The notes under the pieces: model-generated | The model's input: only the letters and a program-made list of their open reading frames with translations | The model's database searches: none | What the model was told of the DNA's origin: nothing | Assembly: GCA_030066885.1 (NCBI GenBank) | Contig: JASJAT010000044.1 | Location: forward strand, 4,138 to 68,137 | Source of the DNA: Arenicellales bacterium | GTDB taxonomy: Bacteria > Pseudomonadota > Gammaproteobacteria > Arenicellales > JAANXG01 | Direction of reading: 5' to 3' | Length of the DNA stretch: 64,000 bases | Program-made: the position numbers and the translations under genes | Part shown: positions 1-64,000 of the stretch, piece by piece | Layout: every line of letters begins with the position of its first letter | Numbering within the stretch: position 1 is the first letter of the stretch

Positions 1-845
1 ACATTTACATCGACGACACAGTCGGTTCCGAAGCGAATATCCCCCCTGGCGTCAAATCGATTAGGGTCGACTATGGTAACGCCCTGCTCTAGAAAATGTG
101 CCGCGCGTTTCCTCTGATAATAACGCTCCAACAAGGCGAGTTCCGTTTTAGTATTGACGCCGAGCACGCTTACCGTGTCAGATGCTTGAATATCTGCCAC
201 TTCGCCACCCTCTTTTACAGCAATCGCAATAATATCCGTTAAGTAGTATTCCTTCTGGACGTTGTGACTATCGACTTGTTCGAGCCAATGGGCTAAATCA
301 GTTGCCCTGGCTGCAATAAAACCGGTATTCACTTCTTTTGTTGCGAGCTGTTCCGTGTTGGCATCCTTATGCTCAACGCATCCTACGACTGTGCCCTGTG
401 CATTCCTTACGATACGTCCATACCCAGTAGGGTTTTCAAATTCAGCCGTCAACAGCGCCAGCTTTTTTGCATCCAAGATTTTGACCAGCGTCGACAGCTC
501 TCTGGCATTGACCAGGGGTATATCGCCGTAAACGACAAGCACGATGGAGTCTGGATTGACATGCGGCATCGCAGTTTTTACTGCATGTGCTGTCCCCAAT
601 TGTTTCGACTGCATGACCCAGTTCACATCTATTCCTTCGAAGCGGGTGAGCACGGTATCGGCGCCGTGTCCATAGACAACGTGCATTGCATTGGGGTTGA
701 TCTGTTGGACGGTGTGTATGACGTGGGCCAGGAGTGGCTCTCCAGCCAATTCATGTAACACCTTAGGAAGTTTTGAGTGCATCCGCGTTCCCTTCCCTGC
801 GGCCAGGATGACTACCTCCAGACGCCTATCAACTTGCGTGTTCAT
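1..845 (-). CDS. glmU: GlmU (UDP-GlcNAc pyrophosphorylase / GlcN-1-P acetyltransferase), first ~281 codons; 3' end lies beyond the window edge
   Basis: Absent from the ORF track because it runs off the edge. My minus-strand translation from ATG 845-843 gives MNTQVDRRLEVVILAAGKGTRMHSKLPKVLHELAGEPLLAHV...YGDIPLV..., which carries the LAAGKGTRM uridyltransferase signature. It lies downstream of atpC, as in many Gammaproteobacteria. Confidence 0.9.
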   Translation of the reverse strand, partial: MNTQVDRRLEVVILAAGKGTRMHSKLPKVLHELAGEPLLAHVIHTVQQINPNAMHVVYGHGADTVLTRFEGIDVNWVMQSKQLGTAHAVKTAMPHVNPDSIVLVVYGDIPLVNARELSTLVKILDAKKLALLTAEFENPTGYGRIVRNAQGTVVGCVEHKDANTEQLATKEVNTGFIAARATDLAHWLEQVDSHNVQKEYYLTDIIAIAVKEGGEVADIQASDTVSVLGVNTKTELALLERYYQRKRAAHFLEQGVTIVDPNRFDARGDIRFGTDCVVDVN

Positions 846-984
846 GAACTGAATATAGCATCCGCCCCTAGACTCGCATATTGCTTCAACGCGGGGTTGG
901 CTTCGCTTCTACTCAGCATTGCTGTACCCTTGCGAGAGATCAAACGGCATATTCGCGCCGGCACTGGCCGACAAGAGCGAGGGA

Positions 985-1407
985 TTAGCGTTTTCGGAGT
1001 TTTTTGATGGCGCGCAGCTGGGCCATTTGCTGGGCCAGTTCCGCTTTGGCTTTGGCAAACTCAACGTCCGTCTTGGCGTCCTGCATCGCCTTCTGTGCCC
1101 TCTGCTCTGCTTCCACCGCCTGTGCCTCATCAAGGTCTTTGGCTCGAATCGCTGTGTCTGCCAACACCGTGACGACGTGAGGCTGGACCTCCAACAGTCC
1201 ACCCGAGACGAAAAAGAACAACTCCTCCCCTTCCGGAGTTTCAACCCTGACTTCCCCGGGTCTCAGCTGTGCCAGTAAGGGGGCGTGGCGTGGATAAATC
1301 CCGACCTCGCCCATCTCCGCAGGCGCGTAGACTACATTGGCCGTACCGGAATGGATTTCCTCCTCCGCGCTTACGATGTCGACATGTAGTGTCATTGCCA
1401 TGGTCAA
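985..1407 (-). CDS. atpC: F1 ATP synthase epsilon subunit
   Basis: 140 aa with [15 protein letters not shown]...[10 protein letters not shown] and a C-terminal helical AEQRA region. Last gene of the atp operon. The exact start among M1/M3/M5 is uncertain. Confidence 0.93.
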
Positions 1408-1418
1408 ACGGTCTCCGT

Positions 1419-2849
<1,431 letters not shown>

Positions 2850-2914
2850 TTACCATTGGCTCCTTATCCTACTCTTTGTCTTTAAACTTTAATCTTTAAA
2901 CTTTTTACTTTTAA

Positions 2915-3778
2915 CTAAACGGCTGCTGCACCACCAACAATCTCCGAAATCTCTTGTGTGATTGCCGCCTGGCGGGCCTTGTTGTAAATCAGTTGCAGCT
3001 CATCTATCAGGTTGCCTGCGTTGTCGGAAGCGGATTTCATGGCAACCATTCGAGCAGACTGTTCACATGCAATGTTTTCAACCACGCCCTGATATACCAA
3101 GGATTCGATATAGCGGGTCAGCAATATGTCTAGAGAGGCCTTGGCATCCGGTTCATATAGATAATCCCAATGATGTTTCTTAAGACTTTCTTCGTCATCT
3201 GGAACAAGCGGTAGCAGCTGATTCACCAAAGGCTTTTGGGTCATCGTATTCACAAATTCATTGTGGACAAAATACAATCGATCCAACTCGCCCTGCTCAT
3301 AGGCATCCAGCATAACTTTGACCGCACCGATAAGATCCATGAGCGATGGGGCATCTCCAATATGAGATGTCTCCGAAACGATGTTTGCGCCGAAACGCTT
3401 GAAAAACGCCAATGCCTTGGCTCCGATGATGCTGAAACTGAGTTGCGCTCCCGCATCTTGCCAGCGGTCCATATCGTTGAGTGCCGCGCGGTACATATTA
3501 ACGTTAAGCCCGCCGCATAAGCCCCGATCAGACGAGACGATCAGGTAGCCGATTCTGTTGGGTTCACGTTCGAGCAAAAACGGGTGGTGGTACTCCGTAC
3601 TGGCATGCGCCAAATGCGCCACCACGTTACGGATCTTCTGCGCATAGGGGCGCGCTGCATTCATACGGTCTTGTGCCTTACGCATCTTGCTTGCAGCGAC
3701 CATCTCCATGGCCTTGGTGATCTTCTGAGTATTCTGGATACTCTTGATCTTGGTCCGAATCTCTTTAGCGCCGGCCAT
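2915..3778 (-). CDS. atpG: F1 ATP synthase gamma subunit
   Basis: 287 aa. N-terminus [36 protein letters not shown] and C-terminus [15 protein letters not shown]. Confidence 0.97.
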
Positions 3779-3865
3779 AAAATCAGTTCCGAGTATCTAG
3801 GGGCGAGTTACCAGGGAATAAATTCTGTTGCTCACAACTAGCTGCTAGCAACTCGTCACTATCTC

Positions 3866-5413
3866 TTACCATGACCCTTTCTCCTTGAACGCTTTGAGCG
3901 CCTGGTGGAGGCCTTCCTGCACCTCTTCGGTATATTCCAAAGCGGAATTCATCATTTCCAGAACGTCACTATGCTCTGCCTTCACGAAAGACTGCATGGC
4001 CGCTTCAAAATCAACCACTTTGTTGACCTCCACATCGTCCAAATAGCCCTCGTTGGCAGCGAACAAAGCCAGCGCCATTTCCGCTACAGACATGGGTGAG
4101 TACTGGTTTTGTTTCATAACCTCTGTGATTCGTTGCCCTCGTTCGAGCTGACGGCGTGTCGCCTCGTCGAGGTCGGATGCAAATTGCGCAAAAGCTGCCA
4201 GTTCGCGGTACTGAGCCAAAGCCAGGCGAACGCCGCCGCCCAATTTTTTGATTAACCCAGTCTGCGCGGCACCGCCTACACGGGATACCGACAATCCGGC
4301 GTTGATCGCCGGCCGAATGCCTGCATTAAATAGGTCCGACTCGAGATAGATCTGTCCATCGGTGATGGAAATCACATTGGTGGGGACGAACGCGGAAACG
4401 TCACCGGCTTGTGTTTCTATTATGGGCAACGCCGTTAAAGACCCGGTTTGCCCTTTTACCGCACCATCGGTTAACTGTTCTACATATTCGGCGTTTACCC
4501 GGGCCGCGCGCTCGAGCAGCCGTGAGTGCAGGTAGAAAACGTCGCCCGGATAGGCCTCCCGTCCGGGCGGGCGGCGCAGCAGCAAGCTGACTTGGCGATA
4601 GGCCCAGGCCTGCTTGGTCAAGTCGTCATATATGATCAGTGCATCCTGACCCTTGTCCCTAAAATACTCGCCCATGGAGCACCCCGAATATGGGGCGATG
4701 TATTGCATAGCGGCCGACTCGGAGGCGGAAGCGGCAACAACTATGGTGTGGTCCATGGCGCCATACTCTTCCAATTTACGTACCACGTTGGCGATACTTG
4801 AGGCCTTTTGGCCTATCGCCACATATATACAAATGAGATTCTTGCCTTTTTGATTGATGATGGTGTCAATGGCCACCGCCGTCTTGCCGGTTTGGCGATC
4901 GCCGATAATCAGCTCGCGTTGACCACGCCCAATGGGAACCATGGAGTCGATCGATTTCAGCCCGGTCTGTACGGGCTCCGACACCGATTGCCGGGTGATA
5001 ACGCCTGGCGCCACTTTTTCTATGGGCGATGAACCTTCGGCCTCGACGGGGCCCTTGCCATCGATGGGCGCACCTAACGAATCGACTACCCGGCCGATCA
5101 ATGACTCGCCCACCGGGACCTCCAAAATGCGTCCCGTACACTTGACCGTATCCCCTTCGGTTATGTGTTCGTAGTCCCCCAGGATGACGGCTCCGACCGA
5201 GTCTTGCTCAAGGTTTAGCGCTAATCCGAACGTTTCCTGTGGAAACTCTAACATTTCCCCCTGCATCGCATCGGCTAATCCGTGAATGCGCGTTATGCCG
5301 TCGGTTAAGCTAACAACCGTACCTTCGGTGCGCGCTTCGGCTACCGCCTCGAAGCTTTTTATCCGTTCTTTAATCAGCTCACTGATTTCGGATGGGTTCA
5401 ATTGAGTAGTCAT
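3866..5413 (-). CDS. atpA: F1 ATP synthase alpha subunit
   Basis: 515 aa with Walker A GDRQTGKT and conserved [17 protein letters not shown]. Confidence 0.98.
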
Positions 5414-5442
5414 AACAAATCCTCAATGTTTTTTATCGTTCA

Positions 5443-5979
5443 CTAACGGGCCAAGCTGGTGGCCAGTTTTTGCAGGCGCCCTTTGACAGACGCATCAATA
5501 ACCATGTCGCCGGCGCGTAAAATAGCACCACCGATTAGGCTGGGGTCGTGCACGACTTGCAGCGAGACCTGTCGACCCAATCGGCTGGACAGTGATTGTG
5601 CCAACTGGGATTGCTGCTCGTCCGTTACATCCAGCGCCGAAATGAGTTCGGCTTCTATAGTCCCTTCCGCTTCCGCGCGCATGGTCTCGAACTGAGCGGC
5701 GATGTTGGACAGAGCAAAGATCCGCCCGTTCTGGATTACCAAGCGCAAAAAATTTCGTGCTTCGCCAAACAACTTTTCCCCGGCAATATCTTCAAACAAG
5801 CGAATCAGCGATTCTTTGTCCACCCGCGGATTCTGCGCCAACTCTTGTACCTGGGTGTCGTTTGCGATGGTCGAGATCCAAGTCAGTGCCTCAGACCAGT
5901 TTTCGAAGTCACCCGACGCCCGCGCCAGCTCAAACACAGCGTGAGCGTAGGGCCGGGCTATGGTTTGATATTCGCTCAT
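5443..5979 (-). CDS. atpH: F1 ATP synthase delta subunit (OSCP)
   Basis: 178 aa starting IARPYAHAVFELA, with a C-terminal IDASVKGRL motif. Operon position between atpF and atpA. Confidence 0.92.
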   Translation of the reverse strand: MSEYQTIARPYAHAVFELARASGDFENWSEALTWISTIANDTQVQELAQNPRVDKESLIRLFEDIAGEKLFGEARNFLRLVIQNGRIFALSNIAAQFETMRAEAEGTIEAELISALDVTDEQQSQLAQSLSSRLGRQVSLQVVHDPSLIGGAILRAGDMVIDASVKGRLQKLATSLAR

Positions 5980-5993
5980 GTGGACATCAATAC

Positions 5994-6464
5994 CTAAAGT
6001 TGCGCGGCCAATTCATCCAACATTTCACGGTGTGCGTCGGCATCCACTTCTTTCCCCAAAATCTGTTCGGCACCCGCTGTGGCCAAAGCTGCCAATTCAC
6101 CGCGCAATGTCTCACGGGCTCGATTAATCTCTTGCTCAATTTCGGTTTGCGCCGCCGTGATAATGCGCTCGCCTTCTATTTTGGCGTCTGTCTTGGCTTC
6201 CTCCACGATCTCAGCACCGCGCCTTTCAGCACCGGCAATGATATCGGCTGCTTTACCCTTAGCTTCTTTTATTACTTCCGCTGCACGTTTCTCGCTGAGC
6301 TCGTGCTCTTTCCTGCCACGTTCAGCCGCAGCCAAGCCATCGGCGATGTTTTTCTTGCGTTCTTCCAGTGCGTTCATCAGCGGCGGCCATATAAACTTCA
6401 TACAAAACCATACGAATACAAGAAACGCGAGGGATTGCCCGATGAGTGTGAGATTGATATTCAT
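5994..6464 (-). CDS. atpF: Fo ATP synthase subunit b
   Basis: 156 aa with a single N-terminal TM helix followed by a long charged coiled-coil. Correct operon position. Confidence 0.92.
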   Translation of the reverse strand: MNINLTLIGQSLAFLVFVWFCMKFIWPPLMNALEERKKNIADGLAAAERGRKEHELSEKRAAEVIKEAKGKAADIIAGAERRGAEIVEEAKTDAKIEGERIITAAQTEIEQEINRARETLRGELAALATAGAEQILGKEVDADAHREMLDELAAQL

Positions 6465-6493
6465 AGGCGTCTCCTATTGCGTGGACTTTTTAA

Positions 6494-6736
6494 CTAACCA
6501 CCAACCACAGCGAACAGGATAAAGAGGGCGATCGCCACACCGATGATCGGTATCGCGTCCACCAGGCCCATTACGATGAAGAACTGCGTACGCAGCATCG
6601 GCAGCAGTTCCGGTTGTCGAGCGATACCCTCGAGAAAGCGGGCGCCCAATACACCGACGCCGACGCCGACACCGACACCTGCCAGACCCAACAAGATTGA
6701 GCCGGCAACGTAGAGTAATGCAGTTTCCAAAGTCAT
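6494..6736 (-). CDS. atpE: Fo ATP synthase subunit c
   Basis: 80 aa two-helix hairpin with an ARQPE loop and GLVDAIP carrying the proton-binding Asp. Confidence 0.96.
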
Positions 6737-6786
6737 TTTTTTGCTCCCACTGAGAAATGTTTAAGAATCAATTCGACAGTTCGTTA

Positions 6787-8092
<1,306 letters not shown>

Positions 8093-8243
8093 GCGCTCCC
8101 TGTCCCCGTTAACGAACGAAATCGCAAGGCCGCCATCCCCTTAGTTGCACTGCAACAAAAAGGGCGCCGAAGTATAAGAGAGGTCCCTGGATGGGTCAAA
8201 TTTAGAACCCCACGCCAATCACTCGCGTCAACGGCAGGTATCG

Positions 8244-9098
8244 TTAGCGGATTCGGGCCAGGATACCGTCCAGCTGTTCCAAGCTGTGATACTCGATGAC
8301 CACCTTCCCTTTTCCTTTCTTGTCTTTGACCGTCACCTTGGCACCGAGCTTTTCCGATAACCTGTCTTGTAAGTCCCTCACATCGGCGCTGACTCGGCTT
8401 GTGGTGCGTTTTGCTGGCTCCGTTCCACGCTGAATCCTTCTCACCAGTGCCTCGGTTTGTCTAACCGACAACCGTTTTTTGGCGATTTCTTGCGCTAACG
8501 TATCTTGTTTTCGATTGGGTAGCGTTAACAGGGCCCTAGCATGACCCATTTCCAGCTCCCCGCTTTCCAACAGTGCTTTCGCTTTGCTGCTCAGAGTCAA
8601 TAAACGAAGGAGGTTAGTCACCGCTGAACGTGACCTTCCTATCCCTGCTGCGACCTGCTCGTGGGTCAAACCGAACTCGTCGAGCAACCGTTTCAGGCCC
8701 GTAGCCTGTTCTATCGGATTTAGATCTTCCCGCTGTATGTTCTCGACCAGCGCAATAACCAATGCCGCCTCATCTGGAATATCCCTCACCAATACTGGCA
8801 CAGTGTCCAGGCCGGCCAATTGAGCTGCGCGCCACCTGCGTTCTCCCGCTATGATCTCATAATCACCATCACTCAACGGCCGAACGACTATGGGCTGCAC
8901 GACCCCGCGTGCGGTTATAGATTGGGACAGTTCTTCTAGAGCCTCCGTATCCATATGGGTGCGGGGCTGGTATTGGCCGCGTTTAAGCATATCGATAGGG
9001 ATCTGACGAAGCTTGTCCTGGCGGTCTGGAGCAACTACGGTTTCGCCCAATAGCGCGTCTAACCCTCGACCCAAACGCTTCTTTTTTGTTTTGCTCAC
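8244..9098 (-). CDS. parB: chromosome partitioning protein ParB (Spo0J)
   Basis: 284 aa with the ParB box IIAGERRWRAA and the HTH segment LTHEQVAAGIGRSRSAVTNLLRLL. Overlaps the parA stop by 4 nt. Confidence 0.96.
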   Translation of the reverse strand: MSKTKKKRLGRGLDALLGETVVAPDRQDKLRQIPIDMLKRGQYQPRTHMDTEALEELSQSITARGVVQPIVVRPLSDGDYEIIAGERRWRAAQLAGLDTVPVLVRDIPDEAALVIALVENIQREDLNPIEQATGLKRLLDEFGLTHEQVAAGIGRSRSAVTNLLRLLTLSSKAKALLESGELEMGHARALLTLPNRKQDTLAQEIAKKRLSVRQTEALVRRIQRGTEPAKRTTSRVSADVRDLQDRLSEKLGAKVTVKDKKGKGKVVIEYHSLEQLDGILARIR

Positions 9099-9862
9099 GC
9101 TGCCTCCTCACGCTCTATTATTTCATCCGCCAAGGCAAGGTAGGCTTGCGCCCCCTTTGACCATTTGTCGTAATGCAACACAGCCTTGCCGTAACTAGGG
9201 GCTTCGGCAAGGCGTACATTGCGAGGAATGATAGTGTTGTAAACTTTATCGCCGAAGTGCTTCTGCAACTGTTCAGACACCTCATTGGAAAGCGTATTGC
9301 GCCCGTCAAACATGGTCCGTAAAAGCCCCTCGATTCTTAGCTTAGGATTCAGAGCTTCGCGCACTTTGCGCACCGTATCCACCAGCGCAGACAACCCTTC
9401 TAGTGCGAAATACTCACATTGCATGGGGATCATGACCGCGTCGGCCGCAACCAGCGCATTGACGGTGAGCAAATTGAGTGATGGGGGACAATCGATAAGC
9501 ACATAGTCATAGTGATCATCTATTTGCTCCAGCGCTCTCCGTAATCTCAATTCCCGACCAATCTCATCAATCAATTCGACTTGTGCTCCAGCCAAGTCGG
9601 CGTTCGCCGGCACGAGGTCATACCCTCCCTCCGTAGGGACGACGACGCTGGAGATATCGGCCTGGCCGATCAAAACATCGTAAATCGACTGGTCGTGTTC
9701 GTCTTTACCCACTCCACTACCTACTGTCGCATTACCTTGCGGATCGAGGTCTATGAGCAGAACCTTGCGGTCGGTGCGTGCAAGTGAGGCGGCCAGATTA
9801 ATTCCCGTAGTCGTTTTTCCTACGCCACCCTTTTGGTTGGTGACGGCAAGCACTTTGGTCAT
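9095..9862 (-). CDS. parA: chromosome partitioning ATPase ParA (Soj)
   Basis: 255 aa with the deviant Walker A NQKGGVGKTTT and the DCPPSL motif. Confidence 0.96.
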   Translation of the reverse strand: MTKVLAVTNQKGGVGKTTTGINLAASLARTDRKVLLIDLDPQGNATVGSGVGKDEHDQSIYDVLIGQADISSVVVPTEGGYDLVPANADLAGAQVELIDEIGRELRLRRALEQIDDHYDYVLIDCPPSLNLLTVNALVAADAVMIPMQCEYFALEGLSALVDTVRKVREALNPKLRIEGLLRTMFDGRNTLSNEVSEQLQKHFGDKVYNTIIPRNVRLAEAPSYGKAVLHYDKWSKGAQAYLALADEIIEREEAA

Positions 9863-9891
9863 GTACTTCGTATTGTTCTTACGTGTCTTAT

Positions 9892-10518
9892 TTAATCCCG
9901 ATGTTTCAAAACCACAATATGACGTGGCGCCTTCAGTCCAGGGACCTTCACTGGATGTATTTCAGCCACAACAAAGTCGTCTTGGGTCATCGCCGCTACC
10001 TCGGCGCTTGGATCGCGCCCCTTTAACGCTAGGATTCGACCATCACTAGCGCAAAGGTGCCCGGCTTTTTCGACCAGCTCGGCAAGGCTGGCGAACGCGC
10101 GTGCAATAAGCGTATCAAATTTCTTGGCCGGCTCATATTGTTCGACACGCTGATGCACAACTTCAATATTATTGAGGTTGAGTTTGGACGCAGCATAAAG
10201 CAGAAATTGTGCTTTATTCTTACGGCTTTCGACCAATGTTACTGCCAACCTTGGAAATACGATGGCCAGCGGAAACCCGGGCAGTCCGGCACCGGACCCA
10301 ACATCCAATATCGTGGGACTTTTGATATAGGGTGCTGCACTTAGACTGTCCAGCACATGGTGCGTCACCATGGCGTCAATGGTTCGAATTGCCGTGAGGT
10401 TGTAGGTTTCACCCCACTTGCTCATCAGTTGCAAGTATTCAAAAAGCAACCGCTCGCTCTGTTGATCGACCTTAAGTCCGAGTGAAACTATACCGTTCCT
10501 TAGCGTTTCGCCTCTCAA
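9892..10518 (-). CDS. rsmG: 16S rRNA (guanine527-N7)-methyltransferase
   Basis: 208 aa with the SAM motif ILDVGSGAGLPGFPLAI and KWGETYNLTAIR. TTG start at 10518. Confidence 0.93.
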   Translation of the reverse strand: MRGETLRNGIVSLGLKVDQQSERLLFEYLQLMSKWGETYNLTAIRTIDAMVTHHVLDSLSAAPYIKSPTILDVGSGAGLPGFPLAIVFPRLAVTLVESRKNKAQFLLYAASKLNLNNIEVVHQRVEQYEPAKKFDTLIARAFASLAELVEKAGHLCASDGRILALKGRDPSAEVAAMTQDDFVVAEIHPVKVPGLKAPRHIVVLKHRD

Positions 10519-10528
10519 CTACTTTTGA

Positions 10529-11353
10529 TCACCGGTTGAACCAGTCCAGCATCTGGTGTTGCCAGTCTTCCTCTGCTTTAAACGGGCTGTTTACTTTTAC
10601 CAAAACGATGGAGATATTGTCTTCGCCACCGCCTTTGTTGGCGAGCTGTGTTAATCGTTTTGCGTAGGTATCCAAGTCTTGTTGCTTTGACAGGACTTTC
10701 GCAATCTTCGACTCGTTGACCATATTCGTAAGACCGTCTGAACAAATCAAATATAAGTCACCGGGCGAGACCTCTTGTTCGTAGATATCAACGTCGATCT
10801 GCTCTTCCACCCCCAGCGCGCGTGTGACTAAATTGGACCCGAAAGATGCCTTTGCTTCGGTTTCACTGTACATCCCAGTCTGTATAAATTCCTGTACCAC
10901 CGTATGGTCGACTGTTAGTTGTTCCATCCGGTCATCCCGATATAGATACATGCGCGAGTCACCTACGTGCGCACAAGTCAGGTGGTTGTCATAAAAAAGA
11001 GCGGTTACTACGGTAGTGCCCATCCCGTTGTACTCGCTATGCTCACGCGCCACCGAATACACCTCGCTATTAGCGCGCTGGATGGCGTCTTGCACGACTA
11101 GCGACTCATATCGTAAGCCGCTTTCCTGGTCGACTTGTCCCGGGATCAGTGATATTAAACCGTCGCGCGTATCGCGGAACACACGCGTCACTGCTACTGC
11201 GCTGGCCACCTCGCCAGCCCTGTAGCCGCCCATTCCATCCGCCAGTACGATCAGCCCCAGTGCCTGATCGCTGGCATAACTGTCTTCATTGTGATCACGC
11301 ACCCGTCCGGTGTCCGAAACGCCAACGATCTCTAGTGCTTCACCCACGTTCAT
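10529..11353 (-). CDS. PP2C-family (PPM) Ser/Thr protein phosphatase
   Basis: 274 aa with GRVRDHNEDSY, LADGMGG, ICSDGL and GGEDNISIVLV, which together form the metal-binding Asp motifs of PPM phosphatases. The stop lies 10 nt upstream of the rsmG start. Confidence 0.9.
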   Translation of the reverse strand: MNVGEALEIVGVSDTGRVRDHNEDSYASDQALGLIVLADGMGGYRAGEVASAVAVTRVFRDTRDGLISLIPGQVDQESGLRYESLVVQDAIQRANSEVYSVAREHSEYNGMGTTVVTALFYDNHLTCAHVGDSRMYLYRDDRMEQLTVDHTVVQEFIQTGMYSETEAKASFGSNLVTRALGVEEQIDVDIYEQEVSPGDLYLICSDGLTNMVNESKIAKVLSKQQDLDTYAKRLTQLANKGGGEDNISIVLVKVNSPFKAEEDWQHQMLDWFNR

Positions 11354-11471
11354 AATTTTGCTTAGTACACGGCCACTTCTTTATCGTCTTGGGGGGTGGA
11401 TAAACCCGTCCCTCGGACGTTTAGTTTCTACCATATCCGGGGATAATGTTATTAGCTAAGATTAGCAATAG

Positions 11472-11636
11472 CTAGAACCACTTCAACCAAAACAAGAGGA
11501 CTAGGACCAAGATAATTGCATCCCAAAATATCAATTCACCTACCCTAAACCAGTGGGTACTTCGGTTTAAACGGTGTAAACCAAACCCTGCGACCACTGC
11601 TATGAATAGGGGAATAAGGTGGATTGCGGGACTCAT
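11472..11636 (-). CDS. candidate 54-aa two-helix small membrane protein (below the apparent 60-aa floor of the ORF track)
   Basis: My translation: MSPAIHLIPLFIAVVAGFGLHRLNRSTHWFRVGELIFWDAIILVLVLLFWLKWF, ending at TAG 11474-11472. The ATG (11636-11634) overlaps the TGA of the upstream ABC ATPase as ATGA. There are two hydrophobic stretches separated by a basic loop. Confidence 0.45.
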   Translation of the reverse strand: MSPAIHLIPLFIAVVAGFGLHRLNRSTHWFRVGELIFWDAIILVLVLLFWLKWF

Positions 11637-12688
11637 ATCCGCCGACGACCGTTAAGGGCCTCGAAGAAATGGCGGTTTTCGCGGGGAAGCTCCAAATGGA
11701 CGACAGAACCTCGTTCGAGTTGACCCACTTCGCGTAGGACCCGTACCACCAACGCCGCCTCATTGTTCTTAACAAATAGCAAAGTGTCAGGTTCGACCAG
11801 TTCGATCACATCTAGCTCGAATTCGATAGTATCGTCAGTTGCCCTATCTCGAAGAACAATCTGTTCGGGTCGAATGCCCATCGCCACAGGCCCATCAGGT
11901 TGTTGTGGCACGCTAATTTCAAAGCCACCGGCATGGAAAATCCCCGCCTCGATTTCGCCGTCGATGATATTCATGGCTGGCCGTCCAATGAACTCAGCAA
12001 CAAAACGTGTTGCGGGCTCATGATAAACCCGCTTGGGTGTATCAAACTGTACTAACTTTCCTTCGTTCAACACCGCTATCCGCGTCCCCAGTGTCATCGC
12101 CTCCTCTTGGTCGTGAGTTACGAACACGAAAGTATGCCCCAAATCGCCGTGTAGACGTTTGAGTTCGGTCCGAGTCTGCAGACGAAGTATTGCATCCAGG
12201 TTACTCAAAGGTTCGTCCATCAAGCAGATGTCCGGATTCCACACCAGGGCACGGGCAACAGCCACCCGTTGCGCCTGCCCTCCCGAGAGTTGGCTGGGTC
12301 GACGGTTAAGAAAGGCATCGATTTGAAGCAGTTGGGCAATCTCTCGCACCTTTTCATCTATCTGTCCGGTGGCGATTTTCCTTACTCGTAACGGATAGGC
12401 GATGTTTTCAAACACCGTTTTGTGGCTATATAGCGCATAGTTTTGAAAAACCATGCTCATATTGCGTTCCCGTGGCGGCAGCTTGGTGATATCTCGACCG
12501 TCAATCGACACGGAACCGGATGTGGCTTGTTCAAGCCCGGCGAGAATTCGACACGCCGTGGTCTTGCCGCTCCCAGACGGCCCGAGTAGGACAATGAATT
12601 CTCCTTGGTTGAACTCGAGCCGGAGGTTGTCGAGAGCGATGGTACCGTCAGCGAAAACCTTACTGACTTGGTCGAACGAAATAGTCAC
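11633..12688 (-). CDS. ABC transporter ATP-binding protein, MalK/UgpC (CUT1) type
   Basis: 351 aa with Walker A GPSGSGKTT, signature LSGGQAQRVAVARAL, Walker B CLMDEPLS and a C-terminal MalK-like regulatory domain. Confidence 0.93.
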   Translation of the reverse strand: MTISFDQVSKVFADGTIALDNLRLEFNQGEFIVLLGPSGSGKTTACRILAGLEQATSGSVSIDGRDITKLPPRERNMSMVFQNYALYSHKTVFENIAYPLRVRKIATGQIDEKVREIAQLLQIDAFLNRRPSQLSGGQAQRVAVARALVWNPDICLMDEPLSNLDAILRLQTRTELKRLHGDLGHTFVFVTHDQEEAMTLGTRIAVLNEGKLVQFDTPKRVYHEPATRFVAEFIGRPAMNIIDGEIEAGIFHAGGFEISVPQQPDGPVAMGIRPEQIVLRDRATDDTIEFELDVIELVEPDTLLFVKNNEAALVVRVLREVGQLERGSVVHLELPRENRHFFEALNGRRRI

Positions 12689-12694
12689 CTGCGC

Positions 12695-13513
12695 TTATCC
12701 TTTCACCGCTCCGAAGGTCAGCCCACGCACCAAGTGCTTCTGCACGATAAATGTAAATACCAAGATAGGAAGTGTCGCAACGACCGCCACTGCTGCGACC
12801 TGCCCCCACAATGTCCCATGCGGCGTAATCAATCCGGGGATACCCACGGTGAGTGTGCGTCCCTCGAATGCAACCAAGATGAAGGCATAGAGAAATTCGT
12901 TCCAGCTCAAGATGAAACACAGCACAGCCGTGGCGGCCAGTCCTGGCGCAGCCAGCGGCACCAGGATTTTAAGAAACGTCCCGAATTGAGAATGACCATC
13001 CATCATGGCTGCTTCGTCTATGTCGCGCGGTATGTCATCAAAGAATCCCCGCATCATCCACACCACCAGCGATAGGTTAAAGGTAGTGTGCGCCAGGATT
13101 ACCGCAATCGGTTTGTCGGTAATACCCAACGTGGTAAACAGTAGAAACATTGGTACAACTATCGATATGGGCGGTGCCATCCGGGTAGTTAGAAAGAAGA
13201 AAAAAAGATCTTCCTTGCCTCGAAAGTCAAACCGCGCAAACACGTAAGCTGCCGGCGCACCGACCACAAGCGACAACACCGTGCTGAACGTCGCAACAAT
13301 GATGGAATTCCATACAAGCGGCAAGTAGCCCTTATCAATGAAAACCTTCGGGTAGTGGTCGAAGGTAGGGGCAAAGGCCCATACCGGGATGTCCGCCAAA
13401 GCGTCCAGCCGGGTCTTGAACGACGTCAGAAAAATCCACAGATACGGTAGCAACATCAAGACCAACACCACGATGACCGCTGCCAATGCTGCTGTTTTCC
13501 ACGCGCGAGTCAT
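12695..13513 (-). CDS. ABC sugar/polyol-phosphate permease (UgpE/MalG-like)
   Basis: 272 aa, six TM helices, EAA loop DIDEAAMMDGHSQFGTFLKILVPLAAPG. Confidence 0.9.
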   Translation of the reverse strand: MTRAWKTAALAAVIVVLVLMLLPYLWIFLTSFKTRLDALADIPVWAFAPTFDHYPKVFIDKGYLPLVWNSIIVATFSTVLSLVVGAPAAYVFARFDFRGKEDLFFFFLTTRMAPPISIVVPMFLLFTTLGITDKPIAVILAHTTFNLSLVVWMMRGFFDDIPRDIDEAAMMDGHSQFGTFLKILVPLAAPGLAATAVLCFILSWNEFLYAFILVAFEGRTLTVGIPGLITPHGTLWGQVAAVAVVATLPILVFTFIVQKHLVRGLTFGAVKG

Positions 13514-14442
13514 TACCTTGCGAAACCCGCCCGCCGGCTCCGCTGTCCTCCACCCCAGAACACGGCTTTATAAAAAACCGCACATAGGATGAGTACGACC
13601 AGATACACCATGAAGGCACACACCGCGCCATAACCAAGGTCCCAGTCCTTGAAGTTAACCCGGTAGGTGTAGATAGAAAGGAGCTCGGTTGCGATACCCG
13701 GTCCGCCGCCAGTCAGAATAAAGACTTTATCGAACTCCTTGAACGCATCTATACCACGCAACAGTAAGACTAAAGCGATGATCGGGCGCAACAGGGGTAA
13801 AGTGACATCTCTGAAAAGCTGTAGTGGACCGGCGCCGTCCATCACCGCGGCTTCATAGGGTTCGCGGGGCAGACTGAGCAGACCCGCCAGCATGATCAAT
13901 GTCACAAACGGTGTCCATTGCCATAGGTCAATCAGCATGATAGCCGGTAGTACCAGAGACGAGTCGGATAAGATCGCCGTCCGCTCATCGATTACGCCGA
14001 TCAATCGTAGGTAATAAGTCACCATGCCAAAATCGCCTTGTAAAAGCAGCTTCCAGATCAAACCGACAGCGACTGGTGCCAACATCATCGGAACGAGTAA
14101 GAGGGTTAAAAACAACCGGCGCTTTTGGATGAAATGAAATAACAACAGGGCAAGGGCAAAACCCGCGATAAACTCGATGATAACAACCCAAACCACGAAC
14201 TTAAGGGTCAACAGGAAGCTATGCCAGAAAATGTGATCCTCACGCACCAATCGGCGGAAATTGTCGAATCCTACGAAACTGCCTTCCCGACCTGGCAGGG
14301 CAAAATGAAGGTCGGTGAAGCCCGTCCATACCATATAAAGGAACGGGCCCACTAGGATCAATAAGAGGAGGAGTACGGAAGGGATCAACAATAGCGGAGC
14401 CATCCCGCGATCGACGATCGCTCCCATCCTCCTATTAATCAT
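13513..14442 (-). CDS. ABC sugar/polyol-phosphate permease (UgpA/MalF-like)
   Basis: 309 aa with EAA loop EPYEAAVMDGAGPLQLFRDVTLPLLRP. The start is uncertain because AGGAGG directly abuts the second ATG. Confidence 0.88.
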   Translation of the reverse strand: MINRRMGAIVDRGMAPLLLIPSVLLLLLILVGPFLYMVWTGFTDLHFALPGREGSFVGFDNFRRLVREDHIFWHSFLLTLKFVVWVVIIEFIAGFALALLLFHFIQKRRLFLTLLLVPMMLAPVAVGLIWKLLLQGDFGMVTYYLRLIGVIDERTAILSDSSLVLPAIMLIDLWQWTPFVTLIMLAGLLSLPREPYEAAVMDGAGPLQLFRDVTLPLLRPIIALVLLLRGIDAFKEFDKVFILTGGGPGIATELLSIYTYRVNFKDWDLGYGAVCAFMVYLVVLILCAVFYKAVFWGGGQRSRRAGFAR

Positions 14443-14520
14443 AATGGCAACTCTAACTAGCTAGTTCCTGTCCGAAAATAGCATGGGTCATTGTAATGGC
14501 CCTCGACTCGATCCGGGAAA

Positions 14521-14555
14521 CGTAGCAATCCAGGATGTTTCTCTGGATTGCTACG
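14521..14555 (-). promoter_or_regulatory. perfect 13-bp stem / 9-nt loop hairpin between the binding-protein and permease genes
   Basis: CGTAGCAATCCAG (14521-14533) and CTGGATTGCTACG (14543-14555) are exact reverse complements. On the transcribed minus strand the hairpin is followed by TTTCCC. Confidence 0.6.
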
Positions 14556-14653
14556 CTTTGTCTACCATACGCGTTTGTTGATACTAGCACCTCCGCACAA
14601 TGGCGCTTGTTCCGGACATAGACTAGCTGAGCTAGTTTGTCATATCTGCCATG

Positions 14654-16051
14654 CTACTGAACCGGATACTTCATGGGTGCGCAAGACCCCAGGAGTTTAG
14701 ATATCTCCGCGGCAGCTGTATCGAGCGCTTCCTTTGCGTTCTTTTGGTCAGACAGGTAACTGCTCAGTTCTCGCACCAAGATATCGGTGATCTGTGGCGA
14801 CTCAGGAATCGTGGGTTTTGGCAAAGCAACCGCATTCGTGTCCATAGATGCCTTTGAATAGCTAATTTGCTGTACGTCCGGATGGGCGTACACGTCTGGC
14901 CTTGCGGATGCACCTCCGTTCAAGTGTTGGTTCAACTGTTGCTGCTGTTCCATCATCCATTGAACAAATAAATAAGCTGCTTCCTTGTTCTTCGAGTAAG
15001 TTGGAATCAGATAGGTCCAACCCTCAACTTGACCAACCTTTCCGCCTTTCCCCTGGGGAATTATGTCGAACCCCATCTTACCGGCAACAGTACTTGCCTC
15101 CGCGTCTTCAGCTACCGCATAGGTAGCGTCATTCCACATGATCAACTGATACACTTTCCCTTGTTGCATTAGCGCCATAACATCATCCCAGAAATAGTTC
15201 AGTGTATCCGCGGGCGAGTAATCCATCAGGCTCTTGTAATATTCCAGTGAAGCGATGGCCTCGGGACTATTGACGATGACGGGACCGCATTCGCTGCCCG
15301 CTTTTACTTCCAGCATATCGCCGCCAAAGCTGTAGAGGAAATTGAGCCATTCGTACCAAAGTGCTTCGTGCCGCTTGCCTTGAATAGCCGTACCGTAAAA
15401 ACCTTCATCCGGTCGGGTAAACCATTCGGCAATGTCGGTGTACTCCTGCCAAGTCGTCGCCGGCTTCAAGTCATACCCGTACTTGGCCTTGAAACCTTCC
15501 CGTTCCTTCGGGTCGTTCAGAAGATCATCCCGATACCACATGTACATGGTGAGTGCGGTAAATGGAAAACCATAAATCTTCCCGCCATACCACGATATCT
15601 CCTTCCAAAGTCCCTGATAGAGCTGATCTTCGGGACTAAAGGAAGGATCACGTAATGCAGAATTGTCGAGGTATTTCTCCAATGCTTCAACGTGGCCATT
15701 GGCAACGAAACGGCCGAGCTCCCGGTGCGGTTGTAAAATAAAATCATACCGACCGCGTTTGGAGTTCAGGTCTAGCATAACCTTGTTGACCGCTTCAGAG
15801 TGTTCGTACATCTCGATAACAACCTCGATACCGGTACGTTCTTCAAAATCCCCCTTGAGCTTTTCCATGGCCTCAAGCGGTGGTAATGCCTCACCGATGG
15901 TGCGTATGGTGATCCCTTTATAAGGAGCTGCCGCTTCTTCCAGCGTCCAAGCCACGGCGTGTGTACCAGTGAAGAGTGTTAGAAGAATTGCTAAGAAAGC
16001 TGTTTCCATGCTGATACGAAACAGCCGACCGAATGATGGTTCAAGCCTCAT
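14654..16051 (-). CDS. ABC transporter periplasmic substrate-binding protein (family 1, sugar / glycerol-phosphate type)
   Basis: 465 aa with a signal-peptide-like N-terminus ending AVA/W. GGGAGG lies 5 nt upstream of ATG 16051. First gene of the transporter operon. Confidence 0.85.
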   Translation of the reverse strand: MRLEPSFGRLFRISMETAFLAILLTLFTGTHAVAWTLEEAAAPYKGITIRTIGEALPPLEAMEKLKGDFEERTGIEVVIEMYEHSEAVNKVMLDLNSKRGRYDFILQPHRELGRFVANGHVEALEKYLDNSALRDPSFSPEDQLYQGLWKEISWYGGKIYGFPFTALTMYMWYRDDLLNDPKEREGFKAKYGYDLKPATTWQEYTDIAEWFTRPDEGFYGTAIQGKRHEALWYEWLNFLYSFGGDMLEVKAGSECGPVIVNSPEAIASLEYYKSLMDYSPADTLNYFWDDVMALMQQGKVYQLIMWNDATYAVAEDAEASTVAGKMGFDIIPQGKGGKVGQVEGWTYLIPTYSKNKEAAYLFVQWMMEQQQQLNQHLNGGASARPDVYAHPDVQQISYSKASMDTNAVALPKPTIPESPQITDILVRELSSYLSDQKNAKEALDTAAAEISKLLGSCAPMKYPVQ

Positions 16052-16275
16052 ATCAACCTCCCATGCGTTGGTAGCGCCTGACGCGCCCTTACTTTAACGT
16101 CGCGCTGCGTTGTGCTGAGTTTTATTACCTAACTGCCGCCCAACATCGCCTACAGGCATTGTTTGGGTTGTGTCACGATACCACTGGGAATGTGGTTCTT
16201 GCAATATCTATTTGTTTATTACAACATTAAGACATCACTGTTACTCGCGCCGGGAAAAGACGGGGAGACAGCTTC

Positions 16276-16953
16276 ATGGATTTCATTTTCATGTTGACAC
16301 AGCACGACAAGACCGTCCCTAATTGTTTAGAAGTCCTTGATAATATAGGACATATTGGAATTTCACATATCGGTTTCAAGGATCTTGGCGTCGACACCGA
16401 TACCCTCTCGACACTCACCAAGCGCATAAAAAACACCGGGGCCATGTCATATATGGAAGTGGTGAGCACAACACGTAAAGGGGTTCAAACGTCGATTCAA
16501 ACCGCTTCTAAAATTGGGGTTGACCGGGTACTCGGTGGTCAGGAAATCGAATTCGCCATGGAAGTTCTTAAAACTACCAACGTAGGATACTACCCGTTCC
16601 CGGGCCGTCCAACTGGGCACCCGACTCAACTTGAGGGCTCTCCCGTTGATGTCAAGAAAGATTGCATTCGGATCCGTGCTGCCGGTTGCCCTGGGGTCGA
16701 TCTTCTGGCTTACCGGGCGACCCAGTCCGACCCCCTGGAACTTGTTCGTGCTGCCAGGGCCGGGTTGGATACAGGTTATTTGATTGTTGCAGGCAGTGTT
16801 GACTCCCCCGCCCGTATTCGTGAACTGGCTGAAGCGGGGGCAGATGCCTTTACCATCGGATCTGCGGTTTTTGAGGGGACTTTCGCTCCGGGAAATAGTT
16901 CGATTGTGCACCAGTGCCAACAGATTCTTGCCGTCTGTGAACAACTCGCATGA
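16276..16953 (+). CDS. TIM-barrel-like protein (GlpP / NanE-like phosphate-binding C-terminus); exact family not recognised
   Basis: 225 aa. The C-terminal IVAGSVDSPARIRELAEAGADAFTIGSAVF resembles the phosphate-binding end of (beta/alpha)8 sugar-phosphate enzymes. GGGGAGA lies ~7 nt upstream of the ATG, and the stop overlaps the next start (ATGA). Confidence 0.5.
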   Translation: MDFIFMLTQHDKTVPNCLEVLDNIGHIGISHIGFKDLGVDTDTLSTLTKRIKNTGAMSYMEVVSTTRKGVQTSIQTASKIGVDRVLGGQEIEFAMEVLKTTNVGYYPFPGRPTGHPTQLEGSPVDVKKDCIRIRAAGCPGVDLLAYRATQSDPLELVRAARAGLDTGYLIVAGSVDSPARIRELAEAGADAFTIGSAVFEGTFAPGNSSIVHQCQQILAVCEQLA

Positions 16954-18296
16954 GCACAGCCATGTTAAGCGGCTCTCCTGGAGACAAGACGAAAGACCAA
17001 GACATCATTGCGCGGCTGCTCGCTGGGACAATACCAGACCCCGACGGTGAAGAAACAGATGTCCTCACCGTCCCTACCCAACAAGTGGTTATCGCCGATA
17101 GCCTTGTTGATCAGGAAGCGGTACTGGTGCGGAACCTGGGGATTGAACCTCCATTTGCCGTAGTCAGCGACCCGCTTACTCGCGAAGTTCTAGGCGATAG
17201 GGTCGAGCGAGCTTTGGCATCGATTGGGCGTATATTCAAAATACATCTCGGCCATCAGCCCAAGGCCGACATGGAGACGGTTGATGCGTTGGAAAGGGAA
17301 ACCACAATGGCGAGCAGTTTGATTGCTGTTGGTTCGGGCACAATCAACGACTTATGCAAATTTGTTGCGCACAAGCAGAACAAACCCTATGCCGTATTTG
17401 CCACCGCCCCATCGATGAATGGGTACACGTCGGTGAACGCGGCGATCAGTGAATACGGCCTTAAGAAGTCTTTGCCCGCAACAGCGGCAAAAGGTGTATT
17501 CATGGATCTTGGGGTACTCGCCGAAGCGCCGGTTCGCATGATCCGCTCCGGATTGGGCGATTCCGTTTGCCGCCCCACGGCGCAATCCGACTGGCTGTTG
17601 TCACACCTTCTTTTCGGGGGCATGTACCGGCTTGCCCCTTTTTCGTTACTGCAAGAAGACGAAGAGGCCCTGCTGGCGGAATCAGAAGCCCTCGTCTCCG
17701 GTGACCTCGAGGCGATGGGCCACCTCGCCCGCACACTGATTTTGTCTGGTTTCGGAATGACCATCTGCGGCGGCAGCTACCCCGCCAGCCAGGGGGAGCA
17801 TCTGATAAGTCATTATGTCGAGATGATGCCGCCGGCGAGCTGGGATGAAGCTTTTCATGGTGAACAAATCGCCGTCACAACCTGTGTCATGGCCCGGCTT
17901 CAGGAACGAATTTTGACCGGCCCTCGGCCGCGAGTAAAACCAAGCATGGTGGATAGACACACCTTAATCAGTCACTACGGGGCTGAAACAGGCGAGGCTT
18001 GCTGGAAAGAATTCTCACTGAAGCGGGTGGACGCCGAAAAAGCCGAGCAACTCAACGCCCAACTGGAGCAGACTTGGCCCGACATATGTGACCAAATCTC
18101 CCGTACGACAATTTCGTCACGTCAAATAGAGTCCGCTCTGGCACGAGCCGGGGCCCCGACTACCTGCACCGATATCAAACTGTCCCGGGCGTTTTTTCGA
18201 GATGCCGTTTCGCATGCACGCGAGATTCGCAATCGATATACCTTTCTCGATTTGGCCGCCGATGCGGGTAGATTGGACGTCGATGCACTTCTCTAA
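16950..18296 (+). CDS. iron-containing ADH superfamily protein, glycerol-1-phosphate dehydrogenase (AraM/EgsA)-like
   Basis: 448 aa with GSGTINDLCKFVA, ATAPSMNGYTS and GEHLISHY. These resemble the nucleotide- and metal-binding motifs of the GldA/G1PDH branch. Confidence 0.65.
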   Translation: MSTAMLSGSPGDKTKDQDIIARLLAGTIPDPDGEETDVLTVPTQQVVIADSLVDQEAVLVRNLGIEPPFAVVSDPLTREVLGDRVERALASIGRIFKIHLGHQPKADMETVDALERETTMASSLIAVGSGTINDLCKFVAHKQNKPYAVFATAPSMNGYTSVNAAISEYGLKKSLPATAAKGVFMDLGVLAEAPVRMIRSGLGDSVCRPTAQSDWLLSHLLFGGMYRLAPFSLLQEDEEALLAESEALVSGDLEAMGHLARTLILSGFGMTICGGSYPASQGEHLISHYVEMMPPASWDEAFHGEQIAVTTCVMARLQERILTGPRPRVKPSMVDRHTLISHYGAETGEACWKEFSLKRVDAEKAEQLNAQLEQTWPDICDQISRTTISSRQIESALARAGAPTTCTDIKLSRAFFRDAVSHAREIRNRYTFLDLAADAGRLDVDALL

Positions 18297-18299
18297 CTG

Positions 18300-19127
18300 A
18301 TGCGACCGGTAAAGGACTGCCCCAGCGAAACCCTGCGCCAGCTGCGCGCTGTCCTTTGCGACATTGACGACACCCTGACCTGGCAGGGGCGACTTCCCGC
18401 TGTGGCCTACAATGCCCTTGAGCGGCTTCGTGGGAACAACTTGATTGTGGTGCCGATCACCGGGCGCCCCGCGGGCTGGTGTGACCATATCGCCCGCATG
18501 TGGCCGGTCGATGGAATCGTCGGCGAGAATGGTGCATTTTATTTCCACTACGATTCCGGGTCGCAGGAAATGATCAGGCAATATTGGCGCACACCTCAGC
18601 AGCGACATGACGATCGCGCAAAACTCGATATCATCAAAAACCGTGTTTTAAAAGAGATCCCTGACGCCGCTATTGCGACAGACCAGGCTTACCGGGAGGC
18701 TGACCTAGCCATAGACTTTTGTGAAGACGTGCCTCGTTTGTCTGCGGGGCAGATCGAACGAATCGTTGAGATATTTAAAGCCGCCGGTGCGACTGCCAAA
18801 GTAAGCTCTATACACGTAAACGGGTGGTTTGGCGACTACGACAAACTGGCCATGACCAAACAAATGTTTGAGCAGGTGTTTTCCATAGACATCGAATCTG
18901 ATGCCGCCGCAATTGCATTTGTCGGTGACTCGCCTAACGACGTAGACATGTTTGAGTTCTTTCCCAACGCAGTGGGCGTAGCCAATGTGCAGGAATGGGT
19001 TGATTCTCTCCAGGCAACGCCCCGGTGGGTGACTGAGAAACCCGGTGGATTCGGCTTTGCCGAATTCGCCCGGATCGTGGTCGATGCGAGGGGTGATGGG
19101 AAAAATGATGAATACACGTCTTTCTAA
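18300..19127 (+). CDS. HAD-IIB (Cof / sugar-phosphate phosphatase type) hydrolase
   Basis: 275 aa with motif I CDIDDTLT, PITGRP and motif IV GDSPNDVDMF. The start is 4 nt after the upstream stop. Confidence 0.85.
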   Translation: MRPVKDCPSETLRQLRAVLCDIDDTLTWQGRLPAVAYNALERLRGNNLIVVPITGRPAGWCDHIARMWPVDGIVGENGAFYFHYDSGSQEMIRQYWRTPQQRHDDRAKLDIIKNRVLKEIPDAAIATDQAYREADLAIDFCEDVPRLSAGQIERIVEIFKAAGATAKVSSIHVNGWFGDYDKLAMTKQMFEQVFSIDIESDAAAIAFVGDSPNDVDMFEFFPNAVGVANVQEWVDSLQATPRWVTEKPGGFGFAEFARIVVDARGDGKNDEYTSF

Positions 19128-19881
19128 GAACGAACGCTGGGAGCGGATTCTTTCTCGTCTGAACAATGACGTCACGGTGCGCATATCCGCTTTGGCAGAA
19201 CAGTTCGGAGTCACCACCGAAACCATTCGTCGGGACATTGACGAACTGACGGAACAGGGCCTGGTTAGCCGCACCTATGGTGGTGCGGCCAGCAGGTCTC
19301 TGACCGCCGAACCGAACCTGTTGCAACGGCGCGAGCGTCATGTCGCGGAGCGGCAACGAATCGCCCAGCTCGCAATTTCATTAGTCCAAGCCGGCGACGT
19401 TATAATGATTGACTCCGGTTCCACCACTTATCAATTCGCACTTGCGCTGTCCGCTCGGACAATTGCGTTGACCGTGCTCACCAACTGCCTGCCGATTGCA
19501 CAGAATCTGGGCGGGATCAGGGGTTTCAAGGTCATTCTTTGCCCCGGGACTTACAGTAAAACCGAGAACGCGGTATATGGCCAGGAGACCATTGCTTTCC
19601 TGGATCGCTTCCAAGCAAATAAAGCAGTGATCGGAGCTGGGGGTCTAACCGCGAACTGTGTAACGGATGCTGACACAGAAGCGGCCTGGGTAAAGAGAAA
19701 GATGATTGAACGATCAGAACACACGATACTTGTGCTTGACCACAGCAAATTCGACCTGCAGATGTTCGACCGTGTCTGCCCATTAAGCCACATCCAAGAT
19801 GTCGTTGTCGATCGCGATCCCCCCGAGGAGTTGAGGCGCGCCCTCCGAGCTGCTCCTGTTCAAATATATGTGGCAAACTAA
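19105..19881 (+). CDS. DeoR/GlpR-family transcriptional regulator
   Basis: HTH segment ISALAEQFGVTTETIRRDIDELTEQGLVSRTYGGA plus a DeoR-C sugar-phosphate sensor domain. The track ORF starts at 19045 inside the HAD gene. I chose ATG 19105; 19096 is also possible. Confidence 0.88.
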   Translation: MMNTRLSKNERWERILSRLNNDVTVRISALAEQFGVTTETIRRDIDELTEQGLVSRTYGGAASRSLTAEPNLLQRRERHVAERQRIAQLAISLVQAGDVIMIDSGSTTYQFALALSARTIALTVLTNCLPIAQNLGGIRGFKVILCPGTYSKTENAVYGQETIAFLDRFQANKAVIGAGGLTANCVTDADTEAAWVKRKMIERSEHTILVLDHSKFDLQMFDRVCPLSHIQDVVVDRDPPEELRRALRAAPVQIYVAN

Positions 19882-19908
19882 AACGGTGAACTAAAAGTAC
19901 AAATAGAC

Positions 19909-21357
19909 ATGTTTGTCGGTGTCGACATCGGAACCCAAAGCCTCAAAACAGTCGTCCTAGACGACGATATGCAGCTTCGAGGCGAAGCCGCGACCGCCTA
20001 CCAGCCGTCGTTTCCCCGTCCCGGTTGGTCGGAGCAAGATCCTGCACTATGGGAGACCGCCTTGGCTCAAACCATCAACCGGGCTCTAACGAGGGCACAA
20101 GTCCAAGCCGGCGACGTCAGGTCACTGGGCATCGGTGGGCAGCTAGACGGGTGTATCGCCGTCGGCAACAATGGATTGTCCCTATCACCCTGTCTAATCT
20201 GGATGGACCGCCGGGCTGAGACCGAGATCATCGGCTTGCCTGCGAAAGAGATCCGAGAAAAAACCGGTATCGTGCTCGACGCCTCGCACATGGCCGCCAA
20301 GATCAGATGGTTAAAAGACAATGTCGCGGGGACCAAGCAGAGTTGCCTGTTTCATCAACCCTCGTCGTATCTCGTTTATCGCCTGACGGGTAATCACGTC
20401 ATGGACCATGCGCTGGCGTCGACCAGCATGTTGTACTCACTGTCTACGCAGGCGTTTGATCCTTGGCTACTTCAACTGTTTGAAATCGACCGTTCCGAGC
20501 TGCCTGCGGTGTCGGCAGCCGAACATTGCGCGGGCACACTGAACGCTCAGGGGAGTGAATTGACCGGTCTTAACATAGGAACCCCGGTCGCCGTGGGTAC
20601 CGGAGATGATTTCTCAACGCCGTTGGGCGCTGGAGTGGTTGATCCGGGACGATTGGTTTGTGTGCTGGGGACGGCGGAAGTGGTTGGTGCAGTTCATCCT
20701 GAGCCGATCATAGACGACAAGGCCCTGGTCGAAACCCACGCCTTTCCGGGGGGCGGCTTTTTCATTGAAAACCCAGGATGGCTTTCTGGCGGTGCGCTCA
20801 CCTGGTTCAAGGAAGTATTGACGCTGAAAGATTTCAAAGAGTTTGACCGCTTAGCCGAGACCGTGACACCCGGCTGCGGCGGGGTTACGTTCCTGCCGGG
20901 GTTGACTGGAACTATGGCGCCGGAATGGGTTGCCTCGGCACGAGGTTGCTTTTACGGCCTAACGCCGGCCCACAGCAAAGAGCATATGATGCGGGCTGTT
21001 CTCGAAGGAACCGCTTTTGCAATGCGCGACGTGGCGGAACGGCTTGGTGGAATGGGAGTAGACCTACGTTCAATCCTGCTCTTGGGGGGAGGCGCCAGCA
21101 GTCGCGTTTGGGCAAGGATTCGTGCCGATCTCACCGGGTTGCCGGTTGAAATTCCAGCGCTAACCGACACAGCTCCCATAGGCAGTGCGCTACTCTCAGC
21201 CGTTGCCGCAGGTCATTTATCTGATCTCACCGCCGCAACCGAGCTTTTAACCCTGGGGAGCGAAACAATAGAGCCTGACGCTTCATCCAAACCGGCGTAC
21301 GACGAAGCCCATGCCGCTTATCGTCTGCTTTTCCAAAGCCTGCGCCCGATGTTTTAA
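19909..21357 (+). CDS. FGGY-family carbohydrate kinase (xylulokinase / glycerol-kinase-like)
   Basis: 482 aa with VGVDIGTQSLK, GWSEQDP, IWMDRR and GGGASS. Confidence 0.88.
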   Translation: MFVGVDIGTQSLKTVVLDDDMQLRGEAATAYQPSFPRPGWSEQDPALWETALAQTINRALTRAQVQAGDVRSLGIGGQLDGCIAVGNNGLSLSPCLIWMDRRAETEIIGLPAKEIREKTGIVLDASHMAAKIRWLKDNVAGTKQSCLFHQPSSYLVYRLTGNHVMDHALASTSMLYSLSTQAFDPWLLQLFEIDRSELPAVSAAEHCAGTLNAQGSELTGLNIGTPVAVGTGDDFSTPLGAGVVDPGRLVCVLGTAEVVGAVHPEPIIDDKALVETHAFPGGGFFIENPGWLSGGALTWFKEVLTLKDFKEFDRLAETVTPGCGGVTFLPGLTGTMAPEWVASARGCFYGLTPAHSKEHMMRAVLEGTAFAMRDVAERLGGMGVDLRSILLLGGGASSRVWARIRADLTGLPVEIPALTDTAPIGSALLSAVAAGHLSDLTAATELLTLGSETIEPDASSKPAYDEAHAAYRLLFQSLRPMF

Positions 21358-21670
21358 ACCGGGGATAAATATAACGAATCGCGGCGAGGGCGCCGCTCCT
21401 ACAAGGTTCTGCTATTTGTAAAAAGGAAAAACTCCCGCCAAGCCGCCAAGCTCGCAAAGACCCAAGGAAACTTTGAAGGGGTGTAAGTCGGCGTGTCAGT
21501 GGCAACCCAGAAACCGGATTGTTTAGCTCTGTCTACCACTTGCTTTTGGCCGTACTAATACCTCAACAAATGTCGAAATACTGAAATGATTATCTCTCCC
21601 TTGGCGGCCTTAGCTCCTTTACGAGAGAATAATTCGACCGTAATGGTGCTCAGACAATACAGCCTTTTGG

Positions 21671-23545
21671 CTACGCAGCGGTCTTTTTCAGATGCACCAA
21701 TAACAGAGAAATGGCTGCCGGTGTGACACCCGATATGCGGGAAGCTTGGCCTATAGTGGTCGGTCGGTATTGGGTTAATTTCTGTTTGATCTCAGAGGAA
21801 AGTCCGTGCACGTTGGTGTAGTCGAAATCCACGGGCAGCGTTGTCTCTTCATGGCGGCGCCGGCGCGAGATTTCCGTCTGCTGCCGTTCGATATACCCTG
21901 AATACTTGGCCTGGATTTCCAGTTGCTCTGCAACTTTTGTATCAGTAGAACCAGGCCCAATGCCGGGTAAGCTCATCAGCTGTCCATAACTGACTTCGGG
22001 GCGACGTAACAGCGCCATTATGTTCGACTCCTTGGTTAAACTTTGGCCCAAAACATTCTTTTCGACTTCAGCATCGAGCTGACCCGGTTGTAACCATGTG
22101 GACTCAAGTCTGGCTACTTCTTTTATGATAGCTTCCCGCTTTTCGCTAAAGTGGCGCCAGCGCAAGTCGTCCACCAAGCCCAGATCCCGACCGATTTCCG
22201 TCAATCGCAGGTCGGCGTTATCCTCACGTAACAACAAGCGGTATTCAGCCCTCGAGGTGAACATACGGTAAGGCTCGTTCGTGCCCGAGGTAATCAAATC
22301 ATCGATTAACACACCGATATAGGCCTGGTCTCGTCGTGGCCACCACCGGTCTTTTTGTTGTATTTTCAGAGCAGCATTGATACCGGCGACCAGCCCTTGT
22401 CCGGCAGCTTCTTCATAGCCAGTAGTGCCGTTGATCTGGCCTGCGAAAAACAAACCTTCCAAAAACTTGGTCTCAAGTTCCGGTTTCAGGTCGCGTGGAT
22501 CAAAGTAATCGTACTCAATGGCATATCCAGGTCGAATTAATTCGGCTTGTTCAAACCCCTGTATTGACCGCACCAGCTGCCACTGCACGTCAAAGGGCAA
22601 GCTGGTTGAGATACCGTTCGGATAGACCTCTTTGGTATGTAAACCTTCCGGTTCCACGAAGATTTGGTGTGATTCTTTTTCTTTGAAACGGACTATCTTG
22701 TCCTCGATGGATGGGCAGTAACGCGGACCCACGCCCTCGATTACACCCGAATAGAGTGGTGAGCGATCAAGTGCCCCTCGGATTATGTCGTGGGTCCGTG
22801 CGTTAGTCTGAGTTATGTAACATGGGACCTGCTCTGGATGTTCATCGGCAGAGCCCAAAAAGGAAAACACCGGGGGCGGCATATCACCCGGTTGTCGCAC
22901 CATCTGGGCCGTGTCAATTGTTCGGCCGTCGAGGCGGGGCGGCGTCCCTGTCTTCAAGCGCTCAACGCGAAACGGCATTTCCCTTAGACGATCCGCCAAT
23001 CTGTTTGCCGGGGGATCACCCATACGCCCGCCGGGGTGATTGGCCAGTCCGACATGGATTTTCCCGCCTAGAAAAGTTCCCACGGTCAATACGATTGCGG
23101 GTGCTGTAAATTTGAGACCTAACTCCGTGACCACGCCATCGACCCTATTTTGAATAACAACGAGGTCCTCAACGGATTGTTGAAACAGGGTCAGGTTAGG
23201 TTGTGCCTCCAACATTTGTCGTATGTTTAACTTGTAGAGGCTGCGATCCGCCTGTGCCCGGGTAGCCCGCACGGCAGGCCCTTTGCGTGAATTCAAAATA
23301 CGGAATTGGATCCCCGCCCGATCGATAGCTTGCGCCATGGCGCCGCCGAGCGCGTCGATTTCCTTAACGATGTGTCCTTTTCCTATGCCACCTATCGCGG
23401 GGTTGCAAGACATCTGTCCGAGTGTTTCCAAGTTCTGGGTCAGCAACAAGGTTTTACAACCCATGCGCGCCGCCGCCAACGCAGCCTCAGTGCCCGCGTG
23501 TCCCCCGCCTACGACAATGACCTCAAACTGTTGCGGAAATTGCAT
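21671..23545 (-). CDS. mnmG: tRNA uridine 5-carboxymethylaminomethyl modification enzyme MnmG (GidA)
   Basis: 624 aa with the FAD motif [14 protein letters not shown] and [11 protein letters not shown]. Confidence 0.98.
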
Positions 23546-23722
23546 GCCTTTTGTTCCCGTTTGTTGAAAAAGGATTCTAATGTGGATAGTCGAAAGAATG
23601 AAAGTTTAAAGAACCAATAGGTTGCTTTACTTTTTCCTCTCAACTTTTCACTTCTACTTCTCGCATCGTCACTTTTAGTATTCTTTGGAGTAGAGCGAAA
23701 GCTCAATAGCAGATTTACAGTT

Positions 23723-25063
23723 TTATTTCCCGATACAAAAGCTCGAAAAGATTCGGCCCAGTAGCTGATCACTGCTGAATTCACCGGTAATCTCAGCAAA
23801 GTGTCGCTGCGCCAGCCTTAGTTCTTCTGCCAGCAGTTCACCGGCATTGGCCTCGACCAACTGCTGCCGACCCACGACTATGTGCTGCAATGCTTCACGG
23901 ATAGCATTTAGATGCCTGTTTCGAGCAATGAAGGTGGAACCATCCGTATCTCGATACCCGGCGGTTCGTTTCAGATGTTGTCTCAGCTCATTCAGCCCGT
24001 GCCCATACTTGGCTGAGATGGCCAGTGCATCAAATTGCCCGAATGAAAAACTGCCGCTATTCCGGCCAGTCAGATCAATCTTGTTAAACACGTAGGTACA
24101 AGGGACCTGCTTTGTCGGAACGAAGACGTCTTTGTCCGCCTTTGATTCACAGTCATCGACAATGAAAAGAATGTGGTCCGCATTTTCGAGAGCAGCGTGC
24201 GTCCTGCGCACACCCTCACTCTCAACAGCATCACTTGCGTCGCGCAGACCCGCGGTATCTACCAAGTACACCGGCATACCATCGAGCTGAATCTGCAATT
24301 CTATTGTGTCCCTTGTTGTACCGGGGGCCGCATTGACTATAGCTCGGTCATGCCGGGCCAATGCGTTGAGCAAGCTTGACTTGCCCGCGTTAGGTCGGCC
24401 GGCCAGGACGACGTGCAAACCCTCCCGCAATAGACACCCCTGTTTAGTGGAAGACATCAAGTCATTTGTCCTTTCGATAATTTTATCTAGGTCTCGCACG
24501 ACGCGCGCGTCACTTAAAAAATCGATTTCCTCTTCGGGGAAATCAATCGCTGCTTCAACATAGGTACGTAGATCAATCAGTTCTTCCACCAGCCCGTGGA
24601 CAGCCTGTGAAAATAAACCCTGCAGGGACCTCTGCGCCGATCGAACCGCCTGCTCCGTGCTACTGTCTATCAGATCGGCTACCGCTTCGGCTTGGGCCAA
24701 ATCTAACTTACCGTTGTGGAAAGCCCGCTCGGTAAACTCCCCTGGATTGGCGAGCCGTGCACCGCAGGTGAGACACCTGTTGAGCAACATGTTCATGACG
24801 ATTGGGCCGCCATGTCCGTGCAGCTCTAGTATGTCTTCGCCAGTAAAAGAGTGCGGTGACGGAAAGTAAATAGCAATCCCCGAATCGAGTATTTGGCCGT
24901 CCTGGTCCTTAAAATGGGTATAGGTTGCGTAGCGTGGTTGGGGTAGTACCCCAACAACCTGTTTCGCAACACCCGGGACTGCGGGCCCCGACACCTTGAC
25001 AACCCCAATGCCGCCGCGTCCGGCAGGAGTAGCGATGGCCGCGATGGTATCCCTTTCGGACAT
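23723..25063 (-). CDS. mnmE: tRNA modification GTPase MnmE (TrmE)
   Basis: 446 aa with G1 GRPNAGKSSLLNAL, DTAG and the C-terminal CIGK. Confidence 0.98.
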   Translation of the reverse strand: MSERDTIAAIATPAGRGGIGVVKVSGPAVPGVAKQVVGVLPQPRYATYTHFKDQDGQILDSGIAIYFPSPHSFTGEDILELHGHGGPIVMNMLLNRCLTCGARLANPGEFTERAFHNGKLDLAQAEAVADLIDSSTEQAVRSAQRSLQGLFSQAVHGLVEELIDLRTYVEAAIDFPEEEIDFLSDARVVRDLDKIIERTNDLMSSTKQGCLLREGLHVVLAGRPNAGKSSLLNALARHDRAIVNAAPGTTRDTIELQIQLDGMPVYLVDTAGLRDASDAVESEGVRRTHAALENADHILFIVDDCESKADKDVFVPTKQVPCTYVFNKIDLTGRNSGSFSFGQFDALAISAKYGHGLNELRQHLKRTAGYRDTDGSTFIARNRHLNAIREALQHIVVGRQQLVEANAGELLAEELRLAQRHFAEITGEFSSDQLLGRIFSSFCIGK

Positions 25064-25268
25064 TGGTGGTCGCGCTGTCGTGTGGCTCCTAGCCTGTAGA
25101 TTGCATCAGGACCCCGGATGATGATCAGCCAGGGCCGGGGTAGACCAACCATGGGACAAACTGTATTCGTCGTAAGATCCGTCGACTAGAGTATTTTCAA
25201 TCATCAATCATGAATCATGGGCGTACATGCAACAATACGGTCGCCTTGGTGCAATCTGCGAGCTAGTC

Positions 25269-26945
25269 CTAAGCGCCGCCAATGACGACTTTGTTGACGT
25301 ACCACTGCTGTGCTATAGACAGCACGTTGTTGACTAACCAGTACAGTACCAATCCGGCTGGGAAATAAAGGAATAAAAAGGTGAAAACGATCGGCATCGC
25401 CATCATGATCTTCTTTTGCATAGGATCGAGGGGTGATGGATTCAGTAACTGCTGCCCCAGCATGGTTGCCCCCATGAGCAGCGGTAGCACGAAGTAGGGA
25501 TCTTTAATGGACAAGTCCTGGATCCACCATCCAAAGGGGGCTTGCCTCAGCTCAACGCTTTCCAGCAGGACCCAATACAACGCTATGAATACCGGTATTT
25601 GGATCACGATGGGTAAACAACCCCCCAGGGGATTTACTTTTTCCTTTTTATAAATTTCCATCATTGCTTGATTGAGCTTGGCCTTGTCGTCACCGTGCCG
25701 CTCTTTAAGAGTTTGTAGTCGAGGTTGCAATTTTTTCATTTTCGCCATGGATTTATAGCTGGTGGCGGACAGCGGATAAAAGGCCAACTTGATCAGGAAC
25801 GTAAGCAGCACAATGGACCAACCCCAATTGTGGACAAATCCGTTTATTTGGTTTAACACCCAAAACAACGGTACCGATACGGGTGTCAACCACCCATAGT
25901 CGACAGTCAGGGCAAATCCTTCGGCTTCTTGTTTGAGCCGCTCCTGCTCTTTAGGTCCAGCAAACAAGCCCACATCCAATTTCCCTATTGCACCAGCGGC
26001 AACCACCTGTGGGCGGAGCGTATTAAATCCGATGTTGTATCTAGGTCCACCTACATCATTAATCACCCGACTATAAAATTGAAAGGGACCTTGCCCTTGT
26101 GGAAACCATGCGCCGACAAAATAATGTTGCAGCATCGCCACCCAGCCCTCGGCCACTTTGCGATCCAAGTCGGCATCGACCATATCTGCAAAATCGATCT
26201 TCTCGAATTTTTCCTCGGGGGTATAAATGGCGCCACCTAAGTAGGCCGGTACCACATCCAGAAAAAACCCCCTACTCTGTGCCACCTGGGTGCGGAGAAA
26301 CTGCGCATATAGAAACCCGCTCCATTCCACCGCAGATTGATTATCGATCTCGAATTCGACACGTATGTTGTAACTGTCTCTCGTGAAAATGGTCTTTTTG
26401 ACATAGCGTACGCCATCTGGCGCCTCCCAGTAGAGCGGTACGACCAGTTCCTGATCGCCGGGTCTCAGCTTGTACTGTGTTTCTTCCGCCCTGTATTGAG
26501 TCCGGTGGTTGGGATATTCGGATGTGTTCCCAATCAATCCCGCTTGGGTAATGAATATATCAGCGTCCTCATACTTCATGAGTTCGAAAGGGACCTCGGG
26601 TTCGTCTACGCTGACCGGGTACTTCACCAGCGCTAGGCTTTTTATACTGCCACCAATAGTGTCGATCTCCGCACGAATAAGATCTGTTTCAACGACTATG
26701 AGTGGACTTACGGTACCTGCTGACTCGACTTGTTGCGGTGGCGCCTGAGGGCTGGCTGGAACTTCAACTGTCGGTGTGCTGGGTATATCCGCGGGGGGTG
26801 GTTGGGTACCTTGGGTTGGCGCTTCAACGGGCGTTTGTTGCGCGGGCGTAGGACGGCTCGGTGCTTGTTCCTCTAGCCACCGTTGATATATGAGCAATAA
26901 TATAAACGCTAATGCGAATAGTAAGATGACTCTTTGTATTTCCAT
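25269..26945 (-). CDS. yidC: membrane protein insertase YidC
   Basis: The track ORF starts at TTG 26951. ATG 26945 gives MEIQRVILLFALAFILLLIYQRW, a typical YidC N-terminal TM segment, and the conserved C-terminal five-TM core is present (GCLPIVIQIPVFIALY). Confidence 0.96.
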   Translation of the reverse strand: MEIQRVILLFALAFILLLIYQRWLEEQAPSRPTPAQQTPVEAPTQGTQPPPADIPSTPTVEVPASPQAPPQQVESAGTVSPLIVVETDLIRAEIDTIGGSIKSLALVKYPVSVDEPEVPFELMKYEDADIFITQAGLIGNTSEYPNHRTQYRAEETQYKLRPGDQELVVPLYWEAPDGVRYVKKTIFTRDSYNIRVEFEIDNQSAVEWSGFLYAQFLRTQVAQSRGFFLDVVPAYLGGAIYTPEEKFEKIDFADMVDADLDRKVAEGWVAMLQHYFVGAWFPQGQGPFQFYSRVINDVGGPRYNIGFNTLRPQVVAAGAIGKLDVGLFAGPKEQERLKQEAEGFALTVDYGWLTPVSVPLFWVLNQINGFVHNWGWSIVLLTFLIKLAFYPLSATSYKSMAKMKKLQPRLQTLKERHGDDKAKLNQAMMEIYKKEKVNPLGGCLPIVIQIPVFIALYWVLLESVELRQAPFGWWIQDLSIKDPYFVLPLLMGATMLGQQLLNPSPLDPMQKKIMMAMPIVFTFLFLYFPAGLVLYWLVNNVLSIAQQWYVNKVVIGGA

Positions 26946-26947
26946 CG

Positions 26948-27334
26948 TCAATCTGCTTCCGTCTCAAACCCGTGTCTATCGTAATTTTCGATGACTTGTA
27001 ACCAGATACGATTTAAGTCAGAGCGAACTCGTTGCTCATCCTTTATTAATTTGCGCAACACGACAATAACATCTATTCCTATTAGCATTTCCTGGTTCAA
27101 CCGAAAAGACTCCCGGACCAATCGTTTGATACGATTTCGCTGTACGGCCGTTTTAATTAGGCGTTTAGGTATTGCTATCCCTAGCCGCGCAGTTGTACCA
27201 CCATTACTCTGTGCAAACCATTTAAAAGTACCTGCGTAACCTTCGTGACCGGAGGTGAAAACCCTTTTAAAGGCTGCTGTTTCTTGCAGGCGATTTTTTT
27301 TCGTAAAACGGTTGCGTTGCGAAGTAGAATACAG
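26948..27334 (-). CDS. rnpA: RNase P protein component; start codon unresolved
   Basis: My translation reads ...RFTKKNRLQETAAFKRVFTSG...ARLGIAIPKRLIKTAVQRNRIKRLVRESFRL...ending at TGA 26950-26948. This includes the RNR motif. There is no in-frame ATG, GTG or TTG between the in-frame TAA inside rpmH and the conserved F-x-K-x-x-RL. CTG 27334 is listed as a provisional start. Confidence 0.85.
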   Translation of the reverse strand: MYSTSQRNRFTKKNRLQETAAFKRVFTSGHEGYAGTFKWFAQSNGGTTARLGIAIPKRLIKTAVQRNRIKRLVRESFRLNQEMLIGIDVIVVLRKLIKDEQRVRSDLNRIWLQVIENYDRHGFETEAD

Positions 27335-27341
27335 AACAAAC

Positions 27342-27476
27342 CTACGCGCTTAGTCGCGAGCGTCCTCGCGCCCTACGGGCGTTAATGATAGCGCGGCCAC
27401 CACGGGTTCTCATACGTGCACGGAACCCATGAGTGCGTTTACGTTTGATCTCACTAGGCTGGAATGTGCGTTTCAT
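27342..27476 (-). CDS. rpmH: 50S ribosomal protein L34
   Basis: Below the apparent 60-aa floor of the ORF track. My translation is [44 protein letters not shown], 44 aa. Confidence 0.97.
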
Positions 27477-27620
27477 AATAATGTATAACTCCAGAGAACG
27501 TTAGACCGGACTCAGCCCTTCGAGGCTGGTAAAAAAAGGCGTGCAAAGTTAATGCGTTTACTACAGTGTGTCAACTTAGACAGCGCTGAAACACCAAAAT
27601 ACATGGCGGAGAGCTTTTAA

Positions 27621-28937
27621 GTGACGAAAGCAACGATATGGCACCAATGTTTAGGCCGCTTGGAGGACGAATTACCCGAGCAGCAATTCAATACCTGGAT
27701 TAGACCCCTACAGGCTAGAGATAACGGACAAGAGCTGATTTTACTAGCACCAAACCGCTTTGTGTTGGATTGGGTAAAGCAACAGTATTATGAACGTATA
27801 GAAGAACTGGCAAATCATGCTGCCGGCGACAGCATCAAGGTATCTATGGAGATCGGTAGTTCGGAGAAATCCAGTACAGCAATTGTAGAGCCAGAACTTG
27901 AACGAAGCCCTTATGCGTCCGGTCACCTTAATCCGACCTTCACTTTCAGAAGCCACGTAGAAGGGAAGTCTAACCAATTAGCACGTGCAGCGGCGATTCA
28001 GGTCGGGGAAAATCCCGGTCAGGCTTACAACCCCTTATTCATTTATGGAGGTGTTGGTCTTGGCAAAACCCACTTGATGCAAGCGGCGGGAAATTTAATT
28101 TTAAGTAACGACCCAAAAGCCCAAATCGCTTACGTCCATTCTGAGCGTTTTGTAGCTGATATGGTTAAGGCACTTCGTCACAATGCCATTAACGACTTTA
28201 AACGACACTACCGCTCTCTTGACGCATTGCTTATCGATGACATCCAATTCTTCGCTGGCAAAAGTCATTCCCAAGAGGAATTCTTCCACACTTTCAATAC
28301 CTTGCTAGAGGGTCAGCGTCAAGTTGTCATTACCAGTGATCGTTACCCTAAAGAGATAACGGGTGTCCAAGAAAGGTTAATTTCACGCTTCGGCAGCGGC
28401 CTCACAGTTCCCATCGAGCCACCAGAATTGGAGACACGGGTTGCTATCCTACGTGAAAAAGGTAAAGCCAAAGGGCTTGATTTAGCCGATGACATTGCTT
28501 TCTTTATCGCCCGCCAAATTCGCTCCAATGTCAGGGAGCTTGAAGGAGCTCTACACCGGCTTATCGCCAGCGCTCGTTTTACGGGTAAGCCGCTAAATAT
28601 CGATCTAGCCAGGGACGCCTTGAGGGATATGTTGGTTTTCCAGGAGCGCAAGGTCACGATGAATAACATCCAAAAGACTGTCGCTGAGTACTACAACATA
28701 CGTGTTGCCGACTTACATTCAAAACGAAGGAACAGACATATCGCCCGCCCCCGGCAAATTGCCATGGCACTTGCAAAAGAGCTAACGACCTTAAGCTTGC
28801 CGGACATAGGCGATGCCTTCGGCGGCCGCGATCATACAACAGTGATCCACGCCTGCCGAAAGGTAGAAGACCTGTTAAAAAACGATCCTAAAACCAAGGA
28901 GGATTATGAAAATCTACAAAACCTATTGATCAGTTAA
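27621..28937 (+). CDS. dnaA: chromosomal replication initiator DnaA
   Basis: 438 aa with a GTG start, Walker [11 protein letters not shown], the IDDIQF box and the domain IV segment [12 protein letters not shown]. Confidence 0.98.
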
Positions 28938-28955
28938 ACTTGTTTGGGGATTGGC

Positions 28956-28964
28956 TGTGGATAA
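28956..28964 (-). promoter_or_regulatory. perfect DnaA box (TGTGGATAA = reverse complement of TTATCCACA)
   Basis: Exact 9/9 match read in the dnaA-dnaN spacer. A weaker ATTTCCACA sits at 29013-29021. Confidence 0.6.
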
Positions 28965-29136
28965 CTGAATATAAGATAATACATTGTTACAGCAGCCGGT
29001 TTGGAACCGATCATTTCCACATAATCTTAACACAGTAACACACAGTGGTTTTCATGTGTAAATAATTGTTTTTAATGATAAATTTTAAGTTACGCACAAC
29101 TTGATATCGCTTAACATAAACACCAAATTAATAAAC

Positions 29137-30237
29137 ATGAAAGTTAAAATAGAAAGAGATCGACTTTTACGGCCACTTGCTCATGTTGCTGGTGTAGTAG
29201 AGAAAAGGCAAACCTTACCTATATTAGGTAATGTATATCTTGAGCAAAAACAGGATGCACTGACTCTAGTTGGAACGGATTTGGAAACTGAGGTTTTAAC
29301 CCGGATTGATAACGTAGATGGAGAAAATGGCGAGTGTACGGTTACAGCACGTAAATTCTATGATATCTGCAGGATGCTACCCGAAGATGCATTGATAAAC
29401 ATTGTTAATGAGGGGGATCGTACTATCATTACCTCCGGTCGAAGTCGATTCAGTTTGCAGTCGCTCCCAGCAAATGACTTCCCTCGCTTGGAAGCTGAGC
29501 AATGGGAAGAGAGTATTGAAATCAAGCAACAGGAACTTAAAAGCTTGCTAGAGAGAACAGCTTTTTCGATGGCTCAGCAAGACGTGCGTTATTACCTAAA
29601 CGGAAGTTTGCTGGAGGTAAGTAACGATATGCTAAGGGTAGTAGCGACGGACGGGCATAGACTGGCAAAAAGCGAGATTTCGATGCCGGTTGATGTGAGT
29701 AGTCCTAAGTTAGCCATTATTCCAAGGAAGGCAGTCATGGAGATGTTGAGGTTTTTAGAAGATGGAGAAGAAACGGTGCGCTTGGATATAAACCCGAATC
29801 ACGTGCGCGTCACTGGGGATGCCTGGGTGTTTGTAGCGAAGTTGATAGATGGTCGTTTTCCGGATTATGAGAAGGTTATTCCTCCCTCATTGAGTACACA
29901 CCTAGAAATAGACCGGGACCAGTTCTACGATATCTTGGCAAGAACAGCCATCTTAACGAATGAAAAGTTTCGTGGGATACGGCTCGTGTTGAAACCTGGC
30001 ACCATGATGGTTATGGCGAATAACCCAGAGCAGGAGGAGGCTGTCGATGAAATGCCGGTTGACTTTGATGGCCAAGAGGTGGAGATAGGTTTTAATGTAG
30101 GTTACTTGATGGAGGCGTTGCGAGCACTGGGTAGTGATAAAGTGGACCTTGGTCTACAGGATCCCAATAGTAGTTGCACCATTAACACTCCACAGGATCG
30201 ATCTACACTATATCTAGTGATGCCGATGCGGATCTGA
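29137..30237 (+). CDS. dnaN: DNA polymerase III beta sliding clamp
   Basis: The track ORF starts at TTG 29101. ATG 29137 gives MKVKIERDRLLRPLAHVAGVVEKRQTLPILGNVYLE, the canonical DnaN N-terminus. The protein ends LVMPMRI. Confidence 0.97.
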   Translation: MKVKIERDRLLRPLAHVAGVVEKRQTLPILGNVYLEQKQDALTLVGTDLETEVLTRIDNVDGENGECTVTARKFYDICRMLPEDALINIVNEGDRTIITSGRSRFSLQSLPANDFPRLEAEQWEESIEIKQQELKSLLERTAFSMAQQDVRYYLNGSLLEVSNDMLRVVATDGHRLAKSEISMPVDVSSPKLAIIPRKAVMEMLRFLEDGEETVRLDINPNHVRVTGDAWVFVAKLIDGRFPDYEKVIPPSLSTHLEIDRDQFYDILARTAILTNEKFRGIRLVLKPGTMMVMANNPEQEEAVDEMPVDFDGQEVEIGFNVGYLMEALRALGSDKVDLGLQDPNSSCTINTPQDRSTLYLVMPMRI

Positions 30238-30242
30238 CGTTG

Positions 30243-30258
30243 TGTTTCATGTGAAACT
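30243..30258. promoter_or_regulatory. parS site (TGTTTCATGTGAAACT)
   Basis: 14/16 match to the canonical parS TGTTNCACGTGAAACA. Confidence 0.75.
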
Positions 30259-30271
30259 AGGGCGATCTTCC

Positions 30272-30287
30272 AGTTTCACGTGAAACG
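30272..30287. promoter_or_regulatory. parS site (AGTTTCACGTGAAACG)
   Basis: Perfect 14-bp palindrome GTTTCACGTGAAAC, 14/16 to the parS consensus, and 29 bp from the first site. Confidence 0.8.
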
Positions 30288-30369
30288 CGGCATTGTGCTT
30301 ATATCGAGGCAAAGGATAGCGGTTTCGGACGATGTGCCAAATAGAATTGTAGTTACCCATTGCCCCTAG

Positions 30370-32799
<2,430 letters not shown>

Positions 32800-32986
32800 G
32801 AAAAAAACAGGGGCAAGTGACTGGTATCGAGTGCGAGATCCGTTAGTTGTCTTTACTAGCTGCTAGATACTTGCCACTCGCTACTGCTATGTTAGGAGCG
32901 GCACCCTCGCCGCGATGCCAGTAGATTCCCTACAACAGTTAGTTAAGCTAGCGGACACGCTATTCGCAACACGCTCTAAACTCAGG

Positions 32987-33370
32987 CTAATGTAAAGTTT
33001 GGGGTGTGGACAGGGTAAACACGGGGATCTCCGCTTCAAACTCCGTGCCATCATCCGCACGCATTTGGTAACTCCCACCCATTGTTCCAACCGGTGTACC
33101 AATCACCGTACCACTGGTGTATTTAAACGTCCCTCCAGGAGGTAAATAGGGCTGTTCTCCGACAACGCCCTCACCCTGTACTTCCTGCACTTTCTCGTTT
33201 GCGTCGGTTATGATCCAGTGACGTGTTAACAGGCGCGCTGGTATTGTTCCCACATTATGTATGGTTATGGTATAGGCGAAGACGTATCTATCTGTTCCGG
33301 GGTCAGACTGGGTTTCCACATAGGTGGTCTTAACGTCGACATCAATTCTATATTTTTCGCTTTGCGACAT
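32987..33370 (-). CDS. apaG: ApaG (DUF525) protein
   Basis: 127 aa with YVFAYTITIHNVG...RHWIITDANEKVQEVQGEGVVGEQP. Confidence 0.93.
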   Translation of the reverse strand: MSQSEKYRIDVDVKTTYVETQSDPGTDRYVFAYTITIHNVGTIPARLLTRHWIITDANEKVQEVQGEGVVGEQPYLPPGGTFKYTSGTVIGTPVGTMGGSYQMRADDGTEFEAEIPVFTLSTPQTLH

Positions 33371-33393
33371 AGTCTTTCTACCTAAATAAATTC

Positions 33394-34203
33394 TTAACCA
33401 ATACAGGGGACTTGAACAAAATGAGCGGGTTTATTGTCCACATCTATTGCAGACAGATAGCCACCGTGGACACAACCGCTGTCTAGAGAGACAAAACGGC
33501 CGTGTACTCGCGCCCCGAGCGAGGACCAGTGTCCAAAAAGGATCCGTAGATCCTCAGTTTGGCGCAGGCTAAACCAAGGAAAGAGCAAGTCCGGCTGTGT
33601 CCCAAGCGGTCCAACCTGTGCAAAATCCATATCCCCCGACCGGTAACAATAGCGTATCCGAGTAAAAGCATTGATGATAAAGCGAGATTTATCGTCACCA
33701 ACAGTCTTATCCGACAATGAAGCGGGTTCATCACCATACATTCGAGCCAGTAGCGCCGGATAAGTTTCGTCGTTCCTGATCAACAATTCGATCTCTCGCG
33801 CATGGTCAAGCGCTTCGGTGAGACTCCAGCGAGGGTGCAGCCCTGCATGTACTAATAAGGTCTTACGCTCGCTGTCAAAATGAGCGATAGGTCGGTTCCT
33901 GAGCCAGGACAACAATTCTTCGCGGTCATCAGCGGCTAAGATATCGCTGAAAGAGTCCGTATGCTTCGGTGCCCTGAAACCTTCCGCTACTGCCAATAAA
34001 TGCAGGTCGTGGTTGCCAAGGACAATTCGAGTGTGCGGTAAATCCTTAACAAATCGAACAACGTCTGCTGACGCCGGCCCCCGATTGACCAAATCGCCTG
34101 TAAGCCAAAGTTCATCACTACCCGCATCAAAACTCAGCTTATCAAGTAACCGACGCAAAGACGCGTAGCATCCTTGTACGTCGCCAATGGCGTAAACAGA
34201 CAT
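33394..34203 (-). CDS. apaH: symmetrical bis(5'-nucleosyl)-tetraphosphatase
   Basis: 269 aa with metallophosphatase motifs GDVQGC, GDLVNRG and GNHD. Confidence 0.94.
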   Translation of the reverse strand: MSVYAIGDVQGCYASLRRLLDKLSFDAGSDELWLTGDLVNRGPASADVVRFVKDLPHTRIVLGNHDLHLLAVAEGFRAPKHTDSFSDILAADDREELLSWLRNRPIAHFDSERKTLLVHAGLHPRWSLTEALDHAREIELLIRNDETYPALLARMYGDEPASLSDKTVGDDKSRFIINAFTRIRYCYRSGDMDFAQVGPLGTQPDLLFPWFSLRQTEDLRILFGHWSSLGARVHGRFVSLDSGCVHGGYLSAIDVDNKPAHFVQVPCIG

Positions 34204-35169
34204 TTACTGCACTTTGCCGTGGGTCAGAAGACTAGCAACATCGGCTGTGGCTTTGAGCAAGGCATCTGTAATACTGGGCTCGCCGGCGGAATGACCAGCT
34301 TCTGGAAGGATACGTAACTGAGATTTTGACCAAGCTTGGTGCAACTGGAAAGCGTTCTCGACCGGGCAAACCACATCATAGCGACCGTGTACGATGATCC
34401 CCGGAATATTGCCTAAGCGATAAGCATCGCGAAGGAGTTGATTGTGGCTTAAAAAACTGTTGTGCACGAAGTAGTGTGCCTCGATACGGGCTAGGCTGAG
34501 AGCAACGTGAGGATTAGCAAAAAACTGGCGGGTCGTCTTGTTAGTAAGCAAATTTGAACATCGACCTTCCCATATGGACCACGCTTTGGCAGCCGCCATA
34601 CGGGCGATCTCGTCATCTCCCGTCAACCGCTGGTAATAAGCCTCAACCATATTGGTCCTTTCACTCTCTGGAATTGGGGCGAGAAAATCCTGCCAATAAT
34701 CGGGAAAAATTCGGCTGGCGCCTTCTTGATAGAACCAGCGGATTTCATGCGGGCGACACAGAAAGATACCACGCAGAATAAGTGCCAACACGCGTTTCGG
34801 ATAATTTTGTGCATACGCCAGGCCCAGGGTTGATCCCCACGAACCCCCAAACACGACCCAGCTGTCGATATTGAGGTGCGTGCGGATCATTTCTATATCG
34901 CTGATGAGATCGGCGGTGGTGTTTTTCTCTAAGCAGGCATGGGGGCGGGAGCGGCCGGCACCACGTTGATCGAATAGGATGATCCGGTAGATCTCAGGAT
35001 CAAAGAACCTGCGATGATAAGACTCGCATCCGGCACCTGGCCCACCGTGGAGGAACACGACGGGTATTCCCTCAGAGTTGCCACACTCTTCGACGTACAA
35101 TTCATGTGGAGAGTCCGCGGCAAGGTAAAAACTCTCGTTGGGTTTTATCTCTGGGAATAGAGTCTGCAC
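34204..35169 (-). CDS. pip: proline iminopeptidase
   Basis: 321 aa with HGGPG, DQRGAGRS and the nucleophile elbow GGSWGSTL. There is no spacer to either flanking gene. Confidence 0.92.
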   Translation of the reverse strand: MQTLFPEIKPNESFYLAADSPHELYVEECGNSEGIPVVFLHGGPGAGCESYHRRFFDPEIYRIILFDQRGAGRSRPHACLEKNTTADLISDIEMIRTHLNIDSWVVFGGSWGSTLGLAYAQNYPKRVLALILRGIFLCRPHEIRWFYQEGASRIFPDYWQDFLAPIPESERTNMVEAYYQRLTGDDEIARMAAAKAWSIWEGRCSNLLTNKTTRQFFANPHVALSLARIEAHYFVHNSFLSHNQLLRDAYRLGNIPGIIVHGRYDVVCPVENAFQLHQAWSKSQLRILPEAGHSAGEPSITDALLKATADVASLLTHGKVQ

Positions 35170-35889
35170 CTATTCTTCTACCTCTAAAGGCGGATCGCCG
35201 TCATAGATCAGGTTAAGCCGCCGCTGATTGTAGGTTTCTCGCAAAAAAGCATAGGGATCTAGCTGTAAGTCCAATAGTTTTGAACCGGTAAGCAATTGTG
35301 CCCTGGAATCGACGGCGTTTATACCAATCAATGCCAAGTTGACACTGGTCTCCGGGTTGTACAAGCGTGGATCGGTATACAGATAATAGGGCAAAAGCCC
35401 GATACCATCTCTGAGATTGGTCGGTCCAATGAAGGGTAGCATGATAAAAGGCCCAGGTTTGAAACCCCAAACCGCGAATGTTTGTCCGAAGTCCTCCTGA
35501 TGGCGTTCCAGGCCGGCGAGGGTGGAAAAATCGAAGAAACCGAGCAGACCGAAAGTCGTATTGAATAGAAAACGGGTTGTATCTAGAACAGCTTGCTCAA
35601 TCTTCCCTTGCAGAATATCGTTGATAATAGTTGTGGGTTCCAATAGATTTCGGAAAAAGTTGCCCACGCTCTTACGCACCGGGCTGGGTACGACCTTGCG
35701 GTAACCTTGAGCCACAGGCTTGAGTATGGCGCGGTCAAACCCGTCGTTGAATCGATAGATCGCCCGGTTGTACTTCTCGAACGGATCTCTGTACTCTTGG
35801 ATACTGCCTGTTGTTGCGCACGCCGAAAGGAGGATCGGGAATAAGAGTGTGTACAACAGTACTCGCTTAACGCTTGCCTTCCGGCTCAT
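35170..35889 (-). CDS. mlaA: MlaA/VacJ-family outer-membrane lipoprotein
   Basis: 239 aa with lipobox LLSAC and NRAIYRFNDGFDRAILKPVAQGY. Confidence 0.9.
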   Translation of the reverse strand: MSRKASVKRVLLYTLLFPILLSACATTGSIQEYRDPFEKYNRAIYRFNDGFDRAILKPVAQGYRKVVPSPVRKSVGNFFRNLLEPTTIINDILQGKIEQAVLDTTRFLFNTTFGLLGFFDFSTLAGLERHQEDFGQTFAVWGFKPGPFIMLPFIGPTNLRDGIGLLPYYLYTDPRLYNPETSVNLALIGINAVDSRAQLLTGSKLLDLQLDPYAFLRETYNQRRLNLIYDGDPPLEVEE

Positions 35890-36068
35890 GTGGTTTCCAT
35901 TTGATTTTTTCTCGATTCTAGCTTATTAGCGCCGTTCCATGCGGTTGTATTTGATTGACCGGAACTGTTGTGGCAAGTCTGCTCACAAACGCAACCCAGG
36001 GTCTGGACATAGATTCGCAGTTTTATTATATCCTTTGAATATCAATAGGTTACGGCAGTTTTAATGAA

Positions 36069-36668
36069 TCATGGATGTTCCAACCGGGCTGAGACAAAGC
36101 CCCACGTCATGCCTAGGATCAGGCCGACGGAGTGGGCCATGTTGGCTATATTACCGACCAAGCCTAACCAGCAAACGACGAACCAGACCAGCATCATAAC
36201 TACGATGGCTTTGTGCAGGCGCATACCGAAACGCGGATTAAACTTTCCCTGTATCCAGAAATAACCCAACAGGCCGTACACCACACCCGACATTCCACCG
36301 AAGGGTACATTGGGGTGATAAACGTATTCCGCCAGGTTGGATAAGATGCCCACGACCACAAGGAAATAGAAAAGCTCGCCGGAGCTCAGTCGACGTTCAA
36401 AGGGGCCGCCGAGCTGCCACATCCATAACATGTTAAAAATGATATGGGCGAACCCAAAGTGTAAGAACACCGGTGTTAATAGACGCCAGAATTGCCCATC
36501 CAATACGGCCTGTAGACCGGTATCGCGAAAATATTCTGTGAGAAAGAGCGGGCGAATGGGATATAGATTTGCACCGAAACCGGACCAAACGGCCAGGGTC
36601 ACACAGACGGCAATAATGCTTGTGGTGAACGGCGGCAGCGCGCTCAAAGTTTTTTTCTTGTTATACAA
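36069..36668 (-). CDS. rhomboid-family intramembrane serine protease
   Basis: 199 aa with HFGFAHIIFNMLWMW, the catalytic GGMSGVVYG and the distal H in MAHSVG. Confidence 0.88.
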   Translation of the reverse strand: MYNKKKTLSALPPFTTSIIAVCVTLAVWSGFGANLYPIRPLFLTEYFRDTGLQAVLDGQFWRLLTPVFLHFGFAHIIFNMLWMWQLGGPFERRLSSGELFYFLVVVGILSNLAEYVYHPNVPFGGMSGVVYGLLGYFWIQGKFNPRFGMRLHKAIVVMMLVWFVVCWLGLVGNIANMAHSVGLILGMTWGFVSARLEHP

Positions 36669-36820
36669 CTGCGTTCGTGACGTAAAATCGGTTGGCGATT
36701 ATTGCAGAAAAAGTAAAGTCAGCAAGGGATTTTTTGTTATCGGCCTAATCTACGCTGGGTAAAGCTAATCGCTGACGCAATCTCTATTCAATTAATGTGG
36801 GAAGTAAACGGGGGATTTTA

Positions 36821-38278
36821 GTGTTATCGCAAACAGCCATTTTCACGAAATTAGTTCGGAATTACATGGGGCCTCCCCCAGTAATAGTGGACGTAGCTGA
36901 CAATTGTGGGTTTGTCGTTCGACGTATGGCTGAAACCAAAGCCAGCAGTGCCCTCATCTGTAATGAGCGCGCAGAGCCAATAGGCATTATTACTGAGCAA
37001 GATATTTGTCGACGGGTCACTTTTTCCTGTGATCCAAACACACTCGCTACGGATATTATGTCGTCACCAGTGCGAGCAATAGACGCTGACGACTACCTTT
37101 ATTACGCCATTGCAGAAATGCGCCGCAACAAGCTTCGTCACATGCCTGTTGTCGACCTCAACAATCACGTCGTTGGGGTATTACAAATACACGACGCGTT
37201 GACCGTCGCTGCGTCCCAAGTGGTCGATCAGATAGAACTGCTGACGCATTCGAGAACCTTGACTGGGATGAAAAAAACCAAAGCAGCACAGGTAGAAGTC
37301 GCTACGCAACTTTTACTCGATAAAGTTCCCGCACCGGAGATTCAGACGCTCATCACCAGTATCAATAACGATTTATACAAACGTATCGTAGGGTTGTGTA
37401 TGCGACAGATGCAGGACGAAGGTTGGGGAAGTGCACCGGTGCGCTTCGACACCATCGTAATGGGTTCTGGCGGTAGAGGTGAAAGCTTCTTGTATCCGGA
37501 CCAGGACAACGGTTTTATCCTGGAAGACTATCCTGACCAACAGCATGCAGACATAGACCGCTGGTTTATCGAGCTGGCCACGCGGGTGACCGACGCCTTG
37601 AACGAAACAGGATTCGTTTATTGTAAAGGCTACGTTATGGCAACCAATCCATTGTGGCGTAAGACGATCAGTCAATGGTGCAAGCAAATCAGTCAATGGG
37701 TAGGTAAAGGATCGGGTATGGTCTTGCGGCTGGGTGATATCTTCTTCGACTTTGTGCCTGTTTATGGATCTGGAGAACTGACCCGGCAATTGCGGGAGCA
37801 TGTCACGAAGGTGGCACGAGAACCGTTCTTTTTAAGAGAGATGTTCAAGTTTGATCAAGAGCACGAGGTCGCGCTGGGCCCATTCAACCGATTGTTACGG
37901 GATAGGTTGGAGGGCCCGCAGAAGGGTAAGCTCAACCTGAAGTTGACCGGCACACTGCCGCTCGTCGGCGCGGTGCGTATCAGTGCCCTGGCTAATGGGA
38001 TTGCTGACACCCAAACGCTCAAGCGCATCGATGGGCTGTTTGCCAAAGGGAAGCTGTCGAAGGATGAGCAAGACTACCTTTCCGGCGCATTCCGACACAT
38101 CACAAACCTTTTGCTGCGGCAACAGCTCAGGGATTTCCAGAAGGGCAATCCAGTCGGAAATCACGTCGCCATGACAGACCTGTCTAAACGGGAACAGGAT
38201 ATGTTGGTGGACGGGTTAAAAGCGATAAAGAATTACCGCAAAAATCTTCGCCTGGAGCTCACGGGAGAACTCTTTTGA
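36821..38278 (+). CDS. CBS-pair + DUF294-type putative nucleotidyltransferase (with DUF294_C-like C-terminus)
   Basis: Two CBS motifs at the N-terminus, then MGSGGRGESFLYPDQDNGFIL, a GS...D-x-D minimal NTase core. The track ORF starts at GTG 36797. GTG 36821 has GGGGGA 8 nt upstream, so the start is uncertain. Confidence 0.78.
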   Translation: MLSQTAIFTKLVRNYMGPPPVIVDVADNCGFVVRRMAETKASSALICNERAEPIGIITEQDICRRVTFSCDPNTLATDIMSSPVRAIDADDYLYYAIAEMRRNKLRHMPVVDLNNHVVGVLQIHDALTVAASQVVDQIELLTHSRTLTGMKKTKAAQVEVATQLLLDKVPAPEIQTLITSINNDLYKRIVGLCMRQMQDEGWGSAPVRFDTIVMGSGGRGESFLYPDQDNGFILEDYPDQQHADIDRWFIELATRVTDALNETGFVYCKGYVMATNPLWRKTISQWCKQISQWVGKGSGMVLRLGDIFFDFVPVYGSGELTRQLREHVTKVAREPFFLREMFKFDQEHEVALGPFNRLLRDRLEGPQKGKLNLKLTGTLPLVGAVRISALANGIADTQTLKRIDGLFAKGKLSKDEQDYLSGAFRHITNLLLRQQLRDFQKGNPVGNHVAMTDLSKREQDMLVDGLKAIKNYRKNLRLELTGELF

Positions 38279-38438
38279 TAGACGCCTCATGGGTTAGGAC
38301 TTGGAGCTTCGATCAGCGACTAAGTAGGTTTAGGAGTAGCGAGCACCTAGTTGGCTAGCGGCTAGCAAAAACACAACGTTAACCCGTTGGTAACCACGCT
38401 TAGTCACTCTCTACAACCGACATGCAACTTCTTAATAG

Positions 38439-39890
38439 CTAAAAACTCTCCTGCAGCTTCCTGATTTCAAATACTTGGTTGGAAGCCTGGATGGCTTCCC
38501 CAAGTGTTTTAATATCATGATGGGGTAGTGCGTCTAGCATGCGCAGGAAGATTTCCGCGGTGGACCGGGCATCACCAAGTGCGGTATGACGCGCTCCTGT
38601 TGGGATCTCTATCCCGAAACGGGCAGCGATAGCGTCCAGTGTATGTGCGCTGTGGTTAGGTTGCAGAACAAACGATAAAAGCAACGTATCTAGAACTGGA
38701 TGGTCAAAAGAGACACCGGTTTTTTCTTCTTTGAGCTTGAGGAACTTCATATCAAAAGCCGCGTTGTGTGCAACCAGTACTGAACCTTCGGCAAACGCGT
38801 GAAACTGTTTTAACACCTCTACAATCCCATCTGCGTTCTCTACCATGTCATCTGTGATTCCGTGGAATCGTATCGAGGACTGAGGGATGGGAAAGCCTGG
38901 ATTTACCAAGCGGTCGAACTCGTCGCTTTCTAAGATGGTGTTATCGACGATACGCACCCCGGAGATCTGAACAATTTCATCTCCTTTAGATGGGCGCAAT
39001 CCGGTGGTTTCGGTATCAAACACGACAAAGGTTAGATCACTTAGCGGGCGATCTGATTGCGCTAGAGACGTGTCCCGGTCGAACAGAGAGAAATCATAGA
39101 ATTCCGGGCGGTCAGTCATGATACTTTGGTCGTAGCGGCCGTGTTGATCGTTTAAACGGTCGTGGCCCGGTAAGGTAAGTACGTAACCACTGCAGCTCCC
39201 ATCTGGCTCGACGATGAGATTCATTCGTAGCCGTACCCCACGACTTACACCTCTTAGCGAATCATCAAATTCAATAATTTCACGTTTCGACTCAGATTCA
39301 TATAAACCCATTAAATGGTGGAATTTCTGGTCAATTAAACTGCTTTTAAAAAAAGACTGTATGTTGCGGTGAAGACTTAGGATAGTCACGTCCTTGAGTA
39401 ACATGCTGGCTGACTGATTGAACAGGACGATCTGGTGATCGGGTGAGCAGACGATAACACCCTCCGTTAGGTCGTGTAGTATTGCTTCCAGCCTAGTCCT
39501 CCTCTGGTCAATGCGGGCGGTCGCGGAGTCAATCGCACGCGCGGTCTGGTGTCGTTCTCGGGTGAGCTCCTGACCGAATGCTCGGGCGGTGTCGGGCAGC
39601 GAACCCAGGTAGTGCTGATCGGGTAGAGTAAACCGGTGGTGCGCGTCAGCATGGGTCAGTAACTTGAATTGGTCTTCCAGCATGTGCAAGGGTCGAAACA
39701 GACGAACGTGTATCAAGGTGCATAGCACCCAAACTAAACTCACTAGGACCAGCAGTTCTGTCAGCATAACTAAAGCAAGACCGCTTGGCGGCAGTCGGCT
39801 GTCCAGCAATAACCAGATGTTGAAAACGAATAAAACGATCAAAAATACGGTCGCCAGCGCCGCTATAAATTGTGGTCGCGGGATTTTCAT
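38439..39890 (-). CDS. membrane-anchored PAS-like sensor fused to a DEDDh 3'-5' exonuclease (epsilon/RNase T-like)
   Basis: Starting at ATG 39890 (MKIPRPQF...) avoids overlap with srkA. The product has two N-terminal TM helices and a PAS-like LEAILHDLTEGVIVCSPDHQIVLFNQSA. Exo motifs are FVVFDTETTGL, AHNAAFDMKFL and HTALGDARSTAEIF. Confidence 0.82.
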   Translation of the reverse strand: MKIPRPQFIAALATVFLIVLFVFNIWLLLDSRLPPSGLALVMLTELLVLVSLVWVLCTLIHVRLFRPLHMLEDQFKLLTHADAHHRFTLPDQHYLGSLPDTARAFGQELTRERHQTARAIDSATARIDQRRTRLEAILHDLTEGVIVCSPDHQIVLFNQSASMLLKDVTILSLHRNIQSFFKSSLIDQKFHHLMGLYESESKREIIEFDDSLRGVSRGVRLRMNLIVEPDGSCSGYVLTLPGHDRLNDQHGRYDQSIMTDRPEFYDFSLFDRDTSLAQSDRPLSDLTFVVFDTETTGLRPSKGDEIVQISGVRIVDNTILESDEFDRLVNPGFPIPQSSIRFHGITDDMVENADGIVEVLKQFHAFAEGSVLVAHNAAFDMKFLKLKEEKTGVSFDHPVLDTLLLSFVLQPNHSAHTLDAIAARFGIEIPTGARHTALGDARSTAEIFLRMLDALPHHDIKTLGEAIQASNQVFEIRKLQESF

Positions 39891-39913
39891 GGGTACATAG
39901 TAACCGGGGGTTT

Positions 39914-40915
39914 TCAACACCGCCAAACCAGGGTCTCTTCTTCCATCGCCGCGGCTTGCTCGCGTAAGCTCAGGATGTGTTCTTCCCAGCATTTTTGTGT
40001 ATTGAACCAGGGAAACGCGCGGGGAAAAGCAGGGTCATGCCAGCGTCGAGCGAGCCATGCATAGTAGTACATCAATCGCAACGTCCGCAGCGCTTCGAGT
40101 AGATGCAGCTCGAGCGGGTTGAATTCACAGAACCTGGTGTAGCCCGTTAAAACGGCATTCAACGCTGTGGTTCTTTCCTGTCGATTTCCACTTAAAAACA
40201 TCCACAAATCCTGACTGGCCGGGGCGTTACGGGCGTCGTCCAGGTCTACAATATGGGGGCCGTCGTCGGTCCATAGAATATTGCCGCTATGACAATCACC
40301 GTGAACTCGAATGTAAGCCACTTCCCCCGCGCGGTTATGGCAGAACTGTATTCTTGTCAGCAGATCCTCTGCCAGGGAGCGATATGCCACTTGCAGTTCC
40401 GCCGGAATGAATCCCTTTTCCAGTAAGAATTGATAGGACTCCGCACCGAAGGAGGCGATAGTCAGGGACGGTCGGTGCTTGAAGTATTGGGTCTTACCAA
40501 TCAGATGTAACCTGCCGATAAACCGACCCATAAGCTCTAGGTGGTCTGGGTTTTCTAATTCGAGTGCGCGACCACCACGCTGAGGAAAGAGCGCAAATCG
40601 ATAGGGGCCGTGTTTAAATAAACTTTGTACTTGCTCGTTTCTAATCGGTGCAACAACTGGAATTTCCGCCTGTACCAGCTCATGGGCGAAACTGTGTTCC
40701 TCCATAATCGCCTCATCAGACCATCTAAAGGGTCGGTAAAATTTTGCGATTATGTTTTGGCCAGATTCGAGACCTACTTGGTAGACTCGATTCTCGTAAC
40801 TGTTCAACGCCATGAGGCGCCCGTCGCAGAGATAACCCTGGCTTTCGACCGCATCGAGGATTTGTTGCGGCCCCAGCGCTTGATAGGCTTGTGTCTCGCT
40901 GTTGTCCAAATTCAT
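39914..40915 (-). CDS. srkA: SrkA/YihE-type stress-response Ser/Thr kinase (APH fold)
   Basis: 333 aa with ALNSYENRVYQV, the catalytic loop VHGDCHSGNILW and IVDLDDA. Confidence 0.88.
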   Translation of the reverse strand: MNLDNSETQAYQALGPQQILDAVESQGYLCDGRLMALNSYENRVYQVGLESGQNIIAKFYRPFRWSDEAIMEEHSFAHELVQAEIPVVAPIRNEQVQSLFKHGPYRFALFPQRGGRALELENPDHLELMGRFIGRLHLIGKTQYFKHRPSLTIASFGAESYQFLLEKGFIPAELQVAYRSLAEDLLTRIQFCHNRAGEVAYIRVHGDCHSGNILWTDDGPHIVDLDDARNAPASQDLWMFLSGNRQERTTALNAVLTGYTRFCEFNPLELHLLEALRTLRLMYYYAWLARRWHDPAFPRAFPWFNTQKCWEEHILSLREQAAAMEEETLVWRC

Positions 40916-40950
40916 TGATCAGGGCTGTTGGTGAGCGTAAAACCAGAACC

Positions 40951-42528
40951 ATGTATACACGAATCGCGCAGTTAGCCGAAGCAGAAAACAGTCAAAAACT
41001 GTTCTGGCTAGCAACGGTATTGATTGCTTTGAACATCCTTTGGCGCAGCGTTCGCTACGCTTTGGGATTCCCGTTGTTTGGCGATGAAGCATTTGTGGCC
41101 AATAGTTTCTTAGTCAGGGATTTCTTGGGGCTGACCGAAGGACTGGAACACTATCAAATCGTACCACTGTTGTACTTGTGGGGGACTTGGCTACTCAGCT
41201 ACGTTGTTGGGCAATCTGAGTGGGGGCTGCGACTCCTGTCCTACGTTGCGGGTATCGCAGGTGTCCTATTGTTCGCGCACGTGTCGCTTAAGTTCCTCCC
41301 TAAGAAAACAGCACTATTCTCGTTGGCGATCTTCTGTGCTTCATACTACCCCGTTCGCCATGCCGCCGAGGTGAAGCCATATAGTCTGGATTTATTGGTC
41401 AGTCTATGTATTACGGTCACCGCCTGGAATTTTCTAACTGCTCGAAACAAGCAAAATACCTTTTGGTGGGCATTGGCCTGCGTAGTGGGCGTGTGGGCCA
41501 GCTATCCATCGATATTTGTGGCTGGTGGGATCTGTTTAGTCATTTTCGGTTATGGCCTGATCCGACAGCGTGCTTATCTGTTACCTACCGTCGCAGTCGG
41601 CTTGGCAACGTCACTGAGTTTTGCATCGATGTACTACTTCATTGGCAGCGCGCAAAATGCAGCCGCCGGGGACATACTAGTCCAGCTCGAACTTTGGGCA
41701 TCGACATTTCCCCCTTGGTCCGAGCCTAGCAGGTTCTTCGACTGGTTCGTACATGTGCACCTGGGGAAGATGTTCGCTTATCCGAACGGGGGCAACAACG
41801 GCGGCAGTGCACTGACTTTTATCCTGTTTTGTATAGGGGCATGGTCGCTCTGGCGGCAGGAACGATTAAAAGTCCTGGTCTTACTCAGCCCTTTTCCACT
41901 GATGTTCGTCGCAGCCAGCCTGCATGCTTATCCGTACGGGGGCAGTGCACGGGTGGCGCAGCATGTAGCTCCCGCTATTTGCCTGTTGGCTGCTGCCGGA
42001 CTGGCTTACTTGATGCGCATTCGTCCTGGTGGTCATATTGAAAAACGTGCTCTGGTGTTTGTCGGGATTTGTATGGCTTTGATCTTGGGTGGCATAGTCC
42101 GCGATGTCGTCAAGCCCTACAAAGAGCTCGCCGACCAAGACAATAGGGAGGTGATTGAGCAGATGGCGGAGGCGGCGACTGATGAAGAGCGCTGGATTGT
42201 ATTCGGTGTCTGGGGTGATGTTTCCCGGGACGTTCCCAACTTATACCATTGGGCGGGTTCCGCAGCCCGCCTCAGGTATTATCTGCTGCGCTTGGCCGGG
42301 GAGCGAATACAATGGGGACCCAATCCGGCTGAGATCCTAGAGGGTGCTGGCAGCCCCAAGCTGTTACTCGCTTATCAACACCCATATGTGCCGTTCCCGC
42401 ATAAAAAATTCGAAGCCTACCTGCGGCAGGTTAACCGAGGTCTCAGGACTGAACTGGTAGCGACTCATCCGTTCCGGGAGCTCGCTGAAAAACTGGTTGT
42501 CTATGAACTCACACCGATTAAAAAGTAA
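40951..42528 (+). CDS. GT-C fold (ArnT/PMT-like, family 39/83-type) membrane glycosyltransferase
   Basis: ~525 aa polytopic protein. The first periplasmic loop FGDEAF resembles the DE/DxD motif of GT-C enzymes. The track start at 40891 would overlap the srkA coding region, so ATG 40951 was chosen. Confidence 0.6.
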   Translation: MYTRIAQLAEAENSQKLFWLATVLIALNILWRSVRYALGFPLFGDEAFVANSFLVRDFLGLTEGLEHYQIVPLLYLWGTWLLSYVVGQSEWGLRLLSYVAGIAGVLLFAHVSLKFLPKKTALFSLAIFCASYYPVRHAAEVKPYSLDLLVSLCITVTAWNFLTARNKQNTFWWALACVVGVWASYPSIFVAGGICLVIFGYGLIRQRAYLLPTVAVGLATSLSFASMYYFIGSAQNAAAGDILVQLELWASTFPPWSEPSRFFDWFVHVHLGKMFAYPNGGNNGGSALTFILFCIGAWSLWRQERLKVLVLLSPFPLMFVAASLHAYPYGGSARVAQHVAPAICLLAAAGLAYLMRIRPGGHIEKRALVFVGICMALILGGIVRDVVKPYKELADQDNREVIEQMAEAATDEERWIVFGVWGDVSRDVPNLYHWAGSAARLRYYLLRLAGERIQWGPNPAEILEGAGSPKLLLAYQHPYVPFPHKKFEAYLRQVNRGLRTELVATHPFRELAEKLVVYELTPIKK

Positions 42529-42546
42529 GGGCGCCCGAAGGCGCCC
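42529..42546 (-). terminator. GC hairpin GGGCGCC-cgaa-GGCGCCC, intrinsic terminator for the lipoprotein gene
   Basis: Perfect 7-bp stem with a tetraloop. On the minus strand it is followed by TTACTTTTTAA. A second hairpin, CCGCTC-tgac-GAGCGG (42550-42565) followed by TT, may serve the plus-strand gene. Confidence 0.6.
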
Positions 42547-42578
42547 TCTCCGCTCTGACGAGCGGTTGGGAGGAGGAA

Positions 42579-43034
42579 CTAATTTAGGATTCTCCAAGCA
42601 CCGTCCGGTTGTCGACATGCTGTTCCATATGCCTGCTCAGCCCTGCCGCCGACCTGCACCGTAGTACGGTACTCACGACAGTATTGTCCGGACGCTGTTT
42701 GATATGTTTTTGTCGGAGTGATCCCCACTTGGGCTCCAGAATCTGGATTTACCCAGGCTGACGATTGACCGGTTCGATTGTATTCAAAGGCCTGCTGAGC
42801 TTGAAAGCGATCATAGCTATCCAGGCTGCGGCCTACGGAGGCTCCGGCAGCTGCACCTATTGCCGTGCCGGCAACAGTGGCCAACACCTGACCGCTACCA
42901 CTACCGAATTGATTCCCAACCACACCTCCGACAACAGCACCTAACAGCGCGCCTTGATCCTGTTTCGGGACACCCTGGCAGCCGGATATAGCCACCGCGA
43001 GTGTCGCATACGTAACCAAAGCACATGTTCGCAT
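42579..43034 (-). CDS. glycine-zipper outer-membrane lipoprotein (17-kDa surface antigen family)
   Basis: Starting at M61 of the track ORF gives MRTCALVTYATLAVAISGCQG, which contains a lipobox. A glycine zipper GAVVGGVVGNQFGSGSG follows, and the C-terminus reads YCREY...GTACRQPDGAW. AAGAGAG lies upstream. Confidence 0.75.
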   Translation of the reverse strand: MRTCALVTYATLAVAISGCQGVPKQDQGALLGAVVGGVVGNQFGSGSGQVLATVAGTAIGAAAGASVGRSLDSYDRFQAQQAFEYNRTGQSSAWVNPDSGAQVGITPTKTYQTASGQYCREYRTTVQVGGRAEQAYGTACRQPDGAWRILN

Positions 43035-43200
43035 TGCACCGCTCTCTTTTAGCCGTAATATCTGTGATAACGCAACTACTATTGGGATGGTTGACAAAAG
43101 TAGCAGCGGGTGACAAAAACTCCGGCGAGCACCAGAGTTAATTCTCCCGTTATTCCTTATTCGGTGAAAATCTATCCCAGACAACCTTGCAGAAGCCGGC

Positions 43201-44847
43201 ATGACCAAGCGCATAATCTACGTCCCAGGGAAGAACCTTAAGCCTGAACCCGAGATTCATCGTGTACAACTCTGGCGGTGCCTATTGGCGGGGGTACGGC
43301 GGGTGCAGCCGAACGTAGCTGCTGAGATGGAACGAGCGCCTGAGAGCTTTTTCCTTGCGCCATGGAACCATATTCTTTATCGACGACATGTTTCACTGGA
43401 TGAGGACATTCCGTGGATAGATCGTTTGATAGAAACAAATGGGCCTACCGAAGAAGAGCGGCAAGAGGCCGAAGCTTGGCACAAAGTGGCCATCAAGATC
43501 ATGTACGCCATCGGAGACCACTTCCATGGGCTGATTAAGTGGATCCCGGATCAGCGCATAAAAGCAATGATCGCCGACACCGCCCCCTACTTCGACAATG
43601 AAAACGGGATTGCGGACGCGATCAGGGCTATCGTCAAGCGGTTGGTATCTGAGGCCACCGGCAACGGCGAAAGCGTGCTGTTGATTGGACATAGTATGGG
43701 CTCCGTCATTGCTTACGACGCACTGTGGCAACTCACCCATCTGGACCAACACCCCTGCGATGTAGATTTGTTTTTGACCATAGGCAGTCCGCTCGGTATG
43801 CGCTATGTACAAAAACATCTGCTGGGGGGTCACACCCTGCACAAGACTTTTCCCCGAGGCATCTCAGCCTGGGAAAACGTATCTGCCACTGGTGATTTGA
43901 TATCCCTAGATAAAACTGTGCACGATGATTTCGCACCGATGATTGAAAGTAACTATACCGAGTCAATTCGTGACCATTGCGGCGGTGTATATAACTGGTT
44001 TCGTAACCACCAAGGTTTGAATGTGCACCGTTCTTATGGATACTTGGTTAATCCGGTTGTAGGACAAATCATCGCCGATTGGTGGCGGGGGCAGCATAAG
44101 GAAAAACCACCGGTGTTGGTTGCCCATCGAGGTTATCCCACCAAATATCCCGAAAACACGATGATCGGCTACGAGCAAGCCGTTAAGGCAGGCGCTCGGG
44201 TCGTTGAAACAGATGTTCAGTTGAGCAAAGACAAAATCCCGGTGCTCCATCACGATGCTGACACGATGAGGATGTCCGGCGTGTCGGGTTCACTATTTGA
44301 TTTAACCTTGGCACAGCTTAAACAGCTGGACATCTATTGCCCGGAACGTTTCGGCGAACAATACCGCGGTACCCCTATCACTACCCTCGCGGAATTTTGT
44401 ACGTTTATGGAAAGCGTTCCGGAGGTTGAGATGTTGGTCGAGATAAAACCGCATAGTGTGGAGCACTTTGGGCTTGAACTAACCGTTGATCGAGTAGTGG
44501 CGGCGATTAAACCGGTTGTCGACCGGTGTGCAATCATCTCGTTCCACGATGGTTGTATTGCGTATGCGCGAAGCGCGCATCAAGTAAGAATTGGATGGGT
44601 GCTACCAAAATGGAATAAACAAACCGAGGACCGGGCACGCGAGCTATCACCTGAGTTTATCCTGGTTAGCCGGCAGCGTTTCCCCAACAACAGCTGCAAG
44701 ATCTGGAGCGGGCCGTGGCGCTGGGTAGTTTATGTTGTGGATGACGCTAGCCAGGCCAACAGGTATGCAGCCAAGGGCATTCGCTATATCGAAACCGATC
44801 AGATCGGTGAAATGCTGGCCGAACTTGATTCAGAACGGGGACAGTAA
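43201..44847 (+). CDS. fusion protein: N-terminal alpha/beta serine hydrolase (GHSMG) + C-terminal glycerophosphodiester phosphodiesterase (GDPD)
   Basis: 548 aa. The nucleophile elbow LLIGHSMGSVIAYD lies at about residue 160. From about residue 305 the GDPD signature reads VAHRGYPTKYPENT...ETDVQLSKDKIPVLHHD. Confidence 0.8.
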   Translation: MTKRIIYVPGKNLKPEPEIHRVQLWRCLLAGVRRVQPNVAAEMERAPESFFLAPWNHILYRRHVSLDEDIPWIDRLIETNGPTEEERQEAEAWHKVAIKIMYAIGDHFHGLIKWIPDQRIKAMIADTAPYFDNENGIADAIRAIVKRLVSEATGNGESVLLIGHSMGSVIAYDALWQLTHLDQHPCDVDLFLTIGSPLGMRYVQKHLLGGHTLHKTFPRGISAWENVSATGDLISLDKTVHDDFAPMIESNYTESIRDHCGGVYNWFRNHQGLNVHRSYGYLVNPVVGQIIADWWRGQHKEKPPVLVAHRGYPTKYPENTMIGYEQAVKAGARVVETDVQLSKDKIPVLHHDADTMRMSGVSGSLFDLTLAQLKQLDIYCPERFGEQYRGTPITTLAEFCTFMESVPEVEMLVEIKPHSVEHFGLELTVDRVVAAIKPVVDRCAIISFHDGCIAYARSAHQVRIGWVLPKWNKQTEDRARELSPEFILVSRQRFPNNSCKIWSGPWRWVVYVVDDASQANRYAAKGIRYIETDQIGEMLAELDSERGQ

Positions 44848-44918
44848 ACTTTTTAATAAACTATGAATTAAAGCAGGCCGCACCGAACATTCTCGGCGAG
44901 TGTGACGTTTTTATCGTG

Positions 44919-45671
44919 TTAAAAAGTATACTGTCCCCGGTTTACACCTGCTTGCCACTCCGCATCGGGCACTAATTCTTTGAGCTTGTCCGACACTTTC
45001 CGGGTGAGCTCTGGATGGGAGGACGATCCCATTAGGCGGACATACAGGTGCAATATCCCCGGATGGCTGAGCCCCAGATCTGTTTGTTCCATTTGCCGCA
45101 TCGCTTTATCAAGAATAGCAATGGCCTCCAACATCTCGGCCCCCTCCACCGGTACACCCGAGTCCAAATCCCATAGTTTAAACGCAGTCTGCATTAAGAT
45201 TGCTTCGACGCATAGTGCCGCGACGTCTAAATCATTCGGGTATGTTTCATATACCGCGCGCATCGCGTCAGCATAATCGGTGTTCCAGGCGTTTGTGTCC
45301 TCTGCCGGAATATCTGACGGGTAGCGGTGTGGGAGTGTTTTAATAATGTCCTGTTCAAGGCTAGACGCGCAGTCAGCGAGTTCGATCGCCGTTTGCGTAG
45401 CGGAATCCGCTTCGATGAGCGATTGGGATAGATCAGATTCACCAAATGCTTCCCAAGGCTTGGTGTAGCTGGGACCAACGGAAAAAGCGATGCCCCAATA
45501 AGCCATGGCACAGCCGGGATCGATTTGAGCCGCCTCATTGAAACAACTTTTGGCCTTTACATGGTTAAATCCGTAGCACCACATCAAGCCTCGATCAAAC
45601 CAGATTTGGGCGTCGGGAGACTCCGTCGAAACAGTCCGACTGTAAGTGCCCAGGTCATGGTAGTCCGTCAT
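44919..45671 (-). CDS. TPR-like protein, possibly 3'-truncated
   Basis: 250 aa with WFDRGLMWCYGFNHVKAKSCFNEAAQIDPGCAMAYWGIAF, which is TPR-like. The homologues I recall are roughly twice as long, and this recollection is unverified. Confidence 0.55.
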   Translation of the reverse strand: MTDYHDLGTYSRTVSTESPDAQIWFDRGLMWCYGFNHVKAKSCFNEAAQIDPGCAMAYWGIAFSVGPSYTKPWEAFGESDLSQSLIEADSATQTAIELADCASSLEQDIIKTLPHRYPSDIPAEDTNAWNTDYADAMRAVYETYPNDLDVAALCVEAILMQTAFKLWDLDSGVPVEGAEMLEAIAILDKAMRQMEQTDLGLSHPGILHLYVRLMGSSSHPELTRKVSDKLKELVPDAEWQAGVNRGQYTF

Positions 45672-45858
45672 AGCCTAGCCTCCATAAGTCTTTATCCCAT
45701 CAATCAAAGCGAATATAACCATAATTATAGTGGCTGCAGTATTATAGTTTATTGTCTGTAAACCATGATCTTTAGAGAGATAACATCGGATCACCGACAC
45801 AAACCCGAAACGATTCTGAATTAATGAGGTCTGCTGTGTATATGGGAAGGGTAACATC

Positions 45859-46431
45859 GTGAAGTCCAGACAGCTCGGTCGTTTACTTAGGCAACACAGG
45901 TGCATTGTTTTTTTTCTTTGTATTGGGGTCAGTGTACTTGCAGTTCCACCCAGTGCGAGCGGACAGTCTGAGGACCTTGAGTTCAGCCTGACATCGGTTT
46001 ATGGCAAGCCTGAGGCACCGCAGCTTGAATTGCCGGGGGTCGACGGGGAACGTTATCATCTGGCTGCATATCAAGGCAGCGTGGTTTTGGTCAATTTTTG
46101 GGCAACGTGGTGCGCACCCTGTATACACGAAATGCCGACTTTGCAGAAGTTGAGAGAGATGTTAAAGGGGCAGCGTTTTGAGGTTCTTGCCGTGAATCTC
46201 GGGGAAGAGGAGGCGAGGGTCCGAGCTTTTTTGGAAAAGTTTACCCCGAAGCTAGAGTTTCCCATTCTGCTCGCACATGACCAGTCGATTATGCAGACCT
46301 GGAAGATACAGGGCCTCCCACTCAGCTACCTGGTCGACAACCAAGGGCGGTGGGCATATCAAGCGTTGGGCCCTCGGGACTTCGGTCACCCACACATCGT
46401 TTCACGCATAAAGGACTTGCTGGAGGAATAA
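45859..46431 (+). CDS. TlpA/ResA-like periplasmic thiol:disulfide oxidoreductase
   Basis: 190 aa with a GTG start, a signal/anchor segment and the thioredoxin motif FWATWCAPC. Confidence 0.88.
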   Translation: MKSRQLGRLLRQHRCIVFFLCIGVSVLAVPPSASGQSEDLEFSLTSVYGKPEAPQLELPGVDGERYHLAAYQGSVVLVNFWATWCAPCIHEMPTLQKLREMLKGQRFEVLAVNLGEEEARVRAFLEKFTPKLEFPILLAHDQSIMQTWKIQGLPLSYLVDNQGRWAYQALGPRDFGHPHIVSRIKDLLEE

Positions 46432-46528
46432 ATTATAAAAGCTGGTATTTGATGTGACGTATAAAATAAAGAGGATTGGCTAGGGGCACATATCAAAGCT
46501 TGTAATTACAACATTCGGGACTTTAGCG

Positions 46529-46882
46529 ATGAACGAAAAAAACTGGCTCGTATTTCAGCTAGCCGAGCTTCTGGAAAAAGTGAAGCCGGGTGGGGTTCGA
46601 CTCCACGAATTCCTACGCACCCCTTCACTGAGTTGTTCTGTTTATCACGTACCAGCCGGCTCAAAGGATATGCAGAGTGTCCATGAAGAGGATGAGCTCT
46701 ATCTGGTGCTGGAAGGACGAGCACATTTGCGTGTAGAAGAGGACGACTACCTGGTTGAGAAAGGTACGCTTATGTACGTGCGACGCGCCAGCGAACATAC
46801 TTTTTTCGACGTGGAAGAAGATTTGACAGTGCTGGCCTTTTTCGGGGCAGCGACTAGGAATGTCGGCTGGCAGCATGGATAA
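46529..46882 (+). CDS. cupin-domain protein
   Basis: 117 aa. HEEDELYLVLEG...VEKGTLMYVRRASEHTF matches the two-motif cupin pattern. Confidence 0.75.
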   Translation: MNEKNWLVFQLAELLEKVKPGGVRLHEFLRTPSLSCSVYHVPAGSKDMQSVHEEDELYLVLEGRAHLRVEEDDYLVEKGTLMYVRRASEHTFFDVEEDLTVLAFFGAATRNVGWQHG

Positions 46883-47126
46883 GTTGTATCCATTGGTTGT
46901 AGGAAGAACCCAACAAGGATTCCAGTATCTAAATGAGATAGAACCTGCATCCGGCGGGTAGATCTTTAAGCATCCGAACGGGGAATTCGTGTATTATTGC
47001 CGGATCGCGTCTGGTGCGCTGTGTTGTGATCGCAGGACCGATTGACCATTTTGTATACAACGTCCTGAGGTGCGTACCAAACAGCTTTAAGTTGTCTTAA
47101 TACAAGCCATTAGGAGGATACAAATA

Positions 47127-48722
47127 ATGTCTGAGTTATCGCGACTGCAAAGTCTTTTTGAGGCGGGCAAGATCTCACGGCGTGAGTTCTTAAGTCGTGC
47201 TGCCGCCCTCGGTGTTGCCGGCATGGTACCGGCCAGTTTACTGTCTACACCCGCTCTGGCGGAGCCGAAGAAGGGCGGGAAATTCAGAGTCGGCCTCGGT
47301 CACGGGTCCACCACCGACTCCCTGGACCCGGGCACTTACGAAAACGATTTTATGATCGGGTCCTCATTTGCCCGATTTAATTTTCTTACGACGATTACGA
47401 CTAAGGGAGAAATAGTGGGTGAATTGGCGGAAAGCTGGGATGTCACGCCGGATGCTAAGACGTGGACCTTTAAGATGCGTTCGGGGGTCGAGTTCCACAA
47501 CGGCAAGACCATGGATGCCAACGACGTAGTAACGTCCATCAATCACCATCGCGGTGAGGAATCCCAATCGGCGGCAAAACCCAATGTCGAACCGATCGAA
47601 GACATTAAAGTTGACGGCGATACGGTCGTCTTCACCTTAAACAGCGGCAACGCTGACTTTCCATACTTGGTAAGTGATTACCATCTGCCCATCATGCCGG
47701 CCAAAGACGGCAAGCCCGACTGGCAGTCTGCGGTGGGAACCGGTCCCTATATGCAGACCAACTTTGAACCGGGTATCGGGTTGGAGCTGAAGAGAAACCC
47801 GAACTACTTTAAGCCCGACAGCGCCTGGTTCGACGAGGCCCACATTATCACCATTGCTGATGTCGCGGCGCGGACCAATGCGTTGATGACAGGTGAGATC
47901 GACTTTATGGATCGGTGCGATGTGAAGACTGTGCATCTGCTCGAGCGAAATAAGAACGTCAGGGTCGAAGAGGTCAGCGGCACCGGGCATTATTCCATTC
48001 CCATGCGCACTCATTTGGCGCCCTTTGACGACAACAATGTACGGTTGGCACTGAAATATGCCATAGATCGGGAAAAAATCCTGGAAACGGTGTTGTTCGG
48101 CCACGGCTATATCGGTAACGACCATCCGATCGGCAAGGGACAGCGCTATTTTGCTTCGGAGCTTGAGCAGAAGAGCTATGACCCCGACAAGGCTAAGCAC
48201 TTTCTAAAGCAGTCGGGTCTGTCGAGCCTCAAAGTCGACCTAAGCGCAGCCGATGCGGCCTTTGGCGGTGCGGTGGACGCCGCCGTGTTGTATAAAGAGC
48301 ATGCCGCCGCCGCGGGTATTGAGATTAATGTAGTACGTGAGCCGAATGACGGCTACTGGTCCAACGTCTGGAATACGGACAATCGCAAGTGGTGCATGTG
48401 CTACTGGGGTGGCCGGCCCACCGAGGACTGGATGTTTTCCACGGCCTATGCTTCAGGCGTGGCCTGGAACGACTCGAAGTGGGAGCATGAAAAGTTTAAC
48501 CAGCTACTGGTTGCAGCTCGGTCTGAATTGGACGAGGCTAAACGCCGAGACATGTACGTGGAAATGCAGCGCCTCGTCAGCGACGAGGGGGGTGTTGTCA
48601 TTCCCGTCTTCAATAACTATGTCCACGCGGTGGCGAGCAAGGTCGCCCACGGCCCCGATTTAGCAACGAACTGGGCCAACGACGGTCACAAGTACTTAGA
48701 GCGTTGGTGGTTTGCCTCGTAA
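47127..48722 (+). CDS. ABC transporter substrate-binding protein, family 5 (Dpp/Opp/nickel/opine type), Tat-exported
   Basis: 531 aa with the twin-arginine signal SRREFLSRAAALGVAG...ALA. AGGAGG lies upstream of the ATG. Confidence 0.9.
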   Translation: MSELSRLQSLFEAGKISRREFLSRAAALGVAGMVPASLLSTPALAEPKKGGKFRVGLGHGSTTDSLDPGTYENDFMIGSSFARFNFLTTITTKGEIVGELAESWDVTPDAKTWTFKMRSGVEFHNGKTMDANDVVTSINHHRGEESQSAAKPNVEPIEDIKVDGDTVVFTLNSGNADFPYLVSDYHLPIMPAKDGKPDWQSAVGTGPYMQTNFEPGIGLELKRNPNYFKPDSAWFDEAHIITIADVAARTNALMTGEIDFMDRCDVKTVHLLERNKNVRVEEVSGTGHYSIPMRTHLAPFDDNNVRLALKYAIDREKILETVLFGHGYIGNDHPIGKGQRYFASELEQKSYDPDKAKHFLKQSGLSSLKVDLSAADAAFGGAVDAAVLYKEHAAAAGIEINVVREPNDGYWSNVWNTDNRKWCMCYWGGRPTEDWMFSTAYASGVAWNDSKWEHEKFNQLLVAARSELDEAKRRDMYVEMQRLVSDEGGVVIPVFNNYVHAVASKVAHGPDLATNWANDGHKYLERWWFAS

Positions 48723-48738
48723 TACAACTTGTCTAAAT

Positions 48739-48870
48739 GGGCGATTGAGGATTTATATCTTCAATCGCCCACGGGCTACGTAAGTAGCGGGCTAATCAGT
48801 CTAGTCGTTAGTAACAAGCTCTCGCTACTGTTACTAACGGTCCTGGCAGCATGCGAGAGTGCGCTCTCGC
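48739..48870 (+). repeat. array of three perfect stem-loops directly after the binding-protein gene
   Basis: H1 is GGGCGATTGA / TCAATCGCCC (48739-48748 / 48761-48770). H2 is CGTTAGTAAC / GTTACTAACG (48806-48815 / 48830-48839). H3 is GCGAGAG / CTCTCGC (48853-48859 / 48864-48870). Confidence 0.6.
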
Positions 48871-48968
48871 GAATATGACGAGTTGAAGGATCTTGGGTTT
48901 CGGCAGGGAGGAGCATCAGTGCTAGACTGAGGGATAAGATCGACTGAGCCCCCGAGCGACCAAAACCC

Positions 48969-49550
48969 ATGGCTAGATCCCGTTTTGGTTTTTTGATTTT
49001 GTTGCTGTGCCTTGTTTTTCAACCGGGCCGGGCAGAAGACGGCCCCGGGCTACCCACCGGGATCTGTTCCGGGGCATATTATCAATGTGACCAAGAAGCC
49101 AGGCGTGTGTGGTCATTGTTTAGTAATGCCGAGGGAGTCAATCACACCGGGGAAAATTTTCTTGCCGTGGGACAGTGCTCCGTCAACGGTTCAACCTCAG
49201 GTGACGTCTACGTCTTGCTTGGGCTATCAAGAAGATCGGAGAGTGTGTACTTCGACGCGATTATCAGTTTCTACAATGACCTATCCCGCTATAGAAACCT
49301 CCCCGCCTCCGCAGTTCCGCTAGTTTTCCCCGGGATCTACCGAAAGCAAAACCTGATTACCCAGTCGGTGTCATACGATTACATTGCATACACCGAAAAC
49401 ACCTCGACCCGATACTGGATACGCTATCATCCCCCTACAAAATCGGTTGTCATGGTCAGCTATTTTGGTTTCAAGTATACGTTTTTATGTGAATTTCCTG
49501 TAAGTGAAACGCTGGCCGCAAGCGAGCTTCCAACCCTTTCCCTCAATTGA
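48969..49550 (+). CDS. hypothetical secreted protein with no family recognised
   Basis: 193 aa with signal peptide MARSRFGFLILLLCLVFQPGRA/EDG and several Cys in the mature part. I saw no obvious Shine-Dalgarno sequence. The gene is flanked by 246 and 231 bp of non-coding DNA. Confidence 0.5.
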   Translation: MARSRFGFLILLLCLVFQPGRAEDGPGLPTGICSGAYYQCDQEARRVWSLFSNAEGVNHTGENFLAVGQCSVNGSTSGDVYVLLGLSRRSESVYFDAIISFYNDLSRYRNLPASAVPLVFPGIYRKQNLITQSVSYDYIAYTENTSTRYWIRYHPPTKSVVMVSYFGFKYTFLCEFPVSETLAASELPTLSLN

Positions 49551-49781
49551 AAGCCGGACGCGTCCTCTGTTTCGCTGACACGATCGCTACTAGCTGTGCC
49601 GGACTTATCTCTTTATTACATGCTGTTATTACATCTTGGTCGTCATTCCGCATTGGTCAGCTACCTTTGGGGTGATAAAGTGAGAGGTGCGAACTGGCAT
49701 TCGGTCATCGTAGAATAGGGCATAAAGAGCACGGCTGCTCCCTTAAATTAGAAAAACCACGTTGATTCTGGAGGAGAGACC

Positions 49782-50738
49782 ATGAAAGACGTATTCGGAA
49801 TCGTGGCCAAACGGCTCGGCCTCGGGCTGGTGACGTTGCTGATAGTCTCCATCATCATCTTCGGTGCGGTGGAAATGCTGCCGGGGGATCTTGCACAGGC
49901 GGTACTGGGACAATCCGCAACCCCGGAAACCGTGGAAGCCATGCGTAAGGAACTCGGGCTGGATCGTCCTGCCCCGGTCCGCTACCTGGACTGGCTTAAG
50001 GGCGCAGTTACCGGGGACTTTGGGACGTCGCTGGCGAACAAGCGACCCGTTGCCGAACAGATCGGCCCTCGCTTTGCCAACACGTTGTTTCTAGCCGCGT
50101 ACGCGGCCGTGATAGCAGTACCTCTGTCCATCGGGCTGGGCATAATGGCGGCTTTATACCGTAATTCTGTGTTCGACCGGGTAGCGAATGTGGCAACACT
50201 GACATCGATATCATCGCCCGAGTTTTTTGTCGGTTATATATTGGTTCTCTTTCTTGCCGTCCTGAATCCGTTGTTCCCGTCGATTTCAAGCCTGAGTGAA
50301 GACATGACCCTGGCCCAGAAGTTGGAACGCACCTTTTTACCGGCGCTTACTTTGGTCCTGGTCGTTACAGCGCACATGATGCGGATGACCCGGGCGGCCA
50401 TTATCAACCTGCTCGCTTCGCCCTATATCGAGATGGCCCGTTTGAAAGGCGTGCCCAATTGGAGGGTCATTACCCACCACGCTTTGCCGAATGCGTGGGC
50501 GCCGGTCATTAATGTGGTGGCATTAAACCTGGCTTATTTGATCACCGGGGTCGTTCTGGTTGAAGTGGTCTTCGTGTATCCGGGTATTGGTCAACTACTG
50601 GTGGATAGCGTCACCGCACGGGATTTTCCGGTTGTCCAGGCCAGCTGTCTGATTTTCGCGTCAACGTTCATTATTTTGAACCTGCTGGCCGATGTCGGGG
50701 CCATCTTGACTAATCCGCGTTTACGGCACCCGAAGTGA
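49782..50738 (+). CDS. ABC peptide/opine-type permease (DppB/OppB-like)
   Basis: 318 aa with a typical N-terminus and the EAA-type loop YIEMARLKGVPNWRVITHHALPNA. Confidence 0.9.
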   Translation: MKDVFGIVAKRLGLGLVTLLIVSIIIFGAVEMLPGDLAQAVLGQSATPETVEAMRKELGLDRPAPVRYLDWLKGAVTGDFGTSLANKRPVAEQIGPRFANTLFLAAYAAVIAVPLSIGLGIMAALYRNSVFDRVANVATLTSISSPEFFVGYILVLFLAVLNPLFPSISSLSEDMTLAQKLERTFLPALTLVLVVTAHMMRMTRAAIINLLASPYIEMARLKGVPNWRVITHHALPNAWAPVINVVALNLAYLITGVVLVEVVFVYPGIGQLLVDSVTARDFPVVQASCLIFASTFIILNLLADVGAILTNPRLRHPK

Positions 50739-50748
50739 GGTCAACACC

Positions 50749-51810
50749 ATGAATTACTTTATTATCGGTTACTACGCGATGTTGATCGGTGCCTCGTGTG
50801 TCGCGGCCTACTTTAAAAATCGCCAGGCGTTTTTATTGATTTTTACGCTCACGCTGGTCTCGTTCGTCATGGGTCTCATCGGCGGTGAGAGTGTTCTGTG
50901 GAGCGTAACCGTAGCCGCCGGTCTCATCGCCGCCAGCGCGGGTATTGCCTACAGCTTCAGGGAGTTCCTGATTATCATCTTGCCGAAACAGGGGGCCAAA
51001 ACCATGCGGACGGCACCCCTCACGGCCAGTTTTGGTTTGTTTGTGGTGATTATCTATGTTATCGCGGCGGTTTTTGCTCCGGTCATTGCACCGTTCGGTC
51101 AGGCTGAAGTGGTGGGCACTTCCTTTGCCCCGCCCGACGATAAAATGCTGCTGGGTGCCGACCAGCTGGGCCGGGACATGTTCAGTCGCATCATATACGG
51201 CGCCCGAAATACGATGGGCTTGTCGCTTATGACGACAGCCATTGCGTACTTGATGGGGTGTGTACTCGGTATGCTGGCAGCAGTGAGGGGAGGCTGGCTC
51301 GACCAGTTTCTGGGCAGACTGGTCGATGTGATTATGTCCATCCCATCACTGATTTTCGCGCTGTTGCTATTGAGCATCTTTGGCACGCAGTTATACATCC
51401 TTGTCTTAGTAATCGCATTCATTTACACCCCCTATGTGTTTAGATTGTCCCGCGCGGTCGCGGGCAATATCGTGGTCATGGACTATATAGAGGCCGCCCG
51501 GCTGCGCGGTGAGGGAACTTGGCATCTGATAACAAGGGAAGTTTTGCCAAATGCCATGGCACCATTGGTCGCGGAGTTTGGGTTGCGATTCTGTTTTGTC
51601 TTTTTACTCGTGGCGGGACTGTCCTTCCTGGGGTTGGGTATACAACCCCCAACCGCCGACTGGGGCTCAATGGTGCGTGAGAACGCCACGTTGATCTCCT
51701 TCGGGGAAATCACACCGCTAATTCCGGCCGCCGCGATCGCATTATTGACCGTGTCCATCAATTTTATAGTGGATTGGATGCTGTATCTTTCTGCCGGCCT
51801 AAAAGATTAA
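50749..51810 (+). CDS. ABC peptide/opine-type permease (DppC/OppC-like) with an ~85-aa N-terminal extension
   Basis: 353 aa. The canonical DppC-like part starts near M86 (ATG 51004), with loop YIEAARLRGEGTWHLITREVLPNA. GAGG lies 8 nt before ATG 50749. Confidence 0.85.
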   Translation: MNYFIIGYYAMLIGASCVAAYFKNRQAFLLIFTLTLVSFVMGLIGGESVLWSVTVAAGLIAASAGIAYSFREFLIIILPKQGAKTMRTAPLTASFGLFVVIIYVIAAVFAPVIAPFGQAEVVGTSFAPPDDKMLLGADQLGRDMFSRIIYGARNTMGLSLMTTAIAYLMGCVLGMLAAVRGGWLDQFLGRLVDVIMSIPSLIFALLLLSIFGTQLYILVLVIAFIYTPYVFRLSRAVAGNIVVMDYIEAARLRGEGTWHLITREVLPNAMAPLVAEFGLRFCFVFLLVAGLSFLGLGIQPPTADWGSMVRENATLISFGEITPLIPAAAIALLTVSINFIVDWMLYLSAGLKD

Positions 51811-51828
51811 TGAAAGAGAGCTAGTATT

Positions 51829-53487
51829 ATGGCTAGAGAAAAGAGTGTATTGCTTGAAATTAAGGATTTGCACATCGAGGGGCGCGTCGATGAGAAATGG
51901 ATTGAAATCGTCCACGGTGTAGACCTTACCTTGCATCGTGGCGAAGTGTTGGGGTTGATCGGTGAATCGGGGGCCGGCAAATCCACCATCGGACTGGCCG
52001 CCATGGGATTTGCCCGTGACGGATGCCGAATTTCCGGCGGCAGTATCGAGTTCGACGGCATGGAACTGACTTCGACACCGGAGTCTGATTTGCGCGTGCT
52101 GAGGGGCTCACGAATCGCCTACGTGGCCCAGTCCGCCGCCGCCTCTTTCAATCCGTCACATAAGATCATAGACCAGTATACCGAAGCGCCGGTCCAATAC
52201 CGCATTCGAAAACGCATGGAAAGCCAGGAAGATGCCATTGAACTATACAGGAGATTGAGACTTCCCAACCCGGATGAAATCGGGTTCCGCTATCCACACC
52301 AAGTATCCGGGGGCCAGCTGCAGCGCGCCATGACGGCGATGGCCATGAGTTGCCGGCCGGACTTGATTATCTTTGATGAACCCACAACCGCTTTGGACGT
52401 CACCACGCAGATCGAGGTCCTGGCGGCGATACGCGACATCGTCGATCAATTCAACACTGCCGCAATTTATATTACTCATGATCTGGCGGTGGTGGCACAG
52501 ATGGCAGATACTATCAAGGTCTTACTGAAGGGCGACGAAGTCGAACAAGCCGATACACGGACCATGTTGGACTCGCCACAAGAAGAGTACACCAAGTCGC
52601 TGTGGGCGGTGCGCAGTTTTCGGAGTGCACAAAAAACCCCTGCCGATCCCAGCGAAACTCCCGTAGTATCCATGAAAAATGTGGATGCAGCCTACGGGGA
52701 CATTAAGGTCTTAGAGGACATTTCGTTTGATATACACAGCGGGCGGACGGTCGCTGTTGTGGGCGAATCCGGTTCGGGCAAGTCCACCGCGGCGCGCTGT
52801 ATCACTGGGCTACTCCCACCTACGTCCGGCACCATTGAGTTCAAGGGCGAGGTCCTGCCCGCGAGCTATAAGGACAGAACAAAAGACCAGTTACGTCAGG
52901 CCCAGATGATCTATCAAATGGCCGATACTGCATTGAATCCGAAGAAACGCATCAGCGAAATCATCGGCAGGCCGGCGGCTTTCTACGGAAACCTCAAGGG
53001 CGCCGATCTGAAGAAACGAGTTGACGAACTTCTCGACCTGATTGAACTAGAACCACGCCAGTTCTACGAACGCTTCCCGGCCGAACTCTCGGGCGGTCAG
53101 AAGCAACGTATCGGGATAGCCAGGGCCCTGGCCGCGGATCCGACCTTCATCATCTGCGACGAGGTGACGAGCGCGCTCGATCAACTCGTCGCCGAAGGAA
53201 TCCTGCGCCTGCTGGATAACCTGCAACAGGAACTTAATCTGGCCTATATGTTCATCACCCATGACCTTGCGACGGTGAGGGCGATTGCCGACGAAGTCGT
53301 GGTCATGAAAGACGGCAGAATCATTGAAAAAGGGCCCAAAGACGAAATGTTCACACCACCGCACGATCCATATACCGACCTGTTGCTGTCGTCGGTACCG
53401 GAAATGGATCCGGACTGGTTGACCACGTTGCTCGAGGAGCGCGGTGTGGACAATGTGGGCGAAGCGGCCAGAGACCACCAGAGCTAA
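51829..53487 (+). CDS. fused double ATP-binding protein (DppD/DppF-like)
   Basis: 552 aa with two Walker A motifs (GESGAGKST, GESGSGKST) and two signatures (VSGGQLQRAMTAMAM, LSGGQKQRIGIARAL). Confidence 0.93.
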   Translation: MAREKSVLLEIKDLHIEGRVDEKWIEIVHGVDLTLHRGEVLGLIGESGAGKSTIGLAAMGFARDGCRISGGSIEFDGMELTSTPESDLRVLRGSRIAYVAQSAAASFNPSHKIIDQYTEAPVQYRIRKRMESQEDAIELYRRLRLPNPDEIGFRYPHQVSGGQLQRAMTAMAMSCRPDLIIFDEPTTALDVTTQIEVLAAIRDIVDQFNTAAIYITHDLAVVAQMADTIKVLLKGDEVEQADTRTMLDSPQEEYTKSLWAVRSFRSAQKTPADPSETPVVSMKNVDAAYGDIKVLEDISFDIHSGRTVAVVGESGSGKSTAARCITGLLPPTSGTIEFKGEVLPASYKDRTKDQLRQAQMIYQMADTALNPKKRISEIIGRPAAFYGNLKGADLKKRVDELLDLIELEPRQFYERFPAELSGGQKQRIGIARALAADPTFIICDEVTSALDQLVAEGILRLLDNLQQELNLAYMFITHDLATVRAIADEVVVMKDGRIIEKGPKDEMFTPPHDPYTDLLLSSVPEMDPDWLTTLLEERGVDNVGEAARDHQS

Positions 53488-53646
53488 GATACGGAGTGGA
53501 AGATCCATCGCCCGATTTCTCGCATGATTAGGGGTAATCCTTTTGTGCTCTCGCCAAGGCGGTAGGAAGCGCCCACTTGCGCCGATAGCAATATCTGGCA
53601 TTACCGGATCCTGGCGCCAGTCAACCAAGTTTGGAGTCTTTACAAA

Positions 53647-54951
53647 ATGAGTGAGCAGGCTGACGCAGTTATCATCGGTGCGGGTGTCATAGGTGCGGCC
53701 ATTGCGTTCGAAATGAACAAAGCGGGTTACCGCACCCTATCCATTGACAAGAATCCGGCGGCTGGATACGGGCCAACCAGCGGTTCGTGTGCCATTATTC
53801 GTGTGCACTACTCCACGTTAGAAGGCACAGCATTCGCGTACGAAGGGTATTTCTACTGGCGGGATTGGGCGGAATATCTAGAAGTTACAGATGAGCGTGG
53901 CCTGGCGGAATTCCGTGAAGTGGGGTGCCTTGTGATGCGCACCAAACAGAACGGGTTTCTAAATAAACATATTGCACTGTGTAAGGAACTCGGTGTTCCG
54001 TTTGAAATTTGGGACGAAGCTGAGATTACAAAGCGCCTTCCGATCTATGATTTAACCAGTTATTGGCCCGCTAAGCAGATGAACGATGAGGGTTTTGGAG
54101 AACCGGGCGCCGGGCGTGTCGAAAGTGGGGTATTTTTCCCCACGGCCGGTTATGTCACCGACCCACAACTGTCCACTCACAATCTGCAGCGAGCAGCTGA
54201 AGCTAAAGACGGCCGTTTCATTTTTAACAGGAGAGTGGTCGAAATAATGCAAGAAAATGGTCGGGTAAGCGGCGTTAGATTGGATGACAACAGTCGGGTT
54301 CACGCTCCGATCGTAGTGAATGTGGCTGGCCCGGCATCTGCAAAGATCAATGAAATGGCTGGTGCTCTGGGCGACATGACGATAACCACACGCCCGTTGC
54401 GCCAAGAGGTAGTACATGTCCCTTCACCTCAGGACTTTGACTTTTTCAACCAGGCTCCGGTGATTTCGGACAGCGACATCGCATGTTATTGCCGGCCCGA
54501 GCAGGGCAACCACATTTTAATCGGCAGCGAAGACCCTGAATGTGACCAAAAGGAATGGGTTGACGATGAGGAATACAACCGGGAATTCACCGACCAGTGG
54601 ACGCTTCAGGCATATCGTTATGCACAACGTGTGCCGGGCCTCGAGATCCCCAGCCGCTTAAAGGGTGTTGTTGACCTTTACGATGTGACGGAAGATTGGA
54701 TACCGATTTATGACAAATCGATGATCCCTGGCTTCTACATGGCCATAGGATCTAGTGGTAACCAGTATAAGAATGCACCGATCGCAGGCAAAATGATGGC
54801 GGCGTTGATCGACTATTGTGAAAAGGGAAACGATCATGATGAGGTGCCACTTCGCTTTGAGCTGCCCTATACCAAACGATCGATGGACGTTGGCTTCTAC
54901 TCGCGCAAGCGCAGCATCAATCAAGAAAGTAGTTTCTCGGTGCTGGGTTAG
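53647..54951 (+). CDS. FAD-dependent oxidoreductase (DAO / sarcosine-oxidase-beta-like)
   Basis: 434 aa with the N-terminal dinucleotide fold AVIIGAGVIGAAIAFE. Confidence 0.82.
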   Translation: MSEQADAVIIGAGVIGAAIAFEMNKAGYRTLSIDKNPAAGYGPTSGSCAIIRVHYSTLEGTAFAYEGYFYWRDWAEYLEVTDERGLAEFREVGCLVMRTKQNGFLNKHIALCKELGVPFEIWDEAEITKRLPIYDLTSYWPAKQMNDEGFGEPGAGRVESGVFFPTAGYVTDPQLSTHNLQRAAEAKDGRFIFNRRVVEIMQENGRVSGVRLDDNSRVHAPIVVNVAGPASAKINEMAGALGDMTITTRPLRQEVVHVPSPQDFDFFNQAPVISDSDIACYCRPEQGNHILIGSEDPECDQKEWVDDEEYNREFTDQWTLQAYRYAQRVPGLEIPSRLKGVVDLYDVTEDWIPIYDKSMIPGFYMAIGSSGNQYKNAPIAGKMMAALIDYCEKGNDHDEVPLRFELPYTKRSMDVGFYSRKRSINQESSFSVLG

Positions 54952-55075
54952 AACATGAGGGGAATCATTGCTCCAACGCTTATAAAGTTAAGCAATATGA
55001 GCAAATTTTGATCCAGAGCATGGCCAAGGCCTGGATATTCTGATCTACTTGGTCTAAATCGCATAGGTACAGGCA

Positions 55076-57334
55076 ATGCAGCAAAAAGCAGGGCTATATG
55101 AGAAGAGTCTGGTAAATCTGATGACGTTAAATGAAGAGGCCGTTACTGAGGCCAATCTGACACCGCCGTCCACACAGTCGGATGTACGGGAAGAGCCGGA
55201 GCTAGTTGCCGATCTCTCGGATGCGGAATTCTATCTGAACCGCGAGCTGACCTGGCTCGAGTTTAACCGGCGGGTTTTACACGAAGCGCAGGACGAACAA
55301 ACCCCGTTGCTCGAGCGGATCAAGTTCGTTGCCATTGTCAGCTCCAATCTGGACGAGTTTTTTATGAAAAGGATTGGTGGCTTGAAACAGCAAGTTGGCG
55401 CCGGGATGCAGGAATTGACGGTTGATGGGCGCTCCCCCAAGGAGCAGATCAAAGAATGCAGGGAAGTGGTAAGGGATATCGAAGCGCAGAAAGACGCGCT
55501 GCTGCCTAAGTTGCTGCAAAAACTACGCGAACAGGACATACGGATCCTCAAATATTCAGAGCTCAGCGACAGTGCAAAGCAGAAGTTGCGAGATTACTAT
55601 TTTGAAAACATTTTTCCGCTAGTAACTCCGCAGTCGGTGGATCCTGCCCACCCATTTCCTTTCATTTCCAATCTTTCCCTGAACCTGTTGGTGACTTTGC
55701 GTTACCCCGACGATGAGCAGATCCATCTGGCCAGGGTCAAGGTGCCGGTTGGGCATGTGCCTCGATTTTTAAGGCCTGGTGAAGAGGAGCATTACGTTCC
55801 GGTAGACGAGGTAATGCGCAACAATCTGGACTTGTTGTTTCCAGATATGGAGATCCTGGGGTGTGAGCGATTTCACGTCACCCGCAACGCCAGCACAGAG
55901 CGCGATGAGGGCAAAGCCAACGACTTGCTGGAAATGATTGAATCTGAACTGAGAGACCGTAAATTTGCCCCTATAGTGAGGGTGGTGGTCGAGAAGGGAA
56001 TGAATTCATATCGCCGTGGATTGTTGGCTGCAGAGCTCAAGCTAGATCAGGACTTAGATGTCTATGAAACCGACGCCATGATGGCGATGCGGGATCTTTT
56101 TCAGATCGCTACAATCGCGCGCCCTGATTTACATGATCCCCCTCATCACCCCGCGGATAACCAGATTCTCGTTCAGGAACCGCGAAGTATCTTCTACTCT
56201 ATTCGAGAGGCCGGCTCGATACTGTTACAACATCCTTACGAATCGTTCTCGAGTAGCGTGGAAAGATTGATCGAGGAGGCAAGTCAGGATCCCAAGGTGT
56301 ATGCGATCAAGATGACCTTATACAGAACGTCAACCGAGAGCAGAATAATCGATCTGTTAATAGACGCTGCACAAAACGGCAAGCAGGTTGCGGTCGTGGT
56401 CGAACTCAAAGCGCGCTTTGATGAGGCGGCCAATATCCGTTTGGCAAGTCGAATGGAAGAGACGGGTATCCACGTTACGTATGGTGTGGTTGGGCTCAAA
56501 ACCCATTGTAAGGTGATACTGGTAGTACGGCGCGACTACGACGGTTTGCGCCGATATGTCCATATTGGCACCGGCAACTATCACTCCGAAACAGCCAGGT
56601 TGTATAGCGATTTGGGCCTTTTGACCTGTGACGAGGATACCGGTCGGGATGTAACGGAATTATTTAATTACCTGACCACGGGGTACAACCCAAAACGGGC
56701 GTATAAACGCATTTTACCCGCCCCCAAACACCTCAAAGATGGATTGCTGGCTAAGATTCAGCGTGAGATTGACGTTCACAATGAAGGACACTCCGGTTTG
56801 ATCCGGTTCAAGACAAACGCATTGGAAGACGTCGATATAGCGCGGGCCCTATATCGGGCATCCCAAGCCGGCGTCAAAATTGAGTTGATTGTTCGTGACA
56901 CCTGCCGGTTACGGCCTGGAATACCTGGTTTATCCGACAATATAACTGTTATCGGGATTGTCGGACGGTTTCTTGAGCACTCCAGGATCTACTATTTCCA
57001 GAACGGTGGCGACGAGGAGTACTACATTGGATCAGCGGATTTGATGAAACGGAATCTGGAGAGCCGGGTCGAAGTGATGGTTCAAGTCAGTGCGCCTGAG
57101 CTGCGTAAAGAGCTTCAGGCGTTTCTGGAAGCTCAACTAACGGATCAGCGCAGCGCGTGGGATATGCAGTCGAATGGCAGGTACATTCAGCGTCAACCGA
57201 GCGAACCAAGCACTTTGGGGAGTCAGGATATCCTGATCAATAAGGCGAAAGAACGTCTTATAGTGGCGCAAGAACACGACTCTCTAAGGACCCTGGCGTC
57301 GATCGGCCAGAGCAATCCGAATCCGAGGCACTAG
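55076..57334 (+). CDS. ppk: polyphosphate kinase 1
   Basis: 752 aa with FYLNRELTWLEFNRRVLHEA, SNLDEFFMKR, THCKVILVVRR and GTGNYH. The start could alternatively be ATG 55121. Confidence 0.95.
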   Translation: MQQKAGLYEKSLVNLMTLNEEAVTEANLTPPSTQSDVREEPELVADLSDAEFYLNRELTWLEFNRRVLHEAQDEQTPLLERIKFVAIVSSNLDEFFMKRIGGLKQQVGAGMQELTVDGRSPKEQIKECREVVRDIEAQKDALLPKLLQKLREQDIRILKYSELSDSAKQKLRDYYFENIFPLVTPQSVDPAHPFPFISNLSLNLLVTLRYPDDEQIHLARVKVPVGHVPRFLRPGEEEHYVPVDEVMRNNLDLLFPDMEILGCERFHVTRNASTERDEGKANDLLEMIESELRDRKFAPIVRVVVEKGMNSYRRGLLAAELKLDQDLDVYETDAMMAMRDLFQIATIARPDLHDPPHHPADNQILVQEPRSIFYSIREAGSILLQHPYESFSSSVERLIEEASQDPKVYAIKMTLYRTSTESRIIDLLIDAAQNGKQVAVVVELKARFDEAANIRLASRMEETGIHVTYGVVGLKTHCKVILVVRRDYDGLRRYVHIGTGNYHSETARLYSDLGLLTCDEDTGRDVTELFNYLTTGYNPKRAYKRILPAPKHLKDGLLAKIQREIDVHNEGHSGLIRFKTNALEDVDIARALYRASQAGVKIELIVRDTCRLRPGIPGLSDNITVIGIVGRFLEHSRIYYFQNGGDEEYYIGSADLMKRNLESRVEVMVQVSAPELRKELQAFLEAQLTDQRSAWDMQSNGRYIQRQPSEPSTLGSQDILINKAKERLIVAQEHDSLRTLASIGQSNPNPRH

Positions 57335-57417
57335 TCGCTGGAATGGGGGCGAGGACGTCACTCGCCAAAGGTGGATTTGAGGATTTGAGTTTTAGGTAAA
57401 GGGTTTACTGACCCCGG

Positions 57418-57933
57418 TCATTTAACCACGAGACAGGGGCACTTTGAGTGTTGTACCAATTTATGGGACACACTGCCCAACAGCAGGCTCTTAAGGTCCC
57501 CAACTCCACGGCTGCCGATAACGATCAAGCTGGCATTCTCATCTTCGGCGCACTGCAGAATTGCCTCGGCCGGATCACCATCGAGAATGCGTTGCTGAAT
57601 ATCCTCAATACCGTGTGCGGAGTCTGCCGCGTTTTTCAGAAGGAATTGCCCGAACCGCTCCAATGTTTCATCTGGCACGACCTCAACCGGGGCAGCCACT
57701 CCGGCGGCAGTTGCGACCGGCATGATTTCCACATCGGCGATATCGCTTTTCACCTCTTCCAGAAAGCCTTTGCTCTCTGCGAGTTCGCGCATGGCCGGGA
57801 CCGAGGTCCCACGTAACAGCACATGGACCAGAATGAGCCTAGCGTCATGCTTTCTAGCCAGTTCGGAGGCATATTGGAGGGCATGCTCTGATGGCTCTGT
57901 TCCATCAACTGGCGAGATGATCGTGTTAAACAT
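57418..57933 (-). CDS. universal stress protein (UspA family)
   Basis: 171 aa with C-terminal LIVIGSRGVGDLKSLLLGSVSHKLVQHSKCPCLVV. Confidence 0.9.
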   Translation of the reverse strand: MFNTIISPVDGTEPSEHALQYASELARKHDARLILVHVLLRGTSVPAMRELAESKGFLEEVKSDIADVEIMPVATAAGVAAPVEVVPDETLERFGQFLLKNAADSAHGIEDIQQRILDGDPAEAILQCAEDENASLIVIGSRGVGDLKSLLLGSVSHKLVQHSKCPCLVVK

Positions 57934-58270
57934 AAAGTCCTCCTTCTATAGGAGTTCTATTACCCCTTAATTTTATCAAATTGGGTTGAACGCTCTTAAA
58001 CAAAATCTCTGCAGGCCACTTCGGCACATGGTGCAACATTCCAGGCCGATCTTGTCCGGAAACTGGCCCAAAAGTAGGGTATAAATCGTTATCGACATAA
58101 ATAGATTAGTTTATTTGTATTTATTATACTACTGACTAATTCTCGCATTAGATACACCTGTAAAACGACGTTACTGCAACAATTCTAGGACTAGCTGGAC
58201 CAAAACCAATCATAAATCAAGTTATAGTCAGTATTATCCTATTATAATTATGAATATATGATAAGTGCTT

Positions 58271-58801
58271 ATGAGTAGTCTTCGCGACAAAAATCTACTC
58301 CTTCTCGGTATTCTGAGTATGCAGAGCGTCCACGGCTACCAACTGAACGAGCTTTTAAAAGCCCCGACGAATGGAATACAGATTGGTAGAGCGAATGCGT
58401 ATAGACTACTGGCGAAACTGGAGCAAAAGGGCTGGGTCACCCACAAAGAGGAACGTGAGGGGAGTCGCCCGCCTCGCCAGGTATACTCGATCACACCGGA
58501 AGGTGAAGCAGAATTTGATAGTCTTCTTCGCAAGCGCCTGTCTGATCATGAACCGGGAGAGCATCCAGACGGGGTTTCACTGAACTTCATCGGTGCTTTG
58601 AAACCCAAAAAAGCCAGCGCACTACTCAAGCGGCGCCTCGAACTCTTAGAGAAGCGTTTTGCTGCGCTCGATGAATTCCCCGACGATGTTCGTGCGGCAC
58701 ACCCCGGGCTGGACTACCTCATACGTCAGTCAGAACTGGAAAGAGACTTCATATCAGGGCTGATCAAGAGGCTTAAGAAAAAGAATCCAAACAGAGTATA
58801 A
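58271..58801 (+). CDS. PadR-family transcriptional regulator
   Basis: Winged-helix segment LLGILSMQSVHGYQLNELL...YRLLAKLEQKGWVTHKEE...RQVYSITPEG. ATG 58271 is preferred over the track GTG 58265. Confidence 0.85.
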   Translation: MSSLRDKNLLLLGILSMQSVHGYQLNELLKAPTNGIQIGRANAYRLLAKLEQKGWVTHKEEREGSRPPRQVYSITPEGEAEFDSLLRKRLSDHEPGEHPDGVSLNFIGALKPKKASALLKRRLELLEKRFAALDEFPDDVRAAHPGLDYLIRQSELERDFISGLIKRLKKKNPNRV

Positions 58802-58834
58802 GTTTAGTATCTAATAATATTAGAATGGATTGAT

Positions 58835-61066
58835 TTATTTGCCAGTCAAGATCACCGTGTCCCCTGTTTCTCCTGCCGTAAGCCGGTCTAGATGAAACTG
58901 CGCCAGTGAGTCGTTCGGATAAATCTCCAGTAACTCCCTGAACTTCTCTTCAGCCACGGGGTCCTTATTAGCCATTGAATCATAAGCTTCCAAATACGCT
59001 TGCACGTTTGGTGAGTGGTATTCTGCTTCCGACAACGGTTCAAATGTTTTGAGTCCCGAGGACCGGCCCTTTAACACCAATTTTCCAATAGGGCGCCCGA
59101 AAAAATTATCAACTAGATCGGCGGTGTATTCGCTCACTGCGATGTGAGTACCAAAGTATTTGTTGGCCCCCTCCAAACGGGCTGCCGTGTTGACGGCGTC
59201 GCCGTGAGCGGTGTAGTCAAACATGAGCTCACTACCGAAGTTGCCAACCGTTGCTATCCCGGTATTCACTCCAATCCTGGTGATCCCGACCTCAGTACCC
59301 CTTTCTTTCATCTTGGCCCGAAATGACTCCGAATAACGATCCATATCGAAAGCACACAGAACGGCTCTTAGCGCGTGGTCAGGCTGGTCCAATGGGGCGC
59401 CAAACATAGCGTGTACAGCGTCTCCTACGACTTTGTCGATAGTCCCCTCACGCTGCCAGACGATACGAGTCATCCCATCCAGGTATTCATTCAGCACTGG
59501 AATGATTTGGTCTGGCCTGGATGCCTCTACCAATCCGGTGAAGCCTGCCAAGTCTGTGAAAACAAAAGACATTTCCCGGCGTTCTCCGCCGACACCGAGT
59601 AACTCTGGGTTCTCGGTAAGTTGTTTGGCTAAGTTCGGCGAGAAATACCGCCTCAGATGGGCCAGTGATTCGCGTACTTTCATCCGGTCTAATAATTTAG
59701 GTGCGATATCGTTGAAAACGGAACTCAACTGTCCAATCTCATCTTTTGAGCGTACCGGTACCCTTATTTGAAAGTCTCCTTGGGCCAATTTTTGTGCCGC
59801 CCGAGCGAGATCGGTCACGGGCTCGGTTATAGAGCGAGAGCTGCCCCAGGCGGCTGCGATGACTAATCCCGTCAAGACAATAACGAAGACACCGACCACT
59901 GAAATCAAGCCAAGCGTCTGACTTATTACATAATCTTTGGCTTTCTGTACTTGCTCTACTACGTCTGCAAATGGAAAGACAATAACCAAGGCGACGGCTC
60001 GTTTTTCAAAATCGTTTTGGAAGATCCCATATGCCCATACCGTTTCCTCTCCCTCATAGGGGAAGCGCTTCACCCCTGACGTGCCGGCAGCGATATCATT
60101 GACCAGGGACTCAAACACCGGGTGGTCTATAGCGAGGAGTCGACTCTCCGGTACTTGACGCCAATCCGTGGGCTCCACATCGAGGCTTGCCAAAAGTTGG
60201 AGAGAACTTTGTTCCAGGCTTGGTTCCGCCCTGGCGATAAAGACACTTGAGTTTTCTGATGCCTTTACCCTCAGGCGGACTTGGTTCAGCAGGGCCTGAA
60301 CCGGTACATCAATTGCAGTTACACCGGCCAAACGACCATCCGGGTAGAAAACTGGCCTGGAGGCGGTAGCAATGGCTTGCTTGGTAGTGGCATCGATTAC
60401 CAGACTGTTCCACACCGTATCTCCCACAGCCACTGCTTTTTTATACCAGCTCCGGTTTCTTCCGTCGTAGTCCTCGGGGTAACCACCGTGCCCCGGAAAT
60501 GACGAGTGCACGCCATTCTCTAGACTGGTATAGATCCAATAGAACAAATCCGGATGTCTGTCGTATCCGGACTTGTAGGTGGGAGTGAGCGCCGACATTC
60601 GGAGGATGCTGTCACCCACTTCGTCCGGTTCGACATCCGGCGCCAGCTTAATGACCTGCGCCTCGGTGCTGATCTCCAACGGTTTGAGCCGTCCCGTTTG
60701 TGTTTTCTCAAAATGGCGAGTGGAGGCTTGAATACGGACCGCAGAAACACGGCCCGCGTCGAAATCCTCCGCTAAGTACGAGGATCCGCTGAATATATCT
60801 TTCTTGCGCAGAGCGTCCTCCACTGAATCGGCCAGAACTTGCAACCAAGCCTCTACCAATTCTTGCTTCTGCGCGAGCATTCGAACGTTGTATTGAACCA
60901 TCAGTTGCAGCTGACTCTTCATTCTCTGCTGGAGCCCGTCTCCGATTTGCTCGGCAAGTGTATTGCCCATGTTGCGTACAGTGGCAAATCCGTAAAAGGT
61001 GACAAACAGCAGCGGGGTGACAGCGATCACCAAAAGCAAAATCAGCAGTTTGCCTCTAATCTGCAT
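58835..61066 (-). CDS. class III adenylate/guanylate cyclase with periplasmic Cache-like sensor and HAMP
   Basis: 743 aa: N-terminal TM, large periplasmic domain, second TM, HAMP (ITEPVTDLARAAQKLAQGDF) and a cyclase core (MSFVFTDLAGFTGL, KVVGDAVHAMFGAP, RIGVNTGIATVGNFGS). Confidence 0.88.
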   Translation of the reverse strand: MQIRGKLLILLLVIAVTPLLFVTFYGFATVRNMGNTLAEQIGDGLQQRMKSQLQLMVQYNVRMLAQKQELVEAWLQVLADSVEDALRKKDIFSGSSYLAEDFDAGRVSAVRIQASTRHFEKTQTGRLKPLEISTEAQVIKLAPDVEPDEVGDSILRMSALTPTYKSGYDRHPDLFYWIYTSLENGVHSSFPGHGGYPEDYDGRNRSWYKKAVAVGDTVWNSLVIDATTKQAIATASRPVFYPDGRLAGVTAIDVPVQALLNQVRLRVKASENSSVFIARAEPSLEQSSLQLLASLDVEPTDWRQVPESRLLAIDHPVFESLVNDIAAGTSGVKRFPYEGEETVWAYGIFQNDFEKRAVALVIVFPFADVVEQVQKAKDYVISQTLGLISVVGVFVIVLTGLVIAAAWGSSRSITEPVTDLARAAQKLAQGDFQIRVPVRSKDEIGQLSSVFNDIAPKLLDRMKVRESLAHLRRYFSPNLAKQLTENPELLGVGGERREMSFVFTDLAGFTGLVEASRPDQIIPVLNEYLDGMTRIVWQREGTIDKVVGDAVHAMFGAPLDQPDHALRAVLCAFDMDRYSESFRAKMKERGTEVGITRIGVNTGIATVGNFGSELMFDYTAHGDAVNTAARLEGANKYFGTHIAVSEYTADLVDNFFGRPIGKLVLKGRSSGLKTFEPLSEAEYHSPNVQAYLEAYDSMANKDPVAEEKFRELLEIYPNDSLAQFHLDRLTAGETGDTVILTGK

Positions 61067-61203
61067 TTCTGATGTTGCTTGAATAAGCTGGTCGCATTGA
61101 ATTCAATAACCTGTTTGAGAGACCAGTGGAAAGCGCATGACACCTTTACTCCTGAGGGGCTCTCTCCTGCCCGCGTTCGGCGTCCGAGCTAGAGCCAGAA
61201 ATC

Positions 61204-62424
61204 TTAGGCTGCGGGCGGGGTGTGCGCAACGCCGGCCGCATTGCCGGAAAACGAGTGGAACTTAATGGTCACGGTCTGCAGGGTTGCCAGTATGGCAAGC
61301 CCTGCCGCTAATACATAGGCGTAAGACAGGTTCAGCTCACCAACAAAACCGGCCAGCATAGCCCCTAGCGCACCCACTCCATCCAGCACAGCGAACACAA
61401 CCCCTAGCGTTGTGGATTCGGATTCTGCGGAAAACTCCACAGCAGCGGCCAGTACCACCGGTCGTACTGCTGTCAACAGGGTCGCCGCAACCAGTAACAT
61501 GACGACGAAACTGATCAGTCCGGCGGACATTGCGGCTAACACTGAAAAAGCACCGGATAGGGTCATGATCACCAAAATGACGGATTTGCGACCGATACGA
61601 TCCGACAGACGCCCGGTAAACGGTTGGAACAACGTCCCGACTAATAGCATCGCGGCAAACACCACGCCAGACTGGAAAGGACTTAGTCCATGTCCAGCCT
61701 GAAGATACAGGGGGGTCATGCTGAGAATGGCGAAAAACGACATGTTATAGAGAATCATCATCGCTATCAGGCTAAATCCCTGGCGAGTACCCCAACGCTT
61801 CAGCAGGTTTATGAGGTCCAGCTTTGAGATCTTCCGTTGAGAAGTGATAACGATACGCTTGGCTATTGGGATGAAGGCCAAACCCATGACCACGGCTGGA
61901 ATCACCAAAATTTGCATGCTGGTGCGCCAGTCAAAGTAGCCCAATAGCAGCCCTGCGGTGAGCGGGCCCAATACTTCCGCACCGATGCTGCCCCCCATAG
62001 CGTGTATACCGAGCACCTGAGCCTTTTTTTGCGGCATCTGTTTTACCAATACACCGGTAGCAACTGGGTGCCAGAAGGCGTCACCCATCACGCCGAACGC
62101 AAACAACAGTGTGACCGCCCAAAATCCATCGGCCAACGTGGCGCAAAAATACCCTACTGCCACCCACCAGAAAGTAATCAGGAGCAGGGTCCCCTGCTTG
62201 GCGAACCGGTCTGCGGCAATCCCAGCCGGGATGTAGGTCAATCCTGCGCCAATACCGTTCACCGCCAGAAGCAAACCCACTTCTGCAGGTCCCAGCCCCA
62301 TACTGGCTGCCACAGCGGGGGCGATTAACCAGATGGTTCCCCCAACCCAATCATTGGCGAGGTGCCCCAGTGCCAGGCTGGTGAGCAAGAAATCTCTATG
62401 CTTCTTTCTTTGTATATTGGCCAC
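61204..62424 (-). CDS. MFS transporter
   Basis: 406 aa, ~12 TM helices, MFS loop motif GRLSDRIGRK, GTG start. Confidence 0.85.
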   Translation of the reverse strand: MANIQRKKHRDFLLTSLALGHLANDWVGGTIWLIAPAVAASMGLGPAEVGLLLAVNGIGAGLTYIPAGIAADRFAKQGTLLLITFWWVAVGYFCATLADGFWAVTLLFAFGVMGDAFWHPVATGVLVKQMPQKKAQVLGIHAMGGSIGAEVLGPLTAGLLLGYFDWRTSMQILVIPAVVMGLAFIPIAKRIVITSQRKISKLDLINLLKRWGTRQGFSLIAMMILYNMSFFAILSMTPLYLQAGHGLSPFQSGVVFAAMLLVGTLFQPFTGRLSDRIGRKSVILVIMTLSGAFSVLAAMSAGLISFVVMLLVAATLLTAVRPVVLAAAVEFSAESESTTLGVVFAVLDGVGALGAMLAGFVGELNLSYAYVLAAGLAILATLQTVTIKFHSFSGNAAGVAHTPPAA

Positions 62425-62519
62425 CCTGTTTCGCCACCCTTAAAAAGCCATAGTACTTGCAAACAAACTCCAGGAGTCGGTCATAACCTGTCCGAATCAA
62501 AAATCAATGAGGATCTGTA

Positions 62520-63233
62520 TTGAACAACAGACTAATGGAATCGGTTGTCCTGGGGGTCTGTATATTGCTGGGACTTACGACGCTAGGATACTTTATTGCT
62601 TCCAGCCCGGCCAAATTAAAACAGCATGAAAGAAGCGTCAGCGTCAAAGGTCTGTCGGAACGCGAGGTATTGGCAAACGTCGTTATATGGCCGATAAAGT
62701 TTTCAGCTGCGAACAACGACATTGGAGAGCTTTATCAGACTCTTCAAAAGAACGCAGACCAGATACTGTCCTTTCTGAAATCCCAGGGATTTGCTGAATC
62801 AACATTCACGGTGTCACCCCCGGTAGTAACGGACAAATTAGCCCAAAACTACAGCAACCAAGCTGTTGAGATAAGATATGTAGCGCGGCAGTCGATCACT
62901 GTTTACTACAGCGACATAGAACTGGTCCGACTAGCTAAAAGTAAGCTGGTGGAACTAGGTAAGAGCGGGATCGTATTCATCGGAGACGATCATGAGGCGG
63001 CTACCGAGTATATCTTTACGGGGCTCAATGAATTGAAGCCCGCCATGGTCGAGGAAGCCACCCGAAATGCCCGCGAGGTCGCCCTGAAGTTCGCTAAAGA
63101 CTCAGACAGCAAGTTAGGTAAGATAAAGACTGCCCGACAAGGGCAATTCAGTATCACCAATCGAGATAAGAACAACCCTCATTTCAAGAAAGTCAGAGTA
63201 GTGTCGACTATCGAATACTATTTGTCTGACTAG
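62520..63233 (+). CDS. SIMPL (DUF541) periplasmic protein
   Basis: 237 aa. The TTG start has GAGGA 6 nt upstream. N-terminal anchor, with a C-terminal ...ARQGQFSI... pattern typical of SIMPL proteins. Confidence 0.7.
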   Translation: MNNRLMESVVLGVCILLGLTTLGYFIASSPAKLKQHERSVSVKGLSEREVLANVVIWPIKFSAANNDIGELYQTLQKNADQILSFLKSQGFAESTFTVSPPVVTDKLAQNYSNQAVEIRYVARQSITVYYSDIELVRLAKSKLVELGKSGIVFIGDDHEAATEYIFTGLNELKPAMVEEATRNAREVALKFAKDSDSKLGKIKTARQGQFSITNRDKNNPHFKKVRVVSTIEYYLSD

Positions 63234-63493
63234 TAAAAAGAACACCAGATATTAAAAAGCTGTACGTCATGAAAAGTGAACTTTGTGGCCTTTTCAGCTG
63301 CTGCCTGTGAGTAGACCTGGTGATTTCTCTCGAAAATCACCAAATCACAACTTCATCCCATTACCTTCATGTCCTGCGTAGGGTATGTTGGCACAATGCT
63401 GCCGCGTTTAAGCGGCACCGTGGCACGTTATGGTTTTTAGTGATCTAATGCGACAGCATGAATTTGAATGAAACAACAGCCAAATAGATCGTT

Positions 63494-64000
63494 GTGGCAA
63501 CCTATGATTGCGATGTGCTGGTCATTGGCGGGGGCATACATGGTGTAGGTGTTGCCCAAGCGGCCGCAGCCGCGGGTTACGAAGTCGTCGTGCTGGAACA
63601 AAACGATCTGGCCAGTGGAACATCCAGCCGTTCAAGTAAATTAATTCACGGTGGGCTGCGTTATCTCGAAGGCGCTCAGTTCTCATTAGTTAGAGAATCA
63701 CTGCACGAACGTGAGCTCCTGCTAAGGCTTGCCCCCACTCTGGTCAAGCGTCAAAAATTCTTTATCCCAATCTATCCAGAGACCTCGCGACGGCCCTGGC
63801 TGATGCGCCTCGGTTTGGGCGTCTATGCCCTGTTCTCCGGGATGGGGCCGTATGCGAGGTTTCGATCGATACCAAAGGCCGAATGGGAGGCGCTGGATGG
63901 CCTCAAGACAGACCGGTTGCAGCATGTATTTCAATATTGGGACGCCCAGACCGACGACGTGCTACTTACTCAAGCGGTCATGAACTCGGCTCAACAGCTG
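63494..64000 (+). CDS. glpD: FAD-dependent glycerol-3-phosphate dehydrogenase, N-terminal 169 codons (continues past the window end)
   Basis: My translation from GTG 63494 is MATYDCDVLVIGGGIHGVGVAQAAAAAGYEVVVLEQNDLASGTSSRSSKLIHGGLRYLE... An in-frame TAG lies 9 nt upstream. Confidence 0.85.
   Translation, partial: MATYDCDVLVIGGGIHGVGVAQAAAAAGYEVVVLEQNDLASGTSSRSSKLIHGGLRYLEGAQFSLVRESLHERELLLRLAPTLVKRQKFFIPIYPETSRRPWLMRLGLGVYALFSGMGPYARFRSIPKAEWEALDGLKTDRLQHVFQYWDAQTDDVLLTQAVMNSAQQL

Follow-up and report, generated by a model that had tools for sequence, protein, structure and literature searches.

A widely conserved and uncharacterised bacterial operon of sugar-alcohol-type breakdown joins an AraM-like dehydrogenase to a TIM-barrel protein of unnamed family

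The window analysed here, a stretch of 64,000 nucleotides from a metagenome-assembled genome of Arenicellales (Gammaproteobacteria), carries a five-gene operon that is widely conserved in bacteria, uncharacterised and of the sugar-alcohol-breakdown type (Table 1). Its AraM-like dehydrogenase probably acts on a substrate other than plain glycerol-1-phosphate (G1P). The best reading, which stands a little below an even chance of being correct, is that a compound is imported, phosphorylated and oxidised beside the phosphate, after which a TIM-barrel protein processes the DHAP-type product. No characterised orthologue was found in the sequence libraries or literature searched.

Table 1. Features of the operon and the divergent importer genes (positions within the window).
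Feature	Position	Strand	Remark
TIM-barrel protein, 225 aa	16276..16953	+	unnamed family
Fe-ADH_2 metal-dependent dehydrogenase, 448 aa	16950..18296	+	AraM-like, G1PDH branch
HAD-IIB phosphatase, 275 aa	18300..19127	+	TIGR01484
DeoR-family regulator	19096..19881 likely; longest ORF 19045-19881, 278 aa	+	HTH_DeoR + DeoRC sensor domain
FGGY carbohydrate kinase, XylB-like, 482 aa	19909..21357	+	
Divergent intergenic region, 224 nt	16052..16275		
CUT1 solute-binding protein, 465 aa	14654..16051	-	SBP_bac_1/8 domains
CUT1 permeases, two	13513-14442 and 12695-13513	-	
MalK/UgpC-type ATPase	11633-12688	-	

The original prediction of five packed plus-strand genes between 16276 and 21357 agrees with the ORF positions, and the families assigned to the last four (Fe-ADH_2, HAD-IIB, DeoR with HTH_DeoR and DeoRC, and FGGY_N/C) were borne out by domain searches, as was the divergent CUT1 importer with its solute-binding protein (SBP), two permeases and ATPase. 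The ATGA overlap of the TIM-barrel and dehydrogenase genes is visible at 16950-16953; the NCBI call for an identical protein (P0001; 444 aa) begins four codons later, at 16962, which would put an 8-nt gap between the two genes. The spacing between the dehydrogenase and HAD-IIB genes is 3 nt (18297-18299) rather than the 4 nt first given, and that ahead of the kinase gene is 27 nt, as claimed. The longest DeoR ORF opens with GTG at 19045; an ATG at 19096-19111, downstream of GAGGGG, is the more likely start, because family models begin to match only from residue ~28. The predicted overlap of the HAD-IIB and DeoR genes persists even with this later start, extending 17-32 nt over the HAD stop codon (19125-19127). 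The intergenic region is presumed, from its position only, to be the promoter/operator region of both transcription units; scans of it gave no significant sigma-70 match and no significant inverted repeat.

Three motifs noted earlier in the dehydrogenase (GSGTINDLCKFVA, ATAPSMNGYTS and GEHLISHY) are each present, and its placement in the G1PDH branch rather than with GldA holds: in a profile search against PDB sequences, AraM (9h4x) scored 183 bits, archaeal G1PDHs 92-111 bits and GldA at most 42 bits. AraM also comes first among the fold neighbours of the 448-aa protein (TM 0.73/0.82; Foldseek), making the Bacillus subtilis enzyme its nearest solved relative by both sequence and fold, with conservation of the metal ligands D204, H284/H288 and H303. 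However, the protein scores 181.6 bits on the NCBI G1PDH equivalog, against a cut-off of 413, and its sequence places it in a distinct proteobacterial subfamily of ~430 aa in which S-M-N157-G replaces S-x-D-G. Asn157 is invariant in this subfamily, whereas Asp occupies the site in all four solved G1PDH-branch structures; the Arg of S-R-P-A-S-G, kept in the three solved enzymes with proven G1PDH activity, is Tyr in the 448-aa protein, and both proteobacterial clades combine the invariant N157 with loss of this Arg. The loss could equally mean that the dehydrogenase has given up phosphate binding altogether. A G1PDH annotation is by itself weak evidence, because a Halobacterium protein so annotated proved to be a glycolaldehyde reductase without G1P or DHAP activity, in a pathway that also includes a HAD phosphatase and a class II aldolase (PMC9700705).

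Among the partners of the dehydrogenase, the HAD-IIB protein (69 bits on TIGR01484; cut-off 41.8) is the best conserved, sharing 53-56% identity with the HAD-IIB protein encoded after a paralogous dehydrogenase in Sinorhizobium, Rhizobium, Agrobacterium, Shinella and Acidiphilium, whereas the dehydrogenases of the window and of those clusters share only ~40% identity. The original picture of a dehydrogenase coupled to a HAD phosphatase, together with a regulator of DeoR type, a kinase of FGGY type and an ABC importer, stands. The likeness drawn to AraL is loose, since the phosphatase here is HAD-IIB and AraL is HAD-IIA. The DeoR-family protein matched no equivalog (GlpR, AgaR, SrlR or others) at its cut-off. 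The kinase scored 310 bits on the XylB model TIGR01312 (cut-off 380), 227 bits on the GlpK model (cut-off 590) and 184 bits on GntK, and carries 'GIGGQLDG' in the place taken by 'GQMHG' in xylulokinases and by 'NQRET' in glycerol kinases; on these scores and this motif it is XylB-like and not GlpK-like.

The importer had been described as Ugp-like, but the similarity is that generic to CUT1 systems. Scores for UgpA, UgpE and UgpC all fall under their cut-offs (107.7 vs 335, 69.5 vs 297 and 379 vs 432), and the SBP, the specificity-setting part, is unlike UgpB, matching no UgpB model and no UgpB chain among solved structures at E<=1e-3. It resembles in sequence the sugar/polyol-binding type, its best solved relatives being 5iai ('sugar ABC transporter'), MalE3, a trehalose/maltose-binding protein and the 'sorbitol' SBP 4rya; orthologues with 73-89% identity lie divergent beside the TIM-barrel gene in at least nine metagenome loci. 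A glpD gene reported in the window was not found there, the sole DAO-family ORF (53647-54951) lacking DAO_C and matching no G3P dehydrogenase model. The reported hydrolase-GDPD fusion is borne out (43201-44847), but its gene is 22 kb distant, in unrelated surroundings and unlinked to the operon, among whose own genes there is no glycerophosphodiesterase. Of the substrates originally proposed, a glycerol phosphate stereoisomer or a polyol phosphate, the polyol phosphate is the better supported.

Assignment of the 225-aa protein to an HMM family had also been called for, and no Pfam or NCBIfam family matched above threshold. Its description as a TIM barrel with a phosphate-binding C-terminus is supported by a confidently predicted (beta/alpha)8 fold (AlphaFold2, pLDDT 95.3) and by its only sequence matches, all sub-threshold, which fall on the part of RPE, NanE, HisA/F, PcrB/GGGPS and TrpA that binds phosphate at beta7/beta8. 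Structural comparison of the model returned generic phosphate-binding barrels only (OMPDC, ThiE, KDPG aldolase, TrpA and RPE; TM 0.6-0.78, Foldseek). Clustering at 90% identity divides the family into 5065 clusters, and 610 representatives remain at 50% identity with E<=1e-10; D11, T13, K35 and E61 are invariant throughout the superfamily, to identities as low as 26%. Fusions include PdxA-TIM (P0288, P0268), TIM-MGS-like, TIM-cupin, PALP and a TIM-Fe-ADH_2 fragment. At one locus (L068) the gene stands by itself amid housekeeping genes.

TIM-barrel and AraM-like dehydrogenase genes adjoin in 24 of 37 non-redundant related loci with at least 3 kb downstream; DeoR genes occur in 17 of these loci, FGGY in 11+4 and HAD-IIB in 8, and the five-gene order in Nordella sp. 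HKS 07 is identical to that in the window. The barrel pairs with three non-homologous dehydrogenase types (AraM-like, GlpD-like and PdxA2-type), and the known family reactions of each create a -CO-CH2-OPO3 group. GlpD-like partners in three loci (L001, L009, L011) reach 525-527 bits (cut-off 360), and in many relatives the AraM-like gene adjoins one whose product passes the NCBI G3P-dehydrogenase cut-off. PdxA2-type and DUF1537 'four-carbon acid sugar kinase' genes lie beside TIM-barrel paralogues on Rhizobium, Bradyrhizobium, Gemmobacter and Roseateles plasmids; on a Gluconobacter plasmid the PdxA2-type gene is likewise beside a paralogue, with the kinase gene not adjacent.

The TIM barrel and class II aldolase are mutually exclusive in occurrence. 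The rhizobial and Acidiphilium paralogue clusters, which comprise FGGY, a SorC regulator, 'G1PDH', HAD-IIB, glpD and a sugar ABC transporter, lack the TIM-barrel gene in all five loci examined, and four of the five encode a class II aldolase/adducin-family protein or a bifunctional aldolase/SDR; the retrieved stretch of the Shinella locus contains no class II aldolase. Conversely, neither the window nor any of 90 TIM-barrel loci contains a class II aldolase homologue.

Were the dehydrogenase a true G1PDH, a possibility raised originally, the operon would take G1P to DHAP, on which the barrel would then work, for example as an isomerase. The G1P would originate either in glycerol that is imported and receives its phosphate at the 'wrong' end, or in head groups or polymers that contain it. 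The kinship with the proven G1PDH AraM and the retained metal ligands favour this, DHAP is a known product of all three partner dehydrogenases, one barrel is fused to an MGS-like domain, and pairing with the G3P-dehydrogenase-grade neighbour would oxidise both glycerol-phosphate enantiomers. It is nevertheless unlikely in view of the equivalog score, the replaced Asp and Arg, a kinase without the glycerol motif, an SBP unlike UgpB, the lack of a glycerophosphodiesterase in the operon and of glpD in the window, and the Halobacterium precedent; the barrel, a further enzyme that the operon invariably carries, would also be superfluous were DHAP simply the end product. This evidence against G1P as substrate is not decisive. 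Classical polyol routes are commonly laid out as a polyol dehydrogenase and then a XylB-type ketose kinase, and the XylB-like kinase and the double replacement of Arg and Asp would also suit an AraM-like enzyme that has lost phosphate binding. Such an enzyme would turn a free polyol into a ketose, or reduce an aldehyde, with the kinase acting on the ketose and the barrel on the ketose phosphate as epimerase, isomerase or aldolase. The epimerases RPE and NanE are among the weak barrel matches, and the Halobacterium enzyme provides a precedent for action on an unphosphorylated C2 aldehyde in company with a HAD phosphatase and class II aldolase. However, such a route is rather improbable, as it leaves unexplained both the PdxA-TIM fusions and the presence, in the same place beside the barrel, of GlpD-like and PdxA2-type enzymes with phosphorylated substrates, and the model for haloarchaeal glycolaldehyde reductase gives the 448-aa protein just 21 bits.

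Catabolism of a four-carbon acid sugar (erythronate or threonate) is very unlikely. The FGGY kinase would here yield 4-phospho-tetronate, the AraM-like (D-series) or GlpD-like (L-series) enzyme 3-oxo-tetronate-4-phosphate, and the barrel, as a non-homologous replacement of OtnC, DHAP and CO2. OtnC decarboxylase is a member of the class II aldolase family. TIM-barrel paralogues do come after the genes for DUF1537 kinase and PdxA2, which make up the known D-threonate/D-erythronate module, the family of OtnC (PMC12994016) is present in the rhizobial clusters without the barrel, OMP decarboxylases are among the top structural matches and gluconokinases are among FGGY kinases. Against this, the SBP of the CUT1 importer resembles binders of neutral sugars or polyols, small acid sugars are unusual cargo for CUT1 systems, the kinase is XylB-like rather than GntK-like, and PdxA2 probably decarboxylates unaided. 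The remaining reading, in which a G1PDH, a PcrB/GGGPS-like barrel and the phosphatase together build an ether or ester compound from G1P, as do AraM and PcrB in Bacillus, finds some encouragement in the weak PcrB/GGGPS matches and the adjoining phosphatase gene. It is extremely improbable, since those matches span only the generic beta7/beta8 phosphate motif equally common to RPE, NanE and HisA/F, prenyl-diphosphate synthase and acyltransferase are absent, the layout is catabolic (divergent ABC importer, DeoR repressor and kinase), and the same barrel also pairs with GlpD and PdxA2.

The analysis shows directly which genes are present and in what synteny, where their families are placed, how the motifs differ, the fusions, and the mutual exclusion of TIM barrel and class II aldolase; every substrate, the step order and the stereochemistry in the preferred reading are inferred. 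The genes would form a catabolic operon under DeoR control, and its starting compound (C3-C6), a neutral polyol or sugar-like molecule, would be taken up via the divergent CUT1 importer. The XylB-like kinase would phosphorylate a terminal CH2OH, and the AraM-like dehydrogenase would convert -CHOH-CH2OP to -CO-CH2OP at a D-configured, sn-1-like centre, by the same chemistry as G1P to DHAP. The barrel would then hold the phosphate at the standard beta7/beta8 site while the invariant K35, D11 and E61 process the DHAP-type keto-phosphate, most likely as a DHAP-releasing lyase or decarboxylase; this role would be that of the class II aldolase-family proteins in the rhizobial clusters. The window operon has no obvious consumer of the aldehyde co-product of an aldolase step. 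Alternatively, the barrel may convert DHAP itself. PdxA2 reportedly yields DHAP on its own, and a DHAP-releasing lyase would therefore be redundant there, which favours this alternative. Given its tight coupling to the dehydrogenase, the HAD-IIB protein is assigned the dephosphorylation of a putative side product or off-pathway isomer, and the DeoR protein would sense a phosphorylated intermediate. The proposed substrate of the barrel is what the dehydrogenase makes, a keto-phosphate (DHAP-type). Since the module is accompanied by transporters of three families (CUT1, PotD-like and Opp-like), what is imported may vary among genomes.

The five plus-strand genes at 16276-21357, encoding a TIM barrel (TIM-225), an AraM-like dehydrogenase, a HAD-IIB phosphatase, a DeoR-type regulator and an FGGY kinase, are a genuine, conserved and uncharacterized catabolic module. 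No characterization of the module was found in the literature on sn-glycerol-1-phosphate (G1P) dehydrogenase (G1PDH), AraM, catabolism, polyols and rhizobia. The ORF positions in the sequence match those originally predicted for the five genes and for the divergent four-gene CUT1 importer. The dehydrogenase gene overlaps the TIM-225 gene by the predicted ATGA (16950-16953), with the NCBI call of the identical protein starting at 16962, and is followed by a gap of 3 nt rather than 4 nt. Further downstream, an ATG at 19096-19111 is the probable start of the DeoR gene, which still overlaps the HAD stop as predicted, and the same 27-nt gap is found ahead of the kinase gene. TIM-225 from this gammaproteobacterial MAG is 100% identical to the database entry 'hypothetical protein QNI91_06375 [Arenicellales bacterium]'.

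The operon, importer and a PP2C gene form a block between rsmG/gidB and mnmG/gidA, which are usually neighbours. Cumulative GC skew reaches its lowest value at ~26-28 kb of the window, placing this catabolic block directly beside the replication origin (dnaA/oriC region). Nothing exceeding chance was detected by a promoter and terminator scan of 11300-21800 or by a repeat search of the intergenic region between importer and operon. On the minus strand, the ABC ATPase gene is followed immediately by the PP2C gene. A PP2C-domain gene unrelated to that of the window also occurs near a paralogue cluster in Agrobacterium salinitolerans (L099), which is probably a coincidence.

Coordinates of features in the window and in relatives' loci (L-numbers)
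Feature	Sequence or locus	Coordinates	Strand	Remarks
Block of PP2C gene, ABC importer and five-gene operon	window	10529-21670		~11 kb
Flanks of the block	window	8244-10518; 21671-32799		atp operon, parB/parA, mnmE, yidC, dnaA, dnaN, gyrB
PP2C Ser/Thr phosphatase, Stp1/IreP-type	window	10529-11353	-	254.6 bits, cut-off 230
Importer SBP	window	14654-16051		465 aa
Intergenic region	window	16052-16275		224 nt
TIM-225	window	16276-16953	+	225 aa
Fe-ADH_2 dehydrogenase	window	16950-18296	+	448 aa
PGAP1-like alpha/beta hydrolase + GDPD fusion	window	43201-44847		548 aa
Opp/Dpp-type ABC system	window	47127-53487		SBP_bac_5 protein at 47127-48722
DAO-family flavoprotein (presumed glpD)	window	53647-54951		434 aa; N-methyltryptophan oxidase best NCBIfam match, 83 bits, sub-cut-off
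Solitary TIM-225 gene and surA-pdxA-rsmA	L068 (LR026963.1)	9875-14257		
TIM-225 paralogue misnamed PdxA in RefSeq	L091	8983-9711		
TIM-225 paralogue misnamed PdxA in RefSeq	L092	8989-9669		
TIM-225 paralogue misnamed PdxA in RefSeq	L095	6989-7687		
Unannotated glpD	L096 (S. meliloti Ak57, CP090106.1)	11113-12785		two alignment segments: 11125-12138, 12146-12643

The 448-aa dehydrogenase (Fe-ADH_2 domain PF13685; 3e-31) belongs to the G1PDH branch rather than with GldA. Against PDB sequences, its family profile scores 183 bits with Bacillus subtilis AraM (9h4x), 92-111 bits with archaeal G1PDHs (92-114 with 3ce9 counted in) and at most 42 bits with GldA. Foldseek searches with a confident model (pLDDT 91) return AraM at the top (TM 0.73/0.82), with ranks 1-11 occupied solely by AraM, Methanocaldococcus jannaschii G1PDH or 3ce9 and GldA appearing after these. 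On these scores and this ranking, the original label 'AraM-like' is correct. D204, H284/H288 and H303 (in the GxGD, GEHxxSH and HG motifs), which we take to be metal ligands as in GldA and G1PDH enzymes, do not vary among 28 family members and line up with identical residues in 9h4x, 4rfl, 5fb3 and 3ce9. The likeness to AraM extends to the GSGTI(N/H)D and GEHxISH motifs and to overall architecture, which is similarly long (~400 aa) and has a corresponding helical region at the C terminus. In both systems, the gene adjoins those of a HAD phosphatase and of an ABC importer. However, core identity is ~30%, the window phosphatase is of the HAD-IIB rather than the IIA type, and the window family is always coupled to TIM-225, often with an FGGY kinase and DeoR regulator, and has no PcrB partner. 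The archaeal EgsA enzymes (M. jannaschii 4rgq; Pyrobaculum calidifontis 5fb3) share the GldA/DHQS-superfamily branch, metal ligands and 'DW' motif, but are ~100 residues shorter.

It is doubtful from the sequence that the 448-aa protein is a G1PDH proper. It scores 181.6 bits on the NCBIfam G1PDH equivalog NF002022, under the cut-off of 413, and departs from both AraM and EgsA at two active-site positions. All four solved relatives (AraM, 3ce9, M. jannaschii G1PDH and P. calidifontis G1PDH) carry the Asp of an S-x-D-G motif. This residue is replaced in the window protein by Asn157 (in 'TAPSMNGYTS'), which is invariant both in the window clade and in the rhizobial clade, i.e. the ~40%-identical dehydrogenases of Sinorhizobium, Rhizobium, Agrobacterium, Shinella and Acidiphilium. 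Han and Ishikawa are said to have implicated this Asp in substrate binding by Aeropyrum pernix G1PDH in 2005, its D144N/A mutants reportedly remaining active with weaker substrate binding. Likewise, the Arg of an S-R-P-A/C-S-G motif, which may be involved in phosphate binding, is common to three enzymes of proven G1PDH activity. It is Tyr in the window protein (S-Y-P-A-S-Q) and is missing too from the rhizobial clade (S-N-H-G-S-M). The G1PDH label is itself fragile, given that a Halobacterium protein so annotated is a glycolaldehyde reductase without G1P or DHAP activity (PMC9700705). This haloarchaeal enzyme was considered as a near relative of the 448-aa protein and rejected, the score on its NCBIfam model being 21 bits.

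The FGGY kinase matches XylB best (TIGR01312; 310.1 bits, under the cut-off of 380.25) and scores 227 bits on GlpK (TIGR01311; cut-off 590). Its segment GIGGQLDG aligns with GQMHG of xylulokinases and with GVTNQRET of glycerol kinases, which includes the glycerol-binding 'NQRET', and its motif pattern is XylB-like (GQxxG, IWxDxR). The combination of XylB-like motifs with a sub-cut-off XylB score indicates a related yet distinct specificity group. The regulator, with HTH_DeoR and DeoRC domains, is by sequence a member of the DeoR family, though all its equivalog scores are below cut-off (AgaR 148 vs 260; haloarchaeal GlpR 148 vs 300; SrlR 129 vs 350; GlpR PRK10906 117 vs 331). HAD-IIB is 53-56% identical between window-type and rhizobial clusters, exceeding the conservation of the dehydrogenase.

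The importer resembles UgpBAEC in its CUT1 architecture of one SBP (SBP_bac_1), two BPD_transp_1 permeases and an ATPase of the MalK/UgpC type that carries an OB/TOBE domain at its C terminus, but its description as Ugp-like did not hold. UgpB is absent both from the NCBIfam matches of the SBP and from its 27 PDB sequence matches, and the nearest solved relatives bind sugars or polyols (5iai, MalE3, trehalose/maltose BP and a 'sorbitol' SBP). The other subunits score below the Ugp equivalog cut-offs (UgpA 107.7 vs 335; UgpE 69.5 vs 297; UgpC 379 vs 432), with the second permease closer to MalG (130 bits) than to the Ugp model. The Ugp-like appearance is thus confined to the permeases and ATPase, which are of generic CUT1 type. 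Orthology of the window SBP with the SBP of the rhizobial clusters was rejected (26% identity). Two further glycerol-phosphate genes had been placed in the window. The glpD was not found there, since the sole DAO-family ORF lacks DAO_C, matches no G3P dehydrogenase model and has weak matches to amine oxidases. The hydrolase-GDPD fusion exists, with weak sub-cut-off matches to UgpQ-type glycerophosphodiesterase and lysophosphatidylglycerol phospholipase D, but is 22 kb from the operon and unlinked to it. The DAO-family gene comes after a second ABC system, of the Opp/Dpp type. A tie between this system and the TIM module was considered and rejected, its SBP_bac_5 protein being 33% identical to the TIM-linked SBP_bac_5 of locus L001.

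TIM-225 represents a large family that current models do not cover. The HMM-family assignment called for in the original prediction reached neither a Pfam nor an NCBIfam family: Pfam returns none for the window protein at E<=0.001, the best Pfam match of any member of its alignment (A1) is His_biosynth at 1e-5, under the gathering score, and its NCBIfam scores are all <26 bits against cut-offs >110. The AlphaFold2 model (pLDDT 95.3) is a (beta/alpha)8 barrel of eight strand-helix units, in which beta7/beta8 bear the standard phosphate-binding motif. In Foldseek, the matches are solely generic phosphate-binding barrels (TM 0.6-0.78), among them OMPDC, ThiE, KDPG aldolase, TrpA, RPE and HisA at probability 1.0, and sequence-profile matches are limited to residues ~145-205, the beta7/beta8 segment of RPE, NanE, HisA/F, PcrB/GGGPS and IMPDH. 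Membership of PcrB/GGGPS was rejected, as the match is restricted to this generic motif. Clustering of the family at 90% identity yields 5065 clusters, and at 50% identity there are 610 representatives (E<=1e-10). Four polar residues, D11, T13, K35 and E61, are invariant across the superfamily, to 26% identity, and Y146 and R147 are >=90% conserved. K35 is found where beta2 ends on its C-terminal side, a location unlike that of the Schiff-base lysine in KDPG aldolase, transaldolase or DERA. Judged by residue type, the invariant Lys, Asp and Glu would suit carbonyl chemistry.

The genomic partners of the barrel vary. Among 37 non-redundant TIM-containing loci with >=3 kb downstream, searched by tblastn with defined queries, neighbours include an AraM-like gene (24/37), DeoR (17/37), an orthologous FGGY gene (11/37, with another FGGY in 4 more), HAD-IIB and SDR (8/37 each) and a GlpD-like gene (3/37). 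Nordella sp. HKS 07 (CP049258.1, ~307-328 kb) has a five-gene order identical to that of the window, while the order in Bradyrhizobium tropiciagri is TIM, a GlpD-like gene and then an FGGY kinase, without an AraM-like gene. The accompanying transporters also differ: some are CUT1 systems with an SBP orthologous to that of the window (73-89% identity), and others have PotD-like or Opp-like SBPs. Some loci with an Opp-like importer (L001-L006, L016, L040) carry a HAD-IIA (NagD/AraL-type) phosphatase beside TIM, together with corrinoid-methyltransferase-like genes (URO-D/B12-binding) and, in L004-L006, a dimethylglycine-dehydrogenase-like gene, a hint that those genomes import some other compound.

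On plasmids of five genera, a TIM paralogue (~40% identity) directly follows a PdxA2-type gene. A DUF1537 'four-carbon acid sugar kinase' gene is upstream of PdxA2 in Rhizobium, Bradyrhizobium, Gemmobacter and Roseateles, and the pair lacks an adjoining kinase gene on a Gluconobacter plasmid. This paralogue is sometimes fused to a cupin or has a cupin gene next in line, and fusions among TIM representatives include PdxA-TIM, TIM-MGS-like, TIM-cupin, TIM-PALP and a TIM-Fe-ADH_2 fragment. RefSeq plasmid records give some paralogues, which have no relationship to PdxA, the name '4-hydroxythreonine-4-phosphate dehydrogenase', apparently taken over from the adjoining or fused pdxA gene. In L068, a solitary TIM-225 gene is just upstream of housekeeping surA-pdxA-rsmA, with kinase and AraM-like genes absent nearby, reflecting either coincidence or a link to PdxA chemistry.

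The rhizobial-type clusters combine FGGY, a SorC regulator, AraM-like, HAD-IIB, glpD and a sugar ABC importer, and none of the five loci examined has a TIM gene. Instead, 4/5 encode a protein annotated as 'class II aldolase/adducin family' or as 'bifunctional aldolase/short-chain dehydrogenase'; the stretch examined in Shinella contains none. Conversely, class II aldolase homologues are absent from all 90 TIM loci (0/90) and from the window. In Sinorhizobium meliloti Ak57, an unannotated glpD between the HAD-IIB and ABC genes (L096) is probably a pseudogene, given its alignment in two pieces. It is carried on a 3.7-Mb record labelled 'plasmid pSymB' yet chromosome-sized.

The TIM barrel is the constant partner of three unrelated dehydrogenase families. 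Going by the known chemistry of their families, AraM-like, GlpD-like and PdxA2 enzymes each oxidize a carbinol next to a phosphate ester to -CO-CH2OP, yielding DHAP or a keto-phosphate that gives DHAP, and the class II aldolase family comprises DHAP-releasing lyases, epimerases and decarboxylases. Given these shared products, and the presence of the class II aldolase family in the rhizobial clusters without TIM, the most economical reading would be that the barrel acts on the keto-phosphate product of the dehydrogenase. TIM-225 would then be a DHAP-releasing lyase or decarboxylase, or else an enzyme acting on DHAP itself. Since sn-G1P is D-glycerol-3-phosphate, G1PDH-type enzymes should take D-configured omega-phosphates and GlpD-type enzymes the L-series, a division of labour that would account for the two occurring together in many clusters.

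The original G1P proposal is somewhat disfavoured. AraM is the nearest relative of the 448-aa enzyme, co-occurrence with GlpD would suit oxidation of both glycerol-phosphate enantiomers, and all three dehydrogenase families give DHAP; nevertheless, the XylB-like kinase and sugar/polyol-type SBP, so far as their sequences indicate, point to a substrate larger than glycerol, and G1P is possible but doubtful as the true substrate. Slightly less probable is a dedicated proteobacterial G1P catabolism, with AraM-like enzymes converting G1P to DHAP, the G1P coming from a non-canonical kinase, archaeal lipids, lipoteichoic acid or phosphatidylglycerol head groups, and the new TIM family handling the DHAP-type product. 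A biosynthetic, ether-lipid-like role is very unlikely; archaeal EgsA is lipid-biosynthetic, whereas the window dehydrogenase has a catabolic setting.

A classical route, with the free polyol oxidized to a ketose before the kinase acts, is possible but similarly doubtful. In the erythritol catabolism of Brucella and rhizobia, the FGGY kinase EryA and the GlpD-like polyol-phosphate dehydrogenase EryB act with pathway-specific isomerases under the regulator EryD. The module would resemble this pathway in its presumed logic of an ABC importer, polyol phosphate formation by an FGGY kinase, oxidation beside the phosphate and a dedicated keto-phosphate enzyme, the GlpD-like, FGGY and TIM variant of Bradyrhizobium being especially alike. 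In contrast, the window dehydrogenase is of the G1PDH family, hence the opposite stereochemistry is expected, a single unnamed TIM barrel takes the place of EryC/TpiA2/RpiB, and a HAD-IIB phosphatase is present. The DUF1537 and PdxA2 pathway (D-threonate/D-erythronate or 4-hydroxythreonine) likewise pairs a kinase with a dehydrogenase acting beside a phosphate ester, gives DHAP-type products and has TIM-225 paralogues (~40% identity) after or fused to PdxA2. However, neither its kinase nor its dehydrogenase belongs to a family related to those of the window, it is under LysR rather than DeoR control, and no TIM barrel was found as a component of the published pathway. A tetronate route with the barrel as decarboxylase is unlikely here. 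The haloarchaeal non-carboxylating pentose bisphosphate pathway (PMC9700705), in which a G1PDH-annotated protein occurs together with a HAD phosphatase and a class II aldolase that releases DHAP, also demonstrates that this annotation can conceal another activity, but its R15P isomerase and nucleoside phosphorylase are absent from the window system.

Annotation pipelines label thousands of proteobacterial proteins 'sn-glycerol-1-phosphate dehydrogenase', while a 2026 paper considers bacterial G1PDH essentially a Bacillus feature (PMC13400652). This family is found in catabolic operons, and its residues at conserved positions of the active site are not those of proven G1PDHs. Lipid-divide surveys that count it as G1PDH could mislead. 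The occurrence of the module in cultured bacteria (Nordella sp. HKS 07, with paralogue clusters in Sinorhizobium, Rhizobium, Agrobacterium, Shinella and Acidiphilium) makes experiments feasible. If this family does oxidize G1P, this would be news for bacterial glycerol-phosphate stereochemistry, and a proteobacterial G1P catabolic route, if true, would make G1P metabolism widespread in Bacteria. TIM-225 represents a large enzyme family (at least 5000 clusters at 90% identity) without a Pfam model or name, and its three unrelated dehydrogenase partners and absence where a class II aldolase is present make it a clear and testable candidate for a new DHAP-type lyase or isomerase.
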